This document shows, one piece after another, positions 1 through 64,000 of a stretch of 64,000 nt of DNA; position 1 is the first letter of the stretch; every line of letters begins with the position of its first letter. The notes beneath the pieces are model-generated. The model was not told the DNA's origin and searched no databases. It saw nothing but the letters and a program-made list of their open reading frames with translations. The position numbers and the translations under genes were made by a program. The stretch is from the IMG/VR virus record IMGVR_UViG_3300005537_000001, positions 304,055 to 368,054 of that record. The stretch is one strand, 5' to 3'.

Positions 1-511
1 GAGCTTCGGAGCTTGTTGTCCCGACAAGGGGGAAAACAAGCTGGACAGTATCGGATTTTGTTCCAATCTTTGGGTAGAAATTAAATTCGCGCGAATCGAT
101 GAACCCGCTGCCGTCATTGACCTCGATGAGAACTTTGTAAAGCTTATTAGCATTCGCGCCGGAGACCGTTCCACTTAGCAATCCAGTTAGCGTATTGAAT
201 GATAGTTCCGTAAGCGGTGATAATCCTGAGCTGCCGTTGACCGCTATCTGCCAACCTGTTGCTGTTCGCGTGGAGCTTGGCGTAAGCTTGAAGGTAACAT
301 TGACGTTCCCGTTAAGATCAGACGTAAGTGAGGTGTTGTTGATGAGGTTTGGAGTTGTACCACCGATATCATTCTTCAGCCCCGAAACCGAGCCTGCTCT
401 CCGCATGTAACAATCCAGATTTTCGCCAACTTGAATTTGCGTTGGCTGACGATATTCTGGTATCGGGGCCCACAGCGGTGTTCTATCGGGAGGGGTGCAG
501 CTGCAACTCAT
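1..511 (-). CDS. Partial ORF running off the window start; putative virion/lysis-region protein with an Ig-like segment
   Basis: Not in the ORF track. ATG at 511-509 overlaps the o-spanin stop (TAATG). Frame is open to base 1: MSCSCTPPDRTPLWAPIPEYRQ...LSFNTLTGLLSGTVSG...YKVLIEVNDG...; the LSFN.LTG.LSGT segment resembles putative Ig (He_PIG) repeats. Confidence 0.7.
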   Translation of the reverse strand, partial: MSCSCTPPDRTPLWAPIPEYRQPTQIQVGENLDCYMRRAGSVSGLKNDIGGTTPNLINNTSLTSDLNGNVNVTFKLTPSSTRTATGWQIAVNGSSGLSPLTELSFNTLTGLLSGTVSGANANKLYKVLIEVNDGSGFIDSREFNFYPKIGTKSDTVQLVFPLVGTTSSEA

Positions 512-924
512 TATTTCTTCTGCGTTAAGTTTGTTTCCACTTTCTTCTTTGCTGCATCGGCTGTTTCCGCGGCTTGAGCTGCATCAGACAGCTGCTTCTG
601 CTGAATGTTCTGAGCTGCAGCGGTTTGATCAAGCTGAGCTTGTTGCCCAGTGAAAAACGTAGCTATGTCCTTAAGCTGATTTTCAAGGGAACGAGTGTAC
701 TGTTCCTTAAGCAGCAACCACGCCGCTACGTCAGATTGCTTTGCAGTATCAACGTTGATAGGTGCTACTGGAGCTGGTAGAGTCATTAGCTGAGCTGGTG
801 GAATCTTGATAACGTATTCAGTTTGGGTAATGATCTGCTTCTCAAGTGGAACCGGTTTTACGCGCGCTGGGATGCACGCGCTTAGAGATACGCAGAGGGC
901 TAGCGTGATGAGTATGTTTTTCAT
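511..924 (-). CDS. Outer-membrane spanin (Rz1-like lipoprotein)
   Basis: Signal peptide with lipobox LSAC, Pro-rich segment (IPPAQLMTLPAPVAP), coupled by a 1-nt overlap to the upstream TM/coiled-coil gene. Confidence 0.75.
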   Translation of the reverse strand: MKNILITLALCVSLSACIPARVKPVPLEKQIITQTEYVIKIPPAQLMTLPAPVAPINVDTAKQSDVAAWLLLKEQYTRSLENQLKDIATFFTGQQAQLDQTAAAQNIQQKQLSDAAQAAETADAAKKKVETNLTQKK

Positions 925-1361
925 TATTTTGTTCCTTCGATGCCGCGAACAGTTTCACGAAGATCTGGTGCTAGAGGACCATCATTTGCAGCATTTTTTT
1001 CCATGTCGGAAAGCTTTTTACCAAGAACACCAATTGCCGCAACGTTTGATTTTTGCTGGGCTGCTAAGCTTGTAACTGCAGCTTGAGCATCGCTTCGTTC
1101 TTTAATTAACCCGGCGATTGTAGCTTGATCTGTAGAATTTACGCCAGTGCACGTGTTTAGATTTGCCTTGAGCACGTCGTTGTTTTCTTGAAGAATTTTG
1201 TTATTTTGGGTTAGCGTTGTATTGTTTTGTTCGAGGCGGTGAAAATAATCCCACTCATGTTTAATCCAAAAACCACCGCCCAAAGCTAAAGCTACGCAGG
1301 CGAGCGCGATGAGCATCTTGACTTCTGTTACGCCAGGAATTAGATCTGAAAGTAATCCCAT
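924..1361 (-). CDS. Inner-membrane spanin (Rz-like)
   Basis: N-terminal TM helix (LIALACVALALGGGFW) followed by a long coiled coil; SD GGAG upstream; directly precedes the lipoprotein gene. Confidence 0.75.
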   Translation of the reverse strand: MGLLSDLIPGVTEVKMLIALACVALALGGGFWIKHEWDYFHRLEQNNTTLTQNNKILQENNDVLKANLNTCTGVNSTDQATIAGLIKERSDAQAAVTSLAAQQKSNVAAIGVLGKKLSDMEKNAANDGPLAPDLRETVRGIEGTK

Positions 1362-1383
1362 ATATTATCTCCTATCTGATAGT

Positions 1384-1420
1384 AAAAGGGGCCGACTGAT
1401 TAAAAGGTCAGTCGGCCCCT
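1384..1420 (-). terminator. Rho-independent terminator after the fibre gene
   Basis: 13-bp stem AGGGGCCGACTGA/TCAGTCGGCCCCT with an 8-nt loop, T-run on the minus strand. Confidence 0.8.
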
Positions 1421-1440
1421 GTACGACGCTCTAGAGCTCA

Positions 1441-4400
1441 TTAGCCATGAGCGGCTGGTGTAATACCAGGTACACCCTCGATGACAACGAATATGTTGAT
1501 CGCTGAAGTTAGCGTAACGATAAGGTTGTTTGCATCGACGAACAATACCTGCTGTGGAAGCAGCATGCTTGGACCAACGTAGATCGTACCAAGAGCACCG
1601 CCGGTTGTTACCGCGGATGTTACCGTTATCACGGTGTTACCTCCGGTAAATACCGAGCTTGATACCGTCCACGTACCATCATTGCTCGTAGAGCCAACTA
1701 CCGCAAATTGGAAACCATTCACGAAGATTGCCGTTTGATCGCTACCCGCGATGGTGAACGATGTGGTAGAGGTTGTATTGACAGCAAAGCTGGCAGGTAC
1801 CGTTGAATCATAGCACACGACAGATACACATTCCTGGTTGAGGTTGTGGTTAATCTTGTATGCCTTCTTAGCACCAGCATCTGCAGCTGAACTGTACGTA
1901 AACTGAACTGGAGAAGCTGTAAAGACTCCGGTAGCAGAAGCAACTAGAACAGTTCCAACGACAGCGGCTGAGTTGTTGACGCCAGTGCCACCAGATGTTG
2001 AGCCTAGAATTCCAGCTAGAGTCACGGCGCCCGTAGTAGATGCGCTTGGTGTCAATCCGGATAGTGATGTCTGGAATGATGTAACGCCGGTGTTGTTGAC
2101 TGTTACAGCTCCAGTGCCACCAGAGATCGATATGCCAGTTCCAGCAACGATGGATGTAACACCGGTGTTTGCAAGTTGGATTGAACCAGCACCGTTCGTT
2201 ACTGAGATACCAGCTCCGGTAGTTGTAATGTTGGCTGCAACTGGAACATTTCCAGTAGAACCAATCAGCAGCTGACCGTTGGTTGGCGCTGAAGTGGTTA
2301 CCAGGTTGTTGCCTGCATCGGAGTATACGAATGACTTAGCGGTGTTGGTATCAACCTTAAGCGTTGTTGTTACCTCAACAGAACCAGGAGCGATGAACGC
2401 TGAAGGAACGCTGAGAGTTACGCTGCCAGTTGAAGCTGAGGCTGTAATTTCATTGGCCGTACCAGCTAGCGATGTAACGCCGGTATTCGCAAGGGTGATT
2501 GAACCAGCACCGTTCGTTACCGAGATACCAGAACCGGAGGTCACGATGTTGGCAACAACTGGGTTGGCACCAGTAGAACCGATCAACAGCTGACCGTTGG
2601 TTGGTGATGCTGATGCGACAACGTTGCTGTTAGCGTCAGAGAACAAGAAGGCGCTTGCCGTATTTGTATCAATCTTCAACGTTGTCGTTACTTCTACAGA
2701 ACCAGGCGCGATGAACGCGGTTGGAATTGCGATCGTTACGCCAGCTGGAGATGATACCGCCGTTGTTGTAATTTCATTCGGTGTACCGAAGATGTTGAAT
2801 GATGATCCAACAACCAATGGAACCGTACCAGAGCCATCGGTATCGATCGGCGTGGAATTAGTTAGGAATGTTGGGGCACCAGTTCCACCGGATAGAACTA
2901 TCTGACCGGTAGTACCAGCGGTTGAAACCGCTAGGGCTGTTCCTGTACCATAAACTAGTCCACCAGCCGTAGCCGTCAAGCTTGCATTAGTACCACCGCT
3001 TGCAAGACCGAGGGTGCCAGCTAGCGTTATGGCGCCAGTTGTTGCGGTCGATGGTGTAAGACCGGCAAGGCTTGTCTGGAAAGATGTAACGGCTGTCGTT
3101 GATGCATTTGCCCACGACGGTGCGCCACCGGTGTTACCGACAAGGATCTGACCAGTTGTACCGGCCGCGGTTACCTGCAGCGCTCCGGTTCCGTTACCGT
3201 AAACAACGCCGTCAGAGGTAAATGAGGTTGCACCTGTACCACCGTTGGAAACTACCAGCGTGCCGCCGAGAGTTACGTTACCCGCCATGGTGCTTGAAGG
3301 AGTCAAACCGGTTGTTCCACCGTTGAACGATAGAACGCCAGTGTTGCTGATTGAAGTGTTACCGTTGTTGTAGGTAACTGAAATGCCAATACCATTTACA
3401 ACGACTGGGTCGATTGAGTACCACTGGGTAGTGGTTGATGCTTGACCAGTCCAGGTACCACCAGCTGGTACGCTTATTGAATTGTTAGCACCAGCACCGT
3501 CGATGGCAGCTCCACTTGCAGGGAATACCAATACTCCCATCGAGCCAACGTTAACTACGGTAACTTCAGCACCAGCAAACGCTGGAACTGGAAGTAATAC
3601 AGCAGTATTGCCCGGTGTTGCGGTTACAACGCAGAATTCATGTCCTAGCGGAGCCGCGGCACCTTGAGTTGTGCCGTTCGCCGTTATCATGCCCGTGCTC
3701 TGATAGGTCAAACCGTCAAATTTCGCGGTTGTCGTAACTTCCAATGAACCTGGTAGAACAACCGTCGACGGTAAGCTTAGAGTTACAGAACCAACCGAGC
3801 TGCTTGCCGCGATTTCATTTGCGGTACCAGCGATGCTCGTTACCGCGAGCGTGTTGAGAGCGACGAATGTTGGATCAGCTCCGGTATTACCAGTAAGAAC
3901 GGTACCAGTTGCACCTACCGCCGTAGCGACAATTGAGCTTGTACCCTCACCAAGTAGAACACCGTGAGTCGTTAGCGTTGTAGCTCCGGTACCACCATTG
4001 CCAACCGCTAGGGTGCCAGTGACGGCATTTGCGTTTGCAAGATTTACAGCGCTCCACGTAGCTGTTGTGCCATGTGTTCCAGATGATGTTAGCACTTGAC
4101 CAGCTGTCGCTGAAGAATCTACGGCAACGTTGTTTAGACCATCGATGTATGTTGTTACACCATCGGTGCGAACGCTTATGACGTTACCAGCCGTATTCAA
4201 ACCGCTCGTAAACGTAAAGACCGATCCACCAGAGAACTGGGAGAATAGAATGCTAGTTGTACCAATTGTTATTGGGTCTTGTGTAGACTGCACCCAACCA
4301 GTTGTTGCCTGAGTTGTACCATCCGTGATGAATACCGCTGCTGCATCCATTTCAGCTGGAGTGTTGTTGTCGGTAGCGCGAGTCAATACCCAATTAGTTG

Positions 4401-7400
4401 AGCCAGATCCGGTATTTGTAACGGTGTATATACCATTCCACACACCGCTTGAATTGGTTATGTTGGATTCGTTCTTTACGAGAACTCGCTGACCAGTTGA
4501 TAGCGTGATTCCATCAAGTACGAGCGCTGCCTGAGTTCCGGCATTTGTCAGCGTAGCACCGACTCCAGAAGCACCGTTGTTATACGTTGGCGCTGTTCCA
4601 GTTAGAGTAAAGAAGTTTTCCGTGGTTCCCGCGGTTACGGCGGTTTTCCATGATAGACCATTATTTGCGGCGTCAACGTATGCCTTTGTGGCAGCATCAG
4701 TTGGGCTTGTAACTGTTCCATGCAGCGTCACACCTGAAAATGATCCAGTGCCAACGAACGATGCACCGTTGGCAACGAACATGCCAGAACCATCACCTTC
4801 GAGAATTTGATTAGTTGTTAGCGTTGATGATACAGACTGCCACGTTGGAGCACCGGTACCACCAGAGATTAGCGCTTGACCAGCTGTACCAGCTGTACCG
4901 ATAGCTAGGGCAGAAGCTGTGCTGTAGACTGGAGCACCAGCTACTGGTGTGAGGTTGGCATTTGTGCCACCATTTGTTAGACCAAGAAGACCGGTTACAG
5001 CTGCAGATTGAGCTAGATTTACGGCACCAAACGCTGGTGTTCCACCGGAACCAGCCTGTAGCACCTGAAATTGAGTACCAGCCGCGGTTACACCGACGGT
5101 GCCAGTACCATTACCGAATAGAATGCCATCCGTCGTTAGCGTTGTAGCTCCAGTACCGCCAGATGCAACGCCTAGGGTGCCAGATAGAACAACGGCACCA
5201 GTTACAGGTGAAGCTGTTATACCAGCGAGCGTTGTAGCAAACGACGTTACGCCGGTGTTAGAGATGATCGTTTCACCTGGTGAATACGTTACCGACAAAC
5301 CGGTTCCGCTCATTACGATAACTGGATCAATCGTGTACCAGTTACCAGAGTTAACGGACTGATACGTTGCAGTTCCACCCGTTGGAATCAAAACGGCGGC
5401 ACCAGTTGCACCACCGTCGATTTGGTCACCACCAGCTGGGAATACAGCTAGCGTATGAGCGCCCAAGTTAACTACGGAAATTTCAAGACCGACACCAGAT
5501 GCAGGAAGTACTACGCTGTCATTCGCGGTAGCTACGGTAGTAACTACGTTATATGAGTGAGTAAGAGGTGTGGCACCGCTCTGACCACCACCCGCAAATG
5601 CCGTGATGCCAGTTGTAGCGCTTTCAAACGTTAGACCATTTACCGTCAAGTTGCCGGTAGAAGTTACCGAGCCTGGAGCGACAAGAGTTGAGGACAAGCT
5701 TAGCGTTACCGTACCAGTTGCAGAAGATGCATTGATCTGATTAGCAGTACCGAGGATTGAGTTAGCAACGTTGGACCATGTTGGAAGGGCACCAGCTCCT
5801 GCCGATGTTAGCACCTGTCCACTAGTGCCAGCTGAACCGTTAAGGCCAAGCGCACCAGAAACTAGATTTACTCCAGTTCCGGCGCTGATGCCATTGATCG
5901 TAAGCGCCGTGCCTGAAGCTGGGGTGTTGATTGTAACGTCACCAGCAGCTGAAATTGTCATTCTTGTTGACAGTGATGTCGCGCCGGTTTGGAATTGGAT
6001 TGTACCACCAGAACCATCAGAACCACCAACGCCGGCTTCAAGATTTAGACCACCACCGTTACCACCAGAACCTGTCGCGTTACCACCCTGAAGCGTTAGC
6101 ACACCACCAGTTTGAGTTCCACCAGTACCAGTTGCAGCTCCACCAGCTACCGTAACGGCACCACCTACAGAAGCGGTACCAGTTGCAGCTCCACCAGCTA
6201 CCGTAACGGCACCACCGTTACCAGTTCCACCAGCCGCGCCGGCGGTAAGATTTACAACGCCGCCAGCCGTATTGTTTGCGGTGCTACCAGCACCGGCAGT
6301 TAGAGTAAGCGCGCGACCTGGATTGGTGTCGGTGCTTGGACCAGATTTAACCGTCAGCGCGATGTTGGAACCCATCACGATGTTGCCGCCGAGTGAAGTG
6401 TTACCAAACGCTAGCGTTTCGGTTGTGTCGGTCCACGTAAAATCGGATGTACCGGTTAGAACGCCACCAGCGCTTCCATAGCCGATAAACGTTGCGGTTA
6501 GTGGAGCAGCTGGAGCAGCCCATGTTGGAGGAGAAGTTGATGATCCTCCAGATGTTAGAACTTGACCGGCGGTACCGAAGGATGGTGTTGAACCAATGCC
6601 AAGGGCGCCAGAATCATTAATGGTGAACTGCGTTGAAACTGAAACATCACCAGTTTGCAAAATAATTGATCCACCGGTACCAGATGGTGATGTGCCACCC
6701 ATCAAAATAACTGCACCACCCGGGCCGCTCGTCATACCAGGACCACCGGATATCGTTACAGCTTCACCCCGCGCTGGTCCAGCTCCCGCGTGACCACCCG
6801 CAATTATTACCCCGCCACCTAGGCTGCCGCTTGATGTTATACCACCGGTGATAAAAACTCTACCACCTGCAACACCACTGACACCACCACCACCACCATT
6901 GATAACCACATCACCAGAAGTTTGACCGATACCAGACGCCTGTCCACCTTGAACGGTGACTTGACCGCCAACAGATGTTGACGATGTTCCGCCGGAAATA
7001 ATTACAATGCCGCCTCGACCAGATCCAGTGTTTGCGCTACCAGTGACGTTAAGATTTGGAGATGTTGCTCCAGTTGTTCCTGGGATGGTAAGTATGCCAT
7101 CTACGGTTGATGAACCAATGCTTAAAGTTTTAGTCGTTTCAGTCCAGGTAAAATCTGGAGTGCTCGTAACCGTGTTTGTCGCGCTGCCGTACGCTACCTG
7201 GGTAGCGGTAAGCGTAGTTGCCGTGGTCGTCCACGTAGGTGGTCCACCCGCGCCAGCTGACGTTAGCGTCTGACCAGCCGTACCAACTGAGTTACCAGTA
7301 CCAACGCCAAGCGCGCCTGATGGGTTAATCGTTAAAGCTAGAGCCGCGGCGGTTGTACCAGTTGTGACTGTGAATGAACCAGATGTACCAGTTGCAGAGA

Positions 7401-8337
7401 TACCGGTAGCTAGACTTACGCTACCACCACCACCCGCGCTTGACGCACCACCAGCTTGAACTATGAACGATGATCCAGCACCACCTGAAGTTGTAGCAGG
7501 AGTAGAGGCACCGGTAAACGTTATGTTGCCACCATGCGCGTTAGCTCCAGCACCAGGCGTGCCGATTGAAACTAGAAATGCACCTGATGGTTGGTTTGTT
7601 GCTCCACCAGCACCAGTCGTTAGGGTTAAATTGTTGCCAGATACCGTGGACGCGGTGCCGACGCCAGCTTGAATCTGCAGAGTGCCACCACCACCGGATG
7701 GACCAGATAGCGTACCGGTTCCGTTGGATGCACCGATGCTTAGAGTTGCTGTAGATTCACTCCACGTAAAGTCGGAAGTGCCGGTAAGAAGGTTACCAGC
7801 TGAACCATAACCAACGAACGTTGACGCTAGGGTTGCGCCAGTCGAATTTACAGTTACGGCACCAGTCGCTCCGGACACTGAAATATTGGTACCAGCAACG
7901 ATGGATGTTACGCCGGTATTGTTGATTTGAAGTGTACCAGCTCCAGCGGTTGTGGAGATACCAGTACCACTGCCAAGCGAGGTAACCGTGAATGTAGAAC
8001 CATTACCAACTAGAATTTGTCCATTTGTTGGAATGGCTGAAGCGCCGGTACCACCGCTGGCTGGCCCAAGAGTACCCGCAAGAACGATTGCTCCAGTTGT
8101 AGTTGTTGATGGAGTTAATCCGGAAAGGGTTGTCTGGAAGGATGATACGGCGCTTGAAGCTGCCGCAAACTGCTGCCAGCTAGTACCGTTGTAGTAGTTG
8201 TAGAAGTTCGTTGTCGTGTCGTAGTATATGCGACCAGCAACCGTTGTGGCTGGAGCTGATGGAAGACGTTCGATGATGGCGTTTTCAAGCTGCCCGAAAC
8301 CCAATACGTCGAATGTCAAATTACCATTAATCTTCAT
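1441..8337 (-). CDS. Long Gly/Thr/Ala-rich tail fibre / adhesin-like virion protein (2298 aa)
   Basis: Many GVTS..., GT.GQ.L.S.G and L.V..GGTGA fibre repeats; PTDAATKAYVD motif; RVLVKN...NGIY...W.LTRATD domain; SD AGGAG. Confidence 0.8.
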   Translation of the reverse strand: MKINGNLTFDVLGFGQLENAIIERLPSAPATTVAGRIYYDTTTNFYNYYNGTSWQQFAAASSAVSSFQTTLSGLTPSTTTTGAIVLAGTLGPASGGTGASAIPTNGQILVGNGSTFTVTSLGSGTGISTTAGAGTLQINNTGVTSIVAGTNISVSGATGAVTVNSTGATLASTFVGYGSAGNLLTGTSDFTWSESTATLSIGASNGTGTLSGPSGGGGTLQIQAGVGTASTVSGNNLTLTTGAGGATNQPSGAFLVSIGTPGAGANAHGGNITFTGASTPATTSGGAGSSFIVQAGGASSAGGGGSVSLATGISATGTSGSFTVTTGTTAAALALTINPSGALGVGTGNSVGTAGQTLTSAGAGGPPTWTTTATTLTATQVAYGSATNTVTSTPDFTWTETTKTLSIGSSTVDGILTIPGTTGATSPNLNVTGSANTGSGRGGIVIISGGTSSTSVGGQVTVQGGQASGIGQTSGDVVINGGGGGVSGVAGGRVFITGGITSSGSLGGGVIIAGGHAGAGPARGEAVTISGGPGMTSGPGGAVILMGGTSPSGTGGSIILQTGDVSVSTQFTINDSGALGIGSTPSFGTAGQVLTSGGSSTSPPTWAAPAAPLTATFIGYGSAGGVLTGTSDFTWTDTTETLAFGNTSLGGNIVMGSNIALTVKSGPSTDTNPGRALTLTAGAGSTANNTAGGVVNLTAGAAGGTGNGGAVTVAGGAATGTASVGGAVTVAGGAATGTGGTQTGGVLTLQGGNATGSGGNGGGLNLEAGVGGSDGSGGTIQFQTGATSLSTRMTISAAGDVTINTPASGTALTINGISAGTGVNLVSGALGLNGSAGTSGQVLTSAGAGALPTWSNVANSILGTANQINASSATGTVTLSLSSTLVAPGSVTSTGNLTVNGLTFESATTGITAFAGGGQSGATPLTHSYNVVTTVATANDSVVLPASGVGLEISVVNLGAHTLAVFPAGGDQIDGGATGAAVLIPTGGTATYQSVNSGNWYTIDPVIVMSGTGLSVTYSPGETIISNTGVTSFATTLAGITASPVTGAVVLSGTLGVASGGTGATTLTTDGILFGNGTGTVGVTAAGTQFQVLQAGSGGTPAFGAVNLAQSAAVTGLLGLTNGGTNANLTPVAGAPVYSTASALAIGTAGTAGQALISGGTGAPTWQSVSSTLTTNQILEGDGSGMFVANGASFVGTGSFSGVTLHGTVTSPTDAATKAYVDAANNGLSWKTAVTAGTTENFFTLTGTAPTYNNGASGVGATLTNAGTQAALVLDGITLSTGQRVLVKNESNITNSSGVWNGIYTVTNTGSGSTNWVLTRATDNNTPAEMDAAAVFITDGTTQATTGWVQSTQDPITIGTTSILFSQFSGGSVFTFTSGLNTAGNVISVRTDGVTTYIDGLNNVAVDSSATAGQVLTSSGTHGTTATWSAVNLANANAVTGTLAVGNGGTGATTLTTHGVLLGEGTSSIVATAVGATGTVLTGNTGADPTFVALNTLAVTSIAGTANEIAASSSVGSVTLSLPSTVVLPGSLEVTTTAKFDGLTYQSTGMITANGTTQGAAAPLGHEFCVVTATPGNTAVLLPVPAFAGAEVTVVNVGSMGVLVFPASGAAIDGAGANNSISVPAGGTWTGQASTTTQWYSIDPVVVNGIGISVTYNNGNTSISNTGVLSFNGGTTGLTPSSTMAGNVTLGGTLVVSNGGTGATSFTSDGVVYGNGTGALQVTAAGTTGQILVGNTGGAPSWANASTTAVTSFQTSLAGLTPSTATTGAITLAGTLGLASGGTNASLTATAGGLVYGTGTALAVSTAGTTGQIVLSGGTGAPTFLTNSTPIDTDGSGTVPLVVGSSFNIFGTPNEITTTAVSSPAGVTIAIPTAFIAPGSVEVTTTLKIDTNTASAFLFSDANSNVVASASPTNGQLLIGSTGANPVVANIVTSGSGISVTNGAGSITLANTGVTSLAGTANEITASASTGSVTLSVPSAFIAPGSVEVTTTLKVDTNTAKSFVYSDAGNNLVTTSAPTNGQLLIGSTGNVPVAANITTTGAGISVTNGAGSIQLANTGVTSIVAGTGISISGGTGAVTVNNTGVTSFQTSLSGLTPSASTTGAVTLAGILGSTSGGTGVNNSAAVVGTVLVASATGVFTASPVQFTYSSAADAGAKKAYKINHNLNQECVSVVCYDSTVPASFAVNTTSTTSFTIAGSDQTAIFVNGFQFAVVGSTSNDGTWTVSSSVFTGGNTVITVTSAVTTGGALGTIYVGPSMLLPQQVLFVDANNLIVTLTSAINIFVVIEGVPGITPAAHG
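6125..6216. repeat. Perfect 41-bp direct repeat (6125-6165, 6176-6216) inside the fibre gene
   Basis: GTACCAGTTGCAGCTCCACCAGCTACCGTAACGGCACCACC twice at a 51-bp period, encoding GGAVTVAGGAATGT. Confidence 0.9.
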
Positions 8338-8363
8338 TGAAATTGCTCCTTAGCCAAATATGT

Positions 8364-8594
8364 TTACAGTGTTCTGCGAGATGCCGTCGTGAGGGCCTTT
8401 ATCGCAGAATTAAACGAAACGGGTTCAACCACTAGGTTGCCCAAATCATAGTCGTTGACGATTGATTCATCTACTTCGTTAAAGAAGAAGATACCTTTAT
8501 TTCCAATTTTTTGGATAGTGTCAAGACGATAGCCTAGAACTTTTAGCGTTGCAGCAAGAACGATATCCTGCGTCTCTATTGTTTTCTTAGACAT
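8364..8594 (-). CDS. Small conserved phage protein (DUF5659-like)
   Basis: T.DI.LAA.L...GY.L......K..F.F...YD.G.L.VEP pattern; late promoter upstream. Confidence 0.55.
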   Translation of the reverse strand: MSKKTIETQDIVLAATLKVLGYRLDTIQKIGNKGIFFFNEVDESIVNDYDLGNLVVEPVSFNSAIKALTTASRRTL

Positions 8595-8637
8595 GCGTCA
8601 TCCTATGGGATCTGAGTTGTTGGTGGATTGTCAGATA

Positions 8638-8645
8638 TATTTATG
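8638..8645 (-). promoter_or_regulatory. gp55-type late promoter CATAAATA
   Basis: Intergenic match to the T4 late box TATAAATA; the same motif recurs at many intergenic sites. Confidence 0.75.
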
Positions 8646-8656
8646 GATGAGTGAGA

Positions 8657-9049
8657 TTAGAAGAGGATTATTAGCGCTACTCCAGCTTGTGGGGCGTTAA
8701 ATGAAACTTGTACGTGGTTGGCATCAATTATCTTTACGCCTTGAGGATATATTTCTTCATTACTTGTGTCATAAATCGTTGCAACCGCTCTAAGCGTGTT
8801 GCCACCATGATTTATCAGCCACGTTACTACAGGAGAAGCTTGAACAAATTCGAAGCCGCTAACCGGTGAACCGGTGCCCGCTCCCTGTAAAAGTACCGGT
8901 ACCCCACCAACCGTAAATGACGATTGGGATGTACCACCGGCATTAATGACAGCTCCGCTCGGTAGCTCACCAAGCACACCATCAGATTCGATGAATACCG
9001 GTTTTACGATTGATGGAACAGTATTTGGTGGATTAGGTGGGTTTGTCAC
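8657..9049 (-). CDS. Small virion/tail-fibre-associated protein
   Basis: W.INH...V..YD....P..V...DAN.V.V.F domain, also present at the fibre C-terminus. Confidence 0.6.
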   Translation of the reverse strand: MTNPPNPPNTVPSIVKPVFIESDGVLGELPSGAVINAGGTSQSSFTVGGVPVLLQGAGTGSPVSGFEFVQASPVVTWLINHGGNTLRAVATIYDTSNEEIYPQGVKIIDANHVQVSFNAPQAGVALIILF

Positions 9050-10065
9050 GGTCTAATCCTAATCGCCGGCCCAATGTTTAGCACAATCGCGTTAGGTGCG
9101 TATACATATCCGACTACCTGTATCACCCCGGTGGCGGGTGGTGTTAGCGATAGAACACCCTGTGGACCTAGAAAAAGAGGTGCGTTTGCGAGTGACGGTG
9201 CCCAATTCCAAGTATCATTGGTTATGACACCGTTAAGCACGACTCTTCCAGCTTGCGATGAAAATAGTGGTGAGGTGACGATACCGTTAGCAAACGTGGC
9301 AAACGTGTACCCGTTGCTATCGGCAAGCGATATGGTTTGATTTGCTGAAAATGATACCAGATAAAATGCCGGAATATTTTCAGTAGCTTCACCAAATGCC
9401 AGCACGGCATCAAGTGAAACATTTTGCCCGCTAGTTTCTTGAACGATGAGTGACGTTGACGTGTTGACAAACGTGCCATCGGAATTTTTTAAAGGCCGAT
9501 TATTTGTGCCAAGAATTATGTTTCCGGCCGCAAAGTTACCAACAATGCCTGGAGGAGGCGGCACCTGGGATCCCAGCGGCATTGGCACAAGCACGCCGTT
9601 TGAAAAATACGTTCCAGCAAAGCATCTAACCTTGTTAAGCCATATGCCTGGATTGGTACCAAGCTGCTGCCATACGTTCCATACGGTATTGACAAGATCA
9701 AACCACATCTGCCCATTTTGGGGATGCGGTGGTGGATTGATTGAATAAATTGGAGCCAGCAGGGTCCAGCCGCGTGTCAGGGCGCCAGAACCTAAGTCAA
9801 TATCCCAATAGAGATATTCAGTCAGATTCATTGGTAGCGGACCGTTGGTTGAACCAACCGTTCCACTACCCCACGCTCCAGTGACGGTATTATTTTCAGA
9901 AATTATGTAGTTTGCGGTGAGATGCGCAAACGTCACGAGCACCGGAAATCCAGGAACTACCAGTAGATCTACAGACGTCGGATTTAGCGGTGTCGGTTGG
10001 AGTAGCGTCGGTCCCGACAAAGGCGTCTGGTAACGTATAATTCCTTGCCGGAAGCTAAGCTGCAT
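9046..10065 (-). CDS. Putative tail/virion structural protein
   Basis: Beta-rich, P..PQNGQMWFD motif, inside the late tail operon. Confidence 0.55.
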   Translation of the reverse strand: MQLSFRQGIIRYQTPLSGPTLLQPTPLNPTSVDLLVVPGFPVLVTFAHLTANYIISENNTVTGAWGSGTVGSTNGPLPMNLTEYLYWDIDLGSGALTRGWTLLAPIYSINPPPHPQNGQMWFDLVNTVWNVWQQLGTNPGIWLNKVRCFAGTYFSNGVLVPMPLGSQVPPPPGIVGNFAAGNIILGTNNRPLKNSDGTFVNTSTSLIVQETSGQNVSLDAVLAFGEATENIPAFYLVSFSANQTISLADSNGYTFATFANGIVTSPLFSSQAGRVVLNGVITNDTWNWAPSLANAPLFLGPQGVLSLTPPATGVIQVVGYVYAPNAIVLNIGPAIRIRP

Positions 10066-10074
10066 GTGATTCTC

Positions 10075-10695
10075 TTACGACACAGAAGTTGTCAGAGTAT
10101 AAGTTATCACAAGCTCACGATTTGCGGTTTTCAAAATTGGTGAGAAAATTATGTGTGTTAGCAGCAGCGAATCAGCTGGAGCTCCAGTGAAGGTAAATGA
10201 TCCATTGGTGCCGAACGTATAAAGTCCCAGCTCATTAAATGCAAACTGTGAGTTGAAGTTTGAATCTGGTGGAGAATCTGAAGCATCTTGCCCAGCTGGT
10301 TCATTGGCATTTATGGTCATCGTTATGATGACGATAGATGATGTATCCGGATTGCTCTGGTACGTAACCGAATTTTGCGATTGAGCGCCCGGATCAACAA
10401 CACCAAAAAAGGTTTGATTGTATAGGCGAGCACCGGTACCAATAATATTTGGTGGTAGAAATGATATGACATCCATCGAATCAACGGTGGCTCCACCGTT
10501 ACCGAGCGCTAGAGCATAAATCTGATGGTTACCAGTCGCTAGAGAAAAATCTGAATGGGATAAGCCGCGCGCGATCGCGGTTGCCATATTCTGATTATGG
10601 ATAGCGTTTGGTCTATCTAGGAGAACCTCACCCGTTTTTGCATCCTTTATGAGAACGTGACCGTTAACGAGTATTTTGAGCGCTGCTGAGTTCAT
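10075..10695 (-). CDS. Putative baseplate/tail-collar structural protein
   Basis: GHVLIKD...N.I...ALGNGG...FNELGL...LLTH.IF.PI.K..NREL.ITYTL pattern typical of tail-collar/baseplate proteins. Confidence 0.6.
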   Translation of the reverse strand: MNSAALKILVNGHVLIKDAKTGEVLLDRPNAIHNQNMATAIARGLSHSDFSLATGNHQIYALALGNGGATVDSMDVISFLPPNIIGTGARLYNQTFFGVVDPGAQSQNSVTYQSNPDTSSIVIITMTINANEPAGQDASDSPPDSNFNSQFAFNELGLYTFGTNGSFTFTGAPADSLLLTHIIFSPILKTANRELVITYTLTTSVS

Positions 10696-10717
10696 CTTTG
10701 TCTCCGATGGTATTGGA

Positions 10718-10725
10718 TATTTATG
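10718..10725 (-). promoter_or_regulatory. Late promoter CATAAATA
   Basis: Intergenic, upstream of the 10695 start. Confidence 0.75.
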
Positions 10726-10728
10726 GTT

Positions 10729-13497
10729 CTAGACATGGATTATTTCAATATTCAAATTTTCAGTAAATTTGAGTCTAGCGTGCTGACCATAGCTTTGATC
10801 TGGTTGAACCTGTATTGAATAATGCGTGTTAAATGGTAGATAGGTCGTAAAAAAGTTTTGATCGAACACCAGCGTAGAGCTGGCAGTTCGATCAGTTTTC
10901 AGGTATCTTGGCGACAAGATAGAAAATACAAGTCTCGTAGGATCGGCTGCTGTAAAGCCCTGCGCGTAAAGCGCGAGATCTGAATAATTTGCAACGGATG
11001 TCGGACTAAATGTTCCAAAGCTGGCAGAGTTGGGGTCTACATTGTCAAAATACCTTAGCTTAATTGGTATCCAATCCGAAGCGGTAGCTCCCAGCTCGGG
11101 GTGAAACATGGAAGCGCCGGCTATTTGAAGATTTATAGCGTCGGTGAATGACTTGTTTATGACGACCGAATCACCAGCGTGAAGCTTAGTTCCAACGCCA
11201 GCACCAGGTGGCTTAAACCAGATCACCGCCCCGTGACCATGATAAAGTGGAAAAGTTTCAGCATCTACGTCAAATGGTTCTAAAATATCAGTTCGTTCGG
11301 CGTCGTATGGGGTGCTGTCATATGGCGACAAATCATATGCTGACACGATATCTACATCTCGCTGCGGAGCTATGTAGATGCTGATTGGCGTGTCACCGAC
11401 ATTTCGCTGCACCAGTGAATTTGGAGCATCTATTTGAAAGGCAACAAGTTCATCTACCGGCGCCGGGTCGTGACTTGAAATTGTATTCACGTATCCCCAT
11501 GGCTGTCCCTGTATCAATCCTTCACGATATCCGTATATGTTGTTGAATACCGATGCCTTTGCCGGTATAGATCCGCTTGTTGATGATGTCCACGTAATGG
11601 TGTAAACGGATGGTTCAGCGACAGAATTAACCGGCCCCAAGGTTGTAAAATTTATGCCCTTAACCGTTGCTACAGGAATTGAAAATCCAGATCCAGTTCC
11701 ACCAATGTTGCTTGACAGAGCTGAAAGAATATCACCTATCGTGTAGCCGCTACCAGCCTCTGTTAGGCTTACAGCTGATACTCCGCCACTGGTTACGGTA
11801 ATATTTGCGTGCGCCCCTACTCCAGTTCCACCGATAAGCGGCACGTTGGTGTAGCTACCGTTGGTGTAGCCGGAACCAGCTGCTATCGCGCCAAGCGCTG
11901 AAATTGCTGACGTGGCCGGTGAATACGTAAGCTTAGGAATTTTGAAACCGATAAAACCATTCCAATACCATTTGCCTATCGCTGCATCAGCCTGCCAGCC
12001 GGATACGCTGCCATATACCTTAAAATTATTTACCGTGCCACTAACTGTCCACGTAAATGAATCACCGGCATTCCAGCCGGTCGCGGTTGGAATCAACGTG
12101 TATGCAACGTCGGCATTTGAAAATGAGCATCCGTTGACTAAATCGATGGTTAGGATGTAGTTGCTGCCAACCGACACCTTTTGCAAGGTGTACGTGCCGT
12201 CACCTTTGAAGGTCAATGTCCATAACACAGATTCTGTAGTTCTATCCAAAGAGCGGGTATGTATTTCTATGCTTGGAATGTCTGCTCGCGGCGCACCCGG
12301 AATAAATGTTGGAGAAGCTTCAAGCGCCAGTGGGTTGGTTTTTATCAGCGACCATGTTTCAGCTGGAGCGCCTGGTGACACCGTTATTTTTGCCGCGGGG
12401 GTTATAACCCACGTATCACCAACAACCGTCGATTCATCGGTTACTGGAATAGATGTAGGTGCAAATGTGCACGTGCTTGTATTTCCAGTCCACGCGTGGG
12501 TCGCATCGGGAACACCAGTCACTGAACCGGCATCTATCGTGAGTGGACCACCTGGTGGAACCAGCGCAAATACGGTAGCCGTTGCACCAGTTACAGCCTG
12601 TGTTATCGTTTCGCCAACCAAGAACGTTGTTGATGGCGATGTAATCGTGCCAATAATTTCTTCTGGAGGAAAAGTCCACAAAAACGTTATTTCTGGAGAA
12701 GAGAAAGATGGCGCATATGGTGCCGTGGTCTGCAGTGAAAATGTTGCCGTACCAATGTTGCCGGATGTTGATCCTACGACTGAAGCTTTGTACACTCGAG
12801 CAACGTTGTCCACAAATGTCGTAGTGATCGTCCACTCTTCATAGGTTCCAGGAACGATGTGAGTTACCGTACCATTTTCCAACGCTAAAGAATCGTACGC
12901 GAGAGCTCCGCTCTGTGGAACAAACGCTGGGATTGGAGTCGCCGGGGCCTGATTGCTTTCGATGAAATTACCACTCTTCACGTTGACAGAATAAACACCA
13001 TAGCTTAGAACGTAATCAATGGTATCCTGTTGGTGAACGCCGTTGCGCTGTACGTCTGTGATGCCTGGTCCATCCCAGCGCTGTGGGTTAAATGCACCAG
13101 TTGGTAAGCCAGCTATTCCGGTGTAATCATTAACTCCAACGGTAAAATTTTGCAAGCTTGCTTGATCAGCAAATATTGGTACCGATATTAGTGGAAGTGG
13201 CCACGTGTATGTGGATCCATCCGAAATGATATCGCGCCACCAGCTTTTCGATATTCTAGCTCTTCCGCCACCAGGTATCGCGGCGGCTGGCAAAAGATCT
13301 GCACCTTGAATGATAGTCAAATCATCATCTTCAACGATGTGCACATTTATCGAATCTGAAAATTGATATCCTTCAGCTACCGCCGCTGATGCCGCAAGCT
13401 TGGTATGATATGGCTTTACGTCAAGAACGTAATTGATCAGGCTGTCAAGATACGCGCTTGATTTTGTCGCAAATTGAATCGTGTTGTTGGCGGCCAT
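10729..13497 (-). CDS. Baseplate/tail structural protein (922 aa)
   Basis: YV.DVKPYHTK motif near the N-terminus; GSGYT repeats; YD..PYD motif; located in the baseplate operon. Confidence 0.6.
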   Translation of the reverse strand: MAANNTIQFATKSSAYLDSLINYVLDVKPYHTKLAASAAVAEGYQFSDSINVHIVEDDDLTIIQGADLLPAAAIPGGGRARISKSWWRDIISDGSTYTWPLPLISVPIFADQASLQNFTVGVNDYTGIAGLPTGAFNPQRWDGPGITDVQRNGVHQQDTIDYVLSYGVYSVNVKSGNFIESNQAPATPIPAFVPQSGALAYDSLALENGTVTHIVPGTYEEWTITTTFVDNVARVYKASVVGSTSGNIGTATFSLQTTAPYAPSFSSPEITFLWTFPPEEIIGTITSPSTTFLVGETITQAVTGATATVFALVPPGGPLTIDAGSVTGVPDATHAWTGNTSTCTFAPTSIPVTDESTVVGDTWVITPAAKITVSPGAPAETWSLIKTNPLALEASPTFIPGAPRADIPSIEIHTRSLDRTTESVLWTLTFKGDGTYTLQKVSVGSNYILTIDLVNGCSFSNADVAYTLIPTATGWNAGDSFTWTVSGTVNNFKVYGSVSGWQADAAIGKWYWNGFIGFKIPKLTYSPATSAISALGAIAAGSGYTNGSYTNVPLIGGTGVGAHANITVTSGGVSAVSLTEAGSGYTIGDILSALSSNIGGTGSGFSIPVATVKGINFTTLGPVNSVAEPSVYTITWTSSTSGSIPAKASVFNNIYGYREGLIQGQPWGYVNTISSHDPAPVDELVAFQIDAPNSLVQRNVGDTPISIYIAPQRDVDIVSAYDLSPYDSTPYDAERTDILEPFDVDAETFPLYHGHGAVIWFKPPGAGVGTKLHAGDSVVINKSFTDAINLQIAGASMFHPELGATASDWIPIKLRYFDNVDPNSASFGTFSPTSVANYSDLALYAQGFTAADPTRLVFSILSPRYLKTDRTASSTLVFDQNFFTTYLPFNTHYSIQVQPDQSYGQHARLKFTENLNIEIIHV

Positions 13498-16400
13498 TTA
13501 GTAAAACTCGTTAATCTGAGTTGATTGCGTTTGCTGAGTTACATTTGTCGCTGACGATAGCGTTAGTAACGACGTCTTAAAAATATCTGTAAGCTGGTAA
13601 TTGCTTACAAGCGCGTCATTGAGCGCGTTGAAAAATATTTCATTTATCTGCGCAGCTCTTGCCGTGTTGTAGATCAAGTTCATAGTAGTTCGCGTAACAG
13701 CTGGGCTGCTAAATGATTGGGCTGTCAGCGATGCTTGAGTTGTTTCCGGCGTTATGTTCAACACCGTTATGTCATCAGTAATAACCGAATTTCCAACGGT
13801 AACGGTTACCTTGGTGTTCAAAATAGTATTGATTATGGATCCCAACGTTAAGCTCATAGGCGCGAATATCTGACCATTACCAAATCCGAACTGCGTTTGC
13901 GTGCCATACAGATTGTCATAATCTATGCGAATTTGGGATGGCAGCTGGTTTCCACCGGCATCTTGACCGCAAGCGGCATTTGTTAGCACGTTCCATAGCT
14001 GCTGTGGAATTCTGGTAGATTGATTTTGTCTTATCAGCGTCCATTCGGTATGAACGTTCTTTAGCTTCAGCTGCTCAGGATCATCGCGCAGCGTAAAATC
14101 ACGTAGGAAGCGAAGCTTAAACGTGTTTACCGCGTTCACCAGGGTTCCCAATCCGAATATAGCGCATGAATCAAATCCGGAACCACTCACTGAATTGCCG
14201 TCGGCAACTAATCTCGAAAATAGCATATAGGTGTCTTCACCCTTAGTTAAATCTTCTGAGGCTTGAACCAAGTTGAACGACTGATTTGGCAGAGGATCTG
14301 TTTTTCCTGTTACCCAGAAGTAGTAATTTGTGCCTGTTATCGCGCCTAAGCTGTTTCGCTGCACAAGCTTTGTGAATTGATAATCTTGCTTATATTGGGT
14401 TTGGATTATTGGATTGTCTTTAACGGCCGGGTTGAAGGCAAGATCGGCCGCAGTCGGCTGAAACATCCGATACAGCAATCTAACGGTTGTACCTTCTGGT
14501 AGAATATTTACGATTTGAACCAAGTTTCCGTTAATCACATACGCGGACGGATTTAGCTGAATACCGTTGGCATATACTGATAGCCTATTGGAGCTAATGC
14601 TTGTTTGATCTGCCAGCGTAAACACGACGGGCGCTGAACCATTAGATACTGTGATCTGCACTTCATCTTCAAGCTGAACAAACGGTGTCCACGATGAATT
14701 GAATCGATTTATCACTATGCCCGTTGATAGAGTAAGCGTGTTAGCTGGATCGGCCATCGCCGCAGCAACAGGTCCGGTCGCCTGTATCGTGACTGGCTGA
14801 CCAAGATATGGCAGCCACTGATTGTTTGGGGGTATTAAGTCCGAAGAAAGCTGCGCCTGAGTTGGAATCATCCAAGTTTTCCAACCAAATTCAGATGCTG
14901 GAACATCAGCCGGATTATTGTCGAGGGTTGTGCCGGTGTTGGATGGAAATGGAACTACTACGGTGTAGCTAACTTGTTCGCGCACGAAAATATCGTTAGA
15001 TGGATTAGTTAGCGCGATCGCGAGATTTGAAGCCGTTATGGTTCCCGTAGCTGAACGCGTCGCGGTTACCTGCAGGCCAAATTGATCAAACGTGTATGTC
15101 TGTTGTGAATTCGCCAAAAGGTTAGTTGACGTCCAATCGGAAAGTTGAACATCTTGAGTGAATCCACTTGATGACATCATCCGTAGAAAGAATGTTGTAC
15201 CATCGTTATTATCAACAAGCTTAAGCTGGCCTATTTGGGTTCCAAAAATGCTGCTGTTGCCAATGCTGTTTACTGTGACTGATGCTAGAACGCCTGTTGC
15301 CGGCGTCAATATTGGCACCCCTGGACCATCTAGGGCTGAACCTATATCATACCCGACGGTTGAGCCGATAAGGACCTCACTAGCCGGAACTTGACCACCA
15401 AGATTCATTGGGAGCATATTCCATGCGCCGAGACTTCTTCCAGCTACAACATTTATGTCGGCGAGTCGACCAGTATCAGCGATTAGATTGGTTCCCGAAA
15501 TGTAGAGCTTAGTGAAGAACGCTGGACCAAATGCTGGATGTGCGTTACCATTACCGACTCCAGCTTCTGACCAGGCGATTGGAGTTATCGTTATGACGCG
15601 CTGTGATGAATAGAAATTGGTAAATCCGACAGTTCCAGATAGACGAACCGCCGGGTCAATTGATGCATTGCCAGCCTGCAGCGCGGCCTGCGCGTTGTAT
15701 TCAGCTGGTGGGAATGGGCTCTTTGTCCAAACGTACAAATTCACCTTCGCGTAATCAGCTAGCGATCCCCAGCGCGTTTGACGCGTTTGACGATCTGGAA
15801 AAATTGAAGCGTCATAGTAAGGAACGTAATCCAAGTTCTTTGTATCCCACCACACTCTGCCAACTTCACGATCTGCCCATGGTTTAAGGGCAAGATAGTT
15901 TGGATTATCCGTCGTGTTTGTCGTGGTGTTATAGTGCGCTGGATCATGATCGGTAATCATGTTGATGGTTTCAAGCGCGTTAAACGCGTGAATACCAATC
16001 GCTGGATGCCAAAGCGTTATATCCCTGATGCGAACGTTGTTGACATAATCATACAGCTGGATCGGTGAAAACTTAGTTTTATTCAACCATGTAAAGCCAT
16101 TAACGGTATATGTTGCTGGAGCGAACACCTTAGCTATATTCGCGGTGATCATTACCGGCAAATCGGGCGTTGGCAAAAATGTGCTGGCACCAATAGTAGG
16201 CGCGTAGGCACTAGGCTCATTGTAGTAAATATTTTGGAGCGTTACGTATTGTGGAAATGGTCCAGCTGTGATCGTAAATGTTTCCGCTATCGACTGTGAA
16301 TCAAAGCGGAGAATCGTGCCGAGATCGTTGAATTCAAAGCGCGTTGTGTCATCGGCCTCAACTTGAATGTATAGCGGTAAGGCGCCGACAGTAGAGTAAT

Positions 16401-19400
16401 TTGGATCTGATGCAGAGAAAAATTGCAGCTGAGTATACGTTTGTGCCGTATCCGCTGGATTTATCTTTATTTCCGGGCTGGTATTTTCTCGAGCATCGCC
16501 GTATGTTGATAGCTTATATGCCCAAAATTCATCTATCGATGCATCAAGAAATGCTTTGTAGTTTGTAAATGCTTCAACAGCAAAATTTGTTCCCTTCGCG
16601 TGGATTAACCCGCGCCAAAAATCCAGCTGAGTAGTAGGGCTTATATTGAGATTGTTGAAGTATGGTTGAAGCTGGAATCCGAGAAGCGCCGTCGCATTTT
16701 TTGCTGTTACCGGATCGTTGAAGGTCTGACCAGCGTCGTAAAAATTGCTTATCTGGGCAACGCTTGACGTAATGTTGCGCGCGACGGTGTTACCCTTCAG
16801 GTAGAAACCATCAAACGTTGGTTTTCCGTCGGCAACATCCTGGCGCGTTACGGTAAGATACGCGCTGCTCAAAAATTCTCCCAGAAATGGGTTGAATATC
16901 AGCGGTGATGTGACGTCTGACGTGAAGTTATTGTTGAAGATAATCGCGTGTTCAAATTGATCAATGAATACGTGGGCCGAAAAAATCGGAGTAGTTGTGT
17001 GAGTTACAGTTTGATCGTCCGTTCTGATGATTCTCAAGTTGTTAATTGGGATTGCGTTACCCGCGACGTCGTAGGCGGCCTGCGTTGATGCAACGTCGAT
17101 GAACGCCGATGTAGAATATCTGCCCATCAAGCCGGTCGGAGTCTGTAGGAATAGCGCGTTCATAAATGGATTTAGCGAATATGCTTGTCCAGCTTGCTGA
17201 CCGGAATACACCGTGTCGATAAACTTCTCTATTTCAAGCTGCCAATCCAAGTTGCGGCCAGTTTCTTGATCTGTAATTGGGGTATCAGTTGCATTTATCT
17301 TGAACCCCTGGTTCTGTATTAGACCAACGTATCCATAGATGAAATTTAGCACATTCTGAATGCCAGTTATCTGCAGCGGTAGCATCGTCGTTTGCGTTGA
17401 TACAACCTCGGTGAATTGATTCCACTGCAGCTTAGTGTGAGCACCGCCGAGAGCTATGAAATCTTGAAATGGAGCTCCAAGATTTGTAGCAAGCTGAAAG
17501 TAATTTAGCTGTGGGTGGGCATTGTTGTAGCCGCTAATTCTGAATATCCAATCATCACCAGCTCCAACCGGAATCCATAGACCAGATTGCGTAAGAGTTC
17601 TAGCACCCATCTGTACAAGCTGAACTCTAAGCCCGGTTATCCAAAGATCAGAAGTGTTCATGGATCGCTTCAGCATCACGTTATAGGCAGTCGTTGGCAT
17701 GTCACCCTGTGACGTGTTAATGTCGATAGAATCTGGTCGAACGAGAGCACCAAGGCGATGAACAAGGTTTAGAGTCCAACCTCGATATGCCAAAGCAGAC
17801 GTGGATATATCCGTATCGATAAAGTTAAAGCGCAGCAAATCAGTAAACCACTGTCCGACGCCATTGAATATTTTTGTTTGACCTGGGTTAAACGAATATG
17901 TTGGCTGATTTACCGTTATGGTTACGGTTGATGTCGAATTTGGAGTGGCCTCATTTACGCAACCTTCGCATCCCAGTATGCCAAAGATGAAATCTTGATT
18001 GGTTACGAAGTTATTGGTCGTTATTGTGTCTCCGGGAAACGTGACAACTAAGGTATCACCCATTTCAAATGGAATACCTAAATCGTCAATCGTAACGTTT
18101 GAAAAAGTTACACCGTCAGATGAGAAGCTAAAAGGAACTCCCTCGTAAATCAATCCAATCTTGACACCATTTACAAACACGTAAAATACAGTGGATGATG
18201 GACCCATTGATCCTAGCGGGCCAACAGCTCCAGTGTTTGCGATGTGCGTAACGGTGAAGCTTACGGTACCGGAAAATGTTTGGGACCACGTAACTCCATT
18301 TGTTAGATTTACGAATCGTTGTTTTGCCTGAGCTGGTGTCCAGTTGTTTATCAAGTTTAGACGCTCACCGTGCAGCAGAAACTTTGAAGATGGAAGTGAG
18401 GCTTCCAAATTTCTCTCCACTCGTAGGTTGCTACCGGATCTTATATAGGTTTCACCCCAGGCCGCATCCAAAAATTGAAGTGGAAATAATCTGAAGTAGC
18501 TTCGCGCCAAACCATAGTTGAATTCAAGAGACTTCTTCCACACCAGCTCAACTGGACCATCATCACCAAACGCGTAGCCAAGGTTGACACCTTGAGGTAT
18601 TACGGTTAGCAGCGCTTGAGAGGATGCAAATTGCGTTGGAGATACATACGGTGGTATTAGACCATCGGTGTTTGTGTTAACGCACAGCTTAAGCGATGGT
18701 AGAGCGCCGCTAATCGCAGCCCACATTTCAGGCTTCCAGACGCGAACCTGCTTAAACGTTAAGTTGGTAGTGCCGACCGTAATTGGATTTGCCGTTGACA
18801 GCGTCCAATTTGTGTTCGCCCAAGCGAATCCATCAAGCACCGTTACGTTCATGGTAGATGTTATCACATCGGAAGATCTAGTCCACGCGCCGGCGGCTGC
18901 GATGTAGATGCCATTATTTTGTTGGGCCACCTGACCGATTACGAGAATTCTATCCCCACTTGAAACGGGTGAACCATCTACTACCTGCAACCCGCTTAGC
19001 GCGGTGTTTGACGTTGTCAGCCGATTGACGGTTGTGGTTGGGCCGCCAACTGGAAATACTGGGGCGGCCCATGTCGCGGCCCATGTCGCTGGTTCATCTG
19101 TGAAACCAAGCAGTCGCCATGGTTGAATATCCGGTCTTTCGGTTGATACTACACCAGCTCCGAATGAACCGAAATATTTGCTGTAAATGTTAAACCATCT
19201 AGCCGGAGTAGGTGTTGCTACTGATGGGATTGTCGCCTGCTTATAGTTCCACGTAAAGGCATTGCCAGGATTATAATCTGGAGCAAACGTGTCAAGGTTG
19301 AATTCAGCCGAAAACTGCGCCAATTCAAGCTGTGCATACGGTGAATTGATGATGTTGCTTGTTAGCAGGTTAAGGTTGAGCTGCTGCTGTGGATGAATAC

Positions 19401-22400
19401 CGTTGTACAGCTTATTTTCGACAGCAAGCACCAAGCTGTTCCTAATCGCCGAGGTGTTAACGGATATCCAACGCGACGCTATCGTAACTAGCGCTGGTAT
19501 CCATCCACCGCTAAAAACAAATAGCGTGTTTGTGGATCTCTGATACCAATACTGTCCAGTTGAACCATTTTGTGGCATCACGACGGTGTCAAAATCAACA
19601 TCGAACAGTGAAATTGTAAACGTGGATGGCTTCATCCACAGCTGCCTGGCGTATGGGCTTGGTGGTTGTGCCTCTGAAAAAATTCCAGGGGTTTTTGTTC
19701 CGTCAGATCGTGGTACTATAGTTTTTACCAGCGTTCGATCAAAATCTGGATCATCAGAAGCTACAACGGCAGTATGACCATCGTGATACACGATTACGGC
19801 TGAATTCAGCTCGAAATCAAATTGAACTCCAGGTACAACCTTTGGCAGTAGCCCAAGGTATGGTAGAGTTGCTGGCCAGTTAACAACTGCCGCGGTTGAA
19901 TCGCTGAACACGCTGGTGAGATTTACATCTTCACTTCTTAGCTTCTCAAAGTATGCCTCTAGAGCTTGAATATCGGGAGCTGAAGGATTGATGCTTGTAG
20001 TTTCTATGGCGCCAACGCTTGCAAAATAGATTGCAAGATTGTTTATGAGGAACTGATCAATGCTTGCTAGCGCAGTGTTGTACTGTTGCTCTGCAAAATC
20101 GATTATCGTAATGGGTGATATGTTTTGCTCGATAAGCATCGACGCGAGCAGTGGAAAGTTGCTGCTAAATTCTCTGATCTGACCACCAAGTCCGGAGTTA
20201 AAATTGAGGTTGCGAACATTGCTAACCCCAAACGCAGAGCCGATAAATCCATCTTGCCAGGCAATCGTTGATACGGCGTGATTGAAAAAATCACCGTGGG
20301 CTATCTGCTGCGCCGTCTGACGGTTTAGGTTTTGAAACATGCGGGAAGGTGTCAACCACGCGCCAACTGGAACCGGATTTGCATGATCGGCAGCATATCC
20401 ACCAGGAAAATTAACTATGCTACCATCTGGTAGCTGCTCAACGTACCGTGGTGATGTCGGTGCGTAGACGTTCCACGTAAATTTTTCACCTACCACAAAC
20501 GGGTTAATTCCCAAATCGATGAACAGGGTTAAATCATCGGTCGTGAAGGCGCTCAACGCGGTTGCAGTTCCTACATCTCCACTTCTAGTTCCCACTATGC
20601 TGAATGTTGTTTGAGATGTTGCGGTTGCAGTCCACTGTTGATTGTCTGCCGTCATAGAAACTGACGTTACGAACAGCTTTCCTTTGCCGCTGCCGCCCAC
20701 AAATATTGGCGTAGATGCTTTAGCGGCGGTAACACCAGGCTGCCATATGCTGTTAAGCTGACCGTCGTTTACCCAGTAGAGCAGCCGACCAGCCGCATCC
20801 GCGATACCAGATCCGAATACGTAATCACCGTTAACGGTTGTTACAACTCTTCGCTGTAGGATGTTGTCGGTAACGTAATTTGGACTTTCAGCGTAAAACC
20901 AGATACCGCTGGTAGATCCAGAATGGGTACCATCATAGCGCAGAAGATCAAACTGAGGTATTTGCCCAAAGCGAGTTTTTACCTGTGGTTGAAAAATATT
21001 GGCGACGCCATTTGTGGTTGCGTTAGATGGATTACCGTCACCATCTACGTACGAGTTAAGCTGAAGCGTATCCAAATATTCAATAATTGGTCGCTGTGCC
21101 TGGGTAGAGTTGTTGATCGTGAATCCGAGATCGGTAAAAAGTGGAATATCATTTTCATGAATCCAAAAATTGTTTGTCTGCCAATCATTTACTGGCGTCG
21201 GTGGATTCGCAAGATCTCTGACAAAGGTAAGATTTGTTGTGCCTATTATCTGTGGAATACCCGACGTAAATATCCACGTCGTGCCGCTCTGGGTTGCCCC
21301 AGATTCAACAAAAATGGTAATGTTGGTGTAGGTCTGACCGACGCTTAGATCGGTTGAGCGCTGCCACTTTCCTCCAGCTACGGCAATGTAGATTCCATTA
21401 TCAACCGTATTAAGCTGATCTTTAACTAGAATTCTATCACCGACCTTTATCGAAATGCCATCTATAAACATGGCTTGCGGTGTCTGACCTGGACCAAAAA
21501 TTGAATTTATTCCGGTGATCGTGCCTTTGCCAATTTGGGATATAGAATTCAGCGTCGCCAGAGTATTGCTCGTAAAATACTCTATAAAGAGAGTAAACGA
21601 ATCACCCGCCGCAAAATTGGATATGCCGGTCGTTACTGTAAACGTGGCAAGTGGTACTATCTGAGCACCATCATTTAGGCTTGGGGCAGCAACACCAGCA
21701 TCTGAAGTTTGTATTGTAAAGCTGGTTGTTACCCCGGCCTGTGGATTAGTAGGTGTGCCCGTACCAAAGTTTAGGGCGAAGGGACCAAACAGAACGTTAG
21801 CATCCAAGTTACTTGTTACGGTAAAGTGGATTGCATCGGTAAAGGTTAGAGTAAATGTTTCTGGCGGCCTATCGTTGAAGAATAGGTTTATGTTGCCAAA
21901 GGATGCCGTTGTTGCAAGACGAACCGGCATCTTGATAGAATCTGTCGGAGCTGGCCTCGCGATAACATAGTATTCTGGCAGATTATTTGGATTCCACGCT
22001 GGCCCACTACCAGCTGGTAGTGACGTACCAACCCAAAAATAATTCGTGAAGTTGATAAACTTGTCATAGTTGATCGGCGGTGCGTAGTTGAATGTTTGTT
22101 CAGCTATCCACGCTCGAAGATCATTAATGTCGATGTTAAGCGTGTTGATCTTATTGATGAAATCATCAAAGGTGAACAGAAATTGTTCGGTTCCTGCCGC
22201 GTAAAATAGACCAGGAATTAACGCATTTTCTTGACGCTCAAGAGTTGGTTCCTGAATGATTGCTTGGCCGGCAACTGGCGTGCCGATAGTTCCAGCTACC
22301 AAAACGCTTCGTTCTTCAGATACAAAGCGGTTAAACAAGTTTGAAACGAGGCTTGACAGCACCTCATTTTTGAGGTATGCGGGCAAGAGCTTGTTGAAAT

Positions 22401-22416
22401 CTAGAATTTGTGTCAT
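13498..22416 (-). CDS. Very large baseplate wedge-like structural protein (2972 aa; positional gp7 analogue)
   Basis: N-terminal LLP.YL and PPINYDKFINF.NYFW; KGT..A..AF and EFWAYK...YG motifs; two GDRILV..Q....NGIY....W.RS.D domains; lies just downstream of gp6. Confidence 0.6.
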   Translation of the reverse strand: MTQILDFNKLLPAYLKNEVLSSLVSNLFNRFVSEERSVLVAGTIGTPVAGQAIIQEPTLERQENALIPGLFYAAGTEQFLFTFDDFINKINTLNIDINDLRAWIAEQTFNYAPPINYDKFINFTNYFWVGTSLPAGSGPAWNPNNLPEYYVIARPAPTDSIKMPVRLATTASFGNINLFFNDRPPETFTLTFTDAIHFTVTSNLDANVLFGPFALNFGTGTPTNPQAGVTTSFTIQTSDAGVAAPSLNDGAQIVPLATFTVTTGISNFAAGDSFTLFIEYFTSNTLATLNSISQIGKGTITGINSIFGPGQTPQAMFIDGISIKVGDRILVKDQLNTVDNGIYIAVAGGKWQRSTDLSVGQTYTNITIFVESGATQSGTTWIFTSGIPQIIGTTNLTFVRDLANPPTPVNDWQTNNFWIHENDIPLFTDLGFTINNSTQAQRPIIEYLDTLQLNSYVDGDGNPSNATTNGVANIFQPQVKTRFGQIPQFDLLRYDGTHSGSTSGIWFYAESPNYVTDNILQRRVVTTVNGDYVFGSGIADAAGRLLYWVNDGQLNSIWQPGVTAAKASTPIFVGGSGKGKLFVTSVSMTADNQQWTATATSQTTFSIVGTRSGDVGTATALSAFTTDDLTLFIDLGINPFVVGEKFTWNVYAPTSPRYVEQLPDGSIVNFPGGYAADHANPVPVGAWLTPSRMFQNLNRQTAQQIAHGDFFNHAVSTIAWQDGFIGSAFGVSNVRNLNFNSGLGGQIREFSSNFPLLASMLIEQNISPITIIDFAEQQYNTALASIDQFLINNLAIYFASVGAIETTSINPSAPDIQALEAYFEKLRSEDVNLTSVFSDSTAAVVNWPATLPYLGLLPKVVPGVQFDFELNSAVIVYHDGHTAVVASDDPDFDRTLVKTIVPRSDGTKTPGIFSEAQPPSPYARQLWMKPSTFTISLFDVDFDTVVMPQNGSTGQYWYQRSTNTLFVFSGGWIPALVTIASRWISVNTSAIRNSLVLAVENKLYNGIHPQQQLNLNLLTSNIINSPYAQLELAQFSAEFNLDTFAPDYNPGNAFTWNYKQATIPSVATPTPARWFNIYSKYFGSFGAGVVSTERPDIQPWRLLGFTDEPATWAATWAAPVFPVGGPTTTVNRLTTSNTALSGLQVVDGSPVSSGDRILVIGQVAQQNNGIYIAAAGAWTRSSDVITSTMNVTVLDGFAWANTNWTLSTANPITVGTTNLTFKQVRVWKPEMWAAISGALPSLKLCVNTNTDGLIPPYVSPTQFASSQALLTVIPQGVNLGYAFGDDGPVELVWKKSLEFNYGLARSYFRLFPLQFLDAAWGETYIRSGSNLRVERNLEASLPSSKFLLHGERLNLINNWTPAQAKQRFVNLTNGVTWSQTFSGTVSFTVTHIANTGAVGPLGSMGPSSTVFYVFVNGVKIGLIYEGVPFSFSSDGVTFSNVTIDDLGIPFEMGDTLVVTFPGDTITTNNFVTNQDFIFGILGCEGCVNEATPNSTSTVTITVNQPTYSFNPGQTKIFNGVGQWFTDLLRFNFIDTDISTSALAYRGWTLNLVHRLGALVRPDSIDINTSQGDMPTTAYNVMLKRSMNTSDLWITGLRVQLVQMGARTLTQSGLWIPVGAGDDWIFRISGYNNAHPQLNYFQLATNLGAPFQDFIALGGAHTKLQWNQFTEVVSTQTTMLPLQITGIQNVLNFIYGYVGLIQNQGFKINATDTPITDQETGRNLDWQLEIEKFIDTVYSGQQAGQAYSLNPFMNALFLQTPTGLMGRYSTSAFIDVASTQAAYDVAGNAIPINNLRIIRTDDQTVTHTTTPIFSAHVFIDQFEHAIIFNNNFTSDVTSPLIFNPFLGEFLSSAYLTVTRQDVADGKPTFDGFYLKGNTVARNITSSVAQISNFYDAGQTFNDPVTAKNATALLGFQLQPYFNNLNISPTTQLDFWRGLIHAKGTNFAVEAFTNYKAFLDASIDEFWAYKLSTYGDARENTSPEIKINPADTAQTYTQLQFFSASDPNYSTVGALPLYIQVEADDTTRFEFNDLGTILRFDSQSIAETFTITAGPFPQYVTLQNIYYNEPSAYAPTIGASTFLPTPDLPVMITANIAKVFAPATYTVNGFTWLNKTKFSPIQLYDYVNNVRIRDITLWHPAIGIHAFNALETINMITDHDPAHYNTTTNTTDNPNYLALKPWADREVGRVWWDTKNLDYVPYYDASIFPDRQTRQTRWGSLADYAKVNLYVWTKSPFPPAEYNAQAALQAGNASIDPAVRLSGTVGFTNFYSSQRVITITPIAWSEAGVGNGNAHPAFGPAFFTKLYISGTNLIADTGRLADINVVAGRSLGAWNMLPMNLGGQVPASEVLIGSTVGYDIGSALDGPGVPILTPATGVLASVTVNSIGNSSIFGTQIGQLKLVDNNDGTTFFLRMMSSSGFTQDVQLSDWTSTNLLANSQQTYTFDQFGLQVTATRSATGTITASNLAIALTNPSNDIFVREQVSYTVVVPFPSNTGTTLDNNPADVPASEFGWKTWMIPTQAQLSSDLIPPNNQWLPYLGQPVTIQATGPVAAAMADPANTLTLSTGIVINRFNSSWTPFVQLEDEVQITVSNGSAPVVFTLADQTSISSNRLSVYANGIQLNPSAYVINGNLVQIVNILPEGTTVRLLYRMFQPTAADLAFNPAVKDNPIIQTQYKQDYQFTKLVQRNSLGAITGTNYYFWVTGKTDPLPNQSFNLVQASEDLTKGEDTYMLFSRLVADGNSVSGSGFDSCAIFGLGTLVNAVNTFKLRFLRDFTLRDDPEQLKLKNVHTEWTLIRQNQSTRIPQQLWNVLTNAACGQDAGGNQLPSQIRIDYDNLYGTQTQFGFGNGQIFAPMSLTLGSIINTILNTKVTVTVGNSVITDDITVLNITPETTQASLTAQSFSSPAVTRTTMNLIYNTARAAQINEIFFNALNDALVSNYQLTDIFKTSLLTLSSATNVTQQTQSTQINEFY

Positions 22417-22420
22417 AGGT

Positions 22421-22428
22421 TATTTATC
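22421..22428 (-). promoter_or_regulatory. Late promoter GATAAATA, 4 nt before the ATG
   Basis: Minus strand GGGATAAATAACCTATG. Confidence 0.65.
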
Positions 22429-22449
22429 CCGCGGTATAAACCTCGGGAA

Positions 22450-22689
22450 TCACGCTTTCTTCAAACCGTTGAGCCAATCTCTAGCGTCGCTCAAGGATTT
22501 CTTTGTGATTCTGTGATTAATCCCATTCTTGTTTACGGTGGCTATGTGGTAAAACGTTCCTTCCGGATGATTGGTTTGAACGATGTGATTTTCACCGCTT
22601 GTATGAATTTTTACCACGCTGTGCCCTTTTGCGGCATATAGATTCTTTATCTTGTTGGTTACGCTTTCATGCAGTTGATTAAGAAGCAT
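22450..22689 (-). CDS. Small basic His-rich protein with class-I leader (MLLNQLHE)
   Basis: ORF inserted between baseplate genes; leader resembles those of other small late ORFs. Confidence 0.65.
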   Translation of the reverse strand: MLLNQLHESVTNKIKNLYAAKGHSVVKIHTSGENHIVQTNHPEGTFYHIATVNKNGINHRITKKSLSDARDWLNGLKKA

Positions 22690-22697
22690 TTGAGTCC

Positions 22698-25600
22698 CTA
22701 GGTGGTTTGACGAAGAACTGTAGGAGTCAACGCGGTAACGATTTGCACGTTAGCTACGGTAGCGCAGGATTGAAGGACCTCATCGATGCCAGAATCAATG
22801 GTAAAGAGCGAACCGAATGAGTTGACTGAGAACGTTGGTACGATAACCACTGAGGATATCTGCGTAGGCAGTGCCTGATGAATCAACCCGATAAGTTCAG
22901 TAGCATAGAATGTTTTTCCAAAATCCCAATTTTTGATTTGGAAAAATGTGTTTATCGTGTTTATGACTTCTTGCTGAATTCTCTGGGATGTAAATGTTGC
23001 CGTTGGCGCGATGACAACCATGAACGTAGCTTGCAGCGTTTGATCTGCTTGCGGACCAAATAGCAGCTTGATTTTACCCGGATGTAAAACTACCGTATCC
23101 GAAAGCATCTTAAACTGCAGCAGATGACCATATGCCGTTAACAGATCAAGCGGCGTTGGTGGAGATGGCGCTACGTTGGTAATTCCCTTGATGAAATTTT
23201 GAATGCTGGTGTAGTATCCCTGCGTCAAGATGTAGCTGTCATGGATGTTAGATACGGATGGGTCTATCAGGTTGGCGTTAGGTGTAAAGTGCTGCCACAT
23301 GAAGTCCAAGCCGGTAGTTGTGTTGCAACCGAAGTTTCCGGTTGTTGAATTTACCGTCGCTGGTGCCGGAACAAATAGTTGCCGAGCCAGCTGAAATGAA
23401 TTGGCACCGCTTGTTACGATGTTTGACAGGAAGTTACCTGATCCGAATGAGAAATCAAGCCCCTCGTTTATCAAATTGATAGTACCCGTATCATAATCTG
23501 CTGTGTCGTATGGGTTTAAATCGAACCCCGATGCAAACACGTAATCACTACAGGGCACCGTGTCAATGATAAACGGCGCGCTTGGGTTAGTTGGAGTAAC
23601 ATTTATCAGCGTAAATTGATACGATCCAGCTGCAAAATTTTCAAACTGCAGCAGATTTCCAGGCGTGCCATTTCCAGCGGTTATGAAATTAATCGTTTCG
23701 GTTGGTAGAATTTCCAAGCTGTTTGTAAGCACGACGCCATTTTGATCAAACGCAAAGTTAACTACGTCATAGATGTCAGCTTGACCAAGCGGCTGTCCCT
23801 GAGCGTTAATGTTTGAGCGTAAGATTCGTATCTTGTCATAGAGCGGTAGAAGAGTTTCTGAGTCAATTATCTGGGTGCTTTGGTTAAACCAGAACTTGGT
23901 TGTAGGACTCGACGCGATTATTTTCATGTCGCGGTTGTAGATTGACCAGCTGGTTGGAGCTGAAACTGGTCCGCTTCTAGCCACCAGAAATACCCAATCC
24001 TGTCCAGGAACCGTAGTGTCGAAATTCATCTGCTCTACAAAATTGGGTCCGTTGCTGGCTCCACCCTGGAATAATCCCAATCCAACCGGTGGTAGGCTGA
24101 AGATTACGCTGGTAGGTATAAGCTGCCACCATCCAGTAAGGTTTGCCGTATGAGCTTGATTGATTCCAAACGCTCTAACGACGGCACCAAAAACTTGAGA
24201 TTGAACCAGCGTTCCAACGCTGATCTTGTTTGATGAATCGGTAACGCTTGGTGTGATGCTAGTTACGGTTCTGAAAATTTCTGGAACAGTAAGCTGTGCC
24301 GCGGTTGGGCCAACCGCAGCGACGGTGAGAGCGTTTCCACTAACGTCCGTTCCGACTATGGTAAATGTGTTTCCTGACATATTTCCAGCTGACGATAGAA
24401 TTACCTGAAATGGTGAAATTCCGATAAATGGACTTGACGTTAGCGTGAGAGGCGTGCTTGCGGTAGCGTGCTGCGCCGTTGAAATTGCAGATGTTTGAGC
24501 TGAAAATGGGCTAATGTCGATTACGAATGCATCTCCAGCTTGATATTCATTTCCAACAGATGAGATGATAAAATCTACCGGCACCGCGACGTCACCAGCT
24601 TGAGCTGAATATCGCTCAAGGCTTGGGCTTGAGGCGGCGACGGACAGAACATAATTTGGAAGCGCGCCTCGCACGTTGCTTATAACCGTGAAGGTATTGT
24701 TGTCGGACGTCATCTCGATGGTAATTGTTTCTACCTTGGATGATATCAATCCATTTGCTGGTGCGGGTTGTGGAACACCGCCTACGATCGTTCCATTATT
24801 TCCCGTTATCCCGTTAAGCGCGCCGTCACCATATCCCCACTGTTGATTAGGTGTAGAATCATTTGGATTGTACAGAGTTATGGTTCCACCACCAAACGTT
24901 TGAAGCAGGGGATTGAAGCGCAAACCAAAATACTGCTGCGCTGAAATTGTCTGTAAACCCGAACCAGTATCTCCAGGCGGAAAAAGATTTACACCATCAA
25001 TCGTACGAGGTAGATTAGAAACGTAGAGCTTGTCGTCAGTCATCGGATTAAGAATTGGATCTGGGACGACACCAACTTGAGTTCCATTTATGATAACGGT
25101 TGACAGCGGTTCACCAAAAAAGTGCTGATCGAGAGCTCCCTGAATTACCGTTTTTTCCAAGAGGGTTCCATTTGGTGGGGATAGTGAATTTGGAAATACA
25201 GCTCCGGCATTGTACCCGTACGGTGCTACTGGCAAACCATTGATGTCAAAGTAGATTGGGCGGTTATCCTCGATGAACACCCGGCGTGGATAGCTTACTA
25301 TTCCGACCGTCGTCCACGTAAATGCACCCTGCTCCGTTGTTGTGGTAGCTAGAATGTGCGTCATCGTGTTAAAGACCGCGTCAGTTTGTAGCTGCGGTTC
25401 GATGAACGAGTCGATGATTCCTCTTGAGCTGGCGGTAGTTACCTGAAGATCGATAGTCGTGTTTAGGGCGAGGGTAAGATCATCACCAAACAGCTTGATG
25501 TTTTGGAAAGCACCCGACGCATCGTTCCACTGAATGTATTTTGGTTGACCGGCGAACGTTCTGTTGATGGTGTTCAGCTTTAGAATGGTAGAATCCTGAA

Positions 25601-26906
25601 GCATGAACGTGTTGTAATCTTGACCATTTACCATGCGATTTTGCGCGTAGTAGGTTGATGGTGCAGCTTGGCGAACGTGCTCGATAGTTTCAGATGCCGA
25701 ATTGTTTTGCAGCGCTGACGTTAGCGAGAACGTTACGTTAAAGTTGTGCGCGAGGCCAGTTTTGTCAGAATACACAAGCGGCATCGCCTGTCCAGCTATC
25801 GAGGTTTTTGGAATGCTGATGTCTTGGTTGACCGACACTCTCGTCCAAAATTGAAATGTTCCTACCGGCGTGTCGCTGAAGTTACCATCACCGAAAAGCA
25901 GCGCTATTTGGTCATTTTCAAGTGATTCAATCTGATACTGAAAGCGCGTGTTTGTATTTGTGTTAAACGCTAAAGTTTGATCGGCGAGGTTGTTAACTGC
26001 GACCCAATTTTGGGTTATCGTGTTAGTATTATCAACTTGATATACCCAAACGTCGGTGTTGTTTACGTTAATGGCGCTTAGCTCAATTCTTCTATTTGCC
26101 GTAGGCTGGGTGATTGTGTAGTTCGTTAGGAGCAGCGTTCCCTGTTTAACAAACATCAAGAATCCAGTAAAGTCAGAACCATCCCCACGACCATCAGATG
26201 CGTACACGATGTTGAACTGCGCGTTAGAATCCGGCGCTCGCTCAAATGGGCCATTCGCATCAATATCTATCGGTACGCATTCCATTGCTACTGAGCTGGT
26301 GCTGGTAGCAGCGGTAAATGGAAATACACCATTGGTGAACGTTCCAGCTTGATTGTTTAGGGTGTAGAGCTGCAAAAGAACGTCAGCGATTTGAAACGAT
26401 TTAGATGGTTGCCCAAATGGTACGGTTAGCGCCGCGCTTATAACCAAAAAGAATTGTTCTTTCCAGTTGGTATTGTTTGGATCGTTCCACGTTATGGTCA
26501 CGTTTGCGAGGTTGTTGCCTAGTGAGTCGAAAATTGTTTGATCAGTTAGAACGGTGTTTATCTTGACTAGACCACGAGCCGGAATATTTCTTGAAGCTGA
26601 ATAGGAAATAAGTTTTGCTAGGCGAAGAATAGATTGCTTGCGCTGCGCGGTTGAGATGAAATTTTCATGCGCTGCAACGTCGGTGCGATACGCTATCAAT
26701 TCTGCGGTATAGGCAAACAGTTCAAGGAGGGCGATGAGCTCCGAGCTCTCGATGAAGTCATTGTAATCTTCAGCATAGTAAATCTGAAGATATTGTAGAA
26801 GTGATTCCTTTACTGTATCGAAGTCAAAGCTTGTAAAGTTAATCTGTTGAAAAGCGGTGTAAACTTTATTCCACGCTTCTGCCGCATATACGTTGATTAT
26901 TGTCAT
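22698..26906 (-). CDS. Baseplate wedge subunit, T4 gp6-like, with large internal insertion (1402 aa)
   Basis: DFDTVKESLLQYL...DFIESS...LLELFAY...ENFISTAQ; L.FGDG; ETIEHVRQAAP..Y..QNRMV..QDY; C-terminal FF....W.FG..FY.TEL. Confidence 0.85.
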   Translation of the reverse strand: MTIINVYAAEAWNKVYTAFQQINFTSFDFDTVKESLLQYLQIYYAEDYNDFIESSELIALLELFAYTAELIAYRTDVAAHENFISTAQRKQSILRLAKLISYSASRNIPARGLVKINTVLTDQTIFDSLGNNLANVTITWNDPNNTNWKEQFFLVISAALTVPFGQPSKSFQIADVLLQLYTLNNQAGTFTNGVFPFTAATSTSSVAMECVPIDIDANGPFERAPDSNAQFNIVYASDGRGDGSDFTGFLMFVKQGTLLLTNYTITQPTANRRIELSAINVNNTDVWVYQVDNTNTITQNWVAVNNLADQTLAFNTNTNTRFQYQIESLENDQIALLFGDGNFSDTPVGTFQFWTRVSVNQDISIPKTSIAGQAMPLVYSDKTGLAHNFNVTFSLTSALQNNSASETIEHVRQAAPSTYYAQNRMVNGQDYNTFMLQDSTILKLNTINRTFAGQPKYIQWNDASGAFQNIKLFGDDLTLALNTTIDLQVTTASSRGIIDSFIEPQLQTDAVFNTMTHILATTTTEQGAFTWTTVGIVSYPRRVFIEDNRPIYFDINGLPVAPYGYNAGAVFPNSLSPPNGTLLEKTVIQGALDQHFFGEPLSTVIINGTQVGVVPDPILNPMTDDKLYVSNLPRTIDGVNLFPPGDTGSGLQTISAQQYFGLRFNPLLQTFGGGTITLYNPNDSTPNQQWGYGDGALNGITGNNGTIVGGVPQPAPANGLISSKVETITIEMTSDNNTFTVISNVRGALPNYVLSVAASSPSLERYSAQAGDVAVPVDFIISSVGNEYQAGDAFVIDISPFSAQTSAISTAQHATASTPLTLTSSPFIGISPFQVILSSAGNMSGNTFTIVGTDVSGNALTVAAVGPTAAQLTVPEIFRTVTSITPSVTDSSNKISVGTLVQSQVFGAVVRAFGINQAHTANLTGWWQLIPTSVIFSLPPVGLGLFQGGASNGPNFVEQMNFDTTVPGQDWVFLVARSGPVSAPTSWSIYNRDMKIIASSPTTKFWFNQSTQIIDSETLLPLYDKIRILRSNINAQGQPLGQADIYDVVNFAFDQNGVVLTNSLEILPTETINFITAGNGTPGNLLQFENFAAGSYQFTLINVTPTNPSAPFIIDTVPCSDYVFASGFDLNPYDTADYDTGTINLINEGLDFSFGSGNFLSNIVTSGANSFQLARQLFVPAPATVNSTTGNFGCNTTTGLDFMWQHFTPNANLIDPSVSNIHDSYILTQGYYTSIQNFIKGITNVAPSPPTPLDLLTAYGHLLQFKMLSDTVVLHPGKIKLLFGPQADQTLQATFMVVIAPTATFTSQRIQQEVINTINTFFQIKNWDFGKTFYATELIGLIHQALPTQISSVVIVPTFSVNSFGSLFTIDSGIDEVLQSCATVANVQIVTALTPTVLRQTT

Positions 26907-26907
26907 T

Positions 26908-27561
26908 CTATTTTCCTATGCTCTTTTCAATCGCCTTGAATTCTGGATAATCATAACCATCGTCTCTGGCCATTTTGATGTACCCGCAAACCCTGTCAGT
27001 GTCATACCCATTCTTTAACAGTCGCAACAAATACTTTATTAATTTTTCCCTGTCACCAAAAGATATATCCACTAATGATGGGTGAATATAGGACCCCTTA
27101 GCCTCACCAAGTTTTCCGATGCTCTTTTCAATCGTTTTGAATTCTGGATAGTCGTACCCAGCATTCTTGCATTTTTCTATCCATTGCTCTACGTCGTTAG
27201 AAGATTGAGATGTTCCATGCTTGAGTCTATGCAAGCACAACCGAATAAATTTATCCTTGTCCTTGAACTTAACCAGCTTAAAACCACCAAAATCACCTAT
27301 TTTTATACCGTATTCTGACGTTCCCTCGGCTATTTTTCCGATGCTCTGCTCAATGGTCTTGAATTCTGAATAGTTATAACCGGCATTCTTGCACATCTTT
27401 ACCCAATATTGCACTTCACTTATACTTCCGGATCTTAATTCCTTTAGACATAGCTTGATGAATTTTTCATGATCTCGAAACCTAACTACACGTTCACCAC
27501 CCGGTTCATACACCGTGATGCCATCGTTATTTTTCTCTTGTAGAAGTTCAGCTAGCTTCAT
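26908..27561 (-). CDS. Three-repeat protein (GY.Y[PS]EFK.IE.SIGK) with class-I leader MKLAELLQE
   Basis: Three related helical units visible in the translation; AT-rich; inserted between gp25 and gp6. Confidence 0.75.
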   Translation of the reverse strand: MKLAELLQEKNNDGITVYEPGGERVVRFRDHEKFIKLCLKELRSGSISEVQYWVKMCKNAGYNYSEFKTIEQSIGKIAEGTSEYGIKIGDFGGFKLVKFKDKDKFIRLCLHRLKHGTSQSSNDVEQWIEKCKNAGYDYPEFKTIEKSIGKLGEAKGSYIHPSLVDISFGDREKLIKYLLRLLKNGYDTDRVCGYIKMARDDGYDYPEFKAIEKSIGK

Positions 27562-27929
27562 TGAGTTGGTACCTCAATGTTTAAAACGTCGGTCACGTTA
27601 AACTCAATGTAGAGTAAGTTTGCCGCGGCGATGATCGCGTTGTTGTTCGGCAGCGCCGTTACGTTGAGCGAGAGCAGCTTGACGCGCGGATCATAGTTGA
27701 ACACGGCCGTAAGATCTTCTTCGATGATGCCGATCGTTTTTGCGTCGTTTGGTTCGAACGCCATAATCGGAATTCTAGTTCCAAAGTTTGGCATCATCAC
27801 CCTTTCGCCTTTTATCGTATAGATCTGATTCAGGAGATCCTGCTTTACCAGGTCGATGTTGGTTAACACGAACGACTTGGAAACAAGCCAGTTCGCCGTC
27901 GAAAATCCTCTGTAAATTGCCTGCGCCAT
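27558..27929 (-). CDS. Baseplate wedge subunit gp25-like
   Basis: DLVKQDLLN...T.KGERVM.P.FGT.I....FEP...YDPRV. Confidence 0.9.
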   Translation of the reverse strand: MAQAIYRGFSTANWLVSKSFVLTNIDLVKQDLLNQIYTIKGERVMMPNFGTRIPIMAFEPNDAKTIGIIEEDLTAVFNYDPRVKLLSLNVTALPNNNAIIAAANLLYIEFNVTDVLNIEVPTQ

Positions 27930-27951
27930 ATGTTAGCCCCATCGAATCCTG

Positions 27952-27959
27952 TATTTATC
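27952..27959 (-). promoter_or_regulatory. Late promoter GATAAATA
   Basis: Intergenic, upstream of gp25. Confidence 0.7.
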
Positions 27960-27980
27960 CGATAGCCTGAACAATCAGAA

Positions 27981-29477
27981 TCACGGCTTCCAAAAGGGGC
28001 CACGAGGCGTAGCTGACACCGGTCTAGTCCACGGTTCGAATTCCGGCACAACGGACGGTTGCGCGGCTTGTTCAGCACAGGTTGCTGTACCGGCGGTTTG
28101 AGCGTCAGAGGCCTGTTGAGCTGGAGGAACTGGAGGAACTGGTCCGGAGGTTGCGTTGGGTTGAATGATGACTTCTGATTCATCGGTGCCGACACCCATG
28201 AAGCCGATGCCAAATACCGTCGTTACTAAGCTGCTGATGCCGACGCTGAGCTCGCCGTTGATGGTAATGTCGTTGCCACCGATATCTACCTCCGGCGCAG
28301 TCGCCCTAATTGAGCCGGCCTTCAAGCTTGTTGTGCCAGATGCAGCCATGTTAAGGTTGCCGCCGGATTTAACGTTTACGCCGGAGTCTCCGGTTACGTT
28401 AAAGCTTTGATTAGATCTTACGTTCAAATCCTTTGCCGCCGTTAGATGCATTCCCTGCTCAGCGTCCATGTCAAAGATGCCACACGCTGATTGAACGATG
28501 TTTTGAGTTGCGACAACTTGAAAGCTCCGCGCCGTAGTTATCCGCGCATCTCCAGCATTACAGATAAGGTTGAAACCCTTTCCAGCTTCCATGTTGATGT
28601 TACCATCGGCAAATAGATTGAGGTCGCTGCCAGATCGAACGCTTACGGCCTGGGCGCCAAAGATGTTGATGTGACCATCTTGATCAAGCTCAATCCAAGT
28701 ATTTCCCTTTGACGTTGAAACGTAGATACGCTCGTTAGCATCATCAAATATTATCTGATGACCTTCAGCTGTCTTCATTCTCAGGCGGGCAAAGTGTGGG
28801 TCATCTTGAATTATCATCCCGGCGCGGCCGGGAGTTATCAGACAGTAGGTCTGTGGATCAAGATATGACGGGTCAGCTGGATTCGCGGTGTAACCGTCGG
28901 AACCATTTCGGTTATTTGATCCCTGAGCTACCGCGTTCTCGTAGGCGCCGCGCGTAATGGCTTCTGATTGCGTTGTTTTGTTCTGAAATTGGGTGCGAAG
29001 ATTGTTATAAGCTGGTTGGATTGGATTTAAATTACCCTTACCATCACCAGAATCTCCCCACGGTCCCTGTCTACCGTTGAAATCAGTATTTCTTCCAGCT
29101 GGTAGGGAACGGTTGCGGTGGAGGCGAAGCGTTGACGCGAAGTAAAACCTGGCTGTTGGATTTCCATTCATGCAGAACACGCATACGGTTGAACCAATCT
29201 TTGGTATCGCCCAAAAGCCATATGCGGAATCGGCGTTGTTGGGAATAGTTGCTTCTCCAGCTGGATACGCGACGGTAAATCCACCAAATGGAGAAGCGTA
29301 GTCCGCCCAAGGAATTACGTCAATGTCAAAATCCTCACCATCTAAAGCTGGAATCCACGCGCGCACCCTGCCCATTTGATTCGGATCATTTGTGTCAACC
29401 ACCTGCCCTTCCATGATCCATGGAATGTTATCGTGATAGTATTCAGCTGGGGTTTGTATGGATTTATATTCAGCCAT
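27981..29477 (-). CDS. Baseplate central spike, gp5/VgrG-like (no lysozyme domain seen)
   Basis: OB-fold VVD..DP...GRVR..IP...W; P.IGS.V.V; T..GH...FDD..ERI; beta-helix repeats; C-terminal EPW.R. Confidence 0.85.
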   Translation of the reverse strand: MAEYKSIQTPAEYYHDNIPWIMEGQVVDTNDPNQMGRVRAWIPALDGEDFDIDVIPWADYASPFGGFTVAYPAGEATIPNNADSAYGFWAIPKIGSTVCVFCMNGNPTARFYFASTLRLHRNRSLPAGRNTDFNGRQGPWGDSGDGKGNLNPIQPAYNNLRTQFQNKTTQSEAITRGAYENAVAQGSNNRNGSDGYTANPADPSYLDPQTYCLITPGRAGMIIQDDPHFARLRMKTAEGHQIIFDDANERIYVSTSKGNTWIELDQDGHINIFGAQAVSVRSGSDLNLFADGNINMEAGKGFNLICNAGDARITTARSFQVVATQNIVQSACGIFDMDAEQGMHLTAAKDLNVRSNQSFNVTGDSGVNVKSGGNLNMAASGTTSLKAGSIRATAPEVDIGGNDITINGELSVGISSLVTTVFGIGFMGVGTDESEVIIQPNATSGPVPPVPPAQQASDAQTAGTATCAEQAAQPSVVPEFEPWTRPVSATPRGPFWKP

Positions 29478-31708
29478 TATGTTCCACTTGGATTATCGTT
29501 CTGAGTTGTGTTACCAATATCCGTTATCAGCGTCATGTTGTGGGTGAATTCTCCACCTGAAAATTTTGTTTCTACCAGGAGCAATCGATATACTCCATTG
29601 TAGAAAAATTCATCGGTGAACATTGGCCCACCAGCTATGAAATTTCCAGTCGAATCTACGTTGGGGGCAAATATTTTAATGACGACATAAATAGGATGTA
29701 CCGCTACATCTGGTCCATGCAGCAGTGGGTCATTCGTGCTGCCGGTCATAGATTTTGGTGGGCTTAAAACGTCGGCGATGCGTGGATAATAGTAGTTGGC
29801 ATAGTATGCCGCCTTCGCGCTTGAAACCGCGGTAGCTAAAAACGTGTTGAAGTTTGCCTCAGCTGTGTTTTGCCCACTCTGCGTAAACGTAGTTATCGTC
29901 TGCGGCGATTTGATAATTTGGCCATGCTGTGGATAACCACCTCGAGTATTTCTGTCTGCAAATTTCTTGATGATGTTTGGATTACCGCGAACCGTCATAT
30001 CAAGCTGCATGTTGCTTAAAAAGTGAACGCTTGCAAACGTTTGCGTGTATTGCTGCTTGATGTTTAGCTGGGATTGAGCTATGGCATCAGATATAGCTTC
30101 AGCGTTTCTTTGATCCTGGTTGTTGTCTTTCTGCGCTAGTGATTTTATCGGGAAGAATATTGGGTCATTCGCCCTTAAATCCGGAGCGTAAACGTTAAGC
30201 GCGTCCTTAGCTCCAACTGATCCCTGCGCAACGGCTGATTTTTTCTGGCCCTGCGCCGCGAGCTGGTTAAAGCGAGAAGTACCGATGTTAAGGTTTGTGT
30301 CAAGTGCCTGCACCGCAGTTTCTGGGTCAAACTTTACGTCAAGGTGAATGATAGCGTTGTTTTGCCCGCTGAACAGATAGTTGTACGTAATGACGTTTTC
30401 ATACTGGTTGACATCAGTTTGATTGGTGCTACCAGACGTTACTGTTACAGAATTAGAATTTGGCTGAGAGTTCTGAGATTTTTGCTTGTCGACGTTAATT
30501 ATCGGTAGATAGAATGGATAGATGTCATAGTGCACCAAGTATGACGTGTCATCCGACGTCACTACGGTTAATATCTTAAATGCTATCGCTTGACCATTTT
30601 GGCGCTTATCGCTGCTGGCGAGCGCCAAAATTTTGGATGATGATTCAAGAATTCTCTTTATGGCATCCGGAATAGTTGTTGAGTCAGATAGCTTCATCGT
30701 GCTGAATGAAGGACCAGGCGTTATCGTTGCCAACGCGATCTCAGCCGCTGCGCTTTTATCCGTCACATTATCCTGCGTTGCCGCGATGTACATCTTTTCA
30801 ACGTTGGTTGACTGCGGCGCGATATCGAGAGGGAATGCTCCCCAGTTGTTTGGTTCTGTAGTTGGATAGGTAATCATGTATTGAACCAGCTTACCAAGCT
30901 GCTGCCCAGGCACCGCCTTTCCAGCTATGTTTAGCGCGTTGGTGTATTTTTGAAAAAAATCTAACGATCTTACGTTGAGTTCCTTTTCAAACGCGTCAAG
31001 CATGCCACCAACCGTATTTGAAAAATTCTGGGTTGTAAACGATTTAGCATCACCAACGTAGTTAAGCTGGTCGGTGCCAGCGCCGCCACGCTCCTGCCCA
31101 CCTTCAGCTTCCCAAAACGTCATATCGAACGTCGATCCACTTGCGCTGAAGCTCAACCCCATCGTCAATATGGTCATTGGAATATACGTTACAGCTACGG
31201 TTTCTGTCGTACCATCATCTTTATGTCCGACGAATATGATCGCTAGGAGAAAGAAAGCTGAGAAGCGGGTAGATTTTATCTTGTTGCGGAATAAATCCAT
31301 CATCAAGTTGAAGAATGAAATACCGGTTGTGTCTATCAGCTGCATCGTGTGCGTGGCACCCGGCGTCGTTGGGTTGACGCTATCACCAGTGCCGTAGGTG
31401 TGGTTCATCTGCCAATCAACTATCGAATATTGGGAAAATCTACGAGTATCTAGGATAAGATAAACGTCTGAATTTCCAATGTGAAATTTTTGACCGGGCG
31501 CGTTAGCCGCGAGCACCGCGTTTAGGAGCGGCGATGGCTGGTTGGAATTACTTTGGCTGATGCTGTTTAGCCCACCACCTATCTGATCGATGAACGCCTG
31601 CGTGGTACTTGCTAGCGTCATTACGAAATGATAAGAATACGTTCTAAAGTTATCCAAGGGGTTTGGATAGTTAGCCCCCTGGTTGATAAAATCTTGTGGT
31701 GATGCCAT
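29477..31708 (-). CDS. Baseplate hub protein (gp27/gpD-like)
   Basis: NPLD.F.TYSYHF.M; MTVRGNP; YNGVYR...VE.KFSGG.F...MTL; lies between the gp53-like and gp5 genes. Confidence 0.6.
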   Translation of the reverse strand: MASPQDFINQGANYPNPLDNFRTYSYHFVMTLASTTQAFIDQIGGGLNSISQSNSNQPSPLLNAVLAANAPGQKFHIGNSDVYLILDTRRFSQYSIVDWQMNHTYGTGDSVNPTTPGATHTMQLIDTTGISFFNLMMDLFRNKIKSTRFSAFFLLAIIFVGHKDDGTTETVAVTYIPMTILTMGLSFSASGSTFDMTFWEAEGGQERGGAGTDQLNYVGDAKSFTTQNFSNTVGGMLDAFEKELNVRSLDFFQKYTNALNIAGKAVPGQQLGKLVQYMITYPTTEPNNWGAFPLDIAPQSTNVEKMYIAATQDNVTDKSAAAEIALATITPGPSFSTMKLSDSTTIPDAIKRILESSSKILALASSDKRQNGQAIAFKILTVVTSDDTSYLVHYDIYPFYLPIINVDKQKSQNSQPNSNSVTVTSGSTNQTDVNQYENVITYNYLFSGQNNAIIHLDVKFDPETAVQALDTNLNIGTSRFNQLAAQGQKKSAVAQGSVGAKDALNVYAPDLRANDPIFFPIKSLAQKDNNQDQRNAEAISDAIAQSQLNIKQQYTQTFASVHFLSNMQLDMTVRGNPNIIKKFADRNTRGGYPQHGQIIKSPQTITTFTQSGQNTAEANFNTFLATAVSSAKAAYYANYYYPRIADVLSPPKSMTGSTNDPLLHGPDVAVHPIYVVIKIFAPNVDSTGNFIAGGPMFTDEFFYNGVYRLLLVETKFSGGEFTHNMTLITDIGNTTQNDNPSGT

Positions 31709-31715
31709 ATGTTCG

Positions 31716-32135
31716 CTATGTTATGATTGGTGATATCAAGTTTACTGGTTCTCTTGTCGAATTGACGCCGCCCTGCTTTGTTGATAGCATCAGCGGTAAG
31801 CGTGAAATTGTTGGTATCAGTAGGATTCTTCCGGCAACTATTTCACCAAATGGATCTATGATGTTGTTGTACTGGCATATAAACCAGTGAAAACGAACGT
31901 CACCGTAAAATACATTCGAAATAAGGTCAGGCCTACCAGTATAAAAATTTTCAACTGTGTAGACTATGTCGGTTGGATCTCTTGGAAATATTCCTCTTTC
32001 CCACCACTCGATAAAGTTGTTAGCGACTTCAGTTGTTCCGCCGGCTACGTAGTGCGAGAATTTATTAAACAGACTGTTTGTTTGATTGTTTGATATTGGT
32101 GCCCCAGCCAATATTGTTTTTGGTTTAGTCGCCAT
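31716..32135 (-). CDS. Baseplate wedge gp53/LysM-like protein
   Basis: Y.V.....RPDLIS..FYGD....W.I.QYN.IIDPF.....G..L.IP. Confidence 0.8.
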   Translation of the reverse strand: MATKPKTILAGAPISNNQTNSLFNKFSHYVAGGTTEVANNFIEWWERGIFPRDPTDIVYTVENFYTGRPDLISNVFYGDVRFHWFICQYNNIIDPFGEIVAGRILLIPTISRLPLMLSTKQGGVNSTREPVNLISPIIT

Positions 32136-33542
32136 TTATCCTCCACCAGCCGCGCCGGCGGCTAACGACTCAAGGGTTGATACTGGCGTTGCGGTCGTGG
32201 CACCCGTAGAAGCTGCCTGCTGTGGCTTGCTAGCTCCAGCTACTTGACCTACTGTCGCCATAGTCGGTTGGGATAAATCGAGCGTATTTTGATTAGATGG
32301 AGTCAGCGGCGAAATTGGCTGCGTTGCTGAAGCTGGGTTGTTTTTACCAAGCGCGCTTACCTGTGATGTAGTGAGGCCGCTAAACGCGGCTGGTAGATTT
32401 CCATTTCTATACTGCAGCAAATTGAATGAGGAATATTCGGCTGGCGAATATGATTCCTTGAGGTTGAGCGATAGATCTAGAATAACAGGAAATGGAACGC
32501 TGCCAGACGTCGGAATGTAATCTACCTCATTTGGAAATGTCCACTGATACTGCAGCAGCACGCACTTTACTGGTCCAACCATCTGCCTACCATAGGCGGT
32601 TAGCGTCAAGATTGGGGGCGGTGCTCCCAAATATTGCGTTGTTTGGGTATTTGGAGTCCCGGTACCAGTGCCATAAAATGGCATGGTCCACGAGCGAATA
32701 AGGTTTATGTACGCTAGATTTAGATCAGCTTCCTTAGTTGTTCTGGAAATCAATCTCGCTGTGACACCCCACTGTCTCGATGATGAACCATCGTACTTGA
32801 GAATTTCACCTGGATGCTGAATTGGTGTAAATGACTTGTAGTTTGCGTCGCGCGTTTCCGAAATTGTCGGCATCACGTCAAAAACTACTTGATTGTTAGT
32901 AAGCGCTGCCGCGGCATCGCCGCTGAGAGATGGCTGCTGCGATATGGTTACCTTGAGAGCTTGAGTATTGTCGCTTGAGCTTGTAGGTAGAGTTCCAACT
33001 GGAAGCGTATTTCCGTCCGGTTGTACTGGCCCAAGATTTATCAACATCTGACCAGTCGCGGTGTTTACGGCGTGGGCGACACCATTACCAACAACGATAC
33101 CAACTCCCGATGTTATCGCCGTTAGGCTGCCGGTGAGTCCTGTCGATCCAACCTTCAGCGCCGCTTCAGCCGTAAGCTGGAATGTTGATGGTGTAGCATA
33201 GTTGGTTATTGTTTCACCATTCTGCGGGTCTGTCATTTCTGGCGCTTGAGAATTTTCTGGCGCTATAGTTGGAGGTGGTGAGGGAACGGGCTGCTGAGCC
33301 TGTTGCGCAGCAGCTACGGCCGCGTCTAGCGCTGCCTGATCAGAATTAAGTTGAATTTGGTTTTGTTCGTGTAAATTTGCTGCAGTATTAACTTCTGCCT
33401 TGGCAAGTCCAATTTCAAGCTGCGATGATCCATTTGACTGCGCCACGCCGAGCGCTGTCTGAGCTTCGATCAAATCGGTGCTAGATTGCTGAAGATTTGC
33501 CTGCGACGTGGCAACTTGAGCCTGTAGGTCAGCGATTGTCAC
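32136..33542 (-). CDS. Tail tube initiator / baseplate-tube junction protein (gp48/gp54 or CIS-tube-like) with N-terminal coiled coil
   Basis: F...PTISE.R.ANY......HP; GAPPPIL.L.AYG; VL..Y.WTFP..VDYI; P....LS.NL.ESYSP. Confidence 0.6.
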   Translation of the reverse strand: MTIADLQAQVATSQANLQQSSTDLIEAQTALGVAQSNGSSQLEIGLAKAEVNTAANLHEQNQIQLNSDQAALDAAVAAAQQAQQPVPSPPPTIAPENSQAPEMTDPQNGETITNYATPSTFQLTAEAALKVGSTGLTGSLTAITSGVGIVVGNGVAHAVNTATGQMLINLGPVQPDGNTLPVGTLPTSSSDNTQALKVTISQQPSLSGDAAAALTNNQVVFDVMPTISETRDANYKSFTPIQHPGEILKYDGSSSRQWGVTARLISRTTKEADLNLAYINLIRSWTMPFYGTGTGTPNTQTTQYLGAPPPILTLTAYGRQMVGPVKCVLLQYQWTFPNEVDYIPTSGSVPFPVILDLSLNLKESYSPAEYSSFNLLQYRNGNLPAAFSGLTTSQVSALGKNNPASATQPISPLTPSNQNTLDLSQPTMATVGQVAGASKPQQAASTGATTATPVSTLESLAAGAAGGG

Positions 33543-34234
33543 AGCGCCGCCTTGATCTTATCAAACATTTTCTTAGCGAGCTTTGGATTATGCTCAAGCC
33601 CGACGATTTTAGCAAATTCTGGTTCGTAGCCAAGCTCCACTGCCCGGCGAGCGAGAGAGGCGGAAACTTTGTCCAGCTTAACGGCGCCGTCATCCTTAAG
33701 CCCCGTCAGCGTTGAATCAACGGCCGCGTTCTTTTCTTTCTTTTTTGTTTCTACTGAATCTTCATCACGTGATAGCGCAAGTGAATGATGTACAATGGAC
33801 TTTCCATCATTGGTTTTGAAATATTTGTCGAGAATCTGCTTATATCCTGGCAGTCTCTCTGGGCCAGCTGCGACAACGATAGGTTCGTACCCTTTATCCC
33901 GAAGCATCGAAAACGCAGCAAAGGCGTCGGGTGCCGTAAAGAAAGTTACTCCATTTGCCTTGCCGCTAGCTTTCATAAATACCATGCGCTCGGCGACGCT
34001 AAGCGGGTTTTTCTTCTTGTCATCATCTGACTTACCACCCCCAATGATTACCACCGCAGGTCCAGCTTCCAGCTTCAGCTCAGGGTGCTCCCTGATAAAC
34101 TTCTTCACCGCCCCAAACACAGCGTAGTGCCCCTTAGTTGGAGGGTTAAATCGACCAATCACAACTGCAACTCGCTTTGAGCCGACGGGAGCAAGACTCT
34201 CGAAGAGAGCGTCTATGTTTTCGATATCATTCAT
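33539..34234 (-). CDS. HIGH-family nucleotidyltransferase (phage cytidyltransferase-like)
   Basis: GRFNPPTKGH, KNPLS..ER, AG.ER, SAS..R motifs; late promoter upstream. Confidence 0.8.
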   Translation of the reverse strand: MNDIENIDALFESLAPVGSKRVAVVIGRFNPPTKGHYAVFGAVKKFIREHPELKLEAGPAVVIIGGGKSDDDKKKNPLSVAERMVFMKASGKANGVTFFTAPDAFAAFSMLRDKGYEPIVVAAGPERLPGYKQILDKYFKTNDGKSIVHHSLALSRDEDSVETKKKEKNAAVDSTLTGLKDDGAVKLDKVSASLARRAVELGYEPEFAKIVGLEHNPKLAKKMFDKIKAAL

Positions 34235-34263
34235 GTGTATCCTGATGAAAGAAGTCTACGAGA

Positions 34264-34271
34264 TATTTATG
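34264..34271 (-). promoter_or_regulatory. Late promoter CATAAATA heading the baseplate operon
   Basis: Intergenic, 30 nt upstream of the 34234 start. Confidence 0.75.
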
Positions 34272-34298
34272 GGTTCAGAATTTCCTACCAGTTCACTG

Positions 34299-34327
34299 TT
34301 TACATTGGAGACAATACTGTGTATAAT
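34299..34327 (+). promoter_or_regulatory. Sigma70-type early/middle promoter
   Basis: gTTTACA-17 bp-TATAAT with TGTG before the -10 (T4 early-like). Confidence 0.8.
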
Positions 34328-34368
34328 TGCAGTTACTCTCCTAGCGTGTCACGTCCAGGAGAAATAGT

Positions 34369-35088
34369 TTGACAAAAATAAAACGCGAAAAAAGCACTAG
34401 TACTAAGGGCCATTACGTCACAAATGGAGTACTTCTTCCAGCTGTAATTGAAGCTAAAGGTCTCGGAAAGGTTACCGATAAGCTTATTCGGATGATCACG
34501 ATGATCGCCGAGCGGTATTCCAGGAAGGCCAATTTTGTTGGGTATTCGTTTCGCGAGGACATGGTCTCCGCCGCGGTAATGAACCTGTGCAACAACGCGC
34601 TTAAATTCAATCCTGAGAAGTCATCCAACCCCTTCTCATTCTACACGACTGCTATCCATAACTCATTCCTGCAGTACATGGCAGATGAGAAGAAGCACCG
34701 CAACATCCGCGACGCGCTTCTGATTGACGCTGGCTCCAACCCCTCCTTTAACTTCATGAACGGTGGCGTCGACAAGACGGAAGAAGTTGAGATACGAGAA
34801 TCGGATGAGATAATCATTCTAGACCAGAAGGAAATGTCTCCGGAGGATCTCGTTGTTGATCGGACTCCGGATGTCGTTGAATCACCAGTTCCAGCAAAAT
34901 CGCGTCATCCCAAGTGGGCTGCTCGTGAGCCAGGCCCAGTCATTACCTACAAGCCAAGCCAGTATACGGTTGATCCAATTACCAACAAGGTAACGATCAA
35001 TCCAATTCCAGAGCCGGTTGAAAAGAAAAAAGCTAAATCTGCTCCCAAGAAAAAGAAAGCTGTTAAGAAACCAGCTAAGAAGAAATAA
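34369..35088 (+). CDS. Late-transcription sigma factor, T4 gp55-like, with Lys-rich C-terminal tail
   Basis: HYV.N..L; IAE.YSRK.NF.GYSFREDM; KFNPEKSSNPF.FYT...HNSFL.....EKK; TTG start with AGGAG SD. Confidence 0.9.
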   Translation: MTKIKREKSTSTKGHYVTNGVLLPAVIEAKGLGKVTDKLIRMITMIAERYSRKANFVGYSFREDMVSAAVMNLCNNALKFNPEKSSNPFSFYTTAIHNSFLQYMADEKKHRNIRDALLIDAGSNPSFNFMNGGVDKTEEVEIRESDEIIILDQKEMSPEDLVVDRTPDVVESPVPAKSRHPKWAAREPGPVITYKPSQYTVDPITNKVTINPIPEPVEKKKAKSAPKKKKAVKKPAKKK

Positions 35089-35091
35089 CTC

Positions 35092-36147
35092 ATGCGAGTA
35101 ATTAGGGTTGGTGCCCTTAACAAGGTAGCGATGTTCACGGACATCCACTTTGGCAAAAAGAATAACTCCATACAGCACAATCAAGATTGTCTTGATTTCG
35201 TCAATTGGTTCTGTGATAAAGTTAAGAAGGATAGCGATATCAGCCATGTTGTTTTCATGGGTGATTTTTTTGAGAATCGAAATTCGGTCAACGTAATGAC
35301 TATGAATTTTGCCTATGAGGCTCTCAGTAAGCTTAATTCTCTCTGTCTTCCAATTTACATTATCGTAGGCAATCATGATCTTTACCACAGAGAAAATCGA
35401 AAAGTGTTCTCAACAAAAGTATTTGAGGAGTTTGAACACGTAAATCTTGTTAGCGAACCTCAAGTACTTGCCGATAAAATTCTTCTAGCTCCGTTCATGT
35501 TCAAGGAAGAATATCCACTTTTGGTGCAGTACAACAATTTGCCATATTGGATGGGACACTTCGAATTCAGAAACTTCATCGTCACTGGAACCGACAGAGT
35601 TATGGAGCATGGTCCCGAGCACAACTCGTTTGATGGGCCGAAGTTCATTTTCTCTGGACACTTTCACAAGCGACAGGCGAAGGACAACATCGTGTACATT
35701 GGTAATTGCTTTCCAATGGATTACGGTGATGCTTGGGACGACGCGCGTGGTATGTGCGTTCTAGATACAAAAAATGATAACGTTGATTTCATCGATTGGA
35801 TAGATTGTCCAAAGTACCGTAAGGTTAAACTATCCGACGTGCTAAATCAAGCTGAAATCAACTACCCACCTAAATGCCGCGTGCGCTGCACGATCGACAC
35901 AGAGATTGGTTATTCTGAAGCTCAGCAGCTTCGTGAGGAAATTACCAAGCTGATGGATCTCCGTGAATTTTCCCTTGAAGAAAATTTGTATGAAAAGAAA
36001 GATGCCATCGCCGGTGATAATGAGATAATCGATGATTTCGACTTAAGCTCGCTCAATGACGCTGTGGTGCGCATGCTTAAAACGGGTGTTACCGGAACTT
36101 CTACCATCGACGCCGAACGACTTATCGATATCTATCAGAGACTATAA
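35092..36147 (+). CDS. Recombination endonuclease subunit gp47 (Mre11/SbcD-like)
   Basis: FTDIHFG, GDFF, GNHD, GHFE, SGHFH metallophosphoesterase motifs. Confidence 0.92.
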   Translation: MRVIRVGALNKVAMFTDIHFGKKNNSIQHNQDCLDFVNWFCDKVKKDSDISHVVFMGDFFENRNSVNVMTMNFAYEALSKLNSLCLPIYIIVGNHDLYHRENRKVFSTKVFEEFEHVNLVSEPQVLADKILLAPFMFKEEYPLLVQYNNLPYWMGHFEFRNFIVTGTDRVMEHGPEHNSFDGPKFIFSGHFHKRQAKDNIVYIGNCFPMDYGDAWDDARGMCVLDTKNDNVDFIDWIDCPKYRKVKLSDVLNQAEINYPPKCRVRCTIDTEIGYSEAQQLREEITKLMDLREFSLEENLYEKKDAIAGDNEIIDDFDLSSLNDAVVRMLKTGVTGTSTIDAERLIDIYQRL

Positions 36148-36150
36148 CGC

Positions 36151-37908
36151 ATGAGCGCACCACTTACGCTACTTACGCTTGTCATCCGAAATTTTCTGAG
36201 CTTCGGCAACTCGATGACAACCATCGAGCTAACAGGTGATGGCACGACGCACATTACCGGCGAAAACCTAGATACCAATTCCAACAATGGAGCTGGAAAA
36301 ACGACGATCATCAACGCGATCTGCTACGCGCTTTACAACAAGCCATTCGATAACATCTCGCTGCAGCGCCTCATCAATTCAACCAATAACCTCAAAAATA
36401 CATTAATGGAGGTTAAGCTTACCTTCACCAAGGGTGAGGATGAGTACACAATTCACCGCACTCGTGGTGAAACCTTCAACATCGCCATCACCAAAAATGG
36501 TGATGACATAACGCTTGATTCCGTTACCGAAAATGACAAGGCGATTGAAGAAATTATCGGCATGAGCTATGAGCTCTTCACCAAGATCGTTGTGTTCTCC
36601 GGTAATTCCACGCCATTTTTACAGATGCCGGTATCGCAGCAGCGACAGCAGATCGAAGAACTCTTTAACATCACCCTGCTTTCTGAGAAGGCGGTGAAGC
36701 TCAAGGAAATCATCAAGTCGACTGAAAATGCCATCGCGATTCAGGATGCTGTAATCAAGGAACAAGAAGCGCAAATAACGCTGTACAACAGGCAGCTAAC
36801 CGATGCTGAGGCGCGAATTGATCGCTGGGAAAACGATCGCTTCGCGCAGATTGAAGCGTTAACTTCTGATTTGCAGCTTATCGAATTCCTGAAAACAGTC
36901 AACATGGACGAGGAAAAAGAACTTCACGCGCTAACCGATCAGCTAGAAAAAACGCTGTCACCTCTCAACAGTTCAGTTGCGATAGCTAAACGGGATCGTT
37001 CTACCGCGGCAACCGACGTTCGAAAGCTTACAGAGGAGCTTGAACATCTCATAGTTGCAAAATGTCCATACTGCCTACAAAAATACGAGAGCGCCGATAA
37101 AAAAATTCTAGAGAAGCAGGAGCTGTTCAACAAGAAGCAAGATCGCGTTATCGCGCTTGATGAAAAAATTAGGGTGCAGCAGGGTGAGATAGACAGCATT
37201 AACGAGCAGATCGGAGCTGCCCGCTCCATCATGAAATTTACTTCTTTCGCAGAAGCGGTTCGCGCAGAATCAGCCGCGATCGGCGCTCAGCAGAAAATTA
37301 ATGATCTAAGCGAAGCTATCAACCCCCATATTGACGCCTATGAGCAGCTTAAAAATACCGCGATTAAGAAGGCGTCGTACGCTGAGCTTGATTTTCTCAA
37401 GAAAGATCTTGAGCATCAGCAGTTTTTACTCAGGTTGTTGACAGATAAGAATTCATTCATCCGGCGCCGCATCATTAACAGGACAATTCCATTCCTAAAT
37501 AGTAGATTGATTCACTACACCAAGGAGCTTGGGCTCCCGCACGTAGTCAAGTTTGACGATGATATGAGCTGCACGGTTTCAGAGTATGGGAGAGAGCTGG
37601 ACTTCGGTAACCTTTCGAGCGGCGAGAAGAAAAGAGTAAACCTCTCACTGTCGCTCGCTTTTCGAGATGTTCTTCATCACCTGCACTCACGAGTTAACTG
37701 CCTCTTCATCGACGAAATTGACGGATCACTCGACGGCCCAGGCGTCGAAAGCGTGTTCCGCCTCCTCAAGCAGAAGTCTCGAGATGAGGGACTTGGATTG
37801 TGGATCATCTCGCATAGACCAGAAGCCGTTGGTCGTTTTGATCGTTACTTAATCGTACGAAAGGAAAATGGTTTCTCCCGCATCGTAGACGAAAAGGAAG
37901 CAGCATGA
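36151..37908 (+). CDS. Recombination ATPase subunit gp46 (Rad50/SbcC-like)
   Basis: NFLSFGN, Walker A NGAGKT, zinc hook CPYC, signature LSSGEK, Walker B LFIDE, IISH. Confidence 0.93.
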   Translation: MSAPLTLLTLVIRNFLSFGNSMTTIELTGDGTTHITGENLDTNSNNGAGKTTIINAICYALYNKPFDNISLQRLINSTNNLKNTLMEVKLTFTKGEDEYTIHRTRGETFNIAITKNGDDITLDSVTENDKAIEEIIGMSYELFTKIVVFSGNSTPFLQMPVSQQRQQIEELFNITLLSEKAVKLKEIIKSTENAIAIQDAVIKEQEAQITLYNRQLTDAEARIDRWENDRFAQIEALTSDLQLIEFLKTVNMDEEKELHALTDQLEKTLSPLNSSVAIAKRDRSTAATDVRKLTEELEHLIVAKCPYCLQKYESADKKILEKQELFNKKQDRVIALDEKIRVQQGEIDSINEQIGAARSIMKFTSFAEAVRAESAAIGAQQKINDLSEAINPHIDAYEQLKNTAIKKASYAELDFLKKDLEHQQFLLRLLTDKNSFIRRRIINRTIPFLNSRLIHYTKELGLPHVVKFDDDMSCTVSEYGRELDFGNLSSGEKKRVNLSLSLAFRDVLHHLHSRVNCLFIDEIDGSLDGPGVESVFRLLKQKSRDEGLGLWIISHRPEAVGRFDRYLIVRKENGFSRIVDEKEAA

Positions 37909-38078
37909 TTGACGCAAATCAGGTGTATCGAGGCGACGTAAAATATTTCATTGAGCGCTTCTTTAGGGATCCCAGTGAAAAGAAAATTAAAGCTGTAGCG
38001 GCACTTATGTATGCTGGTCTGCACAAAATACCCATTTCAGACGTGAACAAAATTACGGTTGAAATTACGACCGCATGA
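37905..38078 (+). CDS. Small hypothetical protein (57 aa)
   Basis: Below the track cutoff; ATGA overlap with the gp46 stop, SD AAGGA; MIDANQVYRGDVKYFIERFF... Confidence 0.55.
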   Translation: MIDANQVYRGDVKYFIERFFRDPSEKKIKAVAALMYAGLHKIPISDVNKITVEITTA

Positions 38079-38099
38079 GAAGAACACAAAGGAAGCAGC

Positions 38100-38543
38100 A
38101 TGAAATTGTTCGAGCGTAAAGATTATTACGAAGGTCAAAGATACCCCGATAACGTAATTCTGACTTGGGGTCACAAGTACGATGGAGCATTTGAAGAAAA
38201 GGTTGTCAATCGAGAGCTTGGTATGGTCGCCAGTGATCGCGCGTTCGTCAAGAATGGTTTCTATATCAAGCTAGAGGTTCCATTTACTTTCACGACGACA
38301 TACCTTGAGCCAACCAGTTTTCTCTATCAAACCGGTAAGGTGCGTCCAACAGTCATGTTCGCTCGACGTAAATCCAACGGCAAAATAATTAAGTGGTGGG
38401 TTAAAATTCTTAAGCCTCTCAATCCATCAAGCGACCCAATCAATGTCGAAAAGAACATTGAGAAGTTTGGCCCCGAGTTAAGCTATAGCAACTACATTGG
38501 TGAGGATACAACTCCTCCAGTATTTTTTGAGGATGGAACCTGA
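38100..38543 (+). CDS. Hypothetical protein
   Basis: ORF with AAGGA SD, co-oriented in the operon. Confidence 0.65.
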   Translation: MKLFERKDYYEGQRYPDNVILTWGHKYDGAFEEKVVNRELGMVASDRAFVKNGFYIKLEVPFTFTTTYLEPTSFLYQTGKVRPTVMFARRKSNGKIIKWWVKILKPLNPSSDPINVEKNIEKFGPELSYSNYIGEDTTPPVFFEDGT

Positions 38544-38564
38544 TACCTTTGTTTATGCACCACC

Positions 38565-38572
38565 CATAAATA
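38565..38572 (+). promoter_or_regulatory. Late promoter CATAAATA, 4 nt before the endonuclease ATG
   Basis: CCCATAAATAATTAATG. Confidence 0.7.
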
Positions 38573-38576
38573 ATTA

Positions 38577-39320
38577 ATGGGCGGTATCTATTTTATTACA
38601 TGTAGCGTAAATGGAAAAATCTATGTTGGATCCGCTAAGGATTTGCATACTCGATGGGCTGAACATGTATCTCTTCTTAATCTACAGAAGCACTTCAATA
38701 GGAATCTTCAAAGAGCATGGTTGAAGTATGATAAAGATTCATTCACATATCGAATCCATGAACAGCTTGGTGAATACAATAAGAAGTTTTTCTTTGAAAG
38801 AGAAAACTTTTGGATGGATAAGCTAAGAGCTGAAGGAAAGCGATTATTCAACATAGCTAGAGCTCAGGGTGGCTGGGGTGAAGAAACAAAACTTCGTGTA
38901 ATGGAGATAGGCGCAAAGATAGGTGCCACACTTAGAAAAATGTATAATGCTATGTCTGATGAAGAGCGTAAGCAAAAATATGGGCATCGAAAAGATATCC
39001 CGTTATCTGAGGCACATAAAGTTCACCTAAGGAATTTTTGGAAAGATAAGCCAAAATCTGAAACTCATAAAGCAAATATGCGGATTGGTCAGCGGGAAAA
39101 TGTTTCTCCGGAAAGAAAGAAACAACGGAAAAAGAATATGTCGATAGTTGGGAAGAGTAGAAGAGGCTCAATCCCATCAAATGCGAAACCAATACTTTTT
39201 AGAGGTGTTGAATACTCATCAGCCCCAGAATGTAAAAGAAAAACTGGGTTCACAATGCATCAAATATTATTAGAAGTATATGGACCAAATTATAGAAAAA
39301 CCAAAAAAGAAGCGGCTTAA
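38577..39320 (+). mobile_element. Free-standing GIY-YIG homing endonuclease with NUMOD3-like repeats
   Basis: GIYFI......KIYVGS....RW..H...L....H.N..LQ.AW.KY; SE.HK repeats; AT-rich. Confidence 0.9.
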
Positions 39321-39885
39321 TTCCAAGAGTAAAGGTTCCGGGTTCGAGGGACTTGTCGCTAACAAGCTCTCCGCGGCCCTAGCGCCGCTAAAATTCATTC
39401 GCACCCAGGGTTCCGGAGCTCGGGTTGGTGGCAAAAACTTTGAGACGCTAGGTCAAATGTTCGGTGAGGACGCGCTTAAGCTGTTTGTTGGAGATGTTGT
39501 TCCGGTTAATGAAAAGAATGCCGGCGTTACATTCCTCCACGCGATTGAGTGCAAGTCATACAAGACACCTGATAACTTTCCAGCTCTAGTTTCAGGCAAC
39601 AGCAATCTATTCAAGTGGATGAAAGAAGCTGAGGACGATGCGGTTAAGGTGAAGCGCAACCCGCTTCTTATCTTCAAGTGGAACAACACTCCTATCTTCG
39701 TAGCGCATTCAGCACAGCTCCGTCATCCCGTTCGCCTCTCCCTTCAACAGGATGCCAAGGTAATCTACATCAACTATCTGGATGATCTGCTAAAGTACCC
39801 AAAGTTTTGGTATGATGTACTAGAGCAACCTGTAATTCCCAATATTGATCAACGTGAAAACTACTCTTTACAGGATAAAAAATGA
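39280..39885 (+). CDS. PD-(D/E)xK nuclease, Holliday junction resolvase-like
   Basis: SK.KG..FE..VA..LS; R..GSGA; GDV; IECK.Y; PLLIFK. Confidence 0.75.
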   Translation: MDQIIEKPKKKRLNSKSKGSGFEGLVANKLSAALAPLKFIRTQGSGARVGGKNFETLGQMFGEDALKLFVGDVVPVNEKNAGVTFLHAIECKSYKTPDNFPALVSGNSNLFKWMKEAEDDAVKVKRNPLLIFKWNNTPIFVAHSAQLRHPVRLSLQQDAKVIYINYLDDLLKYPKFWYDVLEQPVIPNIDQRENYSLQDKK

Positions 39886-40142
39886 ATCTCAAAAAAGCAA
39901 AATCAATTCGAGCCCTTGTGTTACAATTAGTCAAGAAAGAAGTTATCAAGGGTCCATGGGCACAATATGGAACCGTCACTCACTCGAAGGAATTTCCGAC
40001 TGGAAAGTTTGACGATAAGGGTGAGAAGGTAATGGATAAAGTCGAGCACAAGCAGATCGTTCTAAATCCAAACTGCCCCAAAGGTGTCTATCGTCGCATG
40101 AAGAAGACATCAATGGCATCAGTTTTAGCTGGGCAAACATGA
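39882..40142 (+). CDS. Hypothetical protein
   Basis: Coupled ORF; KA..IR...L...C.KG.YR..KK pattern. Confidence 0.65.
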   Translation: MNLKKAKSIRALVLQLVKKEVIKGPWAQYGTVTHSKEFPTGKFDDKGEKVMDKVEHKQIVLNPNCPKGVYRRMKKTSMASVLAGQT

Positions 40143-40345
40143 GCGAGTTGACTAAACTCATCGAGGTAGAACTAGATGAAGCGCTCACCTATCTAGGTGA
40201 ACTTGATGCCGTTTGGAAAAAGAAGTGGAGCGATGAACACCCAAATAGCATCTGCAATGATGGCGTGACATCGCCTGCCATTATGATCAATTATCACTTC
40301 AACGAAATACGCAGAATTTTACGCGCGGCAACAAAACATGATTGA
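40139..40345 (+). CDS. Hypothetical protein
   Basis: ATGA-coupled ORF. Confidence 0.55.
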   Translation: MSELTKLIEVELDEALTYLGELDAVWKKKWSDEHPNSICNDGVTSPAIMINYHFNEIRRILRAATKHD

Positions 40346-40544
40346 AGAACAAACATTCACCGACACAGCCTCTACTGATTATGCCGGATACAACGCATGG
40401 GAAGCTAGATGTCGTGAGCTGAAGCTCAGCGGTCCTCATAGGGTATCGAATACTACCATATGGCAGTTTACGGACGAAAATGGAACTGCCGCCATCTACA
40501 ATACTTTATCCGGCGGTGGAGTGATTTTTAGAAGAGAATCATGA
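40338..40544 (+). CDS. Hypothetical protein
   Basis: Overlap-coupled ORF. Confidence 0.55.
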   Translation: MIEEQTFTDTASTDYAGYNAWEARCRELKLSGPHRVSNTTIWQFTDENGTAAIYNTLSGGGVIFRRES

Positions 40545-41047
40545 TAGAAATAAAAGCGCCAAATAGAGTCCAAGGACATTACAATTCCTGGCTGAAAATT
40601 TTTCTTGCCGGATCAATTGAGATGGGTAAGGCAGAAGCGTGGCAAGCTCGAGTAGCGGCGGACATGAAAGATTATCATGTTGTTCTTCTCAATCCAAGAC
40701 GCGATGATTGGGACAACAGCTGGGTGCAGTGCATTGAAAATGCCCAATTTAACGAACAGGTAACTTGGGAACAGGATCAAATTGCTGATGCTGACATAGT
40801 TATTTTCTATTTCGATCCAAAAACGATGTCTCCGATTACCCTGATGGAGCTTGGATTCACTTTAGGCAAAGGCTGCCAGAGCGTTATCGTGTGCTGCCCA
40901 GAGGGATATGAACGGAAGGGTAACGTGGATATCATGTGCGCCAGAGCTCCGAAAAATTACGTAACTCTCGTAGAAACATACGACGATCTCATCAAATCAC
41001 TAAAAGACCATCTAAAGTATGCTGACCTTCCATCCGCTGGATGTTGA
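40541..41047 (+). CDS. Nucleoside 2-deoxyribosyltransferase-like protein
   Basis: IFLAGSI....A..WQ; NPRR.DW; QV.WE...I..AD; SPITL.ELG; VCCP.GY.RKGNV. Confidence 0.85.
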   Translation: MIEIKAPNRVQGHYNSWLKIFLAGSIEMGKAEAWQARVAADMKDYHVVLLNPRRDDWDNSWVQCIENAQFNEQVTWEQDQIADADIVIFYFDPKTMSPITLMELGFTLGKGCQSVIVCCPEGYERKGNVDIMCARAPKNYVTLVETYDDLIKSLKDHLKYADLPSAGC

Positions 41048-42296
41048 TCGCGAGCTAGACAGATCTAATCCTCTCTTCGTTGGTAACTTTTTCGACCTAA
41101 AGGGTATGTGGTGGAGGAAGCGGAAGCAGCGTCAGGGGTTGATCATATCGGTTGCCGTCGCGTGGTATCGCATCATGAAGAGCAATCCGGCTGCGGCGGG
41201 GTTTGTCGAGAAAGAAACGCTCATAACCAACCTTACCAATCAAGTCAAGGATGCCAGAGTAATCCTTGATAAATTTTTCAACGTAACGAAGATCGGCTTC
41301 AACTTCAACAATGGTAATAAAAGCCCTTCAACCATAACGCCGAAGCGACTTGGGAAGCGGATGCTAACCGCCATCAAGGAAATTCTCAAGGAAATTTATT
41401 TTTGCCCAGGCGCTCAACCAGTAGACGAAGCGCTTACAAAAAGCTACGTCCACGTGCAGAAAAATGCGAGTCACATTCTAGCTCGACTGAAGGAAGAAAA
41501 TCGTGAGGACCTCATTCCTCCGGTATCCTGGATACTGAGACAGGACTCTCCCATCACCTTTTACTTTAGGGCGAGCGGCGCCTTGCAGCAGCGCGACACG
41601 TCAGTGTGGCCGGTGCGCGCCATCGAGATGTGGCCAGGCTGGCTGCGCAAGGCGTTGTTCGGCACCACTGTAGATATTGAAAACGCGTATTCACAATTTC
41701 TAGTTGAGCATCTTAAGCTAAAATATGAAAACAGCCCGCTGCAGCTTAAGCTGCGGTATCCGGATGTCCTTCGTAGCGACAGCGATAAGCTAAACTTCAG
41801 GCTAGAGATCTTGCAGCTGCTCAAGCTTGAAAACAGCTACGATAACATGAAATACGTAAAGCGCATCTTGATGTCGTTGGCCAATGGTTCAAATGCATCC
41901 GCCGCGCTGATGACGAATGGAAGCGGTATGTCTGAAACCGTGGCGCTCGTCAATGAAGCCAATCCTAAGCTGCTTCCAACTGAACTCGCTGTTCTTGGAA
42001 ACCGGCTTTCCAGCATCGTGAAGCAGTTTAGGGCAGCTCGGCGTGATCTCTGCCTGTACCTCTTGAAGGAAAAACCGACGCGCGCAAATCAAAAGAAAAT
42101 ATTCAAGATGTACATGGCGTGGGAACGGACAGCTCGATACAAGATATGGAATGCAGCTGGACAGTCAGGCTTGCACCTCCACGACGGCGTTGATGGAATC
42201 GTAACGGACAAGTCAGACAGTGAGCTTACCAGCCATATAGCACGACAAACTTCGCTGCGCGTAAGCGTCAGCACACCACTAGCAGAGGCAGCATAA
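41019..42296 (+). CDS. Family-A-like (TV-Pol-type) nucleic acid polymerase, stand-alone
   Basis: Ordered motifs: WP..LR..LF, motif A VDIENAY, motif B VKRILMSLANG, Y..WE, motif C LHLHDG. Confidence 0.55.
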   Translation: MLTFHPLDVDRELDRSNPLFVGNFFDLKGMWWRKRKQRQGLIISVAVAWYRIMKSNPAAAGFVEKETLITNLTNQVKDARVILDKFFNVTKIGFNFNNGNKSPSTITPKRLGKRMLTAIKEILKEIYFCPGAQPVDEALTKSYVHVQKNASHILARLKEENREDLIPPVSWILRQDSPITFYFRASGALQQRDTSVWPVRAIEMWPGWLRKALFGTTVDIENAYSQFLVEHLKLKYENSPLQLKLRYPDVLRSDSDKLNFRLEILQLLKLENSYDNMKYVKRILMSLANGSNASAALMTNGSGMSETVALVNEANPKLLPTELAVLGNRLSSIVKQFRAARRDLCLYLLKEKPTRANQKKIFKMYMAWERTARYKIWNAAGQSGLHLHDGVDGIVTDKSDSELTSHIARQTSLRVSVSTPLAEAA

Positions 42297-42688
42297 TGAT
42301 AACTGTAAAACTTCAAGAGCTTAATAAGAAAAATCTCAATGGGCGCATCTATCCTACAGCCGTAGTAGAAAAAGCGATTGAAAGCGCTAAGGAGCGTATC
42401 GAAAACGGTAATTTTTGGGGAACTCTTGGTGTACCGCAAGGTCCATCAATTCCACTTGACTTGATATCGCATAGAGTGCTTGCGCTAAGAATCGAGGGTG
42501 ACTATTTGGTCGGCGATGTAAAAATTTTAGATACGCCCATGGCTCGAACGTATCAGGAGATAGAAGAAAGTAAGCTATATTCTGTCACGTGGCGCCCGAT
42601 GGGTACAGGAAAGGTAGATAATGATGGTGTTATAACAGATTATAACATCATGGGAATAACAGCAATTCCTGCAACTGACGCAGCTTAA
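42296..42688 (+). CDS. Prohead-protease (gp21) paralogue lacking the catalytic His and Ser
   Basis: Aligns to 49241-49858: KNLNGRIYP, I.L..[IV]SH, G..[KR]IL.TP, GTG.V...G; GELNHP becomes GTLGVP and GVSSRG becomes TWRPMG. Confidence 0.75.
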   Translation: MITVKLQELNKKNLNGRIYPTAVVEKAIESAKERIENGNFWGTLGVPQGPSIPLDLISHRVLALRIEGDYLVGDVKILDTPMARTYQEIEESKLYSVTWRPMGTGKVDNDGVITDYNIMGITAIPATDAA

Positions 42689-42720
42689 AAATATGGGCTA
42701 CCTAGGTAGCCCATATTTTT
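42687..42720. terminator. Bidirectional terminator, perfect 34-bp palindrome
   Basis: AAAAATATGGGCTACCTAGGTAGCCCATATTTTT between convergent genes. Confidence 0.85.
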
Positions 42721-42750
42721 GTTCCCCGTCTGAGTGTTTGAGGTCAGGGG

Positions 42751-42948
42751 TTAATAAACAGGTGACGGTGATTTAGCTGCTATTTCCAAACGCTTGTTGA
42801 TGAATTCAACCGCCAACTCGCGTTCTGCCTGAGACATACCGAGCACGTCATGATAGCTCCATGCTCCTCTAGAAAAGTAAGATATTTCAATCGCCGATCT
42901 TACTATTCCCTTTATCTCGGAACCAAGCTTCATGATGACTCGGTTCAT
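42751..42948 (-). CDS. gp51-like small baseplate/tail assembly chaperone; possibly also the -1 frameshift extension of the upstream gene
   Basis: Y..RG.WSY..VL.MS..ER....EFI.KR motif; own ATG at 42948; frame is open back through the upstream T-TTT-TTC site. Confidence 0.7.
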   Translation of the reverse strand: MNRVIMKLGSEIKGIVRSAIEISYFSRGAWSYHDVLGMSQAERELAVEFINKRLEIAAKSPSPVY

Positions 42949-42971
42949 AGCGTCCAGATCCCCGGCCCTTA

Positions 42972-43793
42972 TTACTCTGTGAAAAAAGACACTGGGTTGA
43001 TTGGTATTTCTACGGCATAGTCGGTGCCACAATCCTTGCACTTACATGTCCATTTCAAATTTGATCCCCAGTCATTGATCTTTTCAATCTTTTCAGCTAT
43101 TCTGTTTACCACCGGTGATGGTATCTTCCTAATCCATTCTTCAATCTTGACTGGATCAGAAATCCATGCAGCCCCCGCGCTGACGGATTCAATAACTCCA
43201 AGCAGCATCATAATCAGATTTCTTTGCTGATCTTCAACAGTTATTTCTTTCTTGTTCTCGTTTGCCTTAATAAGGTCAAGCACCTGCTGGTACTTGTTAG
43301 GGCGCAGCTTAACCACTTGACCGGTTGGTAGGTTGACCGTATATTGCGACGTAATTACGGTTGGGTCAATTATCTTCATGCCGTTGATCAATTCTTCCAC
43401 GTTTGCAACGTATGAATAATCATTGAACGGTTTTATCTTGCCGTTAAACTCACCGCAGCCGTGATGGGCCATGAATTCGTATGACGCCCCATACGTAACG
43501 GTTCTTAGGAAGAGCATTATCGCGTCAACATCCTTCGAAAGCAGCTCAGATGGCTTCTTAACTCCCTTTATGCACGTCATGAACACCGTGTTAACCGCGG
43601 CTCCGCTGAACAGCTGATCTGGGTTCTTCATGTTGATTTCATCCAAGGCCGACATGGGGTAGACGTGTACCTCACCGTCCTTGACGTTTTCATCCAGCTC
43701 ACCGTTGTGGTAAAAAATACCGCGTGAAGGAAGTTGGAAGATTCTGCCTGGAAGCTTAAGCCCCTCAAGCAGTGGGTTTGACTCTGTCGTCAT
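42972..43793 (-). CDS. Baseplate hub assembly chaperone, gp26-like
   Basis: NPL; LPSRG.FY; V.PMSA.DEI; D.DAI...LR..TYG; C-terminal CKDC and terminal P..FF. Confidence 0.8.
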   Translation of the reverse strand: MTTESNPLLEGLKLPGRIFQLPSRGIFYHNGELDENVKDGEVHVYPMSALDEINMKNPDQLFSGAAVNTVFMTCIKGVKKPSELLSKDVDAIMLFLRTVTYGASYEFMAHHGCGEFNGKIKPFNDYSYVANVEELINGMKIIDPTVITSQYTVNLPTGQVVKLRPNKYQQVLDLIKANENKKEITVEDQQRNLIMMLLGVIESVSAGAAWISDPVKIEEWIRKIPSPVVNRIAEKIEKINDWGSNLKWTCKCKDCGTDYAVEIPINPVSFFTE

Positions 43794-43828
43794 CCTGGGC
43801 TCCTATGTTTTGTGAATATCTGATCAGG

Positions 43829-43854
43829 GATAAATAACGTATCGTTTATTTACA
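43829..43854. promoter_or_regulatory. Pair of face-to-face late promoters
   Basis: GATAAATA (+, 43829-43836) and TGTAAATA (-, 43847-43854). Confidence 0.55.
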
Positions 43855-43887
43855 TCGTTAGACATCTTCACCGGAAGCACATTTTCT

Positions 43888-46788
43888 ATGGCAAGATTAG
43901 ATCCCTCTCAGCAATCTTTATTTGACGCTCTAACCAAGGCGTGGGGTCGAGGTCCAGGTGATTCCGGACAAGGTGGTGGTTCAGCGTCTATCGGCGTTAC
44001 AGAATTTGTAAAGGCCGTTAAAAATTCCAAAGACAAGCTTGAAAAGCTTTCTACATCGATAGAGAAGCTGCTGGTTGAAAACGGCGATCAAGAGGATGCG
44101 GTGGAAAAGGCAACCGCCGTCCTAATCAAATCAACCCAATCATTTGGCGATCTTGACGCCGAGGTGCGAGAGCTACTTGGCAAGAGCCTACCGCAGGCGC
44201 GCGCGTATATCGAGAGCGTTTCACGGGCCAGCAAGGATCTTACTACCGGTCTTGGAAAAACAATCCGCAACCAATCGTTATTTGGTGCCGCGCTTCTAGA
44301 AAGTCACGCTGAGGTACAGCGCGGCACGCTAGCATATTCAAACATGCTTGGTAACATGTATGATGCAGCAAATGGTCTAAGCGAAGGTCTTCTGCGTCAG
44401 GCAAACTTGTGGGATGAAAATTCGAATTCGATAAGAAAAAATCTTGATCCACAGGATTTTGCTAGACTTCACGTTGCGATTGGTCAAGCTCAAACTGCCG
44501 TAGTTGAAAATTTGGGCGGCATCGAGGGTATGGGAAAACTATCAGCCCTCTCGGCGCTTAGTCAAGAACAATTCATCAATACTACCAGCGCGAACAGCGA
44601 GGCCGGTAAAAAGCTTCAATCGCAGCTGATCGCAGCGGCCCTTCAGCTTGAAGCGCTTGGGCAACATTTGGAGATACCTGGTGTTGGCGGTGCTACTGAA
44701 AAGGTCACGCTAACTCAGCATGGGCAAGTTAATCAAGCTGCCATAGATGCTCTGCAGGGAGATGCTGGTAAGCTGCAGGCGCTGACCCAAGCTCTTCTCA
44801 AGAATGTAGCTGAAAACAACGCCGCAAGCAGGAAATTCGCTGAAATAGCAAAAAATTCAAGCACGCTCGTAGGTGGTTTACTTTCTCACATAACAAGCAT
44901 CGGATCCCATTTAACTGGTTTAGAAGTTGCTGCTGAATTTGCAAAGCGTGGACTATTCTTGCTTGGCGATACCGCGACAATTAAGAAATCTTTCGACCTG
45001 ATGAAAGAAGGAGTGATGGGGGCGGTCAAGCAGATCGCCGACTTCAACAATGCCGGCGTCCCAGCTTCGTTCAAAAATGTTACGCTGGAATCATTCAAGC
45101 TGGGTATGTCCTTCTCAGAAACCGTTGAGTTCATGCAACAAAACAAACGGCAGATCGCGCTGTTCGGTGGTAGCTTTGACAGCTTGACCGATAACTATAA
45201 GGCAACCTTCCAAAAATTTGGCATAACGATGAAGCAGGGCGCTGAGGTAGTTGGCCCAGCATTTGAAGCTGCCATCGCCACCGGGATAAATGTCAAGAGC
45301 GGTGATCAAGTTAACAAGTTTACGGATTCACTACTTTCATCATTTAGCGATCTGCGCGGTGCCGTCAACGTTACGGCTGGAGAATACGCTAAGCAGACAG
45401 CCGCCCTCATCGCCTCATCGGAAGTTCAAGGCAACATCTTGGGCTTGGATAAAGAAGCATCAATCCAGCGCGTCAAGGATATCTTTCAACAGCAAAAATA
45501 CTATGTGTCTCAGGGGTTATCCCTGGAGGCAGCTAACGATCTTATCAAGGCCCAAAACGCTCAGAAGAATGAAGCTGTAAAGGATCAACTTGCCAATGCT
45601 GCAAAGTTGGCTCTCGGCGCGCAAATCGCCGGACTCAACGGTCAACAGGTAGCCCAGATACAAAGACTGTATCTCAAGGGCGCCGCTAGAACTAAGGAAG
45701 AAAATGTCCAGTTTGATAAGCTGAAACAGCAAAGAGCCGCGGGGTTAGCTGGTAGAACCGCGCGGGCCAACGCTACCGGTGATATTGGTACAATTCTCGG
45801 CACTCAAGTTGGAAATCAATTTGTAGAAAATCTCACTGGTTCGGCCGCCGCCGGTCAGCAGGCAGCCAACACTGAGGCTGCATCGGCTAAAGCTGGAAAT
45901 CAACTCACGGATGATCAGCTAGCTCAGGCTGCTGCAGCAGCAAAAGGCAGCGAGTCTATCGCTGGATTAGGTAACGTTGCTAATACCTTAACATCTGTAT
46001 TTTCGAATCCCCTAACCAAGTCAATATTTGGCGCTACCGGTGGCCTGATTGGTCTCGCGCTTCAATCGCTGTTAACAGCTCGTTCCCTTGGACAAATCGG
46101 TGGAAGCTTTGGCAACCTCGGTGGTCTATTCAAGAAGCTGTTCGGTGGAGGTGCGGCTACAGCTGCGGTAGAAGGAGCTGAAAAGGTTGTTGAATCATCT
46201 GGCGCCAAGGCGGCAGAAAAGGTAGCTGAAAAAGGTGGACTAAAGGTCGCCGAGAAGATCGGTGCAAAAACCATCGGTAAATCCCTCCTAAAAGCTATCC
46301 CAGGTATTGGTTTGATCGCCGCCCTTGGCTTCGGCGCCCAGAGAGCCTTCGGCGGAGATTTCAAGGGAGCAGGTTTGGAAGTCGCTTCGGGTGCCGCGAG
46401 CCTTATTCCAGGAGTCGGCACCGCAGCATCTCTAGCTATTGACGCTGGTATAGCAGGTCGAGACTTCGTTAACGCGAGTGAGGCAGCTGGCAAACCTCCA
46501 ATCCCTGGTCAGCCTGGCGCAGGTGAGACTGCAGTAAATACTACAGGTACGACTGGTGAAGCATCTCCAACCGATAAATCATGGGTTGTTCAGGATCCTA
46601 CGTCTCATGATTATTTGAGCGCGATCGCCGACAGCATGATTCAAGCCGTAAAGCTTCTTCAGATGATATCCGATAACGGTAATCCTGAAGCTAGCAACGT
46701 GGTCGTAGAGCGGCTTAAGGCTGGTGGCGTCAAGAATATACCAACCGCTACCTCATATACGACTGGCAGGCAGATGGCTGCAGCTTAA
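43888..46788 (+). CDS. Tape-measure-like protein (966 aa)
   Basis: Ala/Gly/Gln-rich and helical; C-terminal K.IPG.G...G..R...GD..GA.L...G.AS.IPG.GT motif; next to the gp26-like chaperone. Confidence 0.65.
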   Translation: MARLDPSQQSLFDALTKAWGRGPGDSGQGGGSASIGVTEFVKAVKNSKDKLEKLSTSIEKLLVENGDQEDAVEKATAVLIKSTQSFGDLDAEVRELLGKSLPQARAYIESVSRASKDLTTGLGKTIRNQSLFGAALLESHAEVQRGTLAYSNMLGNMYDAANGLSEGLLRQANLWDENSNSIRKNLDPQDFARLHVAIGQAQTAVVENLGGIEGMGKLSALSALSQEQFINTTSANSEAGKKLQSQLIAAALQLEALGQHLEIPGVGGATEKVTLTQHGQVNQAAIDALQGDAGKLQALTQALLKNVAENNAASRKFAEIAKNSSTLVGGLLSHITSIGSHLTGLEVAAEFAKRGLFLLGDTATIKKSFDLMKEGVMGAVKQIADFNNAGVPASFKNVTLESFKLGMSFSETVEFMQQNKRQIALFGGSFDSLTDNYKATFQKFGITMKQGAEVVGPAFEAAIATGINVKSGDQVNKFTDSLLSSFSDLRGAVNVTAGEYAKQTAALIASSEVQGNILGLDKEASIQRVKDIFQQQKYYVSQGLSLEAANDLIKAQNAQKNEAVKDQLANAAKLALGAQIAGLNGQQVAQIQRLYLKGAARTKEENVQFDKLKQQRAAGLAGRTARANATGDIGTILGTQVGNQFVENLTGSAAAGQQAANTEAASAKAGNQLTDDQLAQAAAAAKGSESIAGLGNVANTLTSVFSNPLTKSIFGATGGLIGLALQSLLTARSLGQIGGSFGNLGGLFKKLFGGGAATAAVEGAEKVVESSGAKAAEKVAEKGGLKVAEKIGAKTIGKSLLKAIPGIGLIAALGFGAQRAFGGDFKGAGLEVASGAASLIPGVGTAASLAIDAGIAGRDFVNASEAAGKPPIPGQPGAGETAVNTTGTTGEASPTDKSWVVQDPTSHDYLSAIADSMIQAVKLLQMISDNGNPEASNVVVERLKAGGVKNIPTATSYTTGRQMAAA

Positions 46789-46813
46789 GATAAAATCTCA
46801 AAGGAATAACTAA

Positions 46814-48448
46814 ATGGCATCTTGGGTAGATTATTGGCGAATCGTCACTCCCGCGTCGCGCAAGGCACAATATCAAAATCCTAACATCAACCTAGATGAT
46901 GGTATGGATCTCAATACAGCTGGGTACGCTTCATTCTCCACCGTAGCTTGGTTCTCGAACCTTCTCAAGGGAGCCACGGCCCGCCTGCAGCGCTACAAGC
47001 AGTACGATGCCATGGATTACGGTGACGTTGGTAGGGCCTTAGACATTATTTCTGAAGAACTTTCTAACGAGGACAAGCGCACCGGATTGCCGTTCATCAT
47101 TGATTATCAGACAGAAGAAAATCAACAGATTTCTGAAACTACGGTAACGACAGTTCGTGCCGCCCTGCGCCATTGGTCAAAATTTCACTCACTTGAAAAG
47201 CGCGTGTTTAACGTGGCGCGAGTGCTGTGCAAGTATGGTGATTGTTTTTTCCGCAAAACATCAGATACAAAGAAATGGGAATACGTAGATCCAACCCGCG
47301 TGATAGGTATTGAAATTAACGCTGAGGGTGAAAAGAAAGCATATCACATTCGTCCCTCCAGCTTCTCGAACTCAGTTGCCAGCGCCAAGGGAACAGCAAA
47401 GGGCGTAAGCTCATCGATGGAGTCAGTCGAAATTTCTCCAGCTTCAGCTATAATCCACTTCACGCTGTCGGACGACATGGGCGAGAGCGCGCCGTTTGGA
47501 TTGTCAATTCTTCAGGCAGCGTTTAAGGATTTCCAAAAGCTGACGATGCTGGAAGATGCGGCAATTATCTACCGCATAGTGAGAGCTCCAGAGCGCCGAG
47601 TATTCTACATTGACGTAGGCAACATGCCGCCGCAGCGCGTTAAGCAGTACATTGAGCAGGTGCGAAACGACATTAGGCAAAAGCGCCAGCCCAATACCGC
47701 CAACGCGAATCAAACTGATTCTCAGTACAACGCCGAAAGCATTCAAGAAGATTATTTCTTCCCAACGACCGCGAGTGGTCGCGGTAGCCGCGTTGAAACC
47801 CTCCCCGGCGGTGCAACGTGGGAAATTCCAGAGCTTGATTACTTCCTCAAGAAGGTGTTTAGAGCTCTCCGAGTACCTTCGTCGTACATGATTGGACAGG
47901 AGGCAGCCCCGCCGGGTGCGCAGTTCAACGACGGAAAGGTTGGCGTCGCTTACATGGAAGAGCGCATCTTCGCGAACTTCGTAATTCGCCTGCAGCAGTG
48001 CGTTGAGACAACCTTCGATGAGCAGTTTAAGACGTATCTCAAGGTAACTGGGATCAGCGTTGACCCTGAACTTTTCAAGCTTACGCTACCAGAACCACAG
48101 AACTTCGCTCTGTATCGTCAAGCCGCGCTTGACACCGATCTCATCGCGTCGTTCAAGGCGATTGAGGAAACCGGTTATCTTTCCAAGAGAATGATGATTG
48201 AGCGCTTCCTCGGACTTACCAAGGATGACATCGCGGCAAATGAGGTACAGATTAGACAGGAACGTGGCATCAAGGATGGTCTAAACATAGATGTCATACA
48301 GCAGATCTATGACCCAGCCGTTTATGAAAATCGCGACAAGCTTAAGGTAGATGATTCCGGTGAAGCCCCGCCTCCAGAGGCTGGCGGTGAAGAGACACCA
48401 GCTCCAGAAGCCGGAGGCGGTGAAACTCCAGAGACACCAGCAGCTTAA
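46814..48448 (+). CDS. Portal vertex protein gp20
   Basis: RY.QYD.MD; PFG.SIL; LEDA.IIYRI.RAPERRVFYIDVGNMPP; EDYFFP; GRGSRVETLPGG; ALRVPSSY. Confidence 0.95.
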   Translation: MASWVDYWRIVTPASRKAQYQNPNINLDDGMDLNTAGYASFSTVAWFSNLLKGATARLQRYKQYDAMDYGDVGRALDIISEELSNEDKRTGLPFIIDYQTEENQQISETTVTTVRAALRHWSKFHSLEKRVFNVARVLCKYGDCFFRKTSDTKKWEYVDPTRVIGIEINAEGEKKAYHIRPSSFSNSVASAKGTAKGVSSSMESVEISPASAIIHFTLSDDMGESAPFGLSILQAAFKDFQKLTMLEDAAIIYRIVRAPERRVFYIDVGNMPPQRVKQYIEQVRNDIRQKRQPNTANANQTDSQYNAESIQEDYFFPTTASGRGSRVETLPGGATWEIPELDYFLKKVFRALRVPSSYMIGQEAAPPGAQFNDGKVGVAYMEERIFANFVIRLQQCVETTFDEQFKTYLKVTGISVDPELFKLTLPEPQNFALYRQAALDTDLIASFKAIEETGYLSKRMMIERFLGLTKDDIAANEVQIRQERGIKDGLNIDVIQQIYDPAVYENRDKLKVDDSGEAPPPEAGGEETPAPEAGGGETPETPAA

Positions 48449-48451
48449 AGG

Positions 48452-48459
48452 CATAAATA
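48452..48459 (+). promoter_or_regulatory. Late promoter CATAAATA
   Basis: Directly after the portal stop. Confidence 0.75.
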
Positions 48460-48484
48460 CATGGTCCATAATTGAGACCATGAA

Positions 48485-49159
48485 ATGCTAGTTTGTGAAC
48501 TCCTAGAAGACGATCAATCGCGCGTAAATGTGGGCGGAAGCGCTCAAGCATCATTCGCGCGCGTTTTCAAGAAGAAATTTCCTAATTCCCGCGTAATATC
48601 TATCTCGCCGCGGTCATCGCAGGCAGCTGACATCATCGTGAAGCACAACGGTAAGAAGCTGCAGTTTGAGGTAAAGGCGAGGACTGGACCAGAAAGAACC
48701 AACGTGGTTTATGACAAGTCGCTAAGACGCGGCGCCCACGACCCTATCTTGGATGCTTTCGCGCGATCATTTGGCAAGGAACGCACGTTTAGCGAGCTTA
48801 TTGATTCGTATCGAAAGAAGGATTCTAGAATTGGTTTCCCAGGGGATCTAGGAGTTGTTTCATCCGGAAAGATACCACGTGAGTTCAACTCAACCGATCC
48901 AACGTTTCTTTCACAGCTGCGACAAGCTGTTATCAGGCGCCTGCAGGCTAACGGTGATAACTATTTTGCGATCCATGATCTTTCTACGGGTATCACTTCG
49001 GTGTATTTCACCGGTTTAGGTGATAACGTGCTTGGAGCTAAACCATATCCGAAGCTTTCATCTGTTCAGATAGACACGTACGGTGGAGGATACAAAGGTG
49101 GTATGCGGGTTGGGATCAAGGCCGTTATCGCGGCTTCGAGCAAAACTATCGCGCTGTAG
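48485..49159 (+). CDS. PD-(D/E)xK-type nuclease with class-I leader MLVCELLE
   Basis: ADI.V......QFEVK core; basic protein. Confidence 0.6.
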   Translation: MLVCELLEDDQSRVNVGGSAQASFARVFKKKFPNSRVISISPRSSQAADIIVKHNGKKLQFEVKARTGPERTNVVYDKSLRRGAHDPILDAFARSFGKERTFSELIDSYRKKDSRIGFPGDLGVVSSGKIPREFNSTDPTFLSQLRQAVIRRLQANGDNYFAIHDLSTGITSVYFTGLGDNVLGAKPYPKLSSVQIDTYGGGYKGGMRVGIKAVIAASSKTIAL

Positions 49160-49189
49160 CGTATATTTTGACTGTTCTCATTGGCTCCC

Positions 49190-49197
49190 CATAAATA
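49190..49197 (+). promoter_or_regulatory. Late promoter CATAAATA
   Basis: Intergenic, upstream of the prohead protease. Confidence 0.75.
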
Positions 49198-49240
49198 ATC
49201 TGTGAATTCAATGTGTTCAGGTTATCTGACGGGAGACTCT

Positions 49241-49858
49241 ATGTCAAAGCTTATTCCTCTGTATGAGTATTTCAACCCAGTTGAAGCTCAATTGGTTGAG
49301 TCTCGGGACGCGCAGAAGAATCTTTATCTAGCTGGTAGAATGATGGCGGGTGAGGCAAAGAACCTCAACAACCGCAGCTATCCAGTTACCGAAATTGCTA
49401 AGGCGGTTGGTCTCATCAACCAACGAATTAAGGAAGGTGCCTTCATCGCTGGTGAGCTGAATCACCCAGACAACCTTTCAATCGATCTAAAGAATGTTTC
49501 ACACATCATCATCGAAGCATGGATGGATGGAAACAACGCCGTCGGTAAGTGCAGAATTTTGAACACCCCATCTGGACAAATAGTTCAGAGCCTCATTGAG
49601 GGTGGAATGAAGCTTGGAGTTTCTTCGCGTGGAACTGGAAACGTAAACCACAACGGCATAGTTGAGGATTTTTCGTTCGTAACGCTCGACATCGTAGCCC
49701 AACCATCCGGTCCAGGCTGCTACCCAGATGTAGTTCGTGAAGGTTTGGAACAGCCAAAGATTCGCACCCTCGCCGAAATGGCGGTGGAAGATGTCAAGGC
49801 GCAAAAATTCTTGACGCGTGAAGTGTTCAAGTTCATCGCATCACTGACGAAGAAGTAA
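49241..49858 (+). CDS. Prohead core protease gp21
   Basis: N.N.R.YP, GELNHP (His), VSH.I, IL.TP.G, LGVSSRG.G (Ser), D.VA.PS; ATG 49241 has a GGGAG SD. Confidence 0.93.
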   Translation: MSKLIPLYEYFNPVEAQLVESRDAQKNLYLAGRMMAGEAKNLNNRSYPVTEIAKAVGLINQRIKEGAFIAGELNHPDNLSIDLKNVSHIIIEAWMDGNNAVGKCRILNTPSGQIVQSLIEGGMKLGVSSRGTGNVNHNGIVEDFSFVTLDIVAQPSGPGCYPDVVREGLEQPKIRTLAEMAVEDVKAQKFLTREVFKFIASLTKK

Positions 49859-49859
49859 A

Positions 49860-50636
49860 ATGTTAATCCAAGATCTTCTAAACATTTCAGAGGCGATGGC
49901 TAAAAATCCTGGTGACGAGGGTATGCGTCAGCGCGCGATTAAGGACATTCTTCGCAAGCTTAACAACGGCGTCATTACCAAGAAATCAGCTGATAAGCAG
50001 TTGAAAGATAAAGGACATCCCGGAGTTGATCTCGTTGAAGCTTTCCCTATGCCGCGCGGAGAGGAAGGCAAAAAGGAGCACAAGAAGAAGCTTGACGCGA
50101 TGTCTCCAAAGGAGCTTCTCGCTCACGTGATGAAGCACGCGTCAGAAGAAAAGGATGACGGTCCAGTTACTGCAGCTGACATCAAGAACCATGCTCGCCG
50201 GCTTGCCAAGCGTCTTGGACATGATAACGCAGAGCACTACGCTGACAAGATTAAGGATCACGTAACCGAAGCCGTGAGCGAAAAAGCATCAGCGGAAATG
50301 ACGCGAATCAGAGCTGAAATGAAGAAGGTTAGCAGCGAAATAGATTCAATCATAGCTGATGGTGGCCAAGTTAGCACGACCGATCCACTCAACGTGAAGC
50401 TATCAAAGCTTAGAAAGGATCTTGTCAAGCTGCGTCGTTCTGTCAATGAAGAATTTCTAGAAGAAGCAAAAATGCCTTCTAAAGCATCAATGATGCGGGT
50501 AGCGATGGCGATCGCTAAGAAGCACAAGGTAGATTTTGACGACAAAGATGGTGCCGTGGTAAAGGCGGCTATCGTTGAGTGCTATGCTCAAGGTTATGAG
50601 GACGGCATAATATCGGTAGAGGGTGGAGAAGTATAA
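49860..50636 (+). CDS. Prohead core / internal head protein (multi-segment)
   Basis: Leader MLIQDLLNISE; charged segments separated by LVE, VTE, VNE and LEE. Confidence 0.6.
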   Translation: MLIQDLLNISEAMAKNPGDEGMRQRAIKDILRKLNNGVITKKSADKQLKDKGHPGVDLVEAFPMPRGEEGKKEHKKKLDAMSPKELLAHVMKHASEEKDDGPVTAADIKNHARRLAKRLGHDNAEHYADKIKDHVTEAVSEKASAEMTRIRAEMKKVSSEIDSIIADGGQVSTTDPLNVKLSKLRKDLVKLRRSVNEEFLEEAKMPSKASMMRVAMAIAKKHKVDFDDKDGAVVKAAIVECYAQGYEDGIISVEGGEV

Positions 50637-50947
50637 TGGATCAAGCAGCACGAGACGCTCTGCGCGCGCTAGCCGGAATAAAACCAGCACCCAAAGGTGC
50701 TCCAGGTGTTCTCAAGTCGGTATTCGAAGGAATGCCAACCGATAAGAACGCGCTGCGGGTAATGGCTGGCCTCCCAGTTAAAGAGGATACTACCGGTCCA
50801 GCTATCGTACAGCCAGTAGTACCAACACCAGCTCCACCACTAACGCAGGGTGGTCCAGTAGAAGCACCGGAAACAGATTTGGATAAGGTCGAGAAGCTTC
50901 TTCACGAAGCAATCGCTCTTTTGAATAACGTTAAGAAGGCCAAGTAG
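50636..50947 (+). CDS. Small head-module protein with two LR.[LM]AG motifs
   Basis: ALRALAGI and ALRVMAGL. Confidence 0.65.
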   Translation: MDQAARDALRALAGIKPAPKGAPGVLKSVFEGMPTDKNALRVMAGLPVKEDTTGPAIVQPVVPTPAPPLTQGGPVEAPETDLDKVEKLLHEAIALLNNVKKAK

Positions 50948-50968
50948 GCTAACCACAAGGGGATATAA

Positions 50969-52309
50969 ATGGAAAACCAGAGACTAAAAGAACTAGCTGG
51001 ACTCATCACTGAAAAGAAGTGGTCTGGTGAAGTTAAGACAAAGTGGAAGCCTACCGAAGGTACATTCACCGGTAAGGCAGGATCAATCGTTAAGGCTCTC
51101 TTGGATGCTCCAGGTGGTGCCAAGAAGGCCATGTCGCGCTTGAACTTCTACATCAACCGCGCCGGCGATAAGCTTGAGAACAGGGAAGAGCTTGAAAAAG
51201 CTAAGGCCGCTCTCGAGAAGAAAATTGCCGCCATGAAGGAAGAAGTAGAGGGTGTCGCTCGTCGCGCTGGCATCATTCTTGAAAAGAAGAGTGAACCAGA
51301 GGACATGGAACCAGATATGGACATGGGTGATGGCGATGAGGCTCCAAAGGCTAAGGGCGATGATGAAGAGGAAGAGTCACTTCCAAAGATCGTCAAGAAG
51401 ATCGCTAAGAAGGCGGTCGGTAAAGATGTCGAGGAACTCGAAGAGCTCATCATGAAGGTTTACAGCGCTGGCCACAAGGACGGTGAGAAGGAAGCTTCAG
51501 AGAAGAAGGAAAAATCCGTCAAGGAGAGCGTCAGCCTAACTGAAAAATTCCACGTTAAGAAAGGCAAAAAGGTTATGATGAGCGGCTCAAAGGCCGAATG
51601 TGAGGAATTTGCCGACGAGCACGGTGGTGAAGTCGTTAAGGGCGAGCCTATGACCGAGCAGGAGCTAGCTGAGCGTCATCACGTTAAGAAGAAGGGTAAG
51701 GTTGTCAAGAGCGGATCGAAGGCTGAAATGGATGCCATGGCTGCTGGTGACAAGGAAATGACCGTTCACAAGGGTGAGGAAATGACCGAGGAAGAACTTT
51801 CCGAGAAGCACCACGTTAAGAAGGGTGGTAAGGTAACGTTCAAGGGCAGCAAGAAAGGCGCTATGGATCACGCCGATGAGCATGGTGGTCAAATAGTTAA
51901 GGGCGATCCTGATGAGCAGATGGACGAAGAAATCGATCTTGAGTCCGCCATCCTAGAGGATGAGGCGGCAGCCAAGAAGATGCTGTCAATGCTTGACCAT
52001 CATGGTAAAACTGTAATGACGTCGATGGGCAAGGGAGTAATCACCGGCATCGTTAAGCAGGCGAAGACGACTGCTGACGGTAAGGCTGGTCCATACGTTC
52101 ACAGCGTAACCGTAAGGATGGGCGACAACACAGTTCACGTGATGCCTGCAAATCAAGTTAAGCTCTTCAAGGGCAAGAAACCCGATGGCAAGATGCTACC
52201 AAAGGGTGTTGGCTCACTAGCCATCGCGAGCGCTGACAAAGGCGTAGTTGCAAATGGTGGTAAGGAGTCAGGAACTAAGCCATCCGGCAAGAGCATGTGG
52301 AAGGCCTAA
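50969..52309 (+). CDS. Internal head/core protein: LAG tag, DUF3175-like domain, three His/Lys repeats
   Basis: RLKELAGLITE; KWS...AMSRLNFYINRAG..L....LEKAK (DUF3175-like); three copies of E[KR][FH]HVKK.....GSK. Confidence 0.65.
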   Translation: MENQRLKELAGLITEKKWSGEVKTKWKPTEGTFTGKAGSIVKALLDAPGGAKKAMSRLNFYINRAGDKLENREELEKAKAALEKKIAAMKEEVEGVARRAGIILEKKSEPEDMEPDMDMGDGDEAPKAKGDDEEEESLPKIVKKIAKKAVGKDVEELEELIMKVYSAGHKDGEKEASEKKEKSVKESVSLTEKFHVKKGKKVMMSGSKAECEEFADEHGGEVVKGEPMTEQELAERHHVKKKGKVVKSGSKAEMDAMAAGDKEMTVHKGEEMTEEELSEKHHVKKGGKVTFKGSKKGAMDHADEHGGQIVKGDPDEQMDEEIDLESAILEDEAAAKKMLSMLDHHGKTVMTSMGKGVITGIVKQAKTTADGKAGPYVHSVTVRMGDNTVHVMPANQVKLFKGKKPDGKMLPKGVGSLAIASADKGVVANGGKESGTKPSGKSMWKA

Positions 52310-52594
52310 GTGGATGAATCTCGCCTCAAGAGACTCGCTGGTATTTTAACCGAAGAGGCCGATAAGAAGGTAATTCCTATCGGCCTCCACTTCGGTCTTG
52401 GCGACGGAGGCAACATGCACAAGGCGGTCGACGCGCTGCTTGAAGCTGGAATTGAAGTGGACATGAATTATTCGATGGGTGTTTATTATTTCAACTTCAA
52501 GAGTGAAAAGCTTGCCGATGAAGCTCACAGGATTGTAGCTAAAGTTATCGATAAGAAAAAAGAGCAGAAGTGGAGCGAAAATGCTAGTACGTGA
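52310..52594 (+). CDS. Small protein with LAG tag; paralogue of the next gene
   Basis: GTG start; RLKRLAGILTE; HFG...KA..AL..A.[IV]E.D....G..YF.F. Confidence 0.7.
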   Translation: MDESRLKRLAGILTEEADKKVIPIGLHFGLGDGGNMHKAVDALLEAGIEVDMNYSMGVYYFNFKSEKLADEAHRIVAKVIDKKKEQKWSENAST

Positions 52595-52850
52595 ACTGTT
52601 GGAAGCAAAAATGACCAAACCAGATTATAAGAACTGGTATGGTAATATACATTTCGGTTTTGAACATAAGCCAAACGCTACCAAGGCTGCAGCAGCTCTG
52701 AAGAAAGCTGACGTTGAATTTGATAGCGATACTAACGGCGGCATCACCTATTTCTATTTTGATACCAAATCTGACATGAAGAAAGCTATCAAGATTGTAA
52801 CCCCAGTTATTGATGCATCCAAGGAATCCGAATGGGGTTCATCCGAATAA
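52581..52850 (+). CDS. Small protein with class-I leader; paralogue of the previous gene
   Basis: MLVRELLE; same HFG...KA..AL..A.VE.D...G..YF.F...VID..KE..W core. Confidence 0.7.
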   Translation: MLVRELLEAKMTKPDYKNWYGNIHFGFEHKPNATKAAAALKKADVEFDSDTNGGITYFYFDTKSDMKKAIKIVTPVIDASKESEWGSSE

Positions 52851-53459
52851 ATGGATATTAGCAAGTTACGAAAATTAGCTGGAATGCCATCTGCCACGGT
52901 TAGCAAGAAGATACTAACTGAAGCTGCAGAGTCAAAGCGCGTAATCGTGCTAAATGGATCACTGCACCCACCTGGTAAATCCCACACACGAAAGATAGCT
53001 GAAAAATTTCTTAAGCTGATACCGAATTCAACCGGTGAAATAGTTGATTTGGTTGACTACGACATTAAGCCCGGTAACGGTGCTGATGCTGCTGATGATG
53101 ATTGGAAAACTATTCTACCAAAGATACTTGAGTGCGATGTTCTAGTATGGGCTACACCTCTCTGGTGGGGTAACCACTCATCGCTTATTCAACGAGCGAT
53201 CGAGAGAATGGATTCGCTAACCGACAAGAAGGGATTTCCGGTAACGATTAAGAATAAATTTGCCGCGATATTGATTAGCGGTGCCGATGATGGCGCTCAA
53301 TCAACTCAGGCGGGTTTGATGGAAGTATCTACCTATTTCGGATTTACACTTCCACCAGTGTGTGGATTTTATAGTTTGGAAAATGGTAAGTGGGATGATG
53401 AATCCGAAAAACAGTTGAAAATTACAGCTGATAATTTGGCGCAGGCTCTGTCTCGCTAA
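52851..53459 (+). CDS. Flavodoxin-like NAD(P)H-dependent FMN reductase with LAG tag
   Basis: VIVLNGS.....S.T; DDW..I..KILE.D.LV.ATP.WWG..SS.....IERMD; NK.A......DG. Confidence 0.85.
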   Translation: MDISKLRKLAGMPSATVSKKILTEAAESKRVIVLNGSLHPPGKSHTRKIAEKFLKLIPNSTGEIVDLVDYDIKPGNGADAADDDWKTILPKILECDVLVWATPLWWGNHSSLIQRAIERMDSLTDKKGFPVTIKNKFAAILISGADDGAQSTQAGLMEVSTYFGFTLPPVCGFYSLENGKWDDESEKQLKITADNLAQALSR

Positions 53460-53516
53460 ATTTCAGAACTCGCGCTGCAATCACATTGACGGCGCTATAA
53501 CAATAAGGAGACGACA

Positions 53517-53717
53517 ATGGCTGATACAAACGCTCTAAAGAGCATGTTGAACAACTTTATTAATGATAAGCCTGAAGAGGCTACTCTTGATCTTCATGGT
53601 TACTTGACAACAAAGATGAAGGACGTTGCGGGTATTAGCGTAGCTGATGAACCACTTGTGGATGACGACACCGTTCCAGAAGTTGACCCCGAAGCTACCC
53701 AAGAAGCTACAGAGTAA
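53517..53717 (+). CDS. Small acidic prohead core protein (gp67/gp68-like position)
   Basis: SD AAGGAG; acidic tail; KMKDVAGI motif; precedes the scaffold. Confidence 0.55.
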   Translation: MADTNALKSMLNNFINDKPEEATLDLHGYLTTKMKDVAGISVADEPLVDDDTVPEVDPEATQEATE

Positions 53718-53788
53718 GCCTGATAAGTTGAAAGCAGGTAAGTTGAGGCGCCAAAAGCGCCGGTTTTTAGCGAATTTTTCGTGTGGCC

Positions 53789-53796
53789 CATAAATA
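53789..53796 (+). promoter_or_regulatory. Late promoter CATAAATA for scaffold-MCP
   Basis: Intergenic, about 110 nt upstream of the scaffold start. Confidence 0.75.
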
Positions 53797-53905
53797 AAAT
53801 CGTACGTTTCACGTAGATTTGTAATATGCAAACGCGTAAGGTTCAAAGCCTTTAGAGACGAATAAAAATCAGTCTCTATCCCACCCTTTTATAGGAGTTA
53901 AACTG

Positions 53906-54793
53906 ATGGATGAAATCCTACAGAAATTGCTAAGCTCTGAGCTACTCAGCGAAGAAGCCAAGGCAGAAATCTCCACTCAGTGGACTACCGCGGTTGAGTC
54001 TTACAAGACTACAGTTCGCGAGGAAGTAACACTCGAAGTGAGAAATGAAATTGCCGAACAGTGGGCAACTGAACGTGACGCTCTAGTTGAGAATGTCGAA
54101 ACGTTCGTTGCAAAGAAACTTGATGAAGAAATTGCAGAGCTAAAGTCAGACATTGAGCGCTTTCGCGACCTCGAGGCAGAATACGCCGAGAAGATCGTTG
54201 AAGAAAAGCACGCGATGGCCGAAACCCTCTCAGCAGAACTTGATGCGCTAGTTGAGAAAATGGATGCCTTCTTTGAGCTACGCCTCAGCGAAGAATTCCA
54301 AGAGCTCAAGGAAGATCTCCAGATCGTTCGCGAGAATGAATTCGGTCGTCAGATTTTCGAAGCCTACTCAACGACGTTCAACAAGAGCTTTGTTGATGAA
54401 GAGTCAACAGCCTCTAAGCTTGCAGCTGCAAACACAGAACTCGAAGAAGCTCAAAAGAAGATCAGCGCCCTTGAGGAATCAGGTGCGAAGATGGTTCGTG
54501 AAGCTAAGCTCGAAAAGATCCTTGCTCCTCTCAACGGTAAGAAGAAGGAACAGATGGCATTCGTACTTGCCAATGTTGAAACTTCCCGCCTTGAAGAAGC
54601 ATACAACCACTTCATTGGTCGCGTTCTGAAGGAAGAGCCTTCAGCGCAGCCTGGAAGCGATGCATCGCCAGCTCAGATCACTGAGTCAGCGTCCGTTGTA
54701 GTAACTGGCAATGAGTCTACCGAGACGCCAGCAAAGCCAGCAGTAGCCACCGACAAGTTTCGTGAACTCAAGAAACTTGCTGGCATTGCCTAG
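53906..54793 (+). CDS. Prohead scaffold protein gp22
   Basis: Acidic coiled coil, LSEE.K..I, N.FGR.IFEAY, C-terminal FRELKKLAGIA; directly upstream of the MCP. Confidence 0.85.
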   Translation: MDEILQKLLSSELLSEEAKAEISTQWTTAVESYKTTVREEVTLEVRNEIAEQWATERDALVENVETFVAKKLDEEIAELKSDIERFRDLEAEYAEKIVEEKHAMAETLSAELDALVEKMDAFFELRLSEEFQELKEDLQIVRENEFGRQIFEAYSTTFNKSFVDEESTASKLAAANTELEEAQKKISALEESGAKMVREAKLEKILAPLNGKKKEQMAFVLANVETSRLEEAYNHFIGRVLKEEPSAQPGSDASPAQITESASVVVTGNESTETPAKPAVATDKFRELKKLAGIA

Positions 54794-54818
54794 TAACTAG
54801 TCCAAAAGGAGAATTTCA

Positions 54819-56087
54819 ATGGAACTATTTGAAAATTGGAGCGAAACCAAAGAGACACTTCTTGAAGGTCTCAGCGAAAGCAAGAAGAAGATTCTAGGCC
54901 CAGTCCTAGAGAACCAGATGGCTCACTTGCAGGAAACTGCAGCAGCTGGTACTTCCTCAGCAGGAGCTATTGGTAACTTCCAGAAGATCGTTATCCCAAT
55001 GATCCGCAGAATCATCCCAGGCACGATTGCAACCGAACTCGTTGGTGTACAGCCAATGGCCGGTCCAGTTGGCTTGGTCTACTCACTCCGCTTCTTGTTC
55101 TCAGAAGCAGTCACCGGTCCAGCAGCTACGGTTTCTGGTTTGGATGACAACTTCGTAACCAACCCAGGGGACGAAGTCTTCGCGAACAACTCTAAGACAA
55201 AGCGCTTCTATTCCACGTCTGACGCCCCAGCGGCTCCAGGTGGTCCAGCGGCTTCTACGTCTCAGGGCTTCGCGGCAACCACTTCTGATTACGAAGCCTT
55301 CGGCGGTCGTGCAATGACCTTGGAAGTCTTGAAGCAAACTGTAACCGCGGGTTCCCGTAAGTTGCAAGCTCGCTGGACTCCAGAAGCGATGCAGGATATC
55401 AAGGCCTCTCACGGCCTAGACCTCGAAGCAGAAATCACTGCTTCACTATCCGCTGCAGTCGTTTCCGAAATCGACAACGAAATCATCAACGACTTGATCG
55501 CTCTCGCGGGCACAACCCAGTCGTTCGATATGTCAGGTACCTTCACCGGTGTTCCTAACTACGTTGGCGATCGTCATGCAGTTCTTGGTGTGCTCATCAA
55601 CCAAGTTGCAAACGAAATTGCACGTAAGACGCGTCGCGGCCCAGCTAACTGGATCGTTGTTTCCCCACTCGTAGTTTCCGTTCTTCAGTCTGCCGCTAAG
55701 TCAGTCTTCGCGCCAGCCGTAAGCGGTTCCTTCGATGGTCCAAACAACACCAAGCTAGTTGGTACGTTGAACGGCTCAATCAAGGTATACACCTACATCT
55801 ACTTCGACGGATCACCACAGTCAATCGGTGGTTTGCCATCTGGTCAAGTAGAGCCAATCCTCCTTGGTTTCAAGGGTGGTTCAGGTGAAATGGACTCTGG
55901 CTACTTCTACTGCCCATACATCCCATTGATGTCAAGCGGTGTCGTAGTTGACCCAAATACTTTTAATCCACACGTATCGTTGATGACTCGTTACGGTAAG
56001 GCCACGTTCACCTCGACGGCAACGTCTCTTGGTAACTCGGCAGATTACTATGGCAGAATCAGCGTCGCTAACCTCTCATTCGTCTAA
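54819..56087 (+). CDS. Major capsid protein gp23
   Basis: LENQ; IP.IRR..P..IA.ELVGVQPM.GP.G; A.SRKL.ARWT.EA.QD....HGLD.E; YCPYIPL; TRYG. Confidence 0.97.
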   Translation: MELFENWSETKETLLEGLSESKKKILGPVLENQMAHLQETAAAGTSSAGAIGNFQKIVIPMIRRIIPGTIATELVGVQPMAGPVGLVYSLRFLFSEAVTGPAATVSGLDDNFVTNPGDEVFANNSKTKRFYSTSDAPAAPGGPAASTSQGFAATTSDYEAFGGRAMTLEVLKQTVTAGSRKLQARWTPEAMQDIKASHGLDLEAEITASLSAAVVSEIDNEIINDLIALAGTTQSFDMSGTFTGVPNYVGDRHAVLGVLINQVANEIARKTRRGPANWIVVSPLVVSVLQSAAKSVFAPAVSGSFDGPNNTKLVGTLNGSIKVYTYIYFDGSPQSIGGLPSGQVEPILLGFKGGSGEMDSGYFYCPYIPLMSSGVVVDPNTFNPHVSLMTRYGKATFTSTATSLGNSADYYGRISVANLSFV

Positions 56088-56132
56088 CACCGAAAGAGAC
56101 AAAGCAAACGTCAAGTTGATTGTTTGAAAGTA

Positions 56133-56165
56133 GACGGGATATCGAAAGATATCCCGTTTTACTTT
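56133..56165 (+). terminator. Rho-independent terminator after the MCP
   Basis: ACGGGATATC-GAAA-GATATCCCGT then TTT. Confidence 0.9.
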
Positions 56166-56186
56166 GCGTGGGAATTGTGATATAAT
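56158..56186 (+). promoter_or_regulatory. Sigma70-type promoter overlapping the terminator tail
   Basis: TTTACT-17 bp-TATAAT with TG at the extended -10. Confidence 0.65.
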
Positions 56187-56216
56187 TGGTACTTCACTAG
56201 ATTATCGGAGTATTGG

Positions 56217-56525
56217 ATGAAGGTTCACGATAGAATCTGTCCTAAGTGTAATGGCGTTTTGGAACAAACTCGCACTCGATCAGATCAATGTAAAGCTTGC
56301 TTCTTGATCGAGAAACGGGAACTGGATATTCTTTCCGAGAAAGATAGAATAGCTGAGTGGGGTTATAAGTTTCTCGAAGGCCCATGGGTAGACAAATTCA
56401 ATCATCGCTGCTATAAAATTTTAACACCATGCGGGCATGAATGGTCTTTGCCATTTACAAATCTCATCAAAAATATCAAGAAAGTGCCAAATTCCAAGCC
56501 ATGTGGTATATGTAGAGGTAGATAA
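56217..56525 (+). CDS. Zinc-ribbon protein
   Basis: CPKC, CKAC, PCGHEW, CGIC. Confidence 0.65.
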   Translation: MKVHDRICPKCNGVLEQTRTRSDQCKACFLIEKRELDILSEKDRIAEWGYKFLEGPWVDKFNHRCYKILTPCGHEWSLPFTNLIKNIKKVPNSKPCGICRGR

Positions 56526-56527
56526 TT

Positions 56528-57088
56528 TTGATCAATCATGATTGGTATGTTTATCTTTGGATTGATCCCGCAAATAATATTCCACGTTATGTTGGTAAAG
56601 GTAGAAAAGGCAGAGCATTTGATCACATTGAAGCTGAATCACCTTATCGATACGCATGGATGTTAAAGAAGCGTCATCGCGAAGGATATGTTTGCTTACC
56701 ACGTATTGTTTGGGTGAATGGCGCAGTTGAAGCTAAAGAATTAGAAATTTTTCTCATAGCATGGATTGGACGTGAGGATAAAGGACTCGGGTCACTATGG
56801 AATAAAACAGACGGCGGTGAGGGCACTATTGGATTGTCACGCAAAATGATCGATGCGCGAAATAGGGCCATTGGAAATACCCAAAGAAACATTCCAAAAA
56901 CACCGCAACATATCGCAGCCCTCAAGCAGGGTCAGCGCAAAAGAACAGCTAGATCAGCAGCATTTATTGGAGTGTCATTAGATGAGTGGTATGCTATGCC
57001 ACGTAATGAACGTGTTCGTAGACGGAGAAAAATAGCTAAGACCATACCTCGCATTTTGCTCGCTGAGTGGGGCCGCTTTCTAGTTTGA
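56528..57088 (+). mobile_element. GIY-YIG (LEM-3-like subtype) homing endonuclease
   Basis: YVY...DP....RYVGKG...RA..H; A..LE..LI...GR....G.L.N.TDGGEG. Confidence 0.8.
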
Positions 57089-57189
57089 ATATTTGGATTA
57101 ATGATTGGACTCCGAAAAAGCAGCCACCGCGTCGGTGGTGGCTAATCTACAAATGCTACAATGGACCAAAATTTGGGTAAAGGTGCATA

Positions 57190-58089
57190 ATGAAAATTTT
57201 TACAAAAACCAAGTGCTGGATTTTACGAAAAGCACTAGAAAACAATCTTTTCACGGTGATGTTACCGCTGAAAGGTAAAATTAACAGTCTCCCCAAAAAG
57301 TGCTACAACATTTTTTCATATGCGGACCACGAGGGGTTAAAACGCTATCGTTTAGAATATGTTGCCGGAGATAAAATTCTAGCTAGACCATTTATCAAGC
57401 ATGAATCTACCACTGATTCATTACCAGAAACCGTTGAAATACATGCGTCTGACATTTTCAAAGGAAAATTGAGCATTCATGTATGGGCCAAAAACACCAA
57501 AGTTGAATGGCAAGAAGCTGATGATAACTTCTACCTTTTAGGGAATGATCGTCAATATACTAGCGTCTGGGATATTTTGATTTATGAGTGGTTGTTCGGT
57601 AGACTGCTTCACGACGCGTGGGAATGGTTTAAGCAAAAGTGGTTCAATTCCAGATTCAAAACTATCCAAGATCTACAAGAGGTCCGACGATCGTGCATAA
57701 ATGTGCTCATGTCAAAAAGTCCATTTAAAGCTGATGATGTTATGGAAAATCTATATGATATGTCTAAATTGAAGTGGATGAAGCTTTACAGATTACCGGA
57801 TGGTGGATATGGAAAAACAAAAAAGAAATTAAACATGTATCTGACAGATTTAGTTAATGGAGAAGAATTGCAACGTGGGCCAAATGATAGTTTTGTGCAA
57901 GGTAAAATTTTTGGAGTGTACGAAGATATCGACACCAAGGATCGCGAATACACATCTACTAGGAAGCTTACGTTGTTACTTTTGATTGCAACTTTAATTT
58001 CAGCTTTTGCTTCAGTTATTGAAATCGTGCATCATTGGGATAAGGTAATTTTGCTTTCTGATTTTTGGCTTAAACATCAAGGAGTATGA
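57190..58089 (+). CDS. AT-rich hypothetical protein with C-terminal TM helix
   Basis: LTLLLLIATLISAFASVIEIV near the C-terminus; followed by a terminator. Confidence 0.65.
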   Translation: MKIFTKTKCWILRKALENNLFTVMLPLKGKINSLPKKCYNIFSYADHEGLKRYRLEYVAGDKILARPFIKHESTTDSLPETVEIHASDIFKGKLSIHVWAKNTKVEWQEADDNFYLLGNDRQYTSVWDILIYEWLFGRLLHDAWEWFKQKWFNSRFKTIQDLQEVRRSCINVLMSKSPFKADDVMENLYDMSKLKWMKLYRLPDGGYGKTKKKLNMYLTDLVNGEELQRGPNDSFVQGKIFGVYEDIDTKDREYTSTRKLTLLLLIATLISAFASVIEIVHHWDKVILLSDFWLKHQGV

Positions 58090-58159
58090 AATTGGAACAT
58101 ACGCTCTCTAAGATATAAAGTTTGAGGCTGTCAAGCAGAAGGATCAAGTAAAACTCAAG

Positions 58160-58193
58160 AAGGGCAGGTGCTTAAACATCTGCCCTTTCTTTT
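58160..58193 (+). terminator. Rho-independent terminator
   Basis: AAGGGCAGGTG-CTTAAA-CATCTGCCCTT then TCTTTT. Confidence 0.75.
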
Positions 58194-58210
58194 GCTCCGG
58201 GTCTGGATGC

Positions 58211-58218
58211 ACTAAATA
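58211..58218 (+). promoter_or_regulatory. Late promoter variant ACTAAATA
   Basis: Between the terminator and the GGAG SD of 58239. Confidence 0.55.
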
Positions 58219-58238
58219 GTCTACCAGCTGGAGATAAC

Positions 58239-58808
58239 ATGCTAGTCCGTGAACTGCTTCAAGAAATAGAAAAATTGAACCTGCCAAAAGGTGATTACGC
58301 GCTAGATCAAGTAATGCGCGGCATGTTTGATACCTCAGCATACCGTCCGTACAAGAAGATAGGTTCTGCCGGTGGTTACGATTTTCTTATCTATCAGCAC
58401 ATAATCGGTAAGCTGAGCGACCTAATGGGCATCATCAAGCGCGGCAAGGAAATTGTTGGGTCGGTAGTTCTCAAGAAGCTGCCATCCAGCGAGGCTGGCA
58501 CCCACGCCTACGTTACCGACGCGGTACAGGTTAAGGAAGCTCACCGTGGAAAAAATCTCGGGGTTGAGCTTTATCGCAAGCTCATAAGCTACGGTCTTAT
58601 CTTGGTAAGTTCCGACAAGCAATCTGCTGGTGGTCAGGCGATCTGGAAAAAGCTGCTGCAGGACAAATCAATCAACGTAGAACGGTTCAACATGCATGAT
58701 GATTTTCACGGCAGGAAAAATTTCTCGAAGCCGGTAAAATCCCTTGCCGCGATGTATCATTCACCATTTAACTCGCAGTTTGACAAGCGCTTCGTAGCGT
58801 TCAAATAA
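58239..58808 (+). CDS. GNAT-family acetyltransferase with class-I leader MLVRELLQE
   Basis: V.V...HRGKNLG..LY acetyl-CoA motif; L.SS..QS.GG..IW..L. Confidence 0.8.
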   Translation: MLVRELLQEIEKLNLPKGDYALDQVMRGMFDTSAYRPYKKIGSAGGYDFLIYQHIIGKLSDLMGIIKRGKEIVGSVVLKKLPSSEAGTHAYVTDAVQVKEAHRGKNLGVELYRKLISYGLILVSSDKQSAGGQAIWKKLLQDKSINVERFNMHDDFHGRKNFSKPVKSLAAMYHSPFNSQFDKRFVAFK

Positions 58809-58818
58809 GGAATAATCT

Positions 58819-59148
58819 ATGCTTCTTGAAGAACTTAAATCGGGTGATACTGACACATACTTTCGAAATATGTTTCGTAGCCACATGAACGCGGATAAGA
58901 TCAAACAGATAGTGGACAAGTTAAGATCTGAAAATAAACTTGACAAGGGAAAGATAGTGAAGGGAATTCTGCATGCCATCAAGGATGACGGCGCCGCCAA
59001 TCTTTTTATCACGGTTGGCGAGGATAGATATCCATCTCTATTTTTGGGTACCTTAAAACGTATTAGGCGCGCGCTCGGTGATGATGATCCGGGTGAAGAG
59101 CTTGACGCTATCCAAAAATCATTGGAATACAACACGGATGAAAAATAA
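58819..59148 (+). CDS. Small protein with one degenerate copy of the ...E[LF].AI.KS repeat domain
   Basis: MLLEEL leader; DK.KIVK.IL..IKDD ... EELDAIQKSL. Confidence 0.65.
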   Translation: MLLEELKSGDTDTYFRNMFRSHMNADKIKQIVDKLRSENKLDKGKIVKGILHAIKDDGAANLFITVGEDRYPSLFLGTLKRIRRALGDDDPGEELDAIQKSLEYNTDEK

Positions 59149-59726
59149 TGAATAACTTTACAACAGCCCTAAATCACGTCATGCTCTACGAGGTTGGACC
59201 ATGGTTCAACACCAACGATCCAGACACTATCGCGGGCACCACCGGTACCCCCCAGCTCGACCGCAAGTGTGGCTTCGTGAACATCGCCGGCGACGCCGGT
59301 GGAGTAACGAAGTACGGAATAGCGTCAGCCGATAATCCAGGCGTCGACGTTGCTAACCTCACCCTCACCCAGGCATCCCAGATCTACCAGGAGAAGTATT
59401 GGCTAGCTGGGCACTGCGACAAGATCTCTAGCGGACCGGTCACCATCTTCCAGTTCGACATGATCGTGAACAACGGCGGTGGTCGCGCCGCCAAGATCCT
59501 GCAGCAGGCAGCTGGAGTCACGGTTGATGGTAGCATCGGTCCTGGCACCCTTGCCGCGGTAAACGCGCTCGATCCAGCTACCCTGATCAATTCCCTGTCA
59601 ACAATCCGCGCCGCCCGCTACAACGCGATCGCGCAGAACGACCCTTCCCAGGCTCGCTTTCTAGCTGGCTGGTTGCGCCGGTGCACAGAGGTTACCCAAT
59701 TTGCTTTAGCGCAGATTCAGCCATAA
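59148..59726 (+). CDS. Glycoside hydrolase family 108 endolysin with PG-binding C-terminus
   Basis: E.G...GFVN..GD.GG.TKYGI; LT..QA..IY...YW; FD..VN.G...A...LQ...GV..DG.IGP.TL; RF..GW.RR. Confidence 0.88.
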   Translation: MNNFTTALNHVMLYEVGPWFNTNDPDTIAGTTGTPQLDRKCGFVNIAGDAGGVTKYGIASADNPGVDVANLTLTQASQIYQEKYWLAGHCDKISSGPVTIFQFDMIVNNGGGRAAKILQQAAGVTVDGSIGPGTLAAVNALDPATLINSLSTIRAARYNAIAQNDPSQARFLAGWLRRCTEVTQFALAQIQP

Positions 59727-59729
59727 ATA
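59722..59729 (+). promoter_or_regulatory. Late promoter CATAAATA
   Basis: Overlaps the endolysin stop. Confidence 0.7.
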
Positions 59730-59750
59730 GAATATCAATTGGAGGCTTGA

Positions 59751-60032
59751 ATGCTTACGCGCGAATTGCTCAGTGAAAAGGTTGCACCGCTACCAGCTGG
59801 AATGTCCATTGAGGATTCATTCGTTGAGCTGCAGAAGCGGCTTGGTGCCGCCAAGGCAGCGTTTGGCATCATCAACAAGATCAAGGACAAGGAGCAGCGC
59901 AAGAAGCACTTTTCCTCCGTCACTGGAAACATGAACACGCTTCGAGCCCAGCTTTCAAGGCTTGACAAGCAGCTTAACGATTTTTACCGAGCCGAAAGAA
60001 GCTACGAGCGCGGTGAGCTTCACGCAGAATAA
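59751..60032 (+). CDS. Small helical protein with class-I leader MLTRELLSE
   Basis: GGAGG SD, late promoter. Confidence 0.7.
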   Translation: MLTRELLSEKVAPLPAGMSIEDSFVELQKRLGAAKAAFGIINKIKDKEQRKKHFSSVTGNMNTLRAQLSRLDKQLNDFYRAERSYERGELHAE

Positions 60033-60043
60033 CGGAGACAACC

Positions 60044-60631
60044 ATGTCAAATTTCAATGAATTACGCAAGCTAGCTGGCATTCCCATCATTGTGGAAGAT
60101 CAACCATATACCAACGCCGAAGCTCCACAGCGTGAGATACGAGAGCCAAAAGTTGGACCAGATGGTTTGTTTGTTCAACCACGAGATTTTAGCGCGGCTC
60201 GAGAAATTCTTGAGGTAGAAAACCGCACCCGCTTTGCCGGTCACTTCAAGTTTGCCGACATGTACACCGGGCAAACTCGTACCTACGATGAGCTTGGACG
60301 CTACAACTGTGGTCGCTGCAACCAGTACCAAGATCCAGGCGATCAGTGCCTGCTCTTGAAGATTAAGAAGGTTGATCATCAAGCTGGAAGCTGCGGTGAC
60401 TGGGAAAATATCTGCGCCGGCGATCCAGAGATGCTCCTCCATCTCAAGAGCGTCGAGTCAGCTGGATATGGCGTTGCCAAGAATGGCATCGGCTTTGGCT
60501 GCCTCCGCTGTCCATACGCATCGGCGGCGTACAAGCCAGACAGTCGCGGCCGCGATCTCTACTGCGGTAAGGGCGACTTCAGAACGTTTTCCACCGCGTG
60601 CTGCGGGTTGAACGGCGCGCCGACAGTATGA
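60044..60631 (+). CDS. Cys-rich protein (two HiPIP-like/metal-binding units) with LAG tag
   Basis: NELRKLAGI; CGRC.QY....QC......V....GSC..W; CLRC.YA...YC.......ACC. Confidence 0.6.
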   Translation: MSNFNELRKLAGIPIIVEDQPYTNAEAPQREIREPKVGPDGLFVQPRDFSAAREILEVENRTRFAGHFKFADMYTGQTRTYDELGRYNCGRCNQYQDPGDQCLLLKIKKVDHQAGSCGDWENICAGDPEMLLHLKSVESAGYGVAKNGIGFGCLRCPYASAAYKPDSRGRDLYCGKGDFRTFSTACCGLNGAPTV

Positions 60632-60735
60632 GCGATTGGCTTCGCTACCGGCTTGCGTGGATATGTCCGAGGTGCGGGAAGGCGCAGTGGATTTGGAGCC
60701 TACATCTACGCTGTCCGGCAGATAAGGATAAATAG
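60628..60735 (+). CDS. Possible 35-aa Cys/Trp-rich peptide
   Basis: ATGA-coupled; MSDWLRYRLAWICPRCGKAQWIWSLHLRCPADKDK. Confidence 0.35.
   Translation: MSDWLRYRLAWICPRCGKAQWIWSLHLRCPADKDK
60727..60734 (+). promoter_or_regulatory. Late promoter GATAAATA
   Basis: Upstream of the AGGAG SD of 60762. Confidence 0.7.
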
Positions 60736-60761
60736 CAAGTCTTTCAACAGGAGTACCTGCT

Positions 60762-61529
60762 ATGACCCATTCATACTATCACGCACCGCGCACCTTCAAG
60801 GTCGTGCGCAGCGTTCCAGATCCTAGCGTACAAAATTTCCTATCAATATCAAAACCAGTAGCTCTTCCAGCGGCTGTAGATCTTCGCCCTAGCTGCCCAC
60901 CGGTATATGATCAGGGCGATCTTGGCTCATGCACCGGCAACGCGATCGCGGCGGCGATTGAATTTGATCTCATGAAGCAGGGAAAATCACCCATCGCACC
61001 GTCACGCCTGTTCATCTACTACAACGAGCGCCTGATGGAAGGTGACGTTGGCGAGGATGCCGGCGCCCAAATTCACGACGGCATCAAGTGCATCGCCACC
61101 TACGGTGTTTGCGCCGAAGCTCTATGGCCATACAACCCAGCTGCATTTACCGTAAAGCCGAGCGCTGAAGCTTATGCCGCCGCGGCAGCTGAAAAGGCGC
61201 TGAGCTATTACGCGCTCGACATCACCGTTGACGCAATGAAGCAGGCGCTTGCCCAAGGCTATCCGATCGTTATTGGGATGCAGGTATTTGGAGAGATGGA
61301 AAGTGAATACGTAGCAAAAACCGGCCACGTTTCAATGCCATCAAATCCAAGCGACAGCCTTGGTGGTCACTGCGTGCTAGTAGTTGGGTATGATGACTCG
61401 AAGCAGTGCCTGATAGTGCGCAACAGCTGGGGTGCCGATTGGGGCATCGGCGGGTACTTTACCCTGCCGTATGCGTACGTAACTCCTGAGCTGATGACCG
61501 ATTTTTGGGTTATTACCGCGGTAGCATGA
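60762..61529 (+). CDS. Papain-like C1 cysteine peptidase
   Basis: LP..VDLR; DQG.LGSCT (Gln, Cys); SRLFIYY; GGHCV (His); RNSWG..WG..GY (Asn). Confidence 0.92.
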   Translation: MTHSYYHAPRTFKVVRSVPDPSVQNFLSISKPVALPAAVDLRPSCPPVYDQGDLGSCTGNAIAAAIEFDLMKQGKSPIAPSRLFIYYNERLMEGDVGEDAGAQIHDGIKCIATYGVCAEALWPYNPAAFTVKPSAEAYAAAAAEKALSYYALDITVDAMKQALAQGYPIVIGMQVFGEMESEYVAKTGHVSMPSNPSDSLGGHCVLVVGYDDSKQCLIVRNSWGADWGIGGYFTLPYAYVTPELMTDFWVITAVA

Positions 61530-62389
61530 TGAAGCTTGTAGCTGAACTTTCTAGGTTGATTCCACGCGGCCTCCTGCAGGAGGCCGATTTGTCTGGTGAG
61601 AGGGATTCTGCTGGAAAATTCACGAGAGTTGCGCGCGGCAGGCTTATTGGAAGGTTTGCTCAAGGATTTAGCCTACAGCAAATTCACAGCATGATGAAGG
61701 TTAAGAAATTAGATAGCGCGGAGCAAGATGACATCTATGACGAGATTCTAGCTGAAAAGGATGTCGTCATTAAGCGCGCGCTGCACTACCTGAAGGATGA
61801 TGATGTCGCGGCGCTAAAGCAGCTGATATTTTACGCTAAAAAGTTTGGGCATTATTACCCAGAATTCAAGGCGATAGAAAAGAGCATGGGAGTACAAGAA
61901 GGTTCCTCGCAGCGCGCGTTCTCAGCTGGATATGGTGACGATGAAAACATTCAATTTGTAAATCGACGCCGTGGAAAGAAGGTTGTAAAGAGCGTCATCG
62001 TGAAGGAAGAGAAGCTCACCTTTACCGCGCAGGAACTAACGCTAGATAGCCTACGCAGTCAAGGAGATTTGGTGGTATTAGTAATGAGCGATTTAGATAT
62101 TGGTGACTATTACGGCATTTCCGTAATATTTAGGCGCAATGGTAAAATTGAATCCTCGATTGGAGATGCTGCTGCAAAGGCTGAATGGAAGAAATACAAA
62201 AATGAAATTATCAAAACAGCACTCGATTTTCTGCACATTGGCAACAAAGAAAAGCTTCTCAAGGACATCCTAACCGATTACAAAGACGATCTTATCTATC
62301 TTGTAAAAGCGCTCATAAACCTTTCGCGAAAACAAGGTTTTGACTACCCTGAATTCAAGGCAATTGAGAAGAGTTTAAAAGCAAAGTAA
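61526..62389 (+). CDS. Multi-segment protein with two YPEFKAIEKS repeat domains
   Basis: ATGA-coupled to the peptidase; GHYYPEFKAIEKSM and GFDYPEFKAIEKSL; LQE and VQE junctions. Confidence 0.7.
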   Translation: MMKLVAELSRLIPRGLLQEADLSGERDSAGKFTRVARGRLIGRFAQGFSLQQIHSMMKVKKLDSAEQDDIYDEILAEKDVVIKRALHYLKDDDVAALKQLIFYAKKFGHYYPEFKAIEKSMGVQEGSSQRAFSAGYGDDENIQFVNRRRGKKVVKSVIVKEEKLTFTAQELTLDSLRSQGDLVVLVMSDLDIGDYYGISVIFRRNGKIESSIGDAAAKAEWKKYKNEIIKTALDFLHIGNKEKLLKDILTDYKDDLIYLVKALINLSRKQGFDYPEFKAIEKSLKAK

Positions 62390-62438
62390 CCTGATTAAGA
62401 ACCTGGTAAATATAGCATGATCCACAGTAGGGCGTATC

Positions 62439-62693
62439 ATGCTATCAATCTTCAAGCGCAAACCAAAACAAATACAGGATAATCATATGGAATATTTCTC
62501 TCAAGAATTTCTCGATCAGCTTATCAACGAGCACAAGCTTGTTAACGCGTCAATTCACCAGCTTACAGACCGCTACAAGCAGTACGTTCAAGCTCACAGC
62601 CCAGATGCTCTTACCGCTGCCCTCACAACTCTCCGCGGCAAGAAGGTAGAGCTTGAGGCGAAGATAGATGTTTTATCGGAATATTTGAAATAA
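62439..62693 (+). CDS. Hypothetical coiled-coil protein (alternative start 62487)
   Basis: ORF track; GGTAAATA box at 62405-62412. Confidence 0.55.
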   Translation: MLSIFKRKPKQIQDNHMEYFSQEFLDQLINEHKLVNASIHQLTDRYKQYVQAHSPDALTAALTTLRGKKVELEAKIDVLSEYLK

Positions 62694-63383
62694 ATGCTAA
62701 AATGGTATGTTTATCTGTGGAGGGATCCACAAGATAATATTCCACGCTATGTTGGCAAGGGTCAAGAAAATAGAGTTTGGGATCATATTCAAAAATCTTC
62801 TGCAACCTATTATTCGCGTCTACTAAAGAAAAGATACAGGGACGGATATATCTGTCTACCTCAATTGATATGGGTGAATACGGAAAAAGAAGCTTATGAA
62901 CTCGAGACACTCCTCATTCAAACAATTGGTAGAAAAGATCGGGGTGAAGGTCCCCTTCTTAATAATACCGATGGTGGCGGTTCACTTAATCCATCTCCCG
63001 AAACTAAATTGCTAATAGCTGAGAGGGCTCGCATAAGCACGAAAATTTCATGGACCATTCCTGTTATCAGAGAAAAACGAACAGCATCTCTGCGTTTAGC
63101 AGCTTCAGATCCAGAAGTTCAGCGTAAAAAGGGAAATTCCCTAAAAATAACGTTATCTACACCAGAAGCTAAACTCAAAAGAAGTGCTACTATTAGAGAG
63201 ATGCTTTCTAGACCAGAGGTGCAGACCAAACGAAGTGCATCTATTAAATTAGCATTTTCTCATGAAGAAACTAAAGCGAAAAGATCAGCTTATCTTACAT
63301 TACCTGCTTCTTGCATCGTATGTCGTAAAACAACCTCTGTTGCAGGCGTGAACGCACATTTTAAGTGCCACCCTAAATCATGA
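62694..63383 (+). mobile_element. GIY-YIG (LEM-3-like subtype) homing endonuclease, paralogue of 56528-57088
   Basis: WYVYLW.DP..NIPRYVGKG; L.N.TDGG; about 16-aa PE...KRS repeats; C-terminal CIVC...H..C. Confidence 0.8.
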
Positions 63384-63386
63384 GAG

Positions 63387-63394
63387 CATAAATA
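63387..63394 (+). promoter_or_regulatory. Late promoter CATAAATA
   Basis: Intergenic, before 63429. Confidence 0.75.
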
Positions 63395-63428
63395 CTACAT
63401 GCAACTCTCTAACCAATAAGGTTTAGCA

Positions 63429-64000
63429 ATGTCAGTATCTACGCAAATCACAACGCAGGACCTGTGGAATGACGGGCAAGCGATAACGATTACCCAAACA
63501 TTGGTTGGAAATACGCTGGTGCTAAAGTGGGTGCCACCAGCCCATCCGGTCGCGTATGATGGTGCCGTTGTTGTCGTTGGAACTAAACCGCAGGGTGGCC
63601 TTGAACAACCTCTAGATGGAACCCACTATAACGCATCGTCAAACTTTGGCGCTCCAGCTCAGCCAAATGGAATGATCGGTGACGCGCAGGTAGTTGCCGC
63701 CTACTACGGTTATTTCGGTGACAGCATAACGTCAAACACGACAGTTACCGTTACTAACATCGACCCAACAAAAATTTACTACGCGTCAATCTACGCCGCG
63801 TCCAACGTTCTTCAATACTATTCTGTCGGATCTCAATCATACCCCCTGCAGTCGGGGCCGCAAGATAAGGACATAATGCCGTACGCTGGATCTATCCCGA
63901 CGGCATTTTCACCACCGCTAAATCCAACCCCCGGTCAAGCTTACTTTGATCCATCATCTAACGTTGTGTTCATTTATGATGGTCAACAGCAGGCATGGGC
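63429..64000 (+). CDS. Partial ORF running off the window end; putative virion structural protein
   Basis: Not in the track; open from ATG 63429: MSVSTQITTQDLWNDGQ...P.NPTPGQAYFD...YDG; late promoter; shares the P..GQ.[WY]FD motif with 9046-10065. Confidence 0.65.
   Translation, partial: MSVSTQITTQDLWNDGQAITITQTLVGNTLVLKWVPPAHPVAYDGAVVVVGTKPQGGLEQPLDGTHYNASSNFGAPAQPNGMIGDAQVVAAYYGYFGDSITSNTTVTVTNIDPTKIYYASIYAASNVLQYYSVGSQSYPLQSGPQDKDIMPYAGSIPTAFSPPLNPTPGQAYFDPSSNVVFIYDGQQQAW

What the first reader, a model, noticed from the sequence alone, without database searches (positions are those of the whole stretch)
58819..62389. The same repeat domain recurs in two distant genes fused to different partners
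Seen: 61526-62389 has two copies (EKDVVIKRALHYLKDD...GHYYPEFKAIEKSM; NKEKLLKDILTDYKDD...GFDYPEFKAIEKSL) with LQE, VQE and VKE junctions. 58819-59148 has a degenerate copy (DKGKIVKGILHAIKDD...EELDAIQKSL). That makes six copies in three genes in this window, each closing a segment, more than 30 kb apart. Inference: an expanding shuffled family, either a third C-terminal targeting/anchor module or a diversifying effector. The conserved DNA (e.g. TACCC[AT]GAATTCAAGGC) could promote recombination.
Basis: partly seen in the sequence, partly recalled or inferred. Interest (0 to 1): 0.6.

Follow-up and report, generated by a model that had tools for sequence, protein, structure and literature searches.

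The report
Repeated helical module in phage head cargo
A previously unnamed 50-residue three-helix protein module is repeated 15 times in 12 genes of this 368-kb soil jumbo phage, mostly in late proteins that look as if they are loaded into the capsid and cut into pieces by the head protease; it is real, but its function is still only inferred.

Summary
Window 61526-62389 encodes two full copies of a ~50-aa domain, and 58819-59148 encodes one divergent copy with a loop insertion. 26908-27561 (- strand) encodes three more. A profile links the divergent copy end to end (E 4e-7), not only over the 10-aa core.

The window belongs to a complete 368-kb jumbo phage with a T4-type portal, gp21-type prohead protease and gp23-type capsid protein. 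Genome-wide the domain occurs 15 times in 12 genes. Outside it matches 462 protein clusters from metagenomes, mostly multi-copy, but none of nine cultured jumbo relatives, no Pfam or PHROG family and no PDB sequence. AlphaFold gives a confident three-helix bundle with only generic TPR/PPR-like neighbours.

Half of the family genes start with a T4 capsid-targeting-like N-terminus (M-K/L-x-x-E-L-L-x-E). Domains are followed by [LIVM]-x-E-[AGS] seven times more often than background. Several of the genes lie in operons headed by a T4-late-like ATAAATA motif.

Best reading (inferred, about 0.5): these are prohead-core cargo polyproteins cut by the head protease into small helical proteins. Domain position differs between orthologues, so shuffling is real. 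DNA identity between copies is at most 61%, so recent recombination is unsupported.

The parts
61526..62389 (+). P0002 gene (287 aa). It has a conserved N-terminal propeptide-like segment, two domain copies and a beta-rich middle segment. Its start overlaps the stop of the upstream C1 peptidase gene (ATGA).
61526..61582 (+). P0002 N-terminus, aa 1-19, ending in LLQE. The motif KLIPRG-x-L-x-E is invariant in orthologues P0016 and P0038. Putative targeting segment plus protease site.
61754..61891 (+). Domain copy 1 of P0002 (aa 77-122).
   Evidence: AF2 model pLDDT 92
61892..61900 (+). VQE, followed by G. Putative prohead-protease site. [VIM]-x-E-[GAS] is kept at this place in three orthologues despite linker divergence.
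61997..62008 (+). IVKE, conserved in P0002, P0016 and P0038. Second putative site.
62243..62380 (+). Domain copy 2 of P0002 (aa 240-285), at the C-terminus.
58819..59148 (+). P0003 gene (109 aa). It lies directly downstream of the GNAT-like gene and overlaps the start of the GH108 lysozyme gene by one base.
58942..59127 (+). Divergent domain copy of P0003 (aa 42-103), with an insertion between helices 1 and 2.
26908..27561 (-). P0001 gene (217 aa). The N-terminus MKLAELLQE is followed by three units, each a beta-hairpin plus the domain. It lies between the gp25-like and gp6-like baseplate genes and overlaps the gp25-like gene by 4 nt.
27337..27474 (-). P0001 domain copy 1 (aa 30-75), followed by IAE (27325-27333).
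27115..27261 (-). P0001 domain copy 2 (aa 101-149), followed by LGE (27103-27111).
26914..27054 (-). P0001 domain copy 3 (aa 170-216), C-terminal.
49202..49858 (+). Prohead protease, T4 gp21 family (Peptidase_S77). The enzyme proposed to cut at the L/I/V-x-E sites.
60762..61529 (+). Papain-family (Peptidase_C1) gene, headed by an ATAAATA motif and translationally coupled to P0002. The same pair is found on L025.
58239..58808 (+). GNAT-like gene with N-terminus MLVRELLQE and an upstream CTAAATA motif. It heads the operon that contains P0003.
54819..56087 (+). Major capsid protein (Gp23 family). LQE followed by TAA at aa 37-42 aligns with IAE followed by TAA in RsoM2USA, and is the likely maturation site.

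Best explanation
The repeat is a genuine, so far unnamed protein domain of about 50 residues: a three-helix bundle with consensus D-K-x-x-I-I-K-x-x-L ... K ... G-x-x-[YW]-P-E-[FL]-x-x-I-E-K-S-[IL].

The host genome is a jumbo phage with a T4-type head. Here the domain is carried mainly by late-operon genes whose products begin with an N-terminus resembling the T4 capsid-targeting sequence (M-K/L-x-x-E-L-L-x-E).

My reading is that P0001, P0002 and probably P0003 are prohead-core cargo proteins. The N-terminal segment takes them into the assembling prohead. The gp21-type protease (window 49202-49858) then cuts after L/I/V-x-E, both at the N-terminus and in the disordered linkers behind each domain. 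One translation product would thus yield several small, mostly basic helical proteins of 7-14 kDa that stay in the head with the DNA and may be ejected into the host. In this reading the domain is the protease-resistant unit of a cassette (short beta segment, then domain, then cleavable linker) that has been duplicated in tandem and moved between genes.

Shown here:
- the domain family and its copy number;
- the fold;
- the presence of the protease;
- the enrichment of the N-terminal motif and of the site motif;
- the late-promoter-like motifs;
- the different domain positions in orthologues.

Inferred:
- packaging into the head;
- cleavage at these sites;
- what the domain binds.
For: Family
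- Seed HMM i-Evalues are 1e-26 to 1e-30 for the seed copies themselves. The non-seed copies in other genes score i-Evalues of 5e-14 to 9e-9 with the seed HMM, and 12 genes are found after iteration.
- 462 outside clusters match at E<=1e-3 and 191 at E<=1e-10. The 151 proteins analysed (the listed hits plus this window's three) carry 1-11 copies each.

Head type
- Portal_T4, Peptidase_S77 and Gp23 are all present in the window.
- gp21 cuts after L/I-X-E, and a 10-residue N-terminal CTS loads T4 internal proteins (PMC9026906).

N-terminal motif
- It is present in 6 of 12 family genes against 27 of 522 other genes (Fisher p 2.5e-5).
- It is present in 42 of 151 outside homologues against 29 of 2505 raw ORFs.
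- The same motif starts genes between portal and capsid protein (48485 and 49860), where T4 has its core proteins.

Site motif
- [LIVM]xE[AGS] lies within 15 aa behind 40% of 485 internal domains, against 5.8% of background windows. In close relatives the figures are 74% against 10%.
- The site is kept in P0002 orthologues although the linkers diverge.
- In the P0001 model the sites fall in the low-confidence linkers at residues 79-100 and 151-167.

Late expression
- ATAAATA lies 25-45 nt upstream of the genes that head the operons of P0001, P0002, P0003 and genome 144543.

Partner
- One family member fuses the domain to an SLT transglycosylase that matches 'internal virion protein with endolysin domain'.
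Against: - There is no protein-level evidence at all. No cultured relative carries the domain, so no virion proteome applies.
- L-x-E is a short motif, and the linkers are rich in E.
- P0001 lies in the baseplate module, between the gp25-like and gp6-like genes, here and on L023.
- One family member is the gp55-like late sigma factor, which is not expected in capsids.
- Four internal domain copies in this genome (genome 144543, 152564, 193465 and 238760) have no L/I/V-x-E behind them.
- P0003 and P0002 fit the N-terminal motif only loosely.
Confidence: 0.5

Rival explanations
1. The domain is a partner-binding (protein-protein) or nucleic-acid-binding module of regulatory proteins that act in the infected cell, not in the capsid. 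The N-terminal motif and the L-x-E motifs would then be incidental features of helical, charged proteins.
For: - The gp55-like late sigma factor (genome 177100-177594) carries the domain where relatives have an unrelated C-terminal region.
- Most copies are basic.
- Nearest shapes are TPR/PPR-like hairpins, typical interaction modules.
- There are weak sub-threshold hits to HTH_36 and RepB_C.
Against: - The N-terminal motif and the site motif are both strongly enriched.
- Family genes sit in late operons with structural and lytic genes.
- P0001-type proteins are only arrays of the domain with cleavable-looking linkers, an odd design for a regulator.
- No HTH or sigma region 4 family matched any of the 15 copies at E<=1, or the 69 homologues at E<=0.001, beyond one sub-threshold HTH_36 hit.
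Confidence: 0.2
2. One reading: the domain itself is the anchor or address. It would bind the scaffold, shell or DNA, holding each released fragment inside the head or taking partners into it.
For: - 11 of 15 copies end a protein or precede a putative site, so most predicted fragments would end in the domain.
- Domain-bearing genes are translationally coupled to enzymes that lack an N-terminal motif of their own (C1 peptidase and GH108).
Against: - P0001 has nothing to anchor but further copies of the domain.
- In the SLT fusion the putative site would separate the enzyme from the domain.
- The co-fold of the C1 peptidase with P0002 gave no verdict.
- The sigma-factor copy has no capsid context.
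Confidence: 0.15
3. P0001 and its relatives are baseplate or tail assembly accessories, as their position between the gp25-like and gp6-like genes suggests. The other family members would have unrelated roles.
For: The same gp25-like neighbour is seen here and on contig L023, and the gene downstream here is gp6-like.
Against: - Gene position is weak evidence in T4-like phages, where internal-protein genes lie outside the head cluster (my knowledge).
- P0001 has the clearest CTS-like N-terminus and the clearest sites of the family.
Confidence: 0.1
4. Chance similarity, low-complexity sequence or an assembly artefact.
For: None found.
Against: - Profile E-values reach 1e-30 within the genome and 1e-104 outside it.
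- The fold prediction is confident.
- A second assembly agrees.
Confidence: 0.01

Closest known systems
T4 internal proteins IPI, IPII, IPIII and Alt (capsid-targeting sequence plus gp21 processing)
   Same: - A T4-type head module with a gp21-family protease.
- A short N-terminal hydrophobic/acidic segment ending in L/I-x-E.
- Small, mostly basic products.
- Genes scattered outside the head cluster, variable between relatives.
   Different: - No sequence similarity to the T4 proteins.
- The cargo here is a repeated folded module, delivered partly as tandem polyproteins with internal sites.
- Packaging and cleavage are not demonstrated.
T4 prohead core proteins gp22, gp67 and gp68 (cut into several fragments by gp21)
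   Same: There are multiple internal L/I-x-E sites in one product. Genes with the same N-terminal motif lie between portal and capsid protein in this window.
   Different: The T4 core fragments are mostly unstructured peptides that leave the head. Here each predicted fragment contains a confidently folded three-helix domain.
Processed head and inner-body paralogue families of phiKZ, 201phi2-1 and SPN3US
   Same: These are jumbo phages with many paralogous head-internal proteins trimmed after glutamate by a gp21-related protease.
   Different: The capsid lineage and the site motif differ (S/A-x-E against L/I/V-x-E). No homology was detected, and the domain is absent from all GenBank phage records searched.
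TPR/PPR-type helical hairpin repeats
   Same: They are the nearest shapes to the model (VIA Z 6-7, rmsd 1.4-2.4 over 47-49 residues; Atlas TM 0.6-0.7). In large homologues the domain recurs many times in all-helical proteins.
   Different: The scores are in the range expected for any small helical bundle. No TPR or PPR Pfam family matches. In P0001 the copies are separated by disordered linkers and do not form a solenoid.
C-terminal region of T4-type late sigma factor gp55 / sigma-70 region 4
   Same: One family member is a gp55-like sigma region 2 protein, with the domain in the place of the C-terminal partner-binding region.
   Different: The C-terminal regions of the XacN1 and cyanophage gp55 homologues do not align with the domain. 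No Sigma70_r4 match was found. The helix 2 to helix 3 connection is longer than in a classical helix-turn-helix.

Membership tests
T4-type capsid-targeted, gp21-processed internal head proteins | The phage encodes a gp21-family (Peptidase_S77) prohead protease together with T4-type portal and capsid proteins. | tested here: met
   PF03420 at E 2e-23, PF07230 at E 1.5e-82 and PF07068 at E 2e-93.
T4-type capsid-targeted, gp21-processed internal head proteins | An N-terminal segment of about 10 residues that ends in L/I-x-E. | tested here: inconclusive
   - P0001 fits: MKLAELLQE.
- P0002 has LLQE at residues 16-19, after a longer conserved segment.
- P0003 (MLLEELKSG) fits poorly.
- The motif is enriched in the family (6/12 against 27/522, p 2.5e-5).
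- It is a resemblance to the T4 CTS, not a shown function.
T4-type capsid-targeted, gp21-processed internal head proteins | The protein is present in virions in cleaved form. | not testable with these tools
   No cultured phage carries the domain. Only one DNA run holds the sequence.
T4-type capsid-targeted, gp21-processed internal head proteins | Sequence homology to IPI, IPII, IPIII or Alt. | tested here: not met
   There is no PHROG family for P0001, P0002 or P0003. Pfam gives only a sub-threshold RepB_C hit for P0002. tblastn against 50,697 phage records finds nothing.
Sigma-70 region 4 / helix-turn-helix DNA-binding domains | A match to an HTH or Sigma70_r4 profile, or an HTH fold among the best structural neighbours. 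| tested here: not met
   - The only hit is one sub-threshold HTH_36 match (E 0.08, 13 bits against a cut-off of 25) among the 15 copies.
- None of the 69 homologues matched.
- The structural neighbours are TPR/PPR-like.
RepB_C (PF21861) | Score at or above the Pfam gathering cut-off of 27.3 bits. | tested here: not met
   This genome's best scores are 15.5-21 bits. Two of 69 outside homologues, including P0016, do match (best E 1.8e-9). A distant relationship is therefore possible but not established.
TPR / PPR repeats | A match to a TPR or PPR profile, and structural similarity clearly above the background for helical proteins. | tested here: inconclusive
   No Pfam TPR or PPR match was found. 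The best Z is 6.9, below the level the tool gives as meaningful for helical bundles.

The most novel reading that the evidence does not exclude
The module is a mobile 'cargo cassette' that uncultured huge phages multiply in tandem, so that each capsid-targeting signal loads many copies of one small protein. Because the same module replaces the partner-binding C-terminus of this phage's own late sigma factor, the packaged copies could be injected take-over factors. They would engage the same partner (RNA polymerase or the sliding clamp) at the very start of infection.
Probability: 0.08. Interest if true: 0.8.

Novelty: new variant of a known kind. Interest (0 to 1): 0.55.

Why it matters
Internal head proteins are how T4-like phages deliver proteins ahead of their DNA, and they include anti-restriction and host take-over factors. 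Outside T4 and the phiKZ group they are almost unknown.

If this reading is right, it defines a widespread, unannotated domain family: 462 clusters, up to 11 copies per protein, on contigs up to 493 kb. The family would mark capsid cargo in uncultured huge phages. It would also show a polyprotein way of raising cargo copy number.

The finding also gives a testable set of about 30 candidate packaged proteins in one genome. Among them are enzymes (GNAT, FMN reductase, SLT) that carry head-type N-termini.

If the reading is wrong, what remains is still a new, confidently folded domain that moves between phage genes.

Tried and rejected
Family and sequence searches
- Pfam and PHROGs on the three proteins and on nine other family members gave no family for the domain.
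- PDB sequence profiles from A1 and A3 gave nothing better than E 0.009, to designed repeats.
- The search for homologous proteins with P0001 found six proteins, none named.

Fold searches
- Foldseek against PDB and BFVD found nothing at E<=0.001.
- VIA wide and Atlas gave only generic TPR/PPR-like hairpins.
- The ESM Atlas search with P0002 gave no usable hit.

Searches in cultured phages
- tblastn of P0001 and of the 7-copy homologue P0012 against 50,697 phage records found no match.
- The domain profile found nothing in RsoM2USA, XacN1, PA5oct, Xoo-sp13, RAS14, Vibrio 2.275.O, Phosso, Atu_ph07 or SCTP-2. In the second of the two runs the own genome, added as positive control, gave 16 matches.

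Locus and context searches
With A4 it found one locus.
- A degenerate DNA pattern found two IMG/VR contigs.
- The 493-kb contig that carries P0007 is not held, so its head type could not be checked.
- P0016 has no contig on record.

Complex prediction
- Complex prediction of the C1 peptidase with P0002 gave no verdict (score 0.00). This is no evidence either way.

Reads
- Only one DNA run holds the sequence, probably the source sample, and no RNA run does.

Other
- No alternative genetic code was used or needed.
- Rejected idea: that the copies are kept alike by recent recombination. Nucleotide identity is at most 61%.


Full report
**Observation**

- Window 61526-62389 (+) encodes a 287-aa protein (P0002) with two copies of a roughly 50-aa unit ending in Y-P-E-F-K-A-I-E-K-S.
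- 58819-59148 (+) encodes a 109-aa protein (P0003) with a divergent copy.
- 26908-27561 (-) encodes a 217-aa protein (P0001) with three copies.

An HMM built from the five clear copies scores them at i-Evalues of 1e-26 to 1e-30, as expected for its own seeds. P0003 is weak against that seed (E 0.0055, in pieces). Against the genome-iterated HMM it reaches a full-sequence E of 2e-6. Against a 140-sequence profile it matches in one stretch over positions 8-58 of 60 (E 4e-7). In the multiple alignment it aligns over all three helices, with an insertion in the first loop that two other members also have.

The junction motifs (LLQE19, VQE125 and IVKE161 in P0002; LQE9, IAE79 and LGE153 in P0001) and all coordinates were checked by translation. 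A second assembly of the same soil run covers 58800-62400 without a difference.

**Where it lies**

The window is the last 64 kb of a complete 368,054-bp virus record with direct terminal repeats. The only run that holds it is a soil metagenome.

The window carries a T4-type head module:
- portal, 46814-48448;
- gp21-family prohead protease, 49202-49858;
- Gp23-family capsid protein, 54819-56087.

It also carries a baseplate module. P0001 sits there between a gp25-like gene and a 1402-aa gp6-like gene.

By capsid protein the nearest cultured phages are Ralstonia phage RsoM2USA (61%), Xanthomonas phage XacN1 (55%), Xoo-sp13, Stenotrophomonas RAS14 and CM1, and more distantly PA5oct.

**Size of the family**

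In the whole genome the profile finds 15 copies in 12 genes. Besides the three window genes these lie at genome 58982, 144543, 152564, 177100, 191342, 193465, 194727, 206870 (-) and 238760.

Two members have recognisable partner domains:
- a gp55-like late sigma factor (Sigma70_r2, phrog_234) that ends in the domain;
- a protein that joins the domain to an SLT lytic transglycosylase, matching 'internal virion protein with endolysin domain'.

Against 1.84 billion representative proteins, the 15-copy profile finds 462 clusters at E<=1e-3 and 191 at E<=1e-10. Most are multi-copy. Local re-scoring finds up to 11 copies, in a 2070-aa protein on a 493-kb contig.

None of these has a name or a Pfam family, apart from a marginal RepB_C hit in two of 69. 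The domain is absent at BLAST level from 50,697 GenBank phage records. It is absent at profile level from nine cultured jumbo relatives; in the second of the two runs the own genome was added as positive control and gave 16 matches. It is thus an unannotated family of uncultured, largely huge, phages.

**Fold**

With the 140-sequence alignment, AlphaFold2 gives a mean pLDDT of 92. The model has a short N-terminal helix and three helices at residues 9-21, 25-37 and 43-52.

In the whole-protein model of P0001 the three units are separate bundles, each preceded by a short beta-hairpin. They are joined by low-confidence linkers at residues 79-100 and 151-167.

Structure searches give no specific relative. 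Foldseek finds nothing in PDB or BFVD. The exhaustive aligner and the Atlas return TPR/PPR-like hairpins at Z 6-7 and TM 0.6-0.7, a level the tools themselves call unspecific for helical bundles.

Most copies are basic: pI is 8-9.9 for 9 of 15.

**Architecture that points to the capsid**

1. *N-terminal motif.* Many family proteins begin M-K/L-x-x-E-L-L-x-E/A, for example MKLAELLQE, MKIYELLEA, MKVNELLEA and MLVSELLYE.
   - From my own knowledge, the T4 capsid-targeting sequence of IPIII is MKTYQEFIAE.
   - The review PMC9026906 states that the first ten residues of IPIII suffice for packaging, and that gp21 cuts after L/I-X-E.
   - In a crude gene set of 534 genes the motif starts 6 of 12 family genes and 27 of 522 others (Fisher p 2.5e-5).
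   - The others include the genes right after the portal and the protease (48485, 49860), a GNAT-like gene (58239) and small genes at 52581 and 59751. These sit where T4 has its core proteins.
   - Among outside homologues 42 of 151 start this way, against 29 of 2505 raw ORFs of this genome.
2. *Site motif.* Behind the conserved serine of the domain, [LIVM]-x-E-[AGS] occurs within 15 residues in 40% of 485 internal domains, against 5.8% of equal windows in the same proteins. In the close relatives of P0001 and P0002 the figures are 74% against 10%.
   - In the three P0002 orthologues (41-42% identical) the linker sequences differ, but [VIM]-x-E-[GAS] after domain 1, the I-V-K-E, and the N-terminal K-L-I-P-R-G-x-L-x-E are kept.
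   - In this genome 11 of 15 copies either end the protein or precede such a site.
3. *Capsid protein.* It has LQE followed by TAA at residues 37-42. This aligns with IAE followed by TAA in RsoM2USA, as expected for a maturation site.
4. *Late-type promoter motif.* A T4-late-like ATAAATA lies 25-45 nt upstream of about 60 genes. These include the genes that head the operons of P0001 (gp25-like), P0002 (C1 peptidase), P0003 (GNAT) and genome 144543.

All four points are indirect.

**Shuffling**

- The orthologue of genome 193465-194730 on contig L027, and three further representatives, have the domain at the C-terminus. In this phage it lies mid-protein.
- The paralogues at 144543 and 152564 share their other segments but have the domain at different places.
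- P0038 has the beta-rich segment before its first domain, where P0002 has an unrelated segment.
- The sigma-factor copy replaces a C-terminal region that is unrelated in XacN1 and cyanophage homologues.

The module has therefore moved. The moves are old. Copies share at most 61% nucleotide identity (median 43%), and third-codon identity in conserved residues is about 50%. By inspection of the codon listing it is also the longest exact match, and it uses codons that are among the commoner ones in this genome. I see no sign of recent recombination between copies.

**Most likely mechanism**

The family proteins of this window are prohead-core cargo. They would be loaded by the N-terminal segment and cut by the gp21-type protease at the N-terminus and behind each domain.
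- P0001 would give three small helical proteins.
- P0002 would give two domain-bearing fragments and a short peptide.

I put this at about 0.5. What the domain then does is open. The candidates are binding DNA (basic, small), binding a protein partner (hairpin-like fold, sigma-factor context), or simply being a stable, protease-resistant unit.

**Rivals**

- A regulatory interaction module with no capsid role (0.2).
- A baseplate accessory role for P0001 (0.1).
- Chance (below 0.01).

**Comparison with what is known**

It works like the T4 internal proteins and core proteins, which are targeted, then cleaved after glutamate. It also resembles the processed head paralogue families of phiKZ-type phages. 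It is not a sequence member of any of them.

Membership in the sigma region 4, HTH, RepB_C, TPR and PPR families was tested. It was not met for the first three and is inconclusive for TPR and PPR.

The new elements are the domain itself, its tandem polyprotein form with a site after each unit, and its movement between genes.

**What did not work**

- The co-fold of the C1 peptidase with P0002 gave no verdict. The pair was chosen because it is translationally coupled here and on L025.
- No RNA run holds the sequence.
- The 493-kb contig could not be searched for its protease.

Noticed in passing
window 50636, 50969, 52310, 52851 and 60044 (N-termini), and 54770-54793 (C-terminus of the gene 53906-54793): A second signature, L-[KR]-x-L-A-G-[ILMV], occurs in only 6 of 534 genes of the whole genome, and all six are in the head module. 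In five it is near the N-terminus, followed by I/L-[TV]-E. In the sixth it forms the very C-terminus of the scaffold-like protein just upstream of the capsid gene. RsoM2USA ORF380 has it too. It looks like another head-assembly address or interaction tag.
   Followed up: partly
window 52851-53459 and 58239-58808: Two enzymes carry head-type N-termini: an NADPH-dependent FMN reductase (with the LAG motif) and a GNAT-like acetyltransferase (MLVRELLQE). Both lie in or beside the head module. They may be packaged enzymes.
   Followed up: no
genome 177100-177594 (outside the window; locus L012): The gp55-like late sigma factor (Sigma70_r2, phrog_234) ends in a copy of the domain. Homologues in XacN1 and a cyanophage have unrelated C-terminal regions.
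   Followed up: partly
genome 188357-195713 and 144543-153238 (outside the window): These are clusters of consecutive genes that all start with the CTS-like motif. Several carry the domain, and the last gene of the first cluster carries an SLT transglycosylase. In all, about 30 genes of the genome start this way.
   Followed up: partly
whole genome; in the window e.g. upstream of 48485, 49202, 58239, 59751, 60762, 63429 and 27929 (-): An ATAAATA motif, like the T4 late promoter TATAAATA, lies 25-45 nt upstream of about 60 gene starts. TATAAATA itself occurs 13 times on the + strand and once on the - strand.
   Followed up: partly
window 62694-63383 and 38577-39320; also 56528-57088: The first two ORFs are GIY-YIG homing-endonuclease-like. 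56528-57088 looks by eye like a paralogue of 62694 but has no Pfam hit. The ORFs at 56528 and 62694 bracket the variable block 57190-62693 between the capsid gene and the neck-like gene.
   Followed up: partly
window 60762-62389 and locus L025 356-2085: The papain-family peptidase gene and the P0002-type gene overlap (stop on start) in both phages. This is a conserved, translationally coupled pair of unknown meaning.
   Followed up: partly
window 59148-59726: A GH108 lysozyme with a PG_binding_3 domain starts one base inside the stop codon of P0003.
   Followed up: no
genome 238529-238657 (- strand, outside the window): A weak 16th profile match (E 1.5e-4) lies on the strand opposite to the family gene 238760-239638. 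It could be a decayed copy or a chance match.
   Followed up: no
window 1441-8337, 13498-22416 and 22698-26906 (- strand): Three very large structural genes of 2298, 2972 and 1402 aa. The last is gp6-like. The 2972-aa protein has repeated Ig-like or decoration-like segments according to PHROGs.
   Followed up: no
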